Part shown: piece after piece, positions 1-23,041 of the stretch | Layout: every line of letters begins with the position of its first letter | Numbering within the stretch: position 1 is the first letter of the stretch | Source: an uncultured bacterium | GTDB taxonomy: Bacteria; UBP15; UBA6099 | DNA: 23,041 nt | Direction: 5' to 3' | Assembly (NCBI GenBank): GCA_964409645.1 | Contig: CAYPEK010000005.1 | Coordinates: forward strand, 43,939-66,979 | Translations under genes and position numbers: made by a program | The notes under the pieces: generated by a model | Database searches by the model: none | Told to the model about the DNA's origin: nothing | The model's input: the letters and a program-made list of their open reading frames with translations, nothing else

Positions 1-3000
1 CTGATCCGTGTAACCGCTGCACGATGTTCCCATATCCGTACACGACGTGCCGGTCCACGTGCAGGCGACGTCCGCGCCGCACGCATATTCGATAATGTAT
101 TCCGAGCAAGATGCAAGTTTGTCGAAGCAAGCACTGATGCTCCCGCTCCAGATGCAGGTCGTGCCGCCGATGCAGCTTGTCTCATCCGAGTAACTCGAAC
201 AACTCGCGGCCGACATTTCGCAGAGGTTGCCGGAGCCGCAAATACCGGAGTTGCATTCCGTTCCGCTTGTGCACGCGCATCCGATCGGATACGGCGGAGA
301 GATCGGGCAAAGCTCGCAGTACGCGTTAGTCTGATCCCACCAGCACGTCGGGTCGGAAACGCAACCGGTTTCCGCATACGATGTGCACGCGTTGGTCATC
401 ACACAGAAGGCGCCCGTCCACGTGCAGGTTGCATCGTTCATGCAGGTCGTCTGGTCCATATAGCTCGCGCAGGTCGATACGCCGATCGCCTCGCAGGAAG
501 TACCGTTCCACGTGCATTCGGTATCCGTGTTACAGGATGTCTCGTAAATATATCCGGTGCAGTCGGCCAGATCTTGGTCGCACTGCGTACTCAAGGCATT
601 CCAATTGCAGTTCGCATCCGCCTCGCAGGTTGCCTGATCCGTATAGCTTATGCATCCACCTGTGAGCGAAACGCAGTCCGTTCCGTTAAACGTGCAGAAC
701 GCGCCGTGCATGTTACACCACATCGTGTCAGCCGACAGGTATGAGCACTGGCTGACGGCGTCTGTGAACTCTTGGCAGGTCGAATAATCTGTATTCCAGT
801 AACAACTGGCCGAATAAGTGTTGCAGGAAGCCTGATCCGTGATGGACCCGCAGCCTGAGCCGCCGTTCATCACACACAGCGAGTACCCGCTGTCCCACGC
901 GCAGTAGGAGTCCGAAGTACAGGTTGTCTCATCTGTGTAGTTCTGGCAGCAGTCGAGCGGGCAGTACATCGTCGATTCGCCGGGTTCACAACTCGTATTC
1001 CCACATGTCGGCTGGTTCATGCATGAATAGTTGCCGAAGCCGTCGTTCATGCAGACGTACGGGTCGCAGCAGGAGCCGCCGGACATACAATCAACTCCGT
1101 ATGCGAGGCATGCCGTGCCTACGTTGCAAGTGGACAATCCACTGTCCCACACACATCCGTAAGATACGTTGTTTGCAGTACAATCAACTTCATTAAGAAT
1201 CGAAGCACAGAATGCCGCGCTTACTCCGAGACATTCCGTCCCGTTGTACGTACAGATACTGTGCGTTCCGCATGCCGTCTGATCGAAGTACATGCACTGA
1301 GCTTCGTTATACAAGCCTTCGCACCATGTGCTTTCCCACACACACGCCACGTCGGCGTTGCACGCCACCTGATCCACGTAGTTCGTGCAGCTTGTCAGCG
1401 AACCACCGGCGTAGCACTTCGATTCCGTACCGTTCCAAGAACAATAGACGTCGGAGCTGCACGAAGTTTCATCAGGGTACGACAAGCAGCAGTCGCTCGG
1501 GCAAGTGATAGTTGTTTCCGTCCCGCTGCAGACTGTGTCGCCGCAGACCGTCGCATCCGTACAGGACGAAACTCCGTAGCCGTTATCCAAGCAAACGAAC
1601 GGCGAGCAGCAGGTGCCGCCGCTTGTGCAGTCCGCGCCGTACGTGATACAAGCTACTCCGCCCACGTCGCAAGATGTGCCGTTCCACGTGCATCCGTACG
1701 TGCCGGCCGCATTCACGCAATCCGTCTCGTTCGTAATCACCTGACAGGCTGCTGCGTTGATTCCAACACAATACGTTGTGAAAGTGCAGTAGCCGCCGTG
1801 CAGGCTGCTGCAATTTGTTTCGTCGAAATACATGCACTGGGCTTCTCCCGTGAATTCCGTGCAGTAAGTGCTTTCCCACACGCAGCCGGAGTTCCCGTTG
1901 CATTCGGTCTGATTCGCATAAGCCGAGCATCCGGAACTCGAAACAACACACGCGCTGTATTCAGTGAGCCACGTGCAGTTCGAATCCGTGGTGCATGACG
2001 TTTCGTCAGTGTATCCGGTGCACTGCGGGCCGCCTGCGTAGCATGACGTGCCGTCCCACGTGCAGTACGTGCCGTGTATCGTGCACCAGTTCGAGTCGCC
2101 GCTGAAGAAGCCGCAGTTGGCCGAATCATAGAACTCCATACAACCCGATACGCCGTCATAGTAACACGATGAATTGTTATTGCAGCTCGCCTGATCCGTG
2201 TACGCCGAGCAGCCGATTGCGCCGCCCGCCACACACTGCGAGTTTCCGGTGTCCCACGAGCAATAGACGTCGGAAGAACAAGTAGCCTCATCCGCCAAAG
2301 ACGGGCAGCAGTCCATCGGGCAGTACATCGTCGTTTCGCCGCCGTTGCAGGCCGCGTCGCCGCAGAATGTCGATTCAACACAAGAGGATACTCCGTAGCC
2401 GTTATCGACACAGGAGTACGGATAGCAGCAGGTGCCGCCGCTCGTGCAGTCCGTGCCTAACGAGAGGCATGAGCCGGTCGAACAAGTCGATGTCTCAGTG
2501 CTCCACGTGCATCCGTAGCTTGTGCACATAGCTTCATCGGTCGCCATAGAGCAATCAACAACCGACTGGGCCACTCCGCAGTAAGTATAAGTGTAATCCC
2601 ACTGGCAATTCGTGTCCGCTCCGCATGTGGCTTCGTCCATATGTTGCGAGCAGATACCGGCCTGCGTGAAGTGGCAGTAGCTGTTTGTGGCATCCCATTC
2701 GCAGCGCTCCATCATGTCATTCAAGCAGTCTGATTCATTAGCATGTATAAGTTGGCAATCGCCGTAGTTCGTATAGCAGTTGCCGGCCGTGTAGTTCCAC
2801 CCACAGTTAAAACTTACCTGACAAGTCGATTGATCCGTCACCGATTCACACAGAACCTCATTCGCGCAGACGTATCCGCTGGTTGTTTCCGTACAGACAC
2901 CGTTGCAGCATCCGACCGTTCCGCCGGGCACACAGCCCTGTCCCGCAGGCACGCATGTTCCGTTGTTCGTGAAGCAGAGCCCGTATGTAGTATCCCATAC

Positions 3001-5700
3001 GCAACTCAGATTTCCTTCGCATGTTGTCTGATCCGTCACCACGTTGCAGCCGTCCACCGGTACGCAGGATTCGACCATCCACGTGCAAGCGGAATTTGTG
3101 GAGCACGATGCGCTGTCGGAGTAGGCTTCGCATCCGGAGCCGCAATCGGTCGATTGTTCTCCGTTGCAGCAGACTCCGTCGCCCACCGTCAGATCGCAGC
3201 TCACGCACGTGTTATTTGTCTTATCACATGCCATGTAAGCTCCGCACTGATAATTATCCATGCAGTAACCTGCCGGGCATCCTTCATTGTCGGGGATTCC
3301 GGCGACATCCGGACACATATCGCACACATCCGGAAGAAGGTCGTTATCCATGTTCGCGGGTCTCGTGCTGACGCAGACGAAGCCGTTGCAGACGTCGCAG
3401 TACGCGCCGCTTGCATTGCCTACGCATTGTTCGTCAGTGAGGCACTGGACTGAACAGCCGTTGTTATAGGTGGAGCCGGCTTCCGTCGGACACGAGTCGC
3501 AGGAATCCGGGATTCCGTCCGTATCTGCGTCAGTCGGCTCAGTCGCCGCGCACATCCCCGTGCACTCATCATAGATTCCGCTGCAGCAGTCAGCCGGACC
3601 GAGAGCGGGCATCCCCGATTCGATACAGGCACAGTCGTTCGCGCACCAGCCGGCCGATTCGCCCGCCTCGCATACGCCGTCGAGGTCGCACATGCAGTCC
3701 TGCGGGCATGTGGCGTTATCTTCGGTCCCTTGGTCGAACCCGCAGAACCCGTCTCCGCAAACCGCGGCGCAGTCATTGCACCAATATTTGCTTTCATTCG
3801 AATCGCAGTAGCCGCTGAAATCGCAAGCGCAGTCGCTCGCGCACGAGAATGTTGTTTCACCGTTGTAATATTCACAAACACTATCGTTGTCGCACGTTGC
3901 AGTCGTCGAAGAAGATTTACACACCATCATCATCAGCGCCGAATCCAGCTCGCAGACGTTTGTCGCATCGCAGCAATCCGCCGCCGTTGCGCATGTTTCA
4001 TAAAGGCCGCTGCACACCGGGCAACCGCCGCTTGCGAGCGTTCCGGGAGCACACGGGCAGCCGTCTTGGCTGTTGATGACCGTGTCCGCGTCGCAGTCGC
4101 CGCTCGCCACCGAGAAGCTGCACCCGTTCGAGCATGTCGTTATAGTGCTGCCGCTACAGTCCACCGTACAACTGTTGACGCTTAATTCATAAGCATCACA
4201 GTAGCCGTCGCCGCACTTGCAGTCCGCCGGACAGCTCTGTGCTGTTTCCATATAATCACAAACTCCGTTGCTGTTGCATTCGCCCGAAACAGGTTCGCAG
4301 ACACCTGATACTGAGTTACAGAATGACGAAACAGTCTGGCTGCATTCGCTGGTGCTTGTGCAGGCACAGCCGAACGCCTTCGGGGCTATCGAGCATTCAT
4401 CCCTTACCGGACAAGTCTTTGTTGCCAAGTCGAGCGCGCTGCCATCGTAGCAGATACACCCGCCGGCGTCGTAGTCCGGATAGGAGTCCGCGGGGCAGGT
4501 ACAGTAGGAATTACTGTACGTATCCGGAGACATCCCAGCCGGGCAGGCCGCCGTGCATTCGCCTGTCAGCGGATTGATGTAAGGAGTCGCCGCGCCACAG
4601 ACACATGTGCCGGTGGTGTCCGGCACCATGCCCGTCGGACAGCCGTTCGAGCATGCGCCGCTGTCCGGGTCGAGATAAGTGCCTGTCGGGCACACGCAGG
4701 TCTTAGTTTCAGTATTAGCAACACGCGGCGACGGGCATGCCGTCACGCACGAGCCGTAAAATTCATCGAGGAAATATCCGGTGGGGCACGAAGTTGCGGC
4801 CGCCGGGCAGAAGTTATTCTGCGCCGAGCCGTACATGCAGGGGCATTCGTCCGCCGTGTTCGCCGCGCCGTCCGAATCGCAGTCCGTTTTCGTTGTGCTC
4901 AACAGATCGCAGCCTTCGGCATCCGTACCGGCCGGGCAGAGCTTCTGCGCCACTCCGGTATCGCTTACCTGAACACCGGTCTGGTTGACGCACGGTTCCG
5001 TTCCGTTCGCGACTTCAACCGAGTTCGTGATTCCGTCCGCGTCGCAGTCGCCGCTGCCTACCATGTAGTCGCAGCCCGCGCCCGCCGTGCCGGACGGACA
5101 AATTGTTGTGGATACCGTGGAAACGCATTTCTTTGCGTAGAAATCGAGATACATCGATGTCGCGCCCGAGGGGCACACGCAGAGGCCGTCTATCGCGTCG
5201 CCTACCTGACCGCCCGAGCATGTCGCCACGCATTTGCTCTGAAGTTCGTCGTAGTACGGCGTGCTCGCCGGGTTGCATATACATGAGTTAGTTGCGGTGT
5301 CAACTATGAATCCGTTCGCTGTCGGACATGAAGCTACCGACACGCAGTAATCTTCCGGCCCGAGAATCGTTCCGTTCGGGCAGTAACACGTACCGGTCGT
5401 GGTGTCCGCAACCTGTCCGCCCGTGCACGTATCCACGCACGCGCCGACCGCTTCGTCGAACACCTTTCCGCCGCATCTCGTATATGCCGGCATCTCGCAC
5501 ACCATCAGCGTCGAGTTCCACACCGTGCCGGAGGGGCACATGCATGTGCCGTCGGAGGCTTTCACCTGACCGCCGATACACGTTGTGGTCGCCGTCGTCG
5601 ATGTAACCTGCGTATAGAATGAAGAACACTTGCTTGTCGCAGCGTTCCAGTAGCAGTTCGTGTCCGTTTCGCAAGTTGTCTTGGTTGTAAGTGTTACGCA
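1..5700 (-). repeat. Array of diverged cysteine-rich protein repeats (unrecognised family) forming the bulk of the giant protein; continues beyond the window
   Basis: Recurrent roughly 40-45 aa modules of the form C-x-x-Y-x-D-x-x-x-C-x(5-9)-C-x-W-x(6-8)-C, e.g. CSAYTDQASCNNNSSCYYDGVSGC, CTGYTDETSCTTDSNCTWLTEYSAC, CSSYSDETSCIGGTTCIWSGSISAC. These are interleaved with a second module, CTSGGTCC-x-P-x-x-C-x-DNGYG-x-x-SC...C-P-x-DCC, that recurs three times, centred near nt 2435, 1610 and 1070. DNA copies are only about 70% identical, so these are old protein-level repeats, not recent duplications. Confidence 0.75.
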
Positions 5701-8211
5701 GCTTGACGGCTTGCTTGCCGCGTTCAGCGGATCGTAAACCGACTCGACTTCGTACTTATCGGTGAACCCGTCGCCGTCGGTGTCTTTATTATAAGGATTA
5801 GTTCCTATCGCCAATTCCTGAGAGTTCGAAAGTCCGTCCGAGTCGCAGTCGCCGGAGGGATTCGCCACCGCGTCGCACTTAGCCGCGCAGGCCGGGTCTG
5901 ACTTCGTGATCGTCACCGCGCTGTTGAACGCGTTGCAGTCCACGCCGTTCAGAACGAGGTCGCCGTCGCAGTCCGCGTATGGATCGGAGTTGTTGCAGCC
6001 GCAAAGCGTGTCTTCGTCCACCTTGCCGTCGCCGTCGTTGTCGATCCCGTCCTGAGATTCCTCGTCAGCCTTACCGTCGCGGTCGTTGTCCTTTGCGTCT
6101 CCGCAAACCATGTTGACGAGCACGCACGAACCGGCGGTCGAGCCGGCCGTTGTGTAAACCCACTGGCAACCCACGGACGCGAAGCACGTGTCCTTAGTCG
6201 TCAGCGCCGAGCATCCCGTCGCGGTTGACATGTTGGCGGGCGCGTCCTCGTCGATCAGACCGTCGAAGTCGTTGTCGATCCCGTCTATGGGGTCTTCGCC
6301 GATACGGCCGTCGCAGTCGTTGTCGATCCCGTCGCCCGGCGTCATTGTCGTTATCGACGGAATGCACGAGAAGCTGTTGATGATAACCGAAGCCACGGCG
6401 CTCTTGCCGCCGGGGATGTCCGCTTCAACCGTGAGCGGATTCTTCGGTCCTGTCTGAATCTGCATTTCCGCCTGAGCGTAATACTTACCGTCGCTCGCCG
6501 CGCCGGAGAGTCCGGTGATCGGCATCAGCGTCGAGTTACCATAAAGCGTTCCGGCGTCATCGTGGAAATTCACGAGCAAAGCGCCCGAGAACGCACTTGC
6601 CGATTTAACAACCACTCTCGCCTTGACCCCCGTCAGCCCGTTCTGCCACACGCGGGTCGGCGTGAGCGTCAGGCTCACATCCTCGATCACGAGTCCGAGC
6701 GCCGCGGCGTCCGTCGTCGCGCCCGAGTTCACTATCACTCTCGTTTCCTGCCCATACTGATCTTTCGCTACAAATTCGATCGATTTCGTGCAGTCTTTGA
6801 GGAACAATCCCACTCTCTCGAACATACCGTTGTCGAATTTCAATTGGGAATCGTTCAGAAGATTCGTTCCGTCCATTATCAACGACGCGCCCGGCGTAAC
6901 CGTTCCCGAAATGTTGACGTACGGGCAAGCCGTGAAACCTTCCGACGGGCTGTTGATCGTGAGTTCCGGCGGCCCTACCACATCGAGACTCACCGTCTGC
7001 GCCGCCGAGCATTCGATATTCTGCGCCGAGCACTCAACCGGAATGCTCAGTTCGCCCGCCGCGCCGAACGATACCTCGCCCGAGAACGAACCGCTTGCGT
7101 TCGCCTGAACCGTGGCATCGCCGATCTTGCATGTCGCGCCGGGAACTGTCGTTCCTTCAACCACCACCGAAGCGGCCGAAAGCGCAATCTCCGTAACATC
7201 CGGTTTGCTTATCGATACTTTACATTCTATTTCCGTTGTGCCGGTGGCCGTCTCCACCTTGGCCGTCGCGGTCGCGGTTCCGGTTGTTGTGTCAACCGTC
7301 GCCGTGCCTGTTGCCGATTCGACCTTGTCGAGCGGCTTGCCCACGCAGCGTCCGTTTGCTCCGCAGTCCTGACTGCAACATTCCGAGTTAGCGGCGCACG
7401 CGTCACCGTTCGGGATGCACGCCGTCGCCACCGCCTGCACTGTGCAAACGTTGTCCACGCAACTCTTCGAACAGCACTGCCCGTTGTTCTCGCAGGCCTG
7501 CGATGCCGGAAGGCAGGCGCCGCTCTTGAGCGCGTTGCTCTCGCCGGCGCACTGGCCGTTGTCGCACCTGCCGGACGCGCAGTCGTTATTGTCGTCGCAT
7601 TTATCTATTTCTTCATTAGTGACTTTTTTGGGCGGAGCCGGCGGCTGGCCTGAGTTGACCGATACCTGCTCGCCTCCCGTCGCCGTCACCGTCTGGCCCT
7701 GCGACGTTACGTCCATGATGCCGTCACGCACCGTTACGTTAGTTGTGTTCTCGGGAGTGTTCTCGATATCGCCTTCCGTTCCGCGAACACCGGCGACCGC
7801 CGTAGGGGTCGTAACCTTGAACGATGAATTCGGGTTCTGAAGCTTTTCCGCTTTCAGCTTTACTTTCCCCGAAAACAGATCGACATCCGTCTTCACCGTT
7901 TTAGTCTTCGGATCGATGTCGATGTTCTTCACCACGAAATTGGTGAACGGCGTGAGCTTGATTGTGTTCTGTGAGCTCCATTTGACAACCGCGGATGATT
8001 TCGCGCCCGTCTTAACGGCTGTGCCGTTAGGCAACAGCATATTATCTTTTGCCGCTTGCCAACTCCCTCCCGGCAGCATGACCTGAACGTCGCCGCTGAT
8101 AGCGGTCAGGGTCGCGCTGACGGGGATGGCGCGCAGCTTCACGGGGACTATCACTGCAATGGCAATAAGTACCATTGCAAGCAAAACCCATTTCATGCGC
8201 TTTTTACACAT
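1..8211 (-). CDS. Giant secreted cysteine-rich modular repeat protein, 5' portion only (at least 2,737 aa in window; C-terminus lies beyond the window start). Order of parts: signal peptide, FecR-like domain, CC-containing Cys-knot-like modules, Thr/Gly-rich beta-rich (Ig-like?) region, thrombospondin-type-3-like Ca-binding repeats, long array of Cys-rich repeats of unrecognised type.
   Basis: Reading the minus strand in the frame whose codons end at positions divisible by 3: ATG at 8211 (revcomp of cat 8209-8211) is preceded by GGGAGGG 5 nt upstream (revcomp of 8217-8223), with an in-frame stop just upstream at 8227-8229. A second in-frame ATG lies at 8196. The N-terminus reads MCKKRMKWVLLAMVLIAIAVIVPVKLRA, a charged n-region followed by a hydrophobic core, i.e. 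a signal peptide. I translated the whole frame by hand from 8211 down to position 1 and met no stop. This agrees with the ORF track, which shows no minus-strand ORF in that frame anywhere in 1..8211; the track demonstrably omits ORFs that run off the window edge. Hand-checked segments, e.g. nt 1-120, give ...KLASCSEYIIEYACGADVACTWTGTSCTDMGTSCSGYTDQ. Codon third positions are G/C-rich like the neighbouring genes. The high density of gca/aca triplets on the plus strand is the reverse complement of tgc/tgt Cys codons. Confidence 0.85.
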   Translation of the reverse strand, partial: MCKKRMKWVLLAMVLIAIAVIVPVKLRAIPVSATLTAISGDVQVMLPGGSWQAAKDNMLLPNGTAVKTGAKSSAVVKWSSQNTIKLTPFTNFVVKNIDIDPKTKTVKTDVDLFSGKVKLKAEKLQNPNSSFKVTTPTAVAGVRGTEGDIENTPENTTNVTVRDGIMDVTSQGQTVTATGGEQVSVNSGQPPAPPKKVTNEEIDKCDDNNDCASGRCDNGQCAGESNALKSGACLPASQACENNGQCCSKSCVDNVCTVQAVATACIPNGDACAANSECCSQDCGANGRCVGKPLDKVESATGTATVDTTTGTATATAKVETATGTTEIECKVSISKPDVTEIALSAASVVVEGTTVPGATCKIGDATVQANASGSFSGEVSFGAAGELSIPVECSAQNIECSAAQTVSLDVVGPPELTINSPSEGFTACPYVNISGTVTPGASLIMDGTNLLNDSQLKFDNGMFERVGLFLKDCTKSIEFVAKDQYGQETRVIVNSGATTDAAALGLVIEDVSLTLTPTRVWQNGLTGVKARVVVKSASAFSGALLVNFHDDAGTLYGNSTLMPITGLSGAASDGKYYAQAEMQIQTGPKNPLTVEADIPGGKSAVASVIINSFSCIPSITTMTPGDGIDNDCDGRIGEDPIDGIDNDFDGLIDEDAPANMSTATGCSALTTKDTCFASVGCQWVYTTAGSTAGSCVLVNMVCGDAKDNDRDGKADEESQDGIDNDGDGKVDEDTLCGCNNSDPYADCDGDLVLNGVDCNAFNSAVTITKSDPACAAKCDAVANPSGDCDSDGLSNSQELAIGTNPYNKDTDGDGFTDKYEVESVYDPLNAASKPSSCVTLTTKTTCETDTNCYWNAATSKCSSFYTQVTSTTATTTCIGGQVKASDGTCMCPSGTVWNSTLMVCEMPAYTRCGGKVFDEAVGACVDTCTGGQVADTTTGTCYCPNGTILGPEDYCVSVASCPTANGFIVDTATNSCICNPASTPYYDELQSKCVATCSGGQVGDAIDGLCVCPSGATSMYLDFYAKKCVSTVSTTICPSGTAGAGCDYMVGSGDCDADGITNSVEVANGTEPCVNQTGVQVSDTGVAQKLCPAGTDAEGCDLLSTTKTDCDSDGAANTADECPCMYGSAQNNFCPAAATSCPTGYFLDEFYGSCVTACPSPRVANTETKTCVCPTGTYLDPDSGACSNGCPTGMVPDTTGTCVCGAATPYINPLTGECTAACPAGMSPDTYSNSYCTCPADSYPDYDAGGCICYDGSALDLATKTCPVRDECSIAPKAFGCACTSTSECSQTVSSFCNSVSGVCEPVSGECNSNGVCDYMETAQSCPADCKCGDGYCDAYELSVNSCTVDCSGSTITTCSNGCSFSVASGDCDADTVINSQDGCPCAPGTLASGGCPVCSGLYETCATAADCCDATNVCELDSALMMMVCKSSSTTATCDNDSVCEYYNGETTFSCASDCACDFSGYCDSNESKYWCNDCAAVCGDGFCGFDQGTEDNATCPQDCMCDLDGVCEAGESAGWCANDCACIESGMPALGPADCCSGIYDECTGMCAATEPTDADTDGIPDSCDSCPTEAGSTYNNGCSVQCLTDEQCVGNASGAYCDVCNGFVCVSTRPANMDNDLLPDVCDMCPDVAGIPDNEGCPAGYCMDNYQCGAYMACDKTNNTCVSCDLTVGDGVCCNGEQSTDCGSGCEAYSDSASCSTNSACTWMVESCVPVDGCNVVTDQTTCEGNLSCVWDTTYGLCFTNNGTCVPAGQGCVPGGTVGCCNGVCTETTSGYVCANEVLCESVTDQSTCQVSFNCGWNYTAGNCYTNYGDCQLIHANESDCLNDMMERCEWDATNSYCHFTQAGICSQHMDEATCGADTNCQWDYTYTYCGVAQSVVDCSMATDEAMCTSYGCTWSTETSTCSTGSCLSLGTDCTSGGTCCYPYSCVDNGYGVSSCVESTFCGDAACNGGETTMYCPMDCCPSLADEATCSSDVYCSWDTGNSQCVAGGAIGCSAYTDQASCNNNSSCYYDGVSGCMEFYDSANCGFFSGDSNWCTIHGTYCTWDGTSCYAGGPQCTGYTDETSCTTDSNCTWLTEYSACVVSSSGCSAYANQTECNGNSGCVWESTYCTEFTGEAQCMYFDETNCSSLHGGYCTFTTYCVGINAAACQVITNETDCVNAAGTYGCTWNGTSCDVGGVACITYGADCTSGGTCCSPFVCLDNGYGVSSCTDATVCGDTVCSGTETTITCPSDCCLSYPDETSCSSDVYCSWNGTESKCYAGGSLTSCTNYVDQVACNADVACVWESTWCEGLYNEAQCMYFDQTACGTHSICTYNGTECLGVSAAFCASILNEVDCTANNVSYGCVWDSGLSTCNVGTACLAYGVDCMSGGSCCDPYVCMNDGFGNYSCMNQPTCGNTSCEPGESTMYCPLDCCQNYTDETTCTSDSYCAWDSGYSLCVMNGGSGCGSITDQASCNTYSASCYWNTDYSTCQEFTDAVSQCSYLSADTMWCNMHGAFCTFNGTDCVSLTGGCISYTDQATCEADANCNWNALSTQCDQDLADCTGYIYETSCNTDTECTWNGTSCEAIGVSTCASYMDQTTCMNDATCTWTGAFCVMTNACTSYAETGCVSDPTCWWDQTNAYCELCPISPPYPIGCACTSGTECNSGICGSGNLCEMSAASCSSYSDETSCIGGTTCIWSGSISACFDKLASCSEYIIEYACGADVACTWTGTSCTDMGTSCSGYTDQ
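5740..6345 (-). repeat. Thrombospondin-type-3-like Asp-rich calcium-binding repeats within the giant protein
   Basis: Translated motifs DGIDNDCDGRIGEDPIDGIDNDFDGLIDEDA, DNDRDGKADEESQDGIDNDGDGKVDEDTLC and GDCDSDGLSNSQELAIGTNPYNKDTDGDGFTDKYEVE. The D-x-D-x-D-G-x-x-D-x-x-D pattern is typical of TSP3 and OmpA-associated Ca-binding repeats. It shows on the plus strand as repeated gtcgccgtcgttgtcgatcccgtc-type runs. Confidence 0.65.
7642..8127 (-). other. FecR-like beta domain at the N-terminus of the giant protein
   Basis: Translated segment ...TAVKTGAKSSAVVKWSSQNTIKLTPFTNFVVKNIDIDPKTKTVKTDVDLFSGKVKLKAEKLQNPNSSFKVTTPTAVAGVRGTEGDIENTPENTTNVTVRDGIMDVTSQGQTVTATGGEQVSV. The alternating beta pattern with a central V-x-G-V-R-GT-E/F and a following V-x-V-x-x-G motif is what I recall of the FecR domain family (PF04773). 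Assignment is from memory, not from a search. Confidence 0.5.
8128..8211 (-). other. Predicted Sec signal peptide of the giant protein
   Basis: MCKKRMKWVLLAMVLIAIAVIVPVKLRA: basic n-region (KKRMK), about 18-residue hydrophobic h-region, A-x-A-like c-region (LRA). Exact cleavage site not determined. Confidence 0.6.
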
Positions 8212-8470
8212 AAATTCCCTCCCGATTTAATAAGGTTGTTTTTAGACAATGAAAAAATAATAATGCTGATACTATATTTGTTATTTTGAAGTTTATTCAA
8301 CATTATCACACAATCAAATCGAACATTACAATATATTTTACCACATAACAAGGTTTATGTGAAGTCCCTTTTTTTTCAGCCATTTATGGAACTTTTTTCC
8401 CTCCTTGCATGTCATAAATAAAAGGACATAAAAGTACGTCTTTAGTTTACCTATGATTTTATTGCTTGTC

Positions 8471-8510
8471 TGTGACCGGAGTCACTTTTTGGAGTGTGAT
8501 TATGGTCACG
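8471..8510. promoter_or_regulatory. Two tandem CRP-type operator boxes (TGTGA-N6-TCAC), 260-285 bp upstream of the giant gene start and about 20-60 bp past the stop of the Crp-family gene
   Basis: 8471-8486 is TGTGAccggagTCACt and 8495-8510 is TGTGAttatggTCACg. Each matches 9/10 of the E. coli CRP half-site pair TGTGA-N6-TCACA. Centres are 24 bp apart. The first box is followed by a T5 run. Confidence 0.45.
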
Positions 8511-8530
8511 CCCGGCTCCGAAAAAACGTT

Positions 8531-9214
8531 TCAATACACCCTGTTTTTCAGACCGATCGTGTTTGTTATGACAAATGTGTTCTTTCTGATTCTTATATAT
8601 CCCATCGTTTCGAGCGTTTTCAGCGCCCGCGTCAGAGTCTCACGTGTCGTCCCGACGAGATTCGCCAATTCTGTCCGGCTGTGCGCCACGCTGATTTCGA
8701 TTCCCGCGTCCACTTCGCGGCCGCCCTCGACCGCCATATCGAGCAGGATTCTCGCCAGCCGTCCGCACACGTCAAGAAACACCAGACTTTCGATGTGCTC
8801 GTTGGCGTTCCTCAGCCTGCGGCCCAGAACCGCGATCACTTTTTTCGCCATTTCCGGATTGGATGTGAACAGCTTTAGAAAATCGTCCCGCCTTAAAACA
8901 AGCACTTCCGTCTTATCTATCGCCACCACCGAGGCCGATCTCGGCTCCCCGTCCAGCAGCGCCAGCTCTCCGAAAAATTCCGTCGGCTGCAATATACCGA
9001 CTATGAATTCCTTGCCCTCGTCATCCGTCAGAACAACTTTCACGCGACCGCTGATCAGTGAGAAAAACGTGTCGCCCTCATCCTGCTTGTGTATTATTGT
9101 CTCATTTTTATCATATTCCCTGACAAACGCCAGTTTGCCGAAACTGTCCAGTTCCTTGTCAGTCAGGCTCGAAAACAACGGCACTTTCTTCAATGCTTCT
9201 TTCACTGATATCAT
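8531..9214 (-). CDS. Crp/Fnr-family transcriptional regulator (cNMP-binding domain plus C-terminal HTH), 227 aa
   Basis: Complete ORF in the track. The N-terminal beta-roll cNMP-binding-like region reads ...FFGELALLDGEPRSASVVAIDKTEVLVLRRDDF. The C-terminal HTH reads SRTELANLVGTTRETLTRALKTLETMGYI. GGAGG lies upstream of the ATG at 9214 (revcomp of 9222-9228). There is no N-terminal Cys cluster, so it is not FNR-type. Confidence 0.9.
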   Translation of the reverse strand: MISVKEALKKVPLFSSLTDKELDSFGKLAFVREYDKNETIIHKQDEGDTFFSLISGRVKVVLTDDEGKEFIVGILQPTEFFGELALLDGEPRSASVVAIDKTEVLVLRRDDFLKLFTSNPEMAKKVIAVLGRRLRNANEHIESLVFLDVCGRLARILLDMAVEGGREVDAGIEISVAHSRTELANLVGTTRETLTRALKTLETMGYIRIRKNTFVITNTIGLKNRVY

Positions 9215-9365
9215 CTGTCGCCTCCGAAAGCCCTATTTGCTGAATCTTCGGCCTTCGCTCACACAAAAAAGGCCCGCCGTTAACGCGCAGGCTGGTTGTT
9301 TCTATCCTATCTTGACAACAATAGGGCTCTCCGAAATCATCAGGTTTTGCCTCTAAACAGATGCT

Positions 9366-9400
9366 ATTATAATTCATTTTTCAAAAAAATGAAATGGTTT
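9366..9400 (-). promoter_or_regulatory. Candidate sigma-70-type promoter for the crp-family gene
   Basis: The minus strand reads TTCATT-(16 nt)-TATAAT (the -10 is the revcomp of plus 9366-9371). This would give a 5' UTR of about 145 nt. Confidence 0.25.
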
Positions 9401-9580
9401 TAATTTAACACAAGTTCTCATAATATTCCGGCCGCAACGGTTTGAAGCGGATGAAATCCCATGCAAAAGTCGTATATTATGGCCTTGCCCCTGCTTTATA
9501 TGAGAAAAGTGGCCGATAATGAAGCAGTTCGCCGCTATGAGCATCGCCCCGGATTCAGATATTCATCCGCTAATCCGGTT

Positions 9581-11323
9581 TCAATGCCTTCTCAGCAACT
9601 TGCCGGGTTTGCCGCCGAGGTCGATCTTCCCTTTGTTCAGTGCGTGATGCCCGTTGATGAACACATGGTCGATTCCGCTCGGTGTCCCTTGCGGATTGCT
9701 GAAGTTGCAGTTCGGCGCGATTGTCAGCGGATCGAAAACCAGCACGTCCGCAAAGTAATCCTTTTTGATTAACCCCCGCTGTTTGAGCCGGAAATGCTCC
9801 GCCGGCAGCCCCGTTACCTTCCGCACCGCCGTCTCCATTCCCATCATCTTTTTCTCACGCACGTACCGGCTGAAAAACTTCGGGTACGCTCCGTAGAACA
9901 AGTGCGACGGCTTTCCGAGCCCGAGCAGAATCGTGTCGGTGCTGATCGCCACCTCCGGATTCTTAAGCGCCGTGAATATGGACTGCTCCGTGAAGTTGTC
10001 CTCCGGCTCGCCGAGCGACGAGAACACGAGTATCCGGGCGTCCTCGTCCGCCAGCAGATCGCACGCAACATCCAGTGGATGCTTCCCGCGCTCCTCCGCT
10101 ATGTCGGACAACTTCCTGCCCTCCAGATGCTTGTTCTTTTGCGAGTAAACCGACATTATCCGTGTCGAGCCCCAACCCAGCAGTTTGAATATGTTCAGCG
10201 ACCAGCTCTTCGTTCCGGTGTGCGGCCAAGCCATGTCGCCGGTGTCTATGTCTTTTTTAATCTTTCGCCTCATACGCGGATCCATCAGACGCCGCCCGAT
10301 CTCTTCCTTCGTTCCGGACAACACCCACGGCGGAAAATACGCCATCATGTGCGTGAACGTCGTCGTCGTCGGCATCACATCCACGCCGATCGAGATTCCC
10401 TTCCGCTTCATCTCTCCTATCCGGTCAAGCTCTTTCTCCATCTCGGCATCCAGCTTGATCGGCAGCGTCCAGTATTTCGACATATCGATAAAGAACTGCG
10501 CCGCCTTCCGGATCAGCGGCCCCGCGGGCCCGAGGTCCGGCACCCAGAACAGATGCGATATCTGCGCCCGGATCCCGTTCACCCGCGCAACCTCCGCAAG
10601 CTCGTCCACCGCCTTCGGCAGTTCGTTCATGTACGTTCTTAAATGACTCGCATATAGCCCGTCGTACTTCTTCAGCACTCCGCCGAGCTTTACCAGTTCG
10701 CGCGTGTCACTCTGCAGGCCCGGCATGTACTGCAACCCGGTTGACATCCCGACGCACCCGGCGTCCATGCACGTCTCGAGCAGCCGCGACATCTGACCGA
10801 TCTGTTCGTCGTTCGCCTGATTCGGCGACATTCCCATCGCGTCAATCCGCAGCAGCCCGTGCGGCGCGAGCAGCGCGCAGTTAAGCGCTAACCCGTTTGT
10901 TTCGAGGTGATTCATGTATCCGGCCGTGTCTTTCCACGTCACCTCGCCCGCGATTTCGCGCGCGGTGAATCCTTCCAGATACATCTTCGACGCTTCGTAG
11001 TGCTCCGTGCTCAGCGGCGCCATCGACAACCCGCAGTTGCCGCCGATGAACGTAGTGATGCCCTGCCTCACCAGCGGCTCAAGCATCTTCGGATGTTCTT
11101 CCCTGTAAATCGTCATATCCGCGTGCGAGTGTGAGTCCACGATCCCCGGGCAAACAATCCGCCCCGTCGCGTCGATCACTTCGCACCCGTTCTGGGCCAT
11201 GCTTTTAGGAATACTCTTTTCTATCGCGGCTATCCTGCCGCCTTCAATCAGTACATCCGCCTTATATCCCGGACTCCCGGTCCCGTCCATTACTATTCCG
11301 TTTTTTATGAGAAAATCCGCCAT
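9581..11323 (-). CDS. Amidohydrolase-3 / N-acyl-D-amino-acid deacylase (D-aminoacylase) family protein, about 580 aa
   Basis: The track ORF 9581..11374 begins MLSLVGLCCGVEHRGAGMADFLIKNGIVMDG. I place the start at the internal ATG at 11323 (MADFLIKNGIVMDGTG...), which has GAGGAG 5 nt upstream and the typical D-aminoacylase N-terminus. The metal-binding stretch GIVDSHSHADM and the overall length and composition fit the amidohydrolase superfamily. Confidence 0.75.
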   Translation of the reverse strand: MADFLIKNGIVMDGTGSPGYKADVLIEGGRIAAIEKSIPKSMAQNGCEVIDATGRIVCPGIVDSHSHADMTIYREEHPKMLEPLVRQGITTFIGGNCGLSMAPLSTEHYEASKMYLEGFTAREIAGEVTWKDTAGYMNHLETNGLALNCALLAPHGLLRIDAMGMSPNQANDEQIGQMSRLLETCMDAGCVGMSTGLQYMPGLQSDTRELVKLGGVLKKYDGLYASHLRTYMNELPKAVDELAEVARVNGIRAQISHLFWVPDLGPAGPLIRKAAQFFIDMSKYWTLPIKLDAEMEKELDRIGEMKRKGISIGVDVMPTTTTFTHMMAYFPPWVLSGTKEEIGRRLMDPRMRRKIKKDIDTGDMAWPHTGTKSWSLNIFKLLGWGSTRIMSVYSQKNKHLEGRKLSDIAEERGKHPLDVACDLLADEDARILVFSSLGEPEDNFTEQSIFTALKNPEVAISTDTILLGLGKPSHLFYGAYPKFFSRYVREKKMMGMETAVRKVTGLPAEHFRLKQRGLIKKDYFADVLVFDPLTIAPNCNFSNPQGTPSGIDHVFINGHHALNKGKIDLGGKPGKLLRRH

Positions 11324-11524
11324 GCCTGCTCCTCGGTGTTCTACTCCGCAACACAAACCCACTAACGATAACATTATTAATTTAAGCTGACAAGCATAAT
11401 TTTCAAGGGTTTTGCACTTCTTGATATAGATTATTTAATTAACTTTCTTATATACTTCAGTTTGTCTTTGCCGGTTGCCGGCGAACCCGGTTTGCGGCAA
11501 TTACAGAGTTAAAGGAGCCTGAAA

Positions 11525-11899
11525 ATGAGCCTGAAAAAAGTCTGCGCACTCTACGCCGTACTCGTCGGGATATCCATGATCGCGGTCTGGCTGCTCTACT
11601 TCACAACCGGAACAATCGCGGGCATCAAGCCGGACCCGAACATACCCGGAATCAGCCTCCACATCGTCGCCGAATTCATCACCGCTTTCGCCCTCCTCGG
11701 CGGCGGCATCGGCCTGTTCGCATCCAAAAAATGGGGACGCGACCTCTATTTCCTCGGCCTCGGACTTCTCATCTACGCCGTCGTCAACAGCCCCGGGTAC
11801 TACATCAAGTCCGGCGGGCCGATCATACTCGCCATCTTCGGCGGTACGCTCATCATCGCGATCGTCTTTTTTACATTCGGCTTATATTTAAAGGATTAA
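11525..11899 (+). CDS. Small integral membrane protein, 124 aa, about 4 predicted TM helices; function unknown
   Basis: Complete ORF with AAAGGAG 7 nt upstream of the ATG. There are four hydrophobic stretches (VLVGISMIAVWLLYF, IVAEFITAFALLGGGIGLFA, LYFLGLGLLIYAVV, IILAIFGGTLIIAIVFFTFGL). Confidence 0.6.
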   Translation: MSLKKVCALYAVLVGISMIAVWLLYFTTGTIAGIKPDPNIPGISLHIVAEFITAFALLGGGIGLFASKKWGRDLYFLGLGLLIYAVVNSPGYYIKSGGPIILAIFGGTLIIAIVFFTFGLYLKD

Positions 11900-11985
11900 T
11901 ATAATAACAAGTATTATATATATTAAGGGGAGACGGCGCGGGGAATGCTTTCATCGCGCCTGTCACGGGTTTCAAGGGTGCCAAT

Positions 11986-12951
11986 ATGAAAAAAGGCTTT
12001 GAAAACAAGAAAATTTTGATCACCGGCGGCGCGGGCGGCGTCGGAATGTTCGTCAGCCGCAAATTCGCCGCGGAAGGCTACCATGTACGTGTCTTCGACC
12101 TCCCCACACCAATCAATAAAAGAGTCTTCAAGCCCGGCGAGCCCAATATCGAAACATTCTGGGGCGACATTACAAACCCGAAAGACGTCCGCGAGGCGAT
12201 GGACGGCGCCGGAGAAGTGATCCACCTCGCTGCGCTCGTCGTCCCGGCAACCGAAAATAACCCCGCCCTCGCCAAAAAAGTCAATGTTGAAGGCACAAAA
12301 TATGTCGCGGAAGCCGCCGCCGCCGAATCCGAAAAAGCGGGCCGCACCTTAACAATACGCTTCTCGTCCTCAGCAACAGTTTATGGCCCGACAAACACTG
12401 AAACACCGCCGATCCCGCCGGATCACCCGGTTAACCCCACCGACAACTACACAAGCACAAAAGTTCAGGCCGAGGAAGTGATCCGCACCTGCGGGCTGCC
12501 GTGGACCATCTACCGCTTCGCCGCCGCGCAGTACCTGACGCTCAAAAAAGGCAGCTTCGGCCAGATGAAAATCATTCCGCCGGACAACCGCATCGAATTC
12601 GTCCACATCCTCGACATCGCGGACGCATTCATCAACTCGGTGGGCAACCCTGAAACAATCGAAAAAACGTTCATCCTAGCCGGCGGCCCGAAGTGCCAGA
12701 TGCTCTACCGCGACGAGCTCAAACGCTCTTTCGACCTCCTCGGATTCCCGGTACCGAACTGGAAAAAATTCAACACCCAGCCGTTCAACCTCGACTGGTA
12801 CGACACCGAAGAATCGCAGCGCGTCCTGAAATTCCAGAACCGCACGTTCGACGACTACCTGAAAGACTTCCGCGTGAGCCTCGGCTTCAAATACTACCCG
12901 ATCCGCTACCTCGCCGGTCCGCTGATGCACATATTCGGAATACATCTGTAA
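11986..12951 (+). CDS. NAD-dependent epimerase/dehydratase (extended SDR) family protein, 321 aa
   Basis: N-terminal Rossmann motif ILITGGAGGVGMFVSRKF and catalytic YxxxK (DNYTSTKVQAE), with the expected spacing for the family. Confidence 0.85.
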   Translation: MKKGFENKKILITGGAGGVGMFVSRKFAAEGYHVRVFDLPTPINKRVFKPGEPNIETFWGDITNPKDVREAMDGAGEVIHLAALVVPATENNPALAKKVNVEGTKYVAEAAAAESEKAGRTLTIRFSSSATVYGPTNTETPPIPPDHPVNPTDNYTSTKVQAEEVIRTCGLPWTIYRFAAAQYLTLKKGSFGQMKIIPPDNRIEFVHILDIADAFINSVGNPETIEKTFILAGGPKCQMLYRDELKRSFDLLGFPVPNWKKFNTQPFNLDWYDTEESQRVLKFQNRTFDDYLKDFRVSLGFKYYPIRYLAGPLMHIFGIHL

Positions 12952-13106
12952 TTCAGAAAAATAGTAGCTGGTAGCTGGGGATTAGGGGAAAAACGAACCC
13001 CTCGCATCGTAAACAATCAATAAGCGAGAACACAGGGACTGGCTTATGCCGCAACAAAACGGCACGCCCGATGTGGTAATGATACAATTTGTTATCCGGA
13101 TCGCCG

Positions 13107-14003
13107 TTACTTCTTGAATATGTCCATGATCGGAACCGGAGCCGTGCCGCCCACATAATAAGGCAGCGTGCCGTTCCATTTCTCGACCGCTAACTTTTCC
13201 ACTTCGATTTTCCTTAGCTCCACAAGCTCCGCGGTCACTTCCAGCTTCTGTATTCTCAGCGCCTCCGCTTCCGCTTTCGCCTGCTCGACCTTCTGCTGGG
13301 CCTGTAGCTTGACGCTCTCGAGTTTCCTCTGCTCCGTGAGCACGTTCTGCTGTGCGACCACTTTTGCCTCGACCGCCTGCTTGAATGACTGCGTGAAATC
13401 GAAGTTGGTAATGCTCACCGTCTCCATCATTATCCCGTGGACGGCAAGCCGCTCGTGCAGCGAGTTCTCTATCGTTGTTTTTGTCTCCGAACGCATCGTC
13501 ACCAACTGCTCAGCCGTGAACTTCGCGGTGGACGCTTTCACCGATTCCTGAATCGCAGGTTTGATAATCCGATCCTCGTAATCATGCCTCAACGACTGAT
13601 ATATCTTCCCCACCGCCTTCGGGTCGAGATAATAGTTCAGCGTTACCTGTGTCGAGACTTCCTGCAAGTCCTTCGATACCGCCGCCGAATCCGCATGGAA
13701 CGCCGCAACCTGCACTGGCATCAGTTCCACACTGTCCGCAACCGGCGTGATAACATATATTCCCTCCGGCAGCACCCTTCCGGTAACGGCGCCGAACCGC
13801 AACACGACTCCACGGTAGCCGGCGGGCACGAACCCGACCGCCGGAAGTAAAACAGCCAGTACAATCAGTATCAACACTCCGACGATCAGCCCGCCCGCCG
13901 AAAATGAAATCCCTGCGCCGCCTTTCGCCTTCTTGTGCCTGATCGTCAGCAGCGCCGCAATCACAATAACCAAGATATACAAAGATACTTTGATGAGCGT
14001 CAT
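13107..14003 (-). CDS. SPFH / band-7 / prohibitin-family membrane protein, 298 aa
   Basis: N-terminal TM segment(s), then GYRGVVLRFGAVTGRVLPEGIYVITPV and a long coiled-coil (EQRKLESVKLQAQQKVEQAKAEAEALRIQKLE...). This aligns well with prohibitin as I recall it. AGGGGG lies 8 nt upstream of the ATG. Confidence 0.88.
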   Translation of the reverse strand: MTLIKVSLYILVIVIAALLTIRHKKAKGGAGISFSAGGLIVGVLILIVLAVLLPAVGFVPAGYRGVVLRFGAVTGRVLPEGIYVITPVADSVELMPVQVAAFHADSAAVSKDLQEVSTQVTLNYYLDPKAVGKIYQSLRHDYEDRIIKPAIQESVKASTAKFTAEQLVTMRSETKTTIENSLHERLAVHGIMMETVSITNFDFTQSFKQAVEAKVVAQQNVLTEQRKLESVKLQAQQKVEQAKAEAEALRIQKLEVTAELVELRKIEVEKLAVEKWNGTLPYYVGGTAPVPIMDIFKK

Positions 14004-14398
14004 CCGTCGGTTCCCCCTTATGTTTCCTTCCCCGGTAATCCTTTTCCAGCAATTATTCCATAATGCAATTCTCGTTTCAAGAGCAAGTATGTGTCAAAAC
14101 GCGATATGCCTTTATTCCCCCCTTCTTTCCGCCTTCGATGGATGTTCGATATTCATTTTGTGCATTAAGCACGCGTCAGCGAGCGACCCCTCTTTTCCTT
14201 TGTGTCTTCGTGCCTTTGTGGTGATTTCTCAAAAACGCCTTCTTCATCACACAGCTACCGTATGCAATTTTCTTACGAGGTTGAACCTTGAACTAAAGGA
14301 AAGTAAAGTTATATTGTCAAAAACGGCGATGCGGCGGGCAGCCGGCTGCGGGCGGCTGCTGCGGGCAAGCGCCGGAATATCTACTGGCGGGGTGTGGG

Positions 14399-15520
14399 AT
14401 GAAGATCACAAAACAAAACTTAGACCTGCTCGAAAAGAAGTACAAAGGATACATCAAAGGCACTGCCGTGAGCGAGTTCTTCAAGGAGTACGGCATACGA
14501 TTCGCCGCGGGCCACTGGTGCGCGGGCGATTTCCTCGACCGGTTCGCCACAACGGGATACGCCTGTGAAGGCGAATGCGACTCCGGGATCGTTCCGCAGA
14601 TGGAGCGCGTCGCTGTATCCGGCTGCGAGGGAATCGAGTTCCACGAACAAGTTTTCATCGACTCGAAATTCAAGAAGGATCCCGCAACTATCGGCCTCGT
14701 TAAGAAAAACCTCAAACGGCTGAAACTCACGCCGACAAACATGAATACGAACCTGTTCACGCATCCGCTCTGGAAGCTCGGCGGCATCACGAACCCCGAT
14801 CCGAAGATACGGAAGGAAGCGCTGCGCGTCGCGCTGCAGGGCGTCGAGATCGCGGACGAGGTGGGCTGTTCGAGCGTCGCGCTGTGGCCGGGGTCGGACG
14901 GCTGGGATTACAACTTCGACTGCGATTACGGCGATCTGCTGAACCGCTTCATCGACGGCTGCATCGCCATGAATAAGAAGGCAAAATCGTACGGCCTGAA
15001 GTTCGGGGTCGAGGCGAAACTCTACGAGCCGCGCGAGGGCAACATGGTGATCTCGACGACGGCGAAAGCGATGCTCGTCGCGAAGGAAGTCAACCGCGTG
15101 TGCGGCGGCGCGAACATGGGCGTCGCGATCGACTACGGCCACGAGATGATGTGCGGCATCGAGCCGGCGGACATGCTCTTCACCGCCAAGCGGTTCGGGG
15201 TGCCGATCACCAACTTCCACGTCAACAACGCAAAGTATAAAAGCAACGACGAGGACCGCTGCGCGGGCACCGGCGACAACTGGGCGATGGTGGATTTCTG
15301 CTACGCGGCGATCATCACCGGCTACGGCGGCTGGTTCGGCGAGGACCAGTTCACGTACCGGCAGGACCCGGTCCGCGCGATGACGCTCTCCCGCGAGATG
15401 TTCGCGAACCTGATGAAGAAAGCGCTGATTATCTACAAGCGGCGTGACGCTCTGAACAAGGCGCGCGCGGGCGGCGATTCCTCGCTCGTCATCGATGTCG
15501 TAAAGGACGTTCTCATTTAA
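14399..15520 (+). CDS. Xylose-isomerase (class I XylA)-like TIM-barrel sugar isomerase, divergent, 373 aa
   Basis: Blocks matching class I XylA from memory: [12 protein letters not shown] vs RFTFGLWTVGWQG; IEFHEQ vs [34 protein letters not shown] vs [40 protein letters not shown] vs FAIEPKPNEPRGD; GHEMMCG vs GHEQMAG. Divergent points: WGGREG becomes WPGSDGW; one predicted metal-ligand Asp is Asn (FHVNNA); there is an extra N-terminal extension of about 30 aa. Confidence 0.75.
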   Translation: [373 protein letters not shown]

Positions 15521-15562
15521 AGAAAAGCTTGGAACCACGGATGAACACGGATAAATATAAAT

Positions 15563-15664
15563 CGCTCCCATGCTCCGCGTGGGAGCGTGTCCCCGGACGC
15601 TCTGCGTCCGAGGAACCGACGCGGAGCGTCGGCAAGCGGCGTTACCACGCGGAGCGTGGTAACG
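15563..15664 (+). promoter_or_regulatory. Array of three consecutive strong hairpins sharing the motif GCGGAGCGT in the isomerase-AOR spacer; the last is followed by a U-rich tract (terminator or attenuator-like)
   Basis: Hairpin 1: cgctccca-(9 nt)-tgggagcg, 15563-15587, 8 bp stem. Hairpin 2: gacgctctgcgtc-(9 nt)-gacgcggagcgtc, 15596-15630, 13 bp stem with one G-U. Hairpin 3: cgttaccacg-cggag-cgtggtaacg, 15640-15664, 10 bp stem. After it comes aTTTccgtaaTTTcTc...gTTTaaaTcTTTc. Alternative pairing gagcgt...acgctc (15582-15601) is also possible, so the hairpins could compete. Confidence 0.5.
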
Positions 15665-15726
15665 ATTTCCGTAATTTCTCCGTGTCTCTGTGTTTAAATC
15701 TTTCATAATGACGGAAGGCAACTAAT

Positions 15727-17580
15727 TTGGGCTCGCAATACTACGGATACACTGGAAAAATGCTGTACATCGATATGTCGTCTCTGACTTCCGAGGAGCG
15801 CGATACGCCGGAGTCGCTCGTGCGCGACTACATCGGAGGCCGCGGGATGGCGGCGCGGATGCTCTGCGATCTTGTCCCGGCGGGCTGCGACCCGCTCGGC
15901 GAGGACAACGCGATTATCATCGCAACGAGCGCGCCGACAGGCACGAACGCGCCGACCGCCGGACGCGGCCACATGGTTTTCAAATCGCCGCTCACGGGCA
16001 CGATCGGCTCGTCGAACTCCGGCGGCGACTGGGCCGCGCATCTGAAGTCGGCGGGATACGACGCGCTCGTCATTCTCGGCCGCGCGAACAAGCCGACGCT
16101 CATCTCGATCGACGGCGCGGAGGACGGCGGACCGGCAAAAGTTACGTTCGAGGACGCGGGCGGCGTGTGGGGGCTCGACGTCCACAAAACGTCGGACACG
16201 ATCCTCGGCTCGCCGGAGCGCAAGGGCTCGCGCGGGCTGTTCATCGGCCCGGCCGGCGAGCGGCTCGTCCGCATCGCGGCGGTGATGAACGAAAAGAACC
16301 GCGCGTACGGCCGCGGCGGCCCCGGCGCGGTCTTCGGCTCGAAAAACATCAAAGGCATAATCGCGCGCGGGTCGCGCAAGACAACCATTGCGGATAAAGA
16401 GACATTTGACGCCGGGCGCAACCACGCGCTTTACAAGCTGCGCGCATCGCCAAGCACGAAACGCATCATGCGCGAGCTCGGCACCGCCGGACTCGTCAAC
16501 CTCATAAACTGGATCGACATGTTGCCAAGACGCAACTACTCATCGACCGTGCACGACCAGTCCGACCTCGACCGCATGTGCGGCGAGGCGATCGCGGACA
16601 CCGTGCTCGAAAAAGCGGGCGGCTGCTACCGCTGCCCGATCATGTGCGCGCGCCACACGCGCACGCCGAACGGCCGCTCCGGCGAAGGCCCGGAGTACGA
16701 AACCGTCGTCCTGCTCGGCCCGGTGCTCGACATCTACGACCTGCCCCTCATAACCGAGATAAACTACCTCTGCAACGAGCTCGGCATGGACACCATCTCG
16801 CTCGGCGGCACGCTCGGCGCGGCGATGGAATGCGCGGAGCGCGGAATACTGCCGGACCTGCCGGGCGCGGATAAGTTGCGCTTCGGCAATATAGACGGAC
16901 TGCTCGACGTCGTGAACAGCATCGCCACTCGCGAGGGCGTCGGCGACCTGCTCGCGGAGGGCTCCGCGCGCATGACCGCATCGCTCGGCGAACCCGGACT
17001 CGCGATGGCCGTCAAGGGCCTCGAAATGCCCGCGTACGACCCGCGCGCGTCCTACACTCAGGCGCTCGGCTACATGACGAGCCCCACCGGCGCGTGCCAC
17101 CTCCGCGGCGGCTACGCGGTATCGCTCGCGTTCTTCGGCGGCAGCAAGGAAATCCCGCGCTTCTCCATCCGGCAAAGTCCGATGGCGGTCTTTAACGTGC
17201 AAAACGTCGGCATTATTCAGGACTCGTCCGGCATGTGCCGGTTCACGGGCTACGCGTTCGGGCTGGACGTCCTCGCACGGCTGCTCAGCGGCTCGTCCGG
17301 GTTCGATTTCTCGGTCGAGAAGCTCGAATTCATCGCCCGCAGGATCGCGACACTCGAACGGCTGTTCAACAACGCCGCCGGTTTCACCGAGGACGACGAC
17401 ACGTTGCCGCCGAGGTTCCAGACCGAACCGCTGCACACCGACGGTGCGGACCGCGTGATGTCGCCGGAGCTGATCCGCACCCTGCGCGAGGCGTACTACG
17501 AGATCAGCGGCTGGGACAAAGCCGGCCGCCCGAAACCGGAAACGATCGAGAAATTCGGCATCGCGCCGATAAAAGTTTAA
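15727..17580 (+). CDS. aor: Tungsten-containing aldehyde:ferredoxin oxidoreductase (AOR family), 617 aa
   Basis: TTG start with GGAAGG 8 nt upstream. Strong family blocks match Pyrococcus AOR from memory: N-terminal YGYTGKMLYIDMS (YGNWGRFIRVNLS), YIGGRGMAARML, KSPLTG, GRGGPGAVFGSKNIKGIIARG, the 4Fe-4S and pterin region CYRCPIMCARHT (CYACPIGCGRV), GEGPEYE, AYDPRA, GACHLRGG. Confidence 0.93.
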   Translation: MGSQYYGYTGKMLYIDMSSLTSEERDTPESLVRDYIGGRGMAARMLCDLVPAGCDPLGEDNAIIIATSAPTGTNAPTAGRGHMVFKSPLTGTIGSSNSGGDWAAHLKSAGYDALVILGRANKPTLISIDGAEDGGPAKVTFEDAGGVWGLDVHKTSDTILGSPERKGSRGLFIGPAGERLVRIAAVMNEKNRAYGRGGPGAVFGSKNIKGIIARGSRKTTIADKETFDAGRNHALYKLRASPSTKRIMRELGTAGLVNLINWIDMLPRRNYSSTVHDQSDLDRMCGEAIADTVLEKAGGCYRCPIMCARHTRTPNGRSGEGPEYETVVLLGPVLDIYDLPLITEINYLCNELGMDTISLGGTLGAAMECAERGILPDLPGADKLRFGNIDGLLDVVNSIATREGVGDLLAEGSARMTASLGEPGLAMAVKGLEMPAYDPRASYTQALGYMTSPTGACHLRGGYAVSLAFFGGSKEIPRFSIRQSPMAVFNVQNVGIIQDSSGMCRFTGYAFGLDVLARLLSGSSGFDFSVEKLEFIARRIATLERLFNNAAGFTEDDDTLPPRFQTEPLHTDGADRVMSPELIRTLREAYYEISGWDKAGRPKPETIEKFGIAPIKV

Positions 17581-17629
17581 TTAATAGAAATTGACCGCGC
17601 GCAACACGCGCTTAAACGGAGTTGTCATA

Positions 17630-18991
17630 ATGAAAACGCAAAGACCGCCGGAGGAAAAGACGCAGCAGATCGTCACGCTCTTCAAGGCCATCGGCGCCGC
17701 CGCGCTGAAGATCGACATCGAGGACTCGCACAGCGGCAACATCGCGACGAAATGGGTGGATGAAGACGGCACGATCCACATGGCGATCACCGCCACCGGC
17801 TCGCAAAAGGGCGACCTGAAAGACACCGACATCTGCTTCCCGGGGATCGACCGCACGACGTACGGGCACTACAAAGCGTCGTCCGAGACCGACATTCACG
17901 CGCAGATTCTTCTGCAGCCGGGCGTCGGCGGTTCTTTCCACGCACACACGAAACATGCCGTTATCGAGTCATTCGACGACAGGCCGAAGCCGCTCGAAAC
18001 GCCCATCACGCCGTTGCGGCCGCTCGATCCGCTCGGATACCATCACATCGGCAAAGTGCCTGTGGAATGGTTCGCGGTGCCGAGCGGATCGCCTGAGATG
18101 GCGCGGCTCATTCCGGAGCACCTGTCGAAGAATATCGCGATGATAATCCACGCGCACGGCACGTTCAGCCGCGGGCAAAGCGTGCAGGAAGCATTCTACC
18201 GGGTCGCGCTCGTGGAAAACCTCGGCCGAGTGCTCTGGTTCCTGCGCATTCAGGGGCTGGACTCCGCCGCGATCGCGGACTACGCCTACCAGAATCCGGA
18301 GAAACACTTCCCGTTTGTACCGACTCTCTTCACGCCGGACCGCGACGGCGAATGCGACTTCAGCGACGAGCCGGACACGGTGGCGGAATTCCTCAAAACC
18401 GGCCGCCGCATCTTCGAGTCCAAGCTCTCGCCGTTCCACGCCGGCTCGCTCTCGCTCCGCGGAGCGAACACGCTGCTTTTCACGCCGAAAGCGTCGATGC
18501 CGACCGGTCTCCCCGGCCCGCTGTGGGAAAAGCCGCTCGAAAGCGATCCGAACGATGAGGCGGAACTCGCGTTTCACAAGAAGATTTATCAGAACAGCAC
18601 ATTCCAGTCGATCGCGCACACCTACCTCGCGGAGGCGGAGGCGGTCGCGTGGTCGGTGCATCCGAAATTCTCGCCGGACCCCGACCATCAGGGTCGCGAC
18701 GAGGACAAATCGACGTACATAGTGCCGGTTGATGCGGAAGGCAGTTTCCTTTATTTGAAAATTCCGGTGCTGTCGCCGACAGCGAATTTCGAGGAGATTC
18801 TTCGCGCGCTCCACGACTACCACATGATAATCGTGCGCGGGCGCGGCGTGTTCGCGATCGGCGAACAGTCGCTCTCCGAAGTGCTCCACCGCGTGTCGCC
18901 GATCCGCGACATCTGCTATTACAGAATATGCGCGGCGATGCGAAAGCTGAACTTCCTCAACCTCGAACCGAAGAACGCGAGAAACTGGTGA
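17630..18991 (+). CDS. Tandem class-II aldolase/adducin-fold protein (N-terminal domain with intact His ligands, C-terminal domain degenerate), about 454 aa
   Basis: The track ORF starts at TTG 17591. I prefer ATG 17630 (MKTQRPPEEK...), which has GGAG 8 nt upstream. Domain 1: SHSGNIATKW...ITATGSQKGDL...ASSETDIHAQI...GGSFHAHTKHAV, i.e. the SGN(I/L)S, TPSG-like, E, and H-x-H zinc-ligand pattern of the fuculose-P aldolase / AraD / MtnB family. Domain 2 (from about aa 270): AGSLSLRGANTLLFTPKAS...IAHTYLAEAE...MIIVRGRGVFAIGE. It has the same fold signature but only one His where H-x-H is expected. Confidence 0.75.
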   Translation: MKTQRPPEEKTQQIVTLFKAIGAAALKIDIEDSHSGNIATKWVDEDGTIHMAITATGSQKGDLKDTDICFPGIDRTTYGHYKASSETDIHAQILLQPGVGGSFHAHTKHAVIESFDDRPKPLETPITPLRPLDPLGYHHIGKVPVEWFAVPSGSPEMARLIPEHLSKNIAMIIHAHGTFSRGQSVQEAFYRVALVENLGRVLWFLRIQGLDSAAIADYAYQNPEKHFPFVPTLFTPDRDGECDFSDEPDTVAEFLKTGRRIFESKLSPFHAGSLSLRGANTLLFTPKASMPTGLPGPLWEKPLESDPNDEAELAFHKKIYQNSTFQSIAHTYLAEAEAVAWSVHPKFSPDPDHQGRDEDKSTYIVPVDAEGSFLYLKIPVLSPTANFEEILRALHDYHMIIVRGRGVFAIGEQSLSEVLHRVSPIRDICYYRICAAMRKLNFLNLEPKNARNW

Positions 18992-18997
18992 GAAAAG

Positions 18998-19288
18998 CAG
19001 TAGCGAGGATAGAGTAGCGAGGGAAACAACAAAAACAAGAATATAGAATATAGGATGCAGAATATAGCAAAAGACAAAAATGCAACTGGCAACTGGTAGC
19101 TACAAATTAGGAAAAAACCGAGCCGCGAGCGCAAACAAGCGGTCGCGGTGAAGGATGAAACAACAAAACGAATAAAAGCAAAACAGGGACTGGCAACGCA
19201 GTTTTGTCGCGGTGCCTGTACAGTTTTAAGTAGTGAGAAATAATGAAACGAATAAGTTTTTTTGTTTTTTACTCGATGCTCGCTACTG
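18998..19288. repeat. Repeat-rich noncoding element of about 290 bp flanked by terminal inverted repeats (CAGTAGCGAG ... CTCGCTACTG); possible MITE-like element or long structured leader of the permease gene
   Basis: Left end 18998-19015 is CAGTAGCGAGgatagagt. The revcomp of the right end 19271-19288 is CAGTAGCGAGcatcgagt, matching at 15/18 positions with the 10 outer bp perfect. Internal direct repeats: AGTAGCGAGG x2 (18999-19008, 19013-19022), (G)AATATAG x3 (19039-19069), AACTGGC x2 (19091-19104). There is an internal hairpin acaaaac...gttttgt (19164-19209) whose loop contains ACAGGGACTGGC. No ORF of credible composition is present. Confidence 0.45.
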
Positions 19289-19314
19289 AAAAAATATTGT
19301 CGGGGTGCTGAAAG

Positions 19315-20238
19315 GTGAAAAAATTAAGCAGTGTGATCGGCCCGCTTGTCGGCTTGATTATTATCGGCGCGTTTCTCGCGATCCGGACGGATACGTTTCT
19401 TACGGCGCCGAACCTGATGAACATCGTGCGTCAGGTGTCAGTCAACTCGATACTCGCGGCGGGAGCGACTATGGTGATCCTGCTCGGTGGCATCGACCTC
19501 TCCGTCGGTTCCGTGCTGGCTCTTGCGGGCGCGGTTGCAGCGTGGGCGCTGCTGAAATTCGGCATCCCGGCGGGAATAGCCGCCGGGCTTGTGGTGGGGC
19601 TCGCAGCGGGCGTTTTCAACGGCGTCATCATCTCCTACGGCCGCGTCGCGCCGTTCATCGTCACGCTCGGCTCGATGACGATCCTTCGCAGCCTCACTCT
19701 CGTTTTCACGGGCGGCAAACCGATCTCAAACTATCCCGAAGCATTCCTCAATATCGGCGAAGGCAGTGTGGCCGGAATCCCTGTCCCGGTGCTGATCGCG
19801 GCGGTCGTGCTTATCCTCATCCACTTTCTGCTGCGCACAACCCGATTCGGGCGCTACGTTTATGCGGCCGGCGGAAATGAGGAAGCAACCCACCTCTCCG
19901 GCATCAATGTTAAACTTTTGAAGACGATGGTTTATTCGATAGCGGGTATTCTTGCGGCAATCGGCGCGATTGTATTTATCGCGCGACTCGATTCGGCGCA
20001 GCCGCAGGCGGGGATGGGCTTCGAACTCGACGCAATCGCGGCGGTCGTCATCGGCGGCACATCGCTCTCCGGCGGCGCGGGCGGAATCCCCGGCACAATC
20101 CTCGGCGCACTAATCATGGGCGTTCTCCGCAACGGACTCAACCTGATGGAAGTCTCAGCGTTCTGGCAGCAGGCATTCATCGGCTCGGTTATCATAGTAG
20201 CCGTTCTCGCGGACCAATTACGCAAAAAAGGCCGCTGA
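19315..20238 (+). CDS. ABC transporter permease, sugar (ribose/xylose RbsC-like, BPD_transp_2) type, 307 aa
   Basis: GTG start per track. N-terminus MKKLSSVIGPLVGLIIIGAFLAIRTDTFLTAPNLMNIVRQVSVNSILAAGATMVILLGGIDLSVGSVLALAG is the characteristic RbsC-like N-terminus (...N..NI.RQ.S..gILA.GMT.VIltGGIDLSVGS.lAL.G). There are multiple TM segments. The C-terminus lies within a terminator hairpin. Confidence 0.85.
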   Translation: MKKLSSVIGPLVGLIIIGAFLAIRTDTFLTAPNLMNIVRQVSVNSILAAGATMVILLGGIDLSVGSVLALAGAVAAWALLKFGIPAGIAAGLVVGLAAGVFNGVIISYGRVAPFIVTLGSMTILRSLTLVFTGGKPISNYPEAFLNIGEGSVAGIPVPVLIAAVVLILIHFLLRTTRFGRYVYAAGGNEEATHLSGINVKLLKTMVYSIAGILAAIGAIVFIARLDSAQPQAGMGFELDAIAAVVIGGTSLSGGAGGIPGTILGALIMGVLRNGLNLMEVSAFWQQAFIGSVIIVAVLADQLRKKGR

Positions 20239-20252
20239 AAGCAGCCTTTTTT
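20224..20252. terminator. Candidate bidirectional intrinsic terminator between the convergent permease and cheX genes
   Basis: AAAAAAggccgctgaaagcagccTTTTTT: a short GC hairpin of about 6 bp with one mismatch, flanked by A6 upstream and T6 downstream. The permease stop TGA (20236-20238) sits in the loop region. Confidence 0.45.
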
Positions 20253-20302
20253 GTTCAATTCATGCAGCAATCCATGCCGGATTTCTCCGGCGGATGCACA
20301 AT

Positions 20303-20782
20303 TTATGCGACGTCTCTTTTTTCCTCGGAGTCGCGAAGCGATACACATATTTCTATCCTGTGCTCGCCAAGAAACATCGGAACCACAAGCGATTTGGAAC
20401 AGTTAAGTAACGACAACTCGGAGCCGTCTATAACATAAGGCGGCGTAATTTCACTCATAAAACCTTCCTCCGATAAACCCGTCATCGCATTCGAGACCAA
20501 GATGTCGGTCAATTCCGCCACTGCGCTCTTCCCAAGCTCATCGAGCCCGTTATTCTCTCCGACCATCTTGACGGCGATGCTTTCCGCGCAAGCATTCGAC
20601 ATCGACATCACAACCTGTCCGTTCAGACGGCCGGTGACGCCGATTACCACAGCAAACTCTCCTGTTGTCCTGAATAATCTATTCTTTAAATAATACCGTC
20701 CTATGGTCGGTTTCTCGCCAACCATTTCCCCGAATATTTTCGTAATAGACTCGTTGAAGTAATTCAGCTGCTCGACCTTCAT
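20303..20782 (-). CDS. cheX: CheX-family (CheC/CheX/FliY-like) chemotaxis phosphatase paralogue 1, about 160 aa
   Basis: The track ORF 20303..20833 starts MYTLRIVFRAKKREGQQMKVEQ. I prefer the internal ATG at 20782 (MKVEQLNYFNESITKIFGEMVGEKP...), which has GGGAGGGG about 6 nt upstream and the canonical CheX N-terminus. The stretch VVIGVTGRLNGQVVMSMS plus the ITPPYVIDG and VVPMFLGEHRIEI motifs match CheX. The putative catalytic pair reads AELTD (E-x2-D), not the E-x2-N of CheX2. Confidence 0.75.
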   Translation of the reverse strand: MKVEQLNYFNESITKIFGEMVGEKPTIGRYYLKNRLFRTTGEFAVVIGVTGRLNGQVVMSMSNACAESIAVKMVGENNGLDELGKSAVAELTDILVSNAMTGLSEEGFMSEITPPYVIDGSELSLLNCSKSLVVPMFLGEHRIEICVSLRDSEEKRDVA

Positions 20783-21086
20783 TTGCTGCCCCTCCCGTTT
20801 TTTTGCACGGAAAACTATCCGCAGGGTGTACAACTTTCCCGGCGTAACTTTTCCGGCTCCCTCTCTTTTTGTGCTTCCAACTGGTTAGACGTCGATTTTG
20901 GCTGTTTTCCGGTAATTTTTTTAAAATTATTTTTTGTTTGTGAAAAGCAACTCTGTACTTGCCCATTGTCAATTCAAGGCTCGCCGGACAGCAACACAAT
21001 GCCGCATGGCAACAAATTTGTCCAAAACAGCATTTCTATAGTTGAATTTTGCTAATTGAAAACAAATTGTCGCTGCCGACGGCCTG

Positions 21087-21563
21087 TTAAGCCGCCGTTT
21101 CGGCAAGCGTGAGGTTAACTTCCAGAGTTCCCGCGCCCATGTTCAGAGGAATCACCACCGTTCGGGAATTTGGCGGCCCCGTGATCGCCATCCCCGAGCC
21201 GGTAAAAACATGCGGCGGGGTTATATCGCACGTGTAACCGGCCTCCGCAAGTCCGATAGTCGCATTCGCCGCGATCATATTCGACATCTCCGCCAATGCA
21301 CTCTGTGCCACCTCATCGAACGCGTACACCTTCGGCTCCATCATCATCGCAGCCGCGATGTTCTTTGCGGATTCCTCGGAAAGCGTGATCACCATGTGCC
21401 CCGAAAGATGCCCCGTCACGCCCACAACCACCGCCACGTCATTCGATTCGTACGTAAGATGATCTCTCAAAAAAACCTTTCCCATCGCAGGTTTTTCAGA
21501 AATCGACTCCTCGACGATCTTGACCACGGACTTTATGAACGGATTGAGATATTCAACTTTCAT
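21087..21563 (-). CDS. cheX: CheX-family chemotaxis phosphatase paralogue 2, 158 aa
   Basis: MKVEYLNPFIKSVVKIVEESISEKPAMGKVFLRD...VVVGVTGHLSGHMVITLSEESAKNIAAAMM...LAEMSNMIAANATIGLAEAGYTCDITPPHVFTG...VVIPLNMGAGTLEVNLTL is a near-textbook CheX, with the E-x2-N motif present. GGAG lies upstream of the ATG. Confidence 0.82.
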   Translation of the reverse strand: MKVEYLNPFIKSVVKIVEESISEKPAMGKVFLRDHLTYESNDVAVVVGVTGHLSGHMVITLSEESAKNIAAAMMMEPKVYAFDEVAQSALAEMSNMIAANATIGLAEAGYTCDITPPHVFTGSGMAITGPPNSRTVVIPLNMGAGTLEVNLTLAETAA

Positions 21564-21810
21564 CTGATGTGGCTCCAGAACAAAATCCGCGACAAAATCG
21601 CCAATTTGATACTTGTCAATGTAATATGTCCGGTAAGTACAACTGCATTATACACTCCGATCCGGGAATATACTAATTAGTAATGAGAAAAATTTCAAAT
21701 TTGTTTTATTCACAATGATTAACATCACATACAAATTAAGCTTAATAATACAAAATTACTTAGTTGTGCTAAAATAAAGTAAAGATTTAAACTTTTCTGG
21801 ATATTTAATT

Positions 21811-21837
21811 TTTTGAATGTAAGGACAATATTCAAAA
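21811..21837. promoter_or_regulatory. Perfect 8-bp inverted repeat TTTTGAAT-N11-ATTCAAAA, 28-54 bp upstream of the tail-fibre-like gene start (candidate operator)
   Basis: 21811-21818 is ttttgaat, the spacer is gtaaggacaat, and 21830-21837 is attcaaaa. It lies within the AT-rich divergent promoter region between cheX2 and the repeat protein gene. Confidence 0.3.
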
Positions 21838-21864
21838 TCCAAAAAAATCGGTGGTGGAACCATC

Positions 21865-23041
21865 ATGAGATCATTCCGAAGACTAATTATACCCGCCTTT
21901 ATTGCGGGAATTTTAATTGTTCATGCGGGGGCTTTGTTCGGCGCCACTCCACAACTAATAAACTATCAAGGTTACCTGAAACAGAGCGGCAAGCCGGTCG
22001 ATGGCAACCTGAGCATGGAATTTGCCTTGTACAATGCACTGACAGGCGGTTCGCAGCTCTGCACCAGCGGCACGCAGACAATCACTGTGACCAAAGGCCG
22101 CTTCAACTTTCAGATCGGTTCCGCCGGCTGCGACCTCTCGACTATCGACTGGAATGCAAACTCCGTTTATCTCGAAATCATTGTTAATGCTTATACCCTT
22201 TCCCCCCGCGAACAAATTATTGCGAGCGGGTACTCTCTTTCGTCAGACAAACTCGACGGACTCGACTCGACCGCGTTCCTGAAAACAACCGGAGGCAGCC
22301 TTACCGGCGCGCTCGGCGTGGCGGGCGCTGTCTCGGCTTCCGGAACAATCAGCACCACTACAACAAGCAGCTTCAACGCACCCGCAAGCGGATACTTCAA
22401 TTTCGGCGCCCTCCTCGGAACAACCGGTTATGGTTTCCGAGACAACGCAGGCGTGCTCGAATACAAGGACAGCTCCGGAAGCTGGATAGCTTTCAATACA
22501 CTAGGGGCTGCAGGCAGCTACTTAGTCACAACGGGCGGCACGATGACGGGGCAGATTACTTCGACGGTCGCCACCGGCACCGCCCCGTTCGTGATTACAT
22601 CCGGCACGAAGATCACAAACCTCAACGCCGACACGCTCGACGGGATCGACTCGTCGGCATTCGCAACCGCCACTCACACTCACACTGGTTACATGGCTTC
22701 GACTACCGATAACTGGGTTAACACAACCGGCGACACCATGACCGGACAACTCACTTCGACGGTTGCCACAGGCACAGCCCCGTTCGTTATCACGTCCGGC
22801 ACTAAAGTCACCAACCTCAACGCCGACACACTCGACGGGATCGACTCGTCGGCATTCGCAACCGCCACTCACACTCACACCGGCTACATGGCTTCGACTA
22901 CCGACAACTGGGTCAACACAACCGGCGACACAATGACCGGTCAACTCACTTCGACGGTTGCCACCGGCACAGCCCCGTTCGTGATTACGTCCGGCACTAA
23001 AGTCACCAACCTCAACGCCGACACACTCGACGGGATCGACT
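21865..23041 (+). CDS. Secreted tail-fibre-like repeat protein, 5' portion only (392 aa in window; runs off the right edge)
   Basis: ATG at 21865, with an in-frame stop upstream at 21820-22. Hand translation: MRSFRRLIIPAFIAGILIVHAGALFGATPQLINYQGYLKQSGKPVDGNLSMEFALYNALTGGSQLCTSGTQTITVTKGRFNFQIG..., a signal peptide followed by an N-terminal module of the form INYQG-x-L-(x6-7)-P-(x1-2)-G-(x3)-M-x-F-x-(I/L)-Y. From memory this module opens many bacterial and phage proteins annotated as tail-fibre-domain-containing. It is followed by 65-aa tandem repeats containing LNADTLDGIDSSAFATATHTHTGY. It is absent from the ORF track because it is open-ended. Confidence 0.75.
   Translation, partial: MRSFRRLIIPAFIAGILIVHAGALFGATPQLINYQGYLKQSGKPVDGNLSMEFALYNALTGGSQLCTSGTQTITVTKGRFNFQIGSAGCDLSTIDWNANSVYLEIIVNAYTLSPREQIIASGYSLSSDKLDGLDSTAFLKTTGGSLTGALGVAGAVSASGTISTTTTSSFNAPASGYFNFGALLGTTGYGFRDNAGVLEYKDSSGSWIAFNTLGAAGSYLVTTGGTMTGQITSTVATGTAPFVITSGTKITNLNADTLDGIDSSAFATATHTHTGYMASTTDNWVNTTGDTMTGQLTSTVATGTAPFVITSGTKVTNLNADTLDGIDSSAFATATHTHTGYMASTTDNWVNTTGDTMTGQLTSTVATGTAPFVITSGTKVTNLNADTLDGID
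22531..23041 (+). repeat. In-frame 195-bp (65-aa) tandem repeats, 2.6 copies in window, inside the tail-fibre-like gene
   Basis: Copies run 22531-22725, 22726-22920 and 22921 onward. Copies 2 and 3 are about 96% identical, with only synonymous differences in the part visible. Copy 1 is about 88% identical with 3 aa changes. Unit: TG(G/D)TMTGQ(I/L)TSTVATGTAPFVITSGTK(I/V)TNLNADTLDGIDSSAFATATHTHTGYMASTTDNWVNT. The minus-strand ORF 22522..22944 in the track is an artefact of this repeat. Confidence 0.9.

Follow-up and report, generated by a model that had tools for sequence, protein, structure and literature searches.

A gene for a giant, cysteine-rich modular protein with a predicted Sec signal next to a Crp-family regulator gene in an uncultured UBP15 bacterium

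The stretch of DNA analysed here (hereafter the window; 23,041 nucleotides) carries a very long open reading frame on its minus strand, and a gene for a Crp/Fnr-family regulator lies directly upstream of it. The features of the locus are given below, with residues (aa) counted from the start of the giant protein.

1..8211, minus strand: giant open reading frame, the N-terminal 2,737 of ~3,355 codons, the gene being cut by the window edge (stop-free translation; sister-strain gene)
8217..8223, minus strand: Shine-Dalgarno sequence GGGAGGG, 5-nt spacer to the ATG at 8209-8211 (sequence reading)
8128..8211, minus strand: predicted signal peptide, aa 1-28, with putative cleavage after LRA and before IPVSATL (sequence reading)
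7612..8127, minus strand: conserved head, aa 29-200, including a FecR domain (48-59% identity across the family)
7345..7599, minus strand: DC-x-SG-x-C module and two knottin-framework modules, aa 205-289 (Pfam; Cys framework 6,5,0,3,4/5)
7243-7344, minus strand: Thr-rich linker, aa 290-323
6379..7242, minus strand: three Ig/FN3-like beta-sandwich domains, aa ~324-611
5707..6336, minus strand: acidic region of Ca2+-binding type, aa 626-835 (TSP3 repeats and MopE-like DGxDNDxDG motifs)
4435..5700, minus strand: CxW module at aa 838-862, then two C-x-GG-Q...C-x-C-P-x-G-T repeat blocks
3133..4434, minus strand: mixed small-module region, aa 1260-1693 (regex layout)
1..3132, minus strand: array of CxW modules, aa 1694-2737 (23 strict copies)
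8472-8485 and 8496-8509, no strand assigned: pair of CRP-type palindromes, core GTGA-N6-TCAC (motif match)
8531..9214, minus strand: Crp/Fnr-family regulator with cNMP-binding and HTH_Crp_2 domains (Pfam)

The giant frame is a genuine bacterial gene of established length. An earlier note on this DNA had described a single minus-strand frame open from the window edge to the ATG at 8211, with GGGAGGG in front of it, and both observations hold. The 2,737 codons contain no stop, which would happen by chance with a probability of ~1e-45, because the base composition gives a stop probability of 0.0376 per codon. The frame is missing from the ORF track, as the note had remarked, because the program that lists ORFs omits those that run off the end of the source sequence. 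The GC-rich nature of the region and the presence of long alternative ORFs on the opposite strand might suggest that the frame is not a gene but is open by chance or as antisense, or else is a product of faulty assembly. However, this possibility is effectively refuted by the stop statistics, by the matches to curated domains that fall in the giant frame, and by the existence of orthologues across many metagenome-assembled genomes (MAGs). Furthermore, an independent assembly is colinear and agrees with the frame, with 3 gapped residues among 2,737, and tandem repeats at the DNA level are absent bar two trivial arrays (TRF). Homologues of the giant gene were found at 17 loci in ~10 MAG species; the proteins share 47-64% amino acid identity, and the DNA has diverged. 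No tRNAs were found.

As the earlier note had proposed, the gene runs on past the window. On a 77.7-kb contig of a sister strain, Logan ERR7570003_765, which is colinear at 95.2% nucleotide identity, it is called at 3,355 residues, compared with the 2,737 codons present here. The C-terminal 128 aa were recovered from P0094. The full-length protein comprises ~3,350 aa (~340 kDa) with ~370 Cys residues, and its overall build is that of dozens of small disulfide-type modules in one chain. Cys makes up 10.9% of the residues overall, and from ~aa 900 onward there are 12-16 per 100 aa. The note had thus rightly seen a very high Cys content in the repeat region, but its estimate of 10-13% was slightly low. 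K and R together represent 3% of the residues vs 12% for D and E, and the pI is 4.05. The Cys residues are strictly conserved between the two strains: all 298 are unchanged, 7.3% of the other residues differ, and the probability of finding no Cys change under uniform substitution is ~4e-10.

The full architecture is restricted to ~10 unclassified MAG species, one of which is labelled UBP15. LptC and LptD genes on a homologous contig indicate that the host cell is diderm. The presence of an aldehyde:ferredoxin oxidoreductase gene within the window, and the origin of related MAGs from digesters and groundwater, point to an anaerobic lineage. We found no literature on the biology of UBP15/Lagoxiota.

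The N-terminus has the n-region (KKRMK) and the 15-residue h-region of a signal peptide, which the earlier note had also recognised. Cleavage by SPase I is predicted at a junction, x-x-A followed by [IVL]PV, that is kept in 16 homologous loci. The FecR-like domain proposed in the note scores well above the Pfam cut-off (PF04773, 41.4 bits vs 24, E=2e-10; aa 66-164, nt 7720-8016). An N-terminal signal followed by FecR is also the arrangement of the Leptospira FecR lipoproteins and adhesins Lsa33, LipL45 and Lsa19, and partial NCBIfam matches to Leptospira-type families fall on aa 14-203. In contrast with those proteins, the giant protein has no lipobox, and its Cys-rich tail of 3,000 aa is confined to its own clade. 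Assignment to the Lsa33 or LipL45 families was rejected (NF047849, 75.7 vs 420 bits; NF033165, 39.2 vs 350 bits), as the head alone aligns. Outside the family, the head is closest to proteins of 150-345 aa that carry FecR alone. A FecR-type anti-sigma regulator was also rejected, since the 7 residues before the hydrophobic segment leave no cytoplasmic domain, and so was FecI/FecR/FecA-type signalling, as ECF sigma and TonB-receptor genes are absent among the neighbours. We found no literature joining FecR with Cys-rich giant proteins.

Small knot-like CC modules follow the head, as the note had said. The two peptides that it quoted are present, GQCCSKSCVDNVC at aa 244-256 and SECCSQDCGANGRC at aa 276-289, and the segment aa 233-289 reaches the cut-offs of Toxin_27 (25.6 bits vs 25) and Omega-toxin (24 bits vs 22). 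The six-Cys framework, C-x6-C-x5-CC-x3-5-C-x4-10-C, occurs seven times in the protein, its internal copies being sub-threshold in Pfam. The likeness to animal knottin toxins lies in the Cys framework and, for the N-terminal pair, in these Pfam scores; unlike those toxins, the units are embedded modules rather than free peptides. Beyond the Thr-rich linker, the head contains Ig-like folds that resemble adhesin extender domains. With N-terminal modules at ICK toxin cut-offs and seven knottin-framework units, the protein might be regarded as a polyprotein precursor that releases knottin-type toxins or inhibitors. This appears highly improbable, because the knots account for <8% of the length, conserved processing sites flanking them are absent, and the usual dibasic cleavage residues, K and R, are almost absent. 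Moreover, the Ig-like domains, Ca-binding repeats and CxW arrays that make up the remainder are structural elements.

The acidic region harbours nine DxDxDG motifs and an isolated CxW module (aa 664-696). The TSP3-like Ca-binding repeats reported in the note are confirmed by the bacterial TSP3 model PF18884, which matches in three stretches with 39.2 bits vs a cut-off of 25, and a weak match to the MopE-type model PF11617 (18.7 bits, E 0.002) falls under its cut-off. The PF18884 match and the DxDxDG and DGxDNDCDG motifs are features shared with TSP3 and MopE proteins; unlike in those, Cys modules stand between the repeats here. The CxW module at aa 838-862, which gives a sub-threshold Pfam match to PSI (E 0.018), precedes the two C-x-GG-Q blocks (aa 878-1035 and 1112-1259). 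These are 39% identical to each other, and a TSP3-like Ca-binding segment (aa 1036-1110) sits between them. Their motif suggests that they may be furin/EGF-like; in Pfam, this region has sub-threshold matches only (CBM_14, TIL, EB, EGF_Tme5). The mixed region holds a GC-x-C-T...C module, CGDxxC...CPxDC units and a knottin-framework unit (aa 1400-1431). It also gives a match to the eukaryote-type TSP_3 model PF02412 at aa ~1560-1660 (23.8 bits vs a cut-off of 25). The 'CTSGGTCC...DNGYG' module of the earlier note is one more of the knottin-framework units, and a CGDxxC...CPxDC unit comes after it.

CxW modules dominate the remainder. The module spans 31 aa, C-x8-C-x5-C-x-W-x6-C, with linkers of ~6 aa in the array, and its Trp, part of a conserved aromatic core, is found in 21 of 25 copies. 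Other units break up the array: a single knottin-framework unit (aa 1753-1782), three segments of ~60 aa in which a knottin-framework unit is joined to a CGD unit (the knots lie at aa 1915-1944, 2188-2217 and 2368-2397), and a lone GCxC module (aa 2644-2664). More than 40 CxW copies are present in the full-length protein, and the C-terminal end of the reconstructed sequence is itself a CxW module. As BLAST of the whole protein against itself gave the identity match only, the repeats were measured by chunked BLAST, which revealed super-repeats of ~180-270 aa that are 40-49% identical. The note had proposed a 45-aa repeat, which is not borne out: the dominant period is ~31 aa, grouped in these super-repeats. 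A structure prediction of the repeat, which the note had called for, was made with AF2 on four CxW modules, and it yielded compact minidomains of a helix and a beta-hairpin with good confidence (pLDDT 82.2).

The abundance of Cys in an anaerobic lineage raises the possibility of a thiol-rich metal or sulfide buffer, periplasmic or extracellular. In an anoxic, sulfidic habitat, ~370 reduced Cys residues would act as a sink for Fe, Zn, Cu or Ni or as a buffer against redox stress. The Cys content of 11%, the MopE-like 'putative metal-binding' motifs (PF11617) and a weak match to yeast metallothionein (E 0.08) are in keeping with such a role. Nevertheless, we consider it very unlikely. The fixed 4- and 6-Cys frameworks are typical of disulfide folds (ICK, PSI/VSG-CTD), the aromatic core is conserved and AF2 predicts compact minidomains confidently. 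In addition, metallothionein-type CxC/CxxC clusters are absent and both metal-related Pfam matches are under their cut-offs. A metallothionein-like assignment was also rejected on the score of PF11403 (14 vs 25 bits), together with the conserved W/Y and the fixed 4- or 6-Cys spacing.

The ~1,900 aa of Cys-rich repeats lack a match to a curated family in Pfam or NCBIfam, as the earlier note had stated, and no model in either matches the 31-aa CxW module. The repeats are not peculiar to the giant protein, however, and in this respect the note's view of them as unassignable has to be qualified. A profile of the module matched at least 1,715 representative proteins, spread over bacteria, DPANN archaea, Euglenozoa and choanoflagellates, which reveals a gap in domain databases that concerns all three domains of life. 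CxW proteins of 5,000-7,500 aa are found in kinetoplastids and diplonemids, and giant arrays with at least 100 copies occur in free-living Euglenozoa.

In the PDB, the only neighbours of the CxW module are VSG C-terminal domains and the PSI domains of plexins and semaphorins, all with weak scores. The best sequence-profile match is 2jwg, a VSG C-terminal domain (E 0.011-0.015). A PDB sequence search with the whole protein returned noise only (OmpA, E 0.15; Rab-3D, E 0.47). The PSI domain has ~8 Cys, including a CxxC and a W-C. In contrast, the CxW module has 4 Cys in ~31 aa, and its scores with PF01437 (15.8 bits, and 17.8 bits in the relative P0052) are under the gathering score of 23.1. The C-terminal domain of the Trypanosoma brucei VSG, which has four cysteines per subdomain (PMC1868767), shares with the CxW module a four-Cys minidomain with C-x8-C-x5-C-x-W spacing, at marginal scores. 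That domain is single or double and GPI-proximal, whereas CxW modules stand in a tandem array. No match to the VSG C-terminal-domain family was listed in Pfam scans with E up to 10, and we found no literature linking VSG C-terminal domains with PSI.

This likeness offers a lead on where the membrane-proximal domain of the trypanosome coat came from. It is possible, and we put it forward tentatively, that CxW represents an ancient, uncatalogued extracellular superfamily of Bacteria, DPANN Archaea and Eukarya, with the VSG C-terminal domain as a member and the metazoan PSI domain as a more remote one. If so, this part of the trypanosome coat would descend from a module of giant surface fibres, with inter-domain transfer as a possibility, and UBP15-like bacteria would use this module, under Crp control, for a surface fibre rich in disulfides, a type so far undescribed in prokaryotes. 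A related idea is that the PSI-like, TSP type 3, EGF/furin-like and knottin modules were acquired or shared by inter-domain transfer, and that these eukaryote-like matrix modules mediate attachment to eukaryotic or other host cells in an epibiotic or predatory lifestyle. The abundance of CxW in Euglenozoa and choanoflagellates, the eukaryote-type TSP_3 match just under its cut-off, and plexins and semaphorins as fold neighbours would be consistent with it. Yet the module is also found in DPANN archaea and other prokaryotes, so that a transfer could have run in either direction, and host-interaction genes are absent nearby; we regard this reading as quite improbable.

We think it probable that the giant protein is a Sec-exported, extremely acidic (pI ~4) protein of ~340 kDa that forms an elongated envelope or extracellular fibre, acting as an adhesin, a matrix or a coat. 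After removal of the signal peptide, the conserved head with its FecR beta-domain, knottin-type modules and three Ig-like sandwiches would be followed by the Ca2+-binding acidic repeats of TSP3/MopE type. The remainder would form a long, evolutionarily plastic stalk of EGF/furin-like, CGD, knottin-framework and mainly CxW modules. We infer that the invariant cysteines pair as intramodule disulfides and that Ca2+ is bound; both would rigidify the chain and confer protease resistance. The elongated shape is not established, because the inter-module geometry in the AF2 prediction is uncertain (pTM 0.53).

Export presumably depends on the N-terminal signal, since a C-terminal sorting domain is absent from the complete homologues and from the reconstructed C-terminus. 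Apart from the Sec signal, no signal for localisation was found, and the protein could stay periplasmic, although a surface location, as an adhesive or coat, seems to us the more likely one. No secretion or anchoring partner adjoining the giant gene is conserved, the Crp gene alone being syntenic, so that the passage of a 340-kDa protein across an outer membrane is a difficulty for a surface location. The Ig-like, extender-type domains are reminiscent of giant Ca2+-dependent adhesins (MpIBP, LapA-type, SiiE, Bap, invasin/intimin). Such adhesins use a C-terminal T1SS signal, T5SS or LPXTG anchoring, and to our knowledge they are essentially Cys-free. In contrast, the giant protein has 11% Cys and an N-terminal Sec signal but no C-terminal signal. 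An RTX/T1SS giant adhesin was rejected on its Cys content, its CxW C-terminus and the lack of any RTX/HemolysinCabind match in Pfam. A Sec-exported protein of ~3,350 aa and ~370 Cys thus suggests a surface-fibre build unlike those of RTX, Ig-repeat and LPXTG adhesins. Its occurrence in an uncultured, anaerobic candidate phylum poses the question of how it is oxidised and exported.

Alternatively, the protein might serve not as an adhesin but as a variable protective surface coat, a dense, fast-diversifying shield against phages, grazers and proteases. By analogy with VSG, Giardia VSP and Paramecium surface antigens, its plastic array of Cys modules would be the exposed, variable part. Several observations are compatible with this view: the length of the family proteins ranges from 1,421 to >3,672 aa and the number and type of modules vary greatly among species, there are two paralogues per genome, and the divergence between strains is patchy, with 73.5% identity at aa 2401-2600 vs 100% elsewhere. 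The likeness of the module to the VSG C-terminal domain and a weak Paramecium_SA match (E 0.011) point in the same direction. However, the giant gene does not evolve faster than its flanks (95.2% vs 95.0% nucleotide identity), and the VSG C-terminal domain is buried rather than being the variable part (PMC1868767). As there is also no evidence for high abundance, a lattice or a switching mechanism, we regard a variable coat as unlikely.

The regulator gene, with Pfam scores of 94.7 bits for the cNMP-binding domain and 57.8 bits for HTH_Crp_2, is separated from the giant gene by a 320-nt leader. A search for RNA elements or riboswitches found none in this leader (Rfam, E up to 1) and none window-wide at gathering thresholds. 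Both CRP-type palindromes lie inside the leader, ~270-300 nt upstream of the ATG of the giant gene, and they are the only two matches to GTGA-N6-TCAC in the whole window vs 0.05 expected. It is tempting to propose that the adjacent regulator, of the cyclic-nucleotide type, controls the expression of the giant gene through these two candidate boxes, and this conserved regulator/operator pair offers an experimental way in. The regulator and operator are syntenic with the giant gene: the Crp gene is found upstream in 11 of the 11 type-A loci with enough flanking sequence, at 59-82% identity, and in 10 other type-A loci the same palindrome recurs 190-356 nt ahead of the giant gene.

The giant gene at the start of this stretch is genuine, with a length of about 3,355 codons. 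As the earlier note had claimed, a single minus-strand frame is open from the window edge to the ATG at 8211; its translation (8211 to 1) comprises 2,737 codons with zero stops, for an expected stop spacing of ~27 codons and a chance of such an open run of ~1e-45 given the base composition of the strand. GGGAGGG indeed precedes the start at a good spacing. The frame is missing from the mechanical ORF list, as had been remarked, because ORFs extending past either end are left out of that list. A contig of a sister strain (77.7 kb, Logan ERR7570003_765), retrieved by exact match to the Crp-like protein of the window, is colinear with the window (95.2% nucleotide identity across 11.5 kb). In this independent sequence the giant gene is called through to 3,355 residues, 3,227 of them readable and the other 128 supplied by the fragment P0094, and the predicted extension past the window is thus borne out. 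The alternative that the frame is an artefact and no gene is to be weighed against these data and against the output of Tandem Repeats Finder, which revealed no noteworthy DNA-level tandem arrays in the window, so that the protein repeats must be old rather than a product of assembly.

Features of the giant gene, its leader and its product (nucleotide positions in the window; aa positions in the giant ORF)
8209-8211, minus strand: ATG start of the giant gene, GGGAGGG upstream with a 5-nt spacer
8472-8485 and 8496-8509: CRP-type palindromes GTGA-N6-TCAC in a 320-nt AT-rich leader, just past the stop codon of the Crp-like gene
8531-9214, minus strand: Crp/Fnr-family regulator, directly upstream of the giant gene on the same strand
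aa 1-28: signal peptide with basic n-region, 15-residue hydrophobic core and predicted cleavage
aa 29-200: conserved head with FecR domain (PF04773, 41.4 bits, cut-off 24)
aa 205-289: knot modules, namely a DC-x-SG-x-C unit and two C-x6-C-x5-CC-x3-C-x4/5-C modules
aa 626-835: acidic region of Ca-binding type, DGxDNDxDG motifs and bacterial TSP3 (PF18884, 39.2 bits, cut-off 25)
aa 878-1259: C-x-GG-Q...C-x-C-P-x-G-T repeats in two blocks, 39% identical, with a Ca-binding segment between them
aa 1260-1693: assorted small modules, among them CGDxxC...CPxDC units and TSP_3-like repeats of eukaryote type
aa 1694 to the end: main CxW array, 23 strict copies in the window

The signal peptide, the FecR-like domain and the TSP3-like repeats proposed from the sequence all withstood closer analysis. 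The signal peptide has no lipobox, and a junction of x-x-A with [IVL]PV, which would be the cleavage site, is kept in all homologues. The small knot-like modules containing CC were also correctly recognised, as two inhibitor-cystine-knot (ICK) toxin families of Pfam match the pair at aa 205-289 at or above their gathering cut-offs. Five further units downstream have the knot framework, all with sub-threshold Pfam ICK matches. Among them is the CTSGGTCC...DNGYG module, which had been left unassigned; it does have the knot-type Cys framework. In view of these units, a knottin precursor is a rival, though very unlikely, reading of the protein. Nine DxDxDG motifs are found in the window ORF. By motif alone, the repeats at aa 878-1259 appear EGF/furin-like, their Pfam matches being sub-threshold only, and the eukaryote-type TSP_3 match at aa 1260-1693 scores 23.8 bits against a cut-off of 25. 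A host-attachment device built of eukaryote-like modules is another reading to be considered for such an assembly.

The C-terminal array is made of a 31-aa unit, the CxW module (G-G-C-S-x-Y-x-[TD]-[EQ]-x-T-C-x-x-D-P-x-C-x-W-[DN]-x5-C), and not of a 45-aa repeat as first proposed. Its copies, about 45 in the sister strain by a looser pattern over the 3,227 readable residues, cluster into super-repeats of ~180-270 aa that are 40-49% identical, and the array is broken up by inserts of a knot unit and a CGD unit. The C-terminus, '...CTWNSGMNTCDSL' according to the sister strain and P0094, falls inside a repeat module, and no C-terminal sorting domain is recognisable at this reconstructed end. Cys makes up 10.9% of the residues of the ORF. 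The high Cys content described for the repeat region is thus genuine; it was put at 10-13%, whereas every 100 residues hold 12-16 Cys beyond about aa 900. Lys and Arg are almost absent from the C-terminal half, and the computed pI of the mature protein is ~4.05. Between the two strains, Cys is identical at 298 of 298 positions, for 7.3% difference at other residues; under uniform substitution, zero Cys changes would have a probability of ~4e-10. A function as a thiol or metal buffer is a rival explanation for a protein of such composition. Identity between the strains in blocks of 200 aa drops to 73.5% at aa 2401-2600 (nucleotides ~412-1011) and 86.5% at aa 601-800, with several other blocks at 99-100%. 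This patchy divergence may reflect gene conversion or recombination between repeats. A variable protective coat has to be weighed as an alternative here.

No Pfam or NCBIfam model matches the CxW repeat, in agreement with the initial failure to place it in a known family, and Pfam gave it no assignment in any of seven matched proteins scanned. It is not specific to the giant protein. The suggested search for homologues, run as an exhaustive hmmsearch of 1.84 billion representatives with a four-module profile of the 31-aa unit, yielded 1,715 proteins at E <=1e-3, with 447 of them at or below 1e-10 and 106 at or below 1e-30. Lengths of 5,000-7,575 aa and 40-62 matched stretches per protein are frequent among them. 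Named sources include kinetoplastids (Bodo saltans, Papus, Apiculatamorpha), a diplonemid (Rhynchopus, 6,530-6,951 aa) and choanoflagellates (Didymoeca, Helgoeca). Arrays are also found in DPANN archaea (P0058 and P0086; 2,543 and 2,670 aa), namely in an Aenigmatarchaeota 'PGF-pre-PGF domain-containing protein' and in Woesearchaeota, which means that the dominant repeat, an unmodelled module, is present in all three domains of life. KDEL-like tails are carried by many of the matches, and lipoprotein-type signal peptides by others. One group with such tails (SDEL, HTEL, KDEL, RSEL or HDEL) comprises proteins of 500-870 aa composed nearly throughout of CxW modules (P0030, P0034, P0036, P0041, P0043, P0045, P0050, P0060 and P0128); two of those with such tails are from the named choanoflagellates. 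These tails suggest ER-resident proteins made of CxW modules.

As for the fold, an AlphaFold2 model of four consecutive modules, based on an alignment of 47 paralogous four-module windows (pLDDT 82.2; pTM 0.53, so that inter-module geometry is uncertain), predicts short helices followed by a beta-hairpin in each. In a Foldseek search of the PDB, semaphorins and plexins account for 14 of the 20 top matches (36-56 aligned columns, all at E 1.5-10), and the C-terminal domain of a trypanosome variant surface glycoprotein (VSG) is present in the same weak E-value range. That same domain, 2jwg, is the best PDB match of the four-module profile (E 0.015), with identical C-x8-C-x5-C-x-W spacing. A single-module profile of bacterial, archaeal and eukaryotic copies has five PDB matches, three of them T. 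brucei VSG C-terminal domains (best E 0.011), and Pfam PSI (plexin-semaphorin-integrin) matches are weak (E 0.018 in the giant protein, 0.004 in a relative). All these scores are marginal because the domain is tiny. Nevertheless, the four independent searches point to VSG C-terminal and PSI domains and to no other family. The link to both is weak but consistent, and we describe the module as similar to the two families without placing it in either.

With the whole ORF as query, 5.8 billion protein clusters yielded only seven relatives (1,541-3,672 aa), the named ones called 'FecR domain-containing protein'. The conserved N-terminal alignment detected 17 loci in species-representative genomes, from ~10 MAG species, one labelled UBP15_UBA6099. 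UBP15, or Ca. Lagoxiota, is a candidate phylum represented by six genomes (2.6-4.6 Mb, GC content 51-60%) that come from black smokers, digesters and wastewater (PMC11382960); the GC content of the window, ~56%, lies within this range. The combination of FecR head and Cys-rich tail is found only in this UBP15-like clade, and outside it the same head is carried solely by stand-alone FecR proteins of 150-345 aa. Typically, the MAGs compared have two paralogues each (L008-L012 versus L001-L007 and L013-L017). Type A has at least two knot modules and, upstream, a Crp regulator gene and CRP boxes, both of which are absent upstream of type B loci; type B proteins contain a single knot module, measure 1,421-1,827 aa when complete and end in '...CVGE/DxMG(G)QPN'. 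In two relatives, L015 (a 3,601-aa ORF) and P0002, the final 40-60 residues become Arg/His-rich (e.g. 'GSRHRLLGIHRLHGMHHRRRLRVERH...'); as these ends resemble out-of-frame Cys-repeat DNA, both assemblies are probably frameshifted in the repeats. In P0007, many CGDG...C repeats at aa ~480-700 replace the Ca-binding and EGF-like middle, which illustrates module swapping among family members. These repeats may be similar to the Myxococcus cysteine-rich repeat.

The Crp/Fnr regulator is the sole conserved neighbour: it is present upstream in all 11 type A loci with enough flank, at 59-82% identity, a higher conservation than that of the giant protein. GTGA-N6-TCAC occurs twice in the whole window, both times in the leader, against 0.05 expected. 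Ten other type A loci have the box 190-356 nt ahead of their giant gene, and no type B locus has it. As the half-sites are kept and the spacers vary, the boxes are candidate protein-binding sites rather than hairpins. No Rfam elements are present.

A Sec-exported adhesin, matrix or coat fibre is the best-supported reading. The head (FecR, knots and Ig-like domains) would be a conserved functional or docking end, and the Ca-binding acidic repeats and small Cys-framework modules would make up a stalk that is rigid, resistant to proteases and plastic in evolution, with expression switched by the Crp-family regulator. The lineage is diderm, as LptC/D genes are present, and no syntenic secretion or anchoring gene lies beside the giant gene. 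Such a fibre would work like giant Ca-dependent adhesins yet without their defining features, being Cys-rich and devoid of RTX repeats and of T1SS, T5SS or LPXTG signals. The heads of the Leptospira FecR-domain adhesins Lsa33 and LipL45 are partially similar, with scores far under the family cut-offs. A role as a FecR anti-sigma regulator was rejected despite the FecR domain. Our literature search turned up nothing on this family or on the biology of UBP15, and no paper connecting VSG C-terminal domains with PSI domains. We would class the protein with giant modular surface proteins, set apart by its dedicated regulator and by a building block that is unusual and uncatalogued.

The remaining genes of the window are ordinary for an anaerobe: amidohydrolase, epimerase, SPFH protein, xylose-isomerase-like protein, aldehyde:ferredoxin oxidoreductase, class II aldolase, ABC permease and two CheX-like proteins. 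The latter, an adjacent pair of CheX/CheC-like phosphatase genes (20303-20833 and 21087-21563, minus strand), are the only chemotaxis genes in the window. A second gene truncated by the window edge, and for this reason absent from the ORF list, occupies 21862-23041 on the plus strand. Its product has a signal-peptide-like N-terminus (MRSFRRLIIPAFIAGILIVHAGALFG), ~58-aa tandem repeats ('...TGQLTSTVATGTAPFVITSGTKVTNLNADTLDGIDSSAFATATHTHTGYMASTTDNWVNTTGDTM') and no meaningful Pfam match, and may be another surface fibre protein.

Follow-up and report, generated by a model that had tools for sequence, protein, structure and literature searches.

A gene for a Crp-family regulator predicted to sense a cyclic nucleotide, two CRP-type boxes, and the gene for a giant, cysteine-rich, predicted surface protein form a unit that, judged from sequence, has been kept throughout a lineage of uncultivated bacteria. 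Very probably, one of the promoters of the giant gene is under the control of this regulator. We consider it probable that both boxes are operators of this neighboring regulator and that it activates the giant gene by a class II mechanism at a promoter designated P1. The preliminary description of the window (the whole stretch of 23,041 nucleotides analyzed) had the two genes co-directional on either side of an AT-rich spacer, and this was confirmed. The features are, in order of transcription:

8531-9214, minus strand: crp-family regulator gene, 227 aa, with an N-terminal cNMP-binding domain and a C-terminal Crp-type helix-turn-helix.
8212-8530: crp-giant spacer, 319 bp, 32% GC.
8510-8495, read on the minus strand: Box 1, predicted promoter-distal CRP-type operator, cGTGAccataaTCACA, beginning 20 nt past the crp stop.
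8486-8471, read on the minus strand: Box 2, predicted promoter-proximal CRP-type operator, aGTGActccggTCACA.
8449-8444, minus strand: inferred -10 hexamer TAAACT of P1, the putative Crp-dependent promoter, with a predicted start at about 8437.
8335-8363, minus strand: P2, near-consensus sigma-70 promoter (TTCACA, 17 nt, TGgTAAAAT), with a predicted start at about 8328.
8223-8217, minus strand: ribosome-binding site of the giant gene, GGGAGGG, read from the sequence.
1-8211, minus strand: 5' part of the giant gene (2736 of 3355 codons), start ATG at 8211, running past the window end.

Each box matches 9 of the 10 consensus positions of TGTGA-N6-TCACA, a 16-bp palindrome with a 6-bp spacer, and the centers are 24 bp apart, just as had been described for two tandem boxes directly past the regulator stop. 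The window contains exact TGTGA-N6-TCAC matches at these two places only, against an expected 0.15. Sites with at most one mismatch averaged 0.46 per window over 400 simulated windows, none of which held paired sites. When 50,000 spacers of 319 bp and equal composition were simulated, a single site of this quality (no more than one mismatch) turned up in 1.3%, and a pair 16 to 40 bp apart was found in none of them. The earlier view that the pair is unlikely to have arisen by chance is thus borne out, and such pairs were not common in simulated AT-rich spacers.

The arrangement was compared among 12 distinct related lineages, all of them unclassified bacterial MAGs, with Crp proteins 57 to 100% identical. 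In all 12, crp was followed by a giant gene with a FecR domain, and the outer flanks differed between loci (amidohydrolase, PmbA/TldD, histidine kinase, ceramidase, glycosyltransferase, or thiolase). GTGA-N6-TCAC boxes were present in every crp-giant spacer, as two boxes in nine lineages and as a single box in three. The proximal Box 2 was conserved in 12/12 lineages. In the nine lineages with tandem boxes, the distal Box 1 had the same relative place, always with an A before the right-hand TCAC, and the centers were 22 to 24 bp apart, leaving 6 to 8 bp between the 16-mers. The GTGA/TCAC half-sites were invariant in 19 boxes, and the N6, the inter-box bases, and the remaining intergenic sequence diverged. 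Core GTGA-N6-TCAC matches numbered 21 in 4.5 kb of crp-giant spacers compared to 2, the chance expectation, in 156 kb of neighboring DNA; this count covered approximately 10 to 20 kb per genome. Between the boxes and the giant gene ATG there were 146 to 266 bp, and between the boxes and the crp stop 6 to 429 bp. By these ranges, the boxes follow the giant gene, which is the predicted target, and not the crp stop. Phylogenetic footprinting supports the earlier suggestion that the giant gene is controlled by its neighboring regulator about as far as computation alone can.

Two close Crp orthologues had no adjoining giant gene. One of these loci (L017) has a transposase-like ORF, recognized by eye, downstream of crp, and the other (P0010) has a transposase nearby. 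Dictyoglomus-like relatives, 46 to 48% identical, adjoin dnaA, and a perfect box was found 6.6 kb away, upstream of a PEGA/DUF4384 gene. This suggests that the family acts at a distance in those organisms.

By its domains and key residues, the regulator is assigned to the CRP (cNMP-binding) subgroup of the Crp/Fnr family. The Pfam matches to cNMP_binding (PF00027, 3.4e-27) and HTH_Crp_2 (PF13545, 1.1e-15) were both above the gathering scores. Of the solved structures, M. tuberculosis CRP, C. glutamicum GlxR, and E. coli CAP come closest. The best-matching model was the NCBIfam CRP model NF008732, although the score of 133 bits was below the cut-off of 266, and the protein is not an equivalog of the enterobacterial global CRP. 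TGTGA is read by R180, E181, and R185 in the recognition helix of E. coli CRP, and these residues align with R191, E192, and R196 in the helix RETLTR. In the phosphate-binding cassette, G82, E83, R92, and S93 align with E. coli G71, E72, R82, and S83. The cassette FGE..GEPRSAS (in 13 orthologues) and the RETLTR helix are invariant across the clade. Operator and regulator appear to match, as the invariant helix corresponds to the invariant box core and the nearest structures are cAMP-binding CRPs that read such a motif. The cAMP adenine contacts T127/S128 of E. coli CRP are not kept in the alignment, where the regulator has A137/N138, and cAMP is therefore not certain as the effector. M. tuberculosis CRP has T/N at the equivalent positions in the structure-match alignment.

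The predicted promoter P1 has no separate -35 element because Box 2 extends over the place where it would be. Nine of 10 lineages have, exactly 21 nt past the proximal box, a hexamer whose second base is A and whose sixth is T; in the tenth the gap is 22 nt. There was no further hexamer signal like it at offsets of 0 to 139 nt past the box. Because this -10-like hexamer is fixed at 21 nt, the proximal box would be centered near -41.5, where class II activators bind. Relative to the predicted P1 start, the inferred centers are at about -41.5 for Box 2 and -65.5 for Box 1. In the two deepest lineages (L025 and L026), the single box is 33 to 34 nt from a consensus -10, and its center near -54 fits neither class. 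Canonical class I sites of E. coli lie at about -61.5, -71.5, -82.5, and -92.5, leaving room for the alpha C-terminal domain, and the distal site at about -65.5 departs from these positions. The geometry is also not that of tandem class III promoters, since the distal box is only 22 to 24 bp upstream, at about -63.5 to -65.5 across the tandem-box lineages, and abuts the proximal box.

P2 is the top promoter match in the region (10/12, with an extended -10 TG). An extended -10 was also present in most orthologous spacers, 97 to 132 nt from the box and in no fixed register with it, and P2 is probably Crp independent. Since this near-consensus promoter sits between the boxes and the giant gene, Crp probably controls only one of the two promoters. 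On the coding strand, the interval from crp to the giant gene contained no predicted terminator. P2 looks stronger than P1 and is downstream of it, and Crp control may be only partial.

In the proposed mechanism, a Crp homodimer loaded with a cyclic nucleotide (cAMP being the most likely, unproven candidate) would bind the two adjacent GTGA-N6-TCAC palindromes. Box 2 would take the place of the -35 element at about -41.5 from P1, a weak promoter with the -10 TAAACT, and the dimer bound there would recruit or activate RNA polymerase in the manner of class II CRP activation. A second dimer on the distal box, 24 bp farther upstream, would adjoin the proximal dimer and either stabilize it or tune the response. 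Transcripts from P1 would then cross about 226 nt, through P2, into the 3355-codon giant gene. The analysis establishes the sequence features with their enrichment and conservation, along with the conserved residues for DNA and nucleotide contact; we infer that this particular Crp binds, where transcription starts, whether regulation is positive or negative, and which effector is used.

The system resembles E. coli cAMP-CRP at class II/III promoters (galP1 type, site at -41.5) in its 16-bp TGTGA-N6-TCACA palindrome, in the conserved recognition-helix and cassette residues, and in the inferred proximal site at -41.5 in place of a -35 element. Also retained is the acidic loop at 52-58, which we take to be activating region 3 (TDDEGKE in the regulator and KDEEGKE in E. 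coli). In contrast, the two proteins are only 35% identical in the alignment and differ in model score and in the A/N at T127/S128. The AR1 loop has diverged, and AR2 has F30, R32, and D111 where E. coli CRP has H19, H21, and K101. The adjoining second site off the class I positions and the location of the regulator gene beside its predicted target are further differences from E. coli.

The same Crp and the same sites could instead have repression or a band-pass response as their net effect, with P1 turned off when both adjacent sites are filled at high effector. One dimer would activate, but with both bound the polymerase alpha C-terminal domain would be crowded out. At whiB1, M. tuberculosis CRP (Rv3676) cooperatively occupies two directly adjacent sites 21 bp apart, at -58.5 and -37.5; the two adjacent dimers repress, and the proximal site is the repressing one (PMC2844151). 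The likeness to the present boxes lies in two directly adjacent sites (22 to 24 bp between centers, 6 to 8 bp between 16-mers) upstream of one promoter and in M. tuberculosis CRP being the closest solved structure; the distal box being off the E. coli class I phasing also favors repression or band-pass control. However, the proximal site here, unlike that at -37.5 in whiB1, falls exactly in the -41.5 register of activation in ten lineages, and a single box suffices in three. A weak -10 without a -35, as in P1, is typical of activator-dependent promoters. We therefore regard a repressing or band-pass outcome as unlikely compared to activation at P1.

It is less likely still that the boxes are real but bound by another Crp/Fnr paralogue or that the regulator is a global CRP, in which case adjacency would say little about a dedicated circuit. 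The scan for other sites covered approximately 10 to 20 kb per genome, and the regulon may extend beyond it; the Dictyoglomus-like relatives beside dnaA, with their perfect box 6.6 kb away, point in this direction. C. glutamicum GlxR and Pseudomonas Vfr, of the same CRP subgroup by sequence and with the same motif type, differ from the present case in that both are global regulators, and we know of no conserved pairing of either with a giant gene. M. tuberculosis CRP is a global regulator too, with about 190 sites (PMC4117774). Against such a reading, crp, boxes, and giant gene have stayed side by side through protein divergence above 40%, with changing flanks, the invariant RETLTR helix fits the invariant core, and the remaining core matches do not exceed chance in the 156 kb scanned. 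Direct control of the giant gene would, moreover, be compatible with a global role. That the palindromes are chance matches, or RNA hairpins that end or insulate crp transcription, is very improbable, even though Box 2, with the TTTTT that comes after it on the plus strand, was flagged as terminator-like and in most loci the boxes lie directly past the crp stop. This T-run belongs to the noncoding strand and is missing in other lineages, and the stems would be only 5 bp. The half-sites are invariant rather than covarying, the boxes stay with the giant gene when the spacer expands, and the simulations and the density of core matches in the spacers make the chance probability negligible.

For activation at P1 by the neighboring Crp, the mechanism (CRP box and class II geometry) is textbook and would not surprise a specialist; what is new is the target, along with the lineage. 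Regulators of the CRP family commonly control genes for surface adhesins, pili, and biofilms. The giant genes of uncultivated bacteria almost never carry clues to their expression, and here there is a conserved, sequence-defined predicted operator together with a recognizable small-molecule sensor. A bolder and rather doubtful reading is that the regulator gene, its tandem boxes, and the giant gene make up a self-contained, vertically inherited sensor-to-surface cassette, characteristic of an entire unclassified lineage of bacteria, in which a dedicated rather than global Crp paralogue would act through two abutting operators as a sharpened or band-pass switch. Its ligand might be a nucleotide other than cAMP, with A137/N138 in the base-contact positions. 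If this were true, it would be a switch for an anchored surface fiber, for example, allowing cells in anaerobic consortia to change between an attached and a free-living state. The operator series (tandem boxes at 22, 23, and 24 bp, along with single sites) could be used to study abutting CRP dimers, which have so far been studied mainly at M. tuberculosis whiB1.

The giant gene product is predicted to be an N-terminally anchored, cysteine-rich surface protein. It has 3355 aa on the source contig, 2736 of them encoded inside the window, and a cysteine content of about 11%. Its parts are a signal peptide or anchor, a Lsa33/LipL45-like FecR domain, TSP3 repeats, and long cysteine-rich repeats. 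The N-terminal 200 aa matched the Lsa33, LipL45, and Lsa19 models (3.6e-21, 4.3e-10, and 4.5e-07, respectively), although the protein scores far under the family cut-offs. This likeness to the FecR-domain surface adhesins of Leptospira concerns the target gene and not the operator, and the FecR domain here, in contrast to the Leptospira proteins, heads a protein of such length and cysteine content. The G-rich Shine-Dalgarno sequence and the ATGTGTAAAA start of the giant gene are kept in close orthologues.

The spacer between crp, the Crp-family regulator gene, and the neighbouring giant gene carries two CRP-type palindromes. The preliminary description had proposed from these tandem boxes that the giant gene is under direct control of the adjacent Crp, and re-reading of the sequence with motif matching found its box coordinates and description to be correct. 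The features of the locus are as follows.

8531-9214, minus strand: crp ORF, 227 aa, with a cNMP-binding domain (PF00027, 3.4e-27) and a Crp-type helix-turn-helix (PF13545, 1.1e-15)
8212-8530: crp-giant spacer, 32% GC
8510-8495, read on the minus strand: box 1 (promoter-distal), cGTGAccataaTCACA, beginning 20 nt past the crp stop
8486-8471, read on the minus strand: box 2 (promoter-proximal), aGTGActccggTCACA
8449-8444, minus strand: predicted -10 hexamer of promoter P1, TAAACT, placed by its fixed offset; start site predicted about 7 nt downstream, near 8437
8363-8335, minus strand: promoter P2, TTCACA, 17 nt, TGgTAAAAT, the region's best sigma-70 match, near-consensus
from ATG 8211, minus strand: giant ORF, 319 bp downstream of crp, with the ribosome-binding site (RBS) GGGAGGG ahead of the ATG

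Each box agrees with TGTGA-N6-TCACA at 9/10 positions, and their centres lie 24 bp apart. The giant ORF is truncated by the window end after 2736 codons; on a 77.7-kb contig whose encoded Crp is identical, the product is 3355 aa. The related locus L001 shares an identical Crp with the window, and the giant-gene translations of the two are not identical. Terminator prediction gave nothing on the coding strand of the window's crp-giant spacer, and no conserved small ORFs were found there. An Rfam scan of 8100-9500 (E<=1) returned no riboswitch or sRNA in the leader, the sole match (sau-63, E 0.5) being at chance level. A short conserved TCGAAAAAC-like stretch lies in the leader, immediately upstream of the RBS.

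The preliminary description had also held that such a pair was unlikely to arise by chance, and simulation bears this out. Among 50,000 simulated 319-bp spacers with the dinucleotide make-up of the real one, 1.3% contained one site (<=1 mismatch) and none contained a pair 16-40 bp apart; a pair was likewise seen in 0/400 simulated whole windows. Exact TGTGAN6TCAC occurs in the 23-kb window only at the two boxes, with 0.15 matches expected from shuffles. Over all loci, the core motif matched 21 times in 4.5 kb of crp-giant spacers versus 2 times in the other 156 kb, where about 2.4 matches are expected by chance. One of those two outside matches is intergenic, at 1095-1110 of the related locus L026 (GGTGATAAGACTCACG), flanked by divergent genes for a TPR protein and a MoxR-type AAA ATPase; this match may mark a further Crp target or be due to chance.

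Genome, metagenome and assembly look-ups yielded related loci from 12 distinct lineages, with Crp proteins 57-100% identical to that of the window. In all 12, crp is followed by a co-directional, very large ORF with an N-terminal FecR domain; the complete ones encode 2095 and 2219 aa, and others leave their contig at >3000 aa. The gene upstream of crp varies (amidohydrolase, PmbA/TldD, hybrid histidine kinase, ceramidase, glycosyltransferase or thiolase), as do the genes beyond the giant ORF, and crp, spacer and giant gene therefore form the conserved unit. Two boxes with centres 22-24 bp apart were found in 9/12 lineages (the window, L013, L007/L008, L009, L010/L021/L031, L022, L023, L024 and L032) and a single box in 3/12 (L012, L025 and L026). 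GTGA-N6-TCAC is identical in 19/19 boxes, with the outermost T/A retained in 68% of half-sites, whereas conservation is lacking in the N6 bases, in the 6-8 bp separating the boxes and in most of the rest of the spacer. Invariant half-sites in variable surroundings are, as the alignment reads, the pattern of a protein-binding footprint and not of a conserved hairpin. The base before the right-hand TCAC is always A in box 1 and usually G in box 2, suggesting that each box is under separate selection. The distance from box to giant ATG is 146-266 bp overall and remains 175-210 bp in long spacers (L024, L025 and L012), whereas that from the crp stop to the box ranges from 6 to 429 bp; the boxes thus belong to the control region of the giant gene and not to the 3' end of crp. 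The expanded spacers at L024 4656-5080 and L025 10682-10900 contain tandemly repeated short motifs (GTGCAAAGTGCAAAGTGCATAGTGCATAG; GTAGCCTGTAGCCCGCAGCCCGAAG, twice) together with a strong hairpin, GCAGGACTTCACTGAGAGTGAAGTCCTGC, resembling a crp terminator; these may be repeat-element insertions.

The closest solved structures to the regulator are M. tuberculosis CRP (Rv3676), C. glutamicum GlxR, E. coli CAP and Vfr, all cAMP-binding CRPs that read a TGTGA-N6-TCACA-type motif. We aligned it with E. coli CRP (35% identity); the alignment reproduces the known residue numbering and gives the following correspondences.

phosphate-binding cassette: E. coli G71 and E72 are G82 and E83 here
phosphate-binding cassette: E. 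coli R82 and S83 are R92 and S93 here
DNA contacts reading TGTGA: E. coli R180, E181 and R185 are R191, E192 and R196 (RETLTR) here
adenine contacts: E. coli T127 and S128 are A137 and N138 here
AR1 loop, contacting the alpha C-terminal domain: divergent here
AR2 positive patch: E. coli H19, H21 and K101 are F30, R32 and D111 here
AR3 acidic loop: E. coli residues 52-58, KDEEGKE, are TDDEGKE here

The roles of AR1, AR2 and AR3 follow in part a published summary (PMC2844151). No orthologue of the clade departs from the window's protein in the cassette FFGE..LLDGEPRSA or the helix GTTRETLTRALKTL. The best NCBIfam model is enterobacterial CRP, which scores 133 bits where the cut-off is 266, and judged by these comparisons the regulator is a member of the CRP subgroup, not an equivalog of the enterobacterial protein. 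A cyclic nucleotide is well supported as its predicted effector; cAMP specifically is not.

To locate promoters, we anchored ten lineages on the promoter-proximal box and searched offsets of 0 to 139 nt. In nine of the ten, a hexamer whose second base is A and whose sixth is T begins exactly 21 nt past the box, and in L024 it begins 22 nt past (TAAACT, TAAACT, AATAAT, CATAAT, TACAAT, TACACT, TAGAAT, TAAAAT, AATATT and AATAAT); no comparable signal was found at any other offset in that range. The start predicted near 8437 would place the centre of box 2 at -41.5 and that of box 1 at about -65.5. The -41.5 location is the class II position, at which the CRP dimer replaces the -35 element. An alternative -10 from the promoter scan, TAAAAT at 8461-8456 with box 2 as the -35 element, showed no fixed-offset conservation and was rejected. 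An extended -10 like that of P2 is present in most orthologous spacers at 97-132 nt from the box; this variable distance led us to reject P2 as the main Crp-dependent promoter and indicates that it is probably Crp-independent. With P2 roughly 100-130 nt past the boxes in most lineages, the giant gene is probably transcribed from two promoters in tandem, and its 5' leader is probably longer than 100 nt. In L025 and L026, a consensus -10 lies 33-34 nt from the single box, whose centre is then near -54, a geometry that fits no explanation offered.

We consider it likely that the adjacent Crp, in a cyclic-nucleotide-bound form, would occupy both boxes and activate P1 by the class II route, with P2 providing Crp-independent expression of the giant gene. 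At M. tuberculosis whiB1, two sites 21 bp apart (-58.5 and -37.5) have opposite effects according to occupancy, activation when it is low and repression when it is high (PMC2844151). Adjacent dimers behaving in this manner would suit the abutting boxes and the off-phase distal one, but the exact -41.5 register of the proximal box and the existence of single-box lineages argue against it, and we regard it as rather unlikely here. Binding of the boxes by a different or global protein is less probable still; the 10-20 kb read per genome is the span that bears on this reading, and within it core matches outside the crp-giant spacers are at the chance number. That the boxes are chance or a hairpin is effectively excluded by the simulations and by the footprint-like conservation. 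Box 2 as a terminator was also rejected, since the T-run that follows it falls on the wrong strand and lacks conservation.

At the N-terminus of the predicted target protein is a signal peptide or anchor (MCKKRMKWVLLAMVLIAIAVIVPVKLRA), followed by the FecR domain, whose best matches are the Leptospira surface adhesins Lsa33, LipL45 and Lsa19, well below family cut-offs. The remainder consists of TSP3 repeats and long acidic cysteine-rich repeats with 10-11% Cys. The orthologues at L023 and L024 have weak, sub-threshold matches to a LapA-type retention module, and no C-terminal sorting signal or anchor was recognisable in the two complete orthologues. The most reasonable reading is a putative N-terminally tethered surface fibre or adhesin. 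The giant proteins (window 1-8211, minus strand; L023 10897-17184; L024 5334-11993) are rich in Asp, Thr and Ser and are built of degenerate C-x-W-x-C-type repeats, each about 40 aa long. The organism appears anaerobic, because an aldehyde:ferredoxin oxidoreductase is encoded nearby, and such an extracellular cysteine load is therefore unusual. A homologue search with the giant N-terminus returned only short FecR fragments, and a literature search on FecR giant cysteine-rich adhesins found nothing. Two adjacent CheX/CheC-like chemotaxis phosphatase genes are present at 20303-21563 (minus strand) in the window, and a flagellin is encoded at L026; the lineage is thus probably motile, which fits a regulated attach-or-swim decision.

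Two loci lack the pairing. At L017 (949-2306; Crp 83% identical) there are no boxes and no giant gene alongside, and the ORF downstream of crp resembles an IS5-type transposase by eye. On contig P0010 (Crp 74% identical), NifU and DEAD-box helicase genes follow crp, with no giant gene alongside and a Pfam-called DDE_Tnp_IS240 transposase gene nearby. These exceptions look like rearrangements, and the transposase-like genes suggest that the cassette is sometimes broken by mobile elements. In the Dictyoglomus-like loci L027 and L028, where crp (product 46-48% identical) adjoins dnaA, crp-giant synteny is absent. A near-perfect or perfect CRP box lies 6.6 kb from crp (L027 4024-4039; L028 4050-4065, the perfect TGTGATTTTAATCACA), about 70 bp upstream of a gene for a 682-aa DUF4384/PEGA-domain protein. 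The arrangement is a hint that surface proteins came under this Crp lineage before the pairing with the giant gene arose. A plasmid tblastn search with Crp gave no match above 35% identity.

Between the amidohydrolase gene and crp, the segment 9255-9375 (minus strand) contains TATAAT at 9371-9366 and, after about 95 nt, a clean intrinsic terminator at about 9291-9265 (GCCTGCGCGTTAACGGCGGGC, then TTTTTT), some 50 nt short of the crp start. Candidate readings of the segment are a small RNA, an attenuating crp leader and a distant terminator of the upstream gene. Its fold apart from the terminator is no better than shuffles (z -0.2), an Rfam search of the segment gave nothing significant, and we rejected it as a conserved element because it is missing from orthologous loci and peculiar to the window's organism. 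An autoregulatory box upstream of crp was also rejected, as the upstream regions of the lineages are unalignable and contain no core match.

The components and logic of this circuit follow textbook CRP biology; the novelty lies in a conserved cassette that joins a regulator and abutting tandem operators to a giant cysteine-rich surface-protein gene. A literature search for such a cassette found no paper. The cassette belongs to a lineage that has no cultured member and to which NCBI assigns no phylum (ADurb.Bin236, the one organism looked up there, is listed as unclassified Bacteria), and an experimentally tractable regulatory prediction is a rare handle on the giant gene. The only paper found in the literature search to name ADurb.Bin236, a metagenome-assembled genome of the lineage (locus L008), concerns SepRS and not the crp-giant locus; it describes a non-canonical SepRS carrying a fused ThrRS editing domain, alongside SepCysS (PMC5424206). 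This fusion is unrelated to the operator finding and marks the lineage as unusual.

Follow-up and report, generated by a model that had tools for sequence, protein, structure and literature searches.

The locus analysed here raises the question of which metabolic route would bring together, in one direction, a divergent sugar isomerase (ISO), a tungsten-type aldehyde:ferredoxin oxidoreductase (AOR), a tandem class II aldolase-fold protein (ALD2) and a sugar permease, and which sugar and aldehyde such a route would handle. A sequence-only reading of the window, i.e. of the whole stretch of 23,041 nucleotides, had seen in these genes a module for a deoxy-sugar or pentose. All four open reading frames were recovered on the forward strand exactly at the coordinates it gave (Table 1), including the gaps of 206 bp between the isomerase and AOR and of 49 bp between AOR and ALD2; the gap between ALD2 and the permease is 323 bp.

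Table 1 Features of the four-gene region, in positions of the window
Feature	Position	Strand	Basis and remarks
Sigma-70-like promoter match, TTGAAC-16-TATATT	14288..14315	+	Consensus scan; ~85 bp 5' of the isomerase start
ISO, 373-aa XylA-like TIM-barrel sugar isomerase	14399..15520	+	PF01261, 70.5 bits
Structured isomerase–AOR spacer	15521..15726	+	Four nested palindromic units built on ACGCGGAGCGT, then a GGAAGG ribosome-binding site and a TTG start
AOR, 617 aa from TTG	15727..17580	+	AFOR_N, 229.6 bits; AFOR_C, 378.7 bits
ALD2 N-terminal domain, class II (Zn) aldolase	17630..18305	+	First PF00596 stretch; motifs, AF2 model, Foldseek
ALD2 C-terminal domain, degenerate second class II aldolase fold	18362..18991	+	Second Pfam stretch (PF00596)
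A-rich structured ALD2–permease spacer	18992..19314	+	Promoter-like match at 19217-19244; A/U-rich hairpin
RbsC-type ABC sugar permease, 307 aa	19315..20238	+	PF02653, 147.8 bits

The promoter-like sequence preceding the isomerase is a weak pattern match only, the consensus scan having returned six sites in the region against 1.9 expected. The isomerase–AOR spacer contains inverted repeats, the ACGCGGAGCGT motif being present there in four copies and nowhere else in the window, and the stability of its predicted RNA fold (−94.4 kcal/mol, z = −7.45) was equalled by none of 200 shuffled sequences; a comparison of this spacer with Rfam gave no match. The spacer between ALD2 and the permease, also predicted to fold (−85 kcal/mol, z = −5.2), corresponds to just 33 bp in the related locus L171 and possibly provides the permease with its own transcription start. 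Since a highly structured spacer of 206 bp and another of 323 bp separate the genes, the four are perhaps not read as one transcript. Concerning further genes, tblastn probes for an FGGY kinase, RhaA, the sugar-binding protein (SBP), Lut proteins, MoaD and flavodoxin found no match across the whole window—the earlier remark that no kinase is visible was thus borne out—and genes for the ATPase and ferredoxin are likewise absent. Without the kinase, ATPase, SBP, Lut, ferredoxin and flavodoxin genes, the pathway would be incomplete in cis.

The AOR has its best solved relative in the enzyme from P. furiosus (1AOR; 432 bits). The alignment spans the whole protein and includes the cluster cysteines (CxxCxxxC...C) as well as the EYE and CH motifs, and hence the active-site Glu and His. 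The protein belongs to the tungstopterin aldehyde:ferredoxin oxidoreductases, of the AOR sensu stricto type. Public gene callers start it at the ATG at 15760 (606 aa, P0241); the TTG start is favoured here because, in the 617-aa version, residue 6 is already aligned with the P. furiosus AOR. Both enzymes are of the single-subunit type, AorA- and AorC-like genes being absent near the window AOR. The archaeal enzyme is considered to oxidise a broad range of aldehydes derived from amino acids and lacks a dedicated aldolase partner, whereas the clade of the window AOR is obligatorily tied to ALD2, its nearest homologues all being ALD2-linked and located on the same contigs as the best ALD2 homologues. 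AORs are reversible and of broad specificity, and in bacteria most of them have no assigned physiological role. The tungsten oxidoreductase WOR1 from E. limosum oxidises lactaldehyde among other aldehydes in vitro and has been described as electron-bifurcating, with NAD and ferredoxin, and as tied to lactate metabolism and aldehyde detoxification (PMC11725836); unlike the window AOR, it is neither paired with an aldolase nor found in a sugar operon.

As far as ALD2 is concerned, its homologues place the true start at the ATG at 17630 (453 aa) and not at the opening of the reading frame at 17591, and PF00596 is matched over two stretches. The motifs SHSGN, T54..G57, SSE86, H104-x-H106 and H176-G of the N-terminal domain are invariant in 20 homologues, and this domain appears to be a catalytically complete class II (Zn) aldolase domain, with the zinc-binding His triad, the catalytic Glu and the phosphate-binding motifs of FucA intact. 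The top Foldseek matches of the AF2 model (pLDDT 88.8) are L-fuculose-1-phosphate aldolases and not RhaD, FucA from T. thermophilus (2fk5, TMt 0.83) and E. coli (1fua) being the best structural matches for one domain (TMt 0.83-0.85); the PDB matches span one domain only (TMq ~0.37). FucA is, however, a single-domain homotetramer of ~200 aa with only ~25% identity to ALD2, the FucA models remain below their cut-offs, and ALD2 is a tandem of 440-455 aa with one predicted active and one degenerate domain. In the latter, the alignment retains E312 and H330 but has Y332 and R403 at the other two His positions and no Ser-Ser phosphate motif; the two domains share 25% identity across 73 aa only. The C-terminal domain is devoid of the metal and phosphate sites, yet its sequence is strongly conserved, with many invariant residues (including Q413-S414 and E417-V-L-H420), and it may serve as a pseudo-subunit or docking module. 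Among NCBIfam models, ALD2 reached no equivalog cut-off: it scored 142 bits with PRK08660 'aldolase' (cut-off 203) and 17.6 with RhaD, and MtnB, an identity the sequence-only reading had itself put forward as contrary to its proposal, was rejected at 48.9 bits (cut-off 137). The RhaEW model TIGR02632 did not match ALD2, in which the SDR domain is absent.

The second such identity, a bona fide XylA, was rejected for the isomerase (TIGR02631, 92.7 bits; cut-off 447), which also misses the RhaI model by a wide margin (51.4 bits; cut-off 531). Its best PDB match is 3ktc (9e-28), the 'xylose isomerase' from Pectobacterium, probably a D-apiose isomerase of the ApsI type, followed by class I XylA; one ISO homologue is itself labelled 'D-apiose isomerase'. 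ISO shares the TIM-barrel fold with these enzymes and keeps the E-x-K, H, D-x-D and terminal Asp metal/catalytic positions of class I XylA, 3ktc and RhaI. ISO belongs to a separate and highly conserved family, the members of which, spread over many candidate phyla at 61-85% identity, share invariant H82, E205-x-K207, D245-x-G-H248, H274-x-N276, D284-E-D286 and D316, a conserved 33-residue N-terminal segment of their own and the lack of the long C-terminal tail of XylA. The N-terminal extension and altered metal motifs pointed out earlier proved to be family-wide traits, the two motif changes (D-x-G-H and F-H-x-N) being common to ISO and a RhaI-type rhamnose isomerase. The family recurs in the company of FGGY kinases, 220-aa class II aldolase-fold proteins and Zn-ADHs, and occurs with a ribulokinase and an AraD-like epimerase in locus L135, in housekeeping neighbourhoods at L105-type loci and alone in L004; its context is not rhamnose-specific.

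Conservation centres on the AOR–ALD2 pair and not on the four-gene block; the module proposed earlier holds as a co-location of genes, its conserved core being narrower. AOR lies directly 5' of ALD2 in 62 of the 64 genome loci with at least 2 kb upstream; with one phylum prevailing among the 80 loci, this count does not represent independent events. In 46 of 65 loci, stop and start codons are predicted to overlap (gap of −4 bp, also the median), and the distance matrices of the two proteins correlate across several phyla (r = 0.94; Mantel 0/999). AOR and ALD2 are co-inherited and in most cases translationally coupled, and they probably form a functional and possibly a physical couple. No second class II aldolase-fold reading frame was detected in 82 pair loci, which leaves ALD2 as the sole aldolase candidate in those with rhaB and rhaA. 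The arrangement goes beyond chance, since it recurs in relatives.

These relatives also carry parts that are missing from the window. In L171, representing the closest clade (AOR 70%, ALD2 63% identity), the order is rhaB-rhaA-AOR-ALD2-permease-SBP, and both the rhamnulokinase (TIGR02627, 534.6 bits; cut-off 528) and RhaA (NF002203, 709.5 bits; cut-off 572) exceed the NCBIfam equivalog cut-offs; a JGI contig (3300075153) shows the order FGGY-RhaA-AOR-ALD2. In another lineage, a flavodoxin comes immediately after ALD2, and RhaA (PF06134, 625 bits) and a rhamnulokinase-like FGGY protein (517 bits) are found nearby; in yet another a RhaI-type isomerase (529 bits) and a rhamnulokinase-like FGGY protein (483 bits) lie beside it. 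Locus L010 repeats the isomerase–AOR–ALD2 trio at 76, 72 and 67% identity in the order SBP-FGGY-ISO-AOR-ALD2, so that the missing kinase is present in cis there as well as in L171. ISO in the window and L010 fills the slot held by RhaA in the sister operons of L171 and the JGI contig, and the pair thus stands beside three unrelated isomerase types, the isomerase being an exchangeable slot for RhaA, RhaI or the XylA-like ISO family. The AOR–ALD2–permease order recurs in L171, L172 and L173. The window permease, for which RbsC is the closest NCBIfam model (310 bits; cut-off 398), is 78, 81 and 86% identical to its counterparts in L171, L173 and L007, respectively, and is by sequence orthologous to the permease found after ALD2 in operons with rhaB and rhaA; the SBP after the permease in L171 is 73% identical to that of L010. 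Finally, the gene directly 3' of the pair in 15 of 37 fully flanked loci encodes a LutB/LutA-like fusion protein (731 bits with the LdhH model), accompanied in nine by a LutC-like protein; this L-lactate-oxidising, LdhH-like fusion follows the pair in Aminicenantes.

Based on this gene content, on the integrity of domains and motifs and on the conserved adjacency and contexts, the region is probably a variant of the phosphorylative L-rhamnose (6-deoxy-hexose) operon, in which AOR disposes of ALD2-derived lactaldehyde via ferredoxin or flavodoxin. The sugar, most likely L-rhamnose in view of the rhaB-rhaA contexts, would be imported by the RbsC-type permease, with the ATPase and binding protein encoded elsewhere, converted from aldose to ketose by the XylA-like isomerase and phosphorylated to the ketose-1-phosphate by an FGGY kinase from outside the window. 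The N-terminal Zn domain of ALD2, most likely an L-rhamnulose-1-phosphate aldolase, would split this or a similar ketose-1-phosphate into DHAP and L-lactaldehyde, and the AOR, most likely the L-lactaldehyde-oxidising enzyme, would form L-lactate and pass two low-potential electrons to ferredoxin or flavodoxin, standing in for FucO, a reductase, or for a lactaldehyde dehydrogenase that depends on NAD (AldA, or RhaW of RhaEW). In other lineages the adjacent Lut/LdhH-type enzyme would convert lactate to pyruvate. The coupling of AOR and ALD2 would hold free, toxic lactaldehyde low. The aldolase-to-AOR step suggested by the sequence-only reading thus gains support from comparative genomics—rhaB-rhaA operons, RhaI loci, Lut fusions and the sole aldolase candidate—as does the deoxy-sugar half of its 'deoxy-sugar or pentose' route, other sugars belonging to a rival explanation.

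The E. coli-type pathway (RhaA, RhaB and RhaD with AldA or FucO) proceeds by the same chemistry, from isomerase through 1-kinase to aldolase and on to the disposal of lactaldehyde. Bona fide orthologues of RhaA and RhaB precede the pair in L171, and in pair loci ALD2 takes the place of RhaD and AOR that of AldA/FucO; the window has, in addition, a XylA-like isomerase instead of RhaA and no RhaB. A further known system is RhaEW, the bifunctional L-rhamnulose-1-phosphate aldolase/L-lactaldehyde dehydrogenase (Rodionova et al. 2013, PMC3870299): both systems would couple a class II aldolase step directly to the conversion of L-lactaldehyde to L-lactate, both replace RhaD inside rha loci, and the Lut-type genes sometimes found after the pair mirror lldEFG in RhaEW regulons (PMC3870299), for lactate to pyruvate. 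RhaW is, however, an NAD-dependent short-chain dehydrogenase fused to its aldolase, whereas AOR is a separate tungstopterin/[4Fe-4S] enzyme predicted to use ferredoxin or flavodoxin, and ALD2, unlike the RhaEW aldolase, contains the domain twice in tandem, the second copy being degenerate.

Another sugar handled by the same enzyme logic is unlikely; candidates are L-fucose, which also yields L-lactaldehyde, and pentoses such as L-lyxose or D-arabinose, which yield glycolaldehyde. ISO is an equivalog of neither RhaA nor RhaI, its family accompanies a ribulokinase and an AraD-like protein in L135, ALD2 has fuculose-1-phosphate aldolases as its top structural matches, and the kinase and SBP that accompany ISO in L010 resemble XylB (299 bits, against only 53 with the rhamnulokinase model) and RbsB (only 80 bits with the RhaS model), respectively, so that the sugar of ISO-type loci could differ from rhamnose. 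Nevertheless, the ISO-type loci (window, L007 and L010) share an orthologous permease (78-86%) and SBP (73-81%) with L171, a rhaB-rhaA locus, and this speaks for transport of one and the same sugar; the window's AOR–ALD2 pair groups with pairs linked to rhaBA (63-74% identity), and FucI- or FucK-type genes were not noted in the pair neighbourhoods as annotated, without a fucose-specific probe.

It is improbable that ALD2 is another enzyme of the class II aldolase fold—an epimerase, dehydratase or decarboxylase—with AOR acting, possibly reductively, on an unrelated aldehyde or acid. The fold also houses the AraD epimerase, the MtnB dehydratase and the OtnC/HMPD decarboxylases, ALD2 stays below all equivalog cut-offs, AORs are reversible, and a C-terminal domain devoid of the canonical site yet highly conserved hints at a non-standard function; against this weigh the complete FucA-type motif set of the N-terminal domain, the rhaB-rhaA loci with no other aldolase candidate, and the consideration that an AOR neighbour both obligatory and translationally coupled is most simply explained by a partner that produces an aldehyde.

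A DHAP-shunt-type housekeeping salvage, with ALD2 as a 5-deoxyribulose-1-phosphate or methylthioribulose-1-phosphate aldolase, AOR acting on acetaldehyde or methylthioacetaldehyde and adjacency to sugar genes being secondary, is very improbable. DHAP-shunt aldolases are class II aldolases, too, ALD2 matches MtnB-type models weakly (48.9 bits), and most Aminicenantes loci have a conserved set of non-sugar genes around the pair (for type IV pili, a MoaD-like protein and an NTPase) and neither a sugar isomerase nor a kinase within 10 kb. The genes after the pair, however, are those of lactate oxidation and not acetate or ethanol genes, bona fide rhaB-rhaA or RhaI-type and rhamnulokinase-like genes flank the pair in at least three lineages, and MtnK/MtnA- or DrdK/DrdI-type genes were not noted in the annotated parts of the neighbourhoods. 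A chance adjacency, with AOR as a general aldehyde detoxifier beside sugar genes, would suit the broad specificity of AORs, including the aldehyde range of WOR1, but is strongly disfavoured and hardly credible given the near-constant adjacency, the 4-bp overlap and the mirrored trees in several phyla, as well as the ALD2 linkage of all the nearest AOR homologues.

With regard to the rhamnose operon variant preferred here, the literature on an AOR–aldolase route offers a passing mention only and no enzymology. A ferredoxin-linked, instead of NAD-linked, oxidation of lactaldehyde would represent a new variation on the known rhamnose pathway.

The four-gene module that the sequence-only reading had placed at positions 14399-20238 is present there as four ORFs, all on the forward strand, and the gaps of 206 and 49 bp it had given between the first three genes are both exact; the gap between the third and the fourth gene is 323 bp. 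The genes encode a XylA-like isomerase (ISO), an aldehyde:ferredoxin oxidoreductase (AOR), a tandem class II aldolase-fold protein (ALD2) and an RbsC-type ABC sugar permease. The ALD2 frame is open from 17591, the start in all homologues being the ATG at 17630. The flanks are unrelated to the module—SDR epimerase-like and SPFH genes on the 5' side, two convergent CheX genes on the 3' side. A probe search found no FGGY sugar kinase, no L-rhamnose isomerase of the RhaA or RhaI type, and no sugar-binding protein (SBP), Lut lactate oxidation protein, MoaD or flavodoxin in the 23-kb window, and there is no ABC ATPase among its ORFs. With the kinase absent, the window falls short of a full phosphorylative rhamnose operon, which would also need a 1-kinase beside the isomerase, aldolase and lactaldehyde enzyme; the missing kinase is present in cis in two loci from other genomes or metagenomes, L010 and L171.

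Coordinates of the features in the window and in related loci (L-numbers) from other genomes and metagenomes
Feature	Locus	Position	Strand	Description
Giant ORF	window	1-8226	-	at least 2,742 codons, running off the left end; start near 8211
ISO	window	14399-15520	+	373 aa; xylose-isomerase-like TIM barrel; PF01261, 70.5 bits
ISO-AOR spacer	window	15521-15726		
AOR	window	15727-17580	+	617 aa; TTG start with GGAAGG ribosome-binding site; AFOR_N and AFOR_C
ALD2	window	17630-18991	+	453 aa; two PF00596 stretches
ALD2-permease spacer	window	18992-19314		
Permease	window	19315-20238	+	307 aa; BPD_transp_2, 147.8 bits; RbsC model 310 bits (cut-off 398)
CheX/CheC-like paralogues	window	20303-20833; 21087-21563	-	tandem
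Repeat ORF	window	21823-23041	+	open-ended
195-bp (65-aa) tandem repeat	window	22527-23041		2.6 copies, 91% identity
Permease	L171	13262-15194 (transporter fragment)		
Permease	L173	10453-11394		
Permease	L007	11359-14394 (transporter fragment)		
TIM-barrel and activase genes after ALD2	L010	11039-12862		
Arabinose-like trio with ISO-family member	L135	9770-13488		
URO-D-like genes	L056	5122-6288; 18651-19748		
URO-D-like gene	L004	6254-7462		
URO-D-like genes	L104, L120, L125, L132, L135, L138, L145, L163			

An ALD2 alignment was scanned against one genome per GTDB species and the best 80 loci were kept; these come mostly from Aminicenantes, and also from Acidobacteriota, Phycisphaerales, Gemmatimonadaceae and others, the counts being dominated by one phylum. 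In 62 of the 64 loci with at least 2 kb of upstream DNA, the gene directly before ALD2 is an AOR 53-57% identical to that of the window, both exceptions being among the loci whose AOR match is broken into fragments. A 4-bp overlap between the AOR stop and the predicted start of ALD2 is seen in 46 of 65 loci (median gap -4), which is indicative of translational coupling. The pairwise distances of AOR and ALD2 are closely correlated (r = 0.94; Mantel 0/999) and, in a search of 5.8 billion proteins, the top homologues of AOR were found on the same contigs as those of ALD2. ISO stands outside this core, occurring beside the pair only in MAG168 (L010/L011) among the best 80 ALD2 loci. The conserved unit is AOR together with ALD2, not the four-gene block. 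In the locus with the closest relative of ISO (L007, 85% identity), ISO is followed directly by the permease, without AOR and ALD2, so that the pair has been acquired or lost at this junction as a cassette, the indel itself being real. Horizontal acquisition of such a cassette was also considered from base composition and set aside: a 1-kb profile hinted at a GC rise over AOR and ALD2, but the gene-level GC/GC3 values are only modestly different (0.59, 0.65, 0.61, 0.59).

Concerning the surroundings of the pair, the clade closest to the window has AORs 70-75% identical to its own. There, L171 carries on one strand a rhamnulokinase, the L-rhamnose isomerase RhaA, AOR, ALD2, permease and SBP, the first two scoring above their equivalog cut-offs (534.6 against 528 and 709.5 against 572 bits, respectively); a JGI contig has the order FGGY-RhaA-AOR-ALD2, L173 the order AOR-ALD2-permease and L010 the order SBP-FGGY-ISO-AOR-ALD2. 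The isomerase directly precedes AOR in all four closest-clade cases that have one, and the slot is filled by ISO, not RhaA, in the window and L010. In a second lineage (L012, L039, L043, L056 and related loci) RhaA is found near the pair, accompanied in L039, L043 and L056 by a rhamnulokinase-like FGGY protein (517 bits). In the Phycisphaerales locus L079 and the Gemmatimonadaceae MAG locus L033, the isomerase is of the RhaI type (529 bits, cut-off 531) and comes with a rhamnulokinase-like FGGY kinase. Among 37 fully flanked Aminicenantes loci, a fused LutB/LutA-like protein (LUD, Fer4 and CCG domains; LdhH model 731 bits) directly follows ALD2 in 15, and a LutC-like protein occurs in 9. No second class II aldolase-fold ORF was found in 82 pair-bearing loci.

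Since the pair thus occurs beside three non-homologous isomerases (RhaA, RhaI and ISO), rhamnulokinase and L-lactate oxidation genes, and ALD2 is the sole aldolase candidate, the simplest reading is that ALD2 would be the L-rhamnulose-1-phosphate aldolase of these organisms and that AOR would oxidize its product, L-lactaldehyde, to L-lactate, passing the electrons to ferredoxin or flavodoxin. The acid/aldehyde couple of the AOR reaction has a very low potential; lactaldehyde oxidation could therefore yield reduced ferredoxin, versus the NADH spent in propanediol formation. The window would then be a rhamnose-type operon in which ISO replaces RhaA, with an RbsC-type permease orthologous to that of the rhaBA operons and with the kinase, SBP and ATPase of the pathway missing in cis. 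It should be pointed out that we infer all the steps of this pathway from sequence. The earlier proposal of an aldolase feeding an aldehyde-oxidizing AOR is borne out insofar as the pair lies inside rhamnose operons, beside rhamnulokinase and L-lactate oxidation genes; the ferredoxin-linked hypothesis is supported in a narrower form, with L-rhamnose as the sugar and AOR plus ALD2 as the core.

The sugar could differ from rhamnose in the ISO-type loci, because in L010 the FGGY kinase is XylB-like and the SBP RbsB-like. On the other side, the SBPs of ISO-type and RhaA-type loci are 73-81% identical and their permeases 78-86%, which argues for the same ligand in both; the L171 permease is 78% identical to that of the window. 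Of an RbsC-type importer (permease, ATPase and binding protein), the window contains the permease only. Every relative likewise has a single RbsC-type permease gene without an ABC ATPase gene, an SBP gene following in L171 and L007; this recurrent ATPase-less fragment suggests that a shared ATPase is encoded elsewhere.

As far as ISO is concerned, its family is very tight, with 61-85% identity across Elusimicrobia, KSB1, Nitrospirota, Desantisbacteria and others, and the nearest solved relatives, 3ktc and class I xylose isomerases, are about 30% identical or less. The XylA equivalog models are far from reached (TIGR02631 92.7 bits, cut-off 447; TIGR02630 21 bits, cut-off 533), and with no kinase in the 23 kb the window does not represent a xylAB locus. 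Neither does ISO belong to the L-rhamnose isomerase families: there is no PF06134 match, RhaI_grampos scores 51.4 bits (cut-off 531), and the identity to a RhaI-type protein is only 23%, with the D-x-G-H and F-H-x-N motifs common to both. The metal ligands of class I XylA are E181, E217, H220, D245, D255, D257 and D287. In the alignment with 1xim and the family, five ligands appear identical in ISO (E205, H248, D284, D286 and D316, the last of which we take, from our reading of the EDQF motif, to be the position of XylA D287), the XylA E217 and D245 being replaced by D245 and N276, respectively, both apparently invariant in the ISO family. The N-terminal extension and the altered metal-site motifs singled out in the sequence-only reading are real, but they are family-wide traits, not peculiar to the window. 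At the two changed positions (D for E in D-x-G-H, N for D in F-H-x-N), ISO has exactly the residues that a RhaI-type L-rhamnose isomerase has in the alignment, and it may work like a rhamnose isomerase, although a member of neither RhaA nor RhaI.

The contexts of the ISO family in 80 metagenome loci are mixed: FGGY kinases (10 loci), class II aldolase-fold proteins of 220 residues (9 loci) and Zn-ADHs (8 loci) are among the neighbours, one locus combines ISO with a rhamnulokinase-like kinase, an SDR and a FucA-like aldolase, and several have purely housekeeping surroundings. This rules out a family that is uniformly rhamnose-linked and, for the same reason, the chances of ISO being a rhamnose isomerase are put at about even. 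A D-apiose route, despite one homologue labelled 'D-apiose isomerase' and 3ktc as the best PDB match, was rejected as the main reading because the identity is only about 30% and the D-apiose pathway relies on a transketolase, not a class II aldolase. In L135, a ribulokinase (681 bits, above the cut-off) and an AraD-like L-ribulose-5-phosphate 4-epimerase make up an L-arabinose-like trio together with an ISO-family member, so that the family may be broad in specificity or functionally split.

The ALD2 alignment comprises 20 homologues of 46-100% identity. All the FucA-type functional motifs (G-N, T..G, S-S-E, H-x-H and H-G) are kept in the N-terminal domain of these sequences, G36-N37, S84, E86, H104, H106 and H176 being invariant and S85 nearly so. 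This domain thus has the three-histidine zinc site, the catalytic glutamate and the phosphate-binding residues. Of this canonical site, the C-terminal domain retains only E312 and H330, with Tyr and Arg in place of the other two histidines and without the serines that bind phosphate. Despite this degenerate site, many residues of the C-terminal domain are invariant among the 20 homologues. The best NCBIfam match is PRK08660 'aldolase' (142 bits, cut-off 203), followed at a distance by MtnB (48.9, cut-off 137), FucA_Meth (30, cut-off 250) and RhaD (17.6, cut-off 170); no equivalog cut-off for FucA, RhaD, AraD, MtnB or OtnC is reached. Judged by these scores, ALD2 is clearly not MtnB, RhaD or AraD and represents a distinct subfamily. 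Its AlphaFold2 model (pLDDT 88.8, pTM 0.91) adopts a FucA-like alpha/beta fold (Foldseek match to 2fk5, TMt 0.83, E = 3e-11); the best PDB matches are L-fuculose-1-phosphate aldolases, each of a single domain (TMt 0.83, TMq ~0.37), and no solved structure with an active/dead tandem architecture was found among them. The repeat between the two halves is barely detectable in the sequence, the duplication being visible via Pfam and the structure model.

The AOR of the window has the architecture of its family (AFOR_N 229.6 bits, cut-off 29.8; AFOR_C 378.7 bits, cut-off 27) and aligns end to end with the P. furiosus AOR 1AOR (432 bits). The [4Fe-4S] cysteines (CxxCxxxC...C) are kept, as are the Glu and the His of the active site, CYRCPIMC, GMCRF, PEYE and ACH corresponding to CYACPIGC, GLCLF, PEYE and GCH of 1AOR; by sequence, it is classified as a canonical AOR sensu stricto. 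In L043 and L056 a flavodoxin gene directly follows ALD2, which is only a hint at the electron acceptor. No Moco/Tuco riboswitch or other known RNA was matched upstream of AOR or anywhere in the window at the Rfam gathering thresholds, the best result being a meaningless miRNA match (E = 0.5). In L013, L038 and most Aminicenantes loci, a ThiS/MoaD-like protein of 92 residues (26 of the 37 loci) and a THEP1/DUF2478-like NTPase (29 of the 37) are encoded 0.1-1.5 kb upstream of AOR, after a block of type IV pilus genes. Both probably assist in maturing the cofactor of the presumed tungstoenzyme, and neither is encoded in the window.

Both spacers within the module are structured, and its four genes may not all share one transcript. 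In the ISO-AOR spacer, four palindromic units based on ACGCGGAGCGT are nested, and pairing is possible both inside a unit and from one unit to another; the resulting fold is unusually stable (dG -94 kcal/mol, z = -7.45). There is no further copy of the motif in the window, nor does it correspond to any Rfam family. The spacer might be a REP-like element, might serve processing or stability, or might be a scar of the cassette junction. The ALD2-permease spacer, A-rich and with the short direct repeats GTAGCGAGG, AATATAG and GCAACTGG, contains a promoter-like site, a long-range stem (z = -5.2) and, immediately ahead of the permease gene, an A-rich/U-rich hairpin; its equivalent in L171 measures only 33 bp.

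Several further genes accompany these loci. In L010, the closest relative with the trio ISO-AOR-ALD2, the genes after ALD2 encode another TIM-barrel protein of the AP_endonuc_2 type, with weak similarity to CbiR, and an activase for glycyl-radical enzymes (TIGR02494, 337 bits); an enzyme of that kind is itself not called in the locus. URO-D-like genes (uroporphyrinogen decarboxylase/methyltransferase fold) recur by pair-bearing RhaA-type loci and by the ISO family, processing of modified (e.g. methylated) deoxy-sugars being one possibility. Directly downstream of the window's permease, and convergent with it, lie the two CheX/CheC-like paralogues; CheX is typical of spirochaetes and Thermotogae. 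Together with a flagellin gene near the L171 operon, they suggest a motile host. At the left end of the window, the giant ORF has a signal-peptide-like N-terminus (MCKKRMKWVLLAMVLIAIAV...) and its sole Pfam matches are to a FecR domain and a bacterial TSP3 repeat, and it thus probably encodes a huge secreted or surface protein. The ORF at the right end, with the 65-residue repeat motif ...TGTAPFVITSGTKVTNLNADTLDG... and no Pfam match, resembles the gene of a fibre or surface protein built of repeats.

The known counterpart of the pair, RhaEW, is a functional analogue only, since it is a class II aldolase fused to an NAD-dependent lactaldehyde dehydrogenase, whereas ALD2 lacks an SDR domain and is not matched by TIGR02632. 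In RhaEW the dehydrogenase domain is required for aldolase activity, and the lldEFG (Lut) genes join its regulon (PMC3870299). A bolder and rather doubtful version of the rhamnose reading has AOR and ALD2 forming a physical complex that channels L-lactaldehyde to the tungsten centre, the dead C-terminal domain acting as a docking or tunnel module and ISO being a third class of L-rhamnose isomerase in a fully non-orthologous, low-potential rhamnose pathway; such a complex would parallel RhaEW or the channelling enzymes of the aldolase-dehydrogenase kind, but would depend on ferredoxin. Neither a pair of AOR and class II aldolase nor an AOR-dependent rhamnose pathway was found described in a full-text literature search. 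A MAG paper raises, in one passing sentence, the possibility that lactaldehyde formed from rhamnose is detoxified by AORs (PMC9324843), and lactaldehyde oxidation in vitro is documented for E. limosum WOR1 (PMC11725836). Compared with the known pathway, the proposed one would comprise three non-orthologous replacements—isomerase, aldolase and lactaldehyde enzyme—and a structurally new tandem aldolase.

To our knowledge, bacterial AOR-family tungstoenzymes are widespread and a physiological substrate has been assigned for almost none; with a coupled AOR-aldolase pair in rhamnose operons, the question becomes a direct assay of L-lactaldehyde oxidation. The pair is found in Aminicenantes, Acidobacteriota, Planctomycetota, KSB1 and other uncultured sediment lineages, for which pathway-annotation tools would probably miss both the rhamnose aldolase and the lactaldehyde dehydrogenase step. 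If the channelling complex exists, one bacterial AOR clade would gain a specific physiological substrate, and anaerobic deoxy-sugar fermentation a higher yield of reducing power. Anaerobes are usually assumed to reduce lactaldehyde to 1,2-propanediol, at a cost of reducing equivalents, or to keep it in microcompartments. If the proposed route is true, lactaldehyde would be converted to lactate with reduced ferredoxin and then, by Lut-type proteins, to pyruvate, giving extra low-potential electrons for H2 or ion-motive energy conservation; the whole C6 skeleton would be usable, and models of anaerobic deoxy-sugar fermentation would change.
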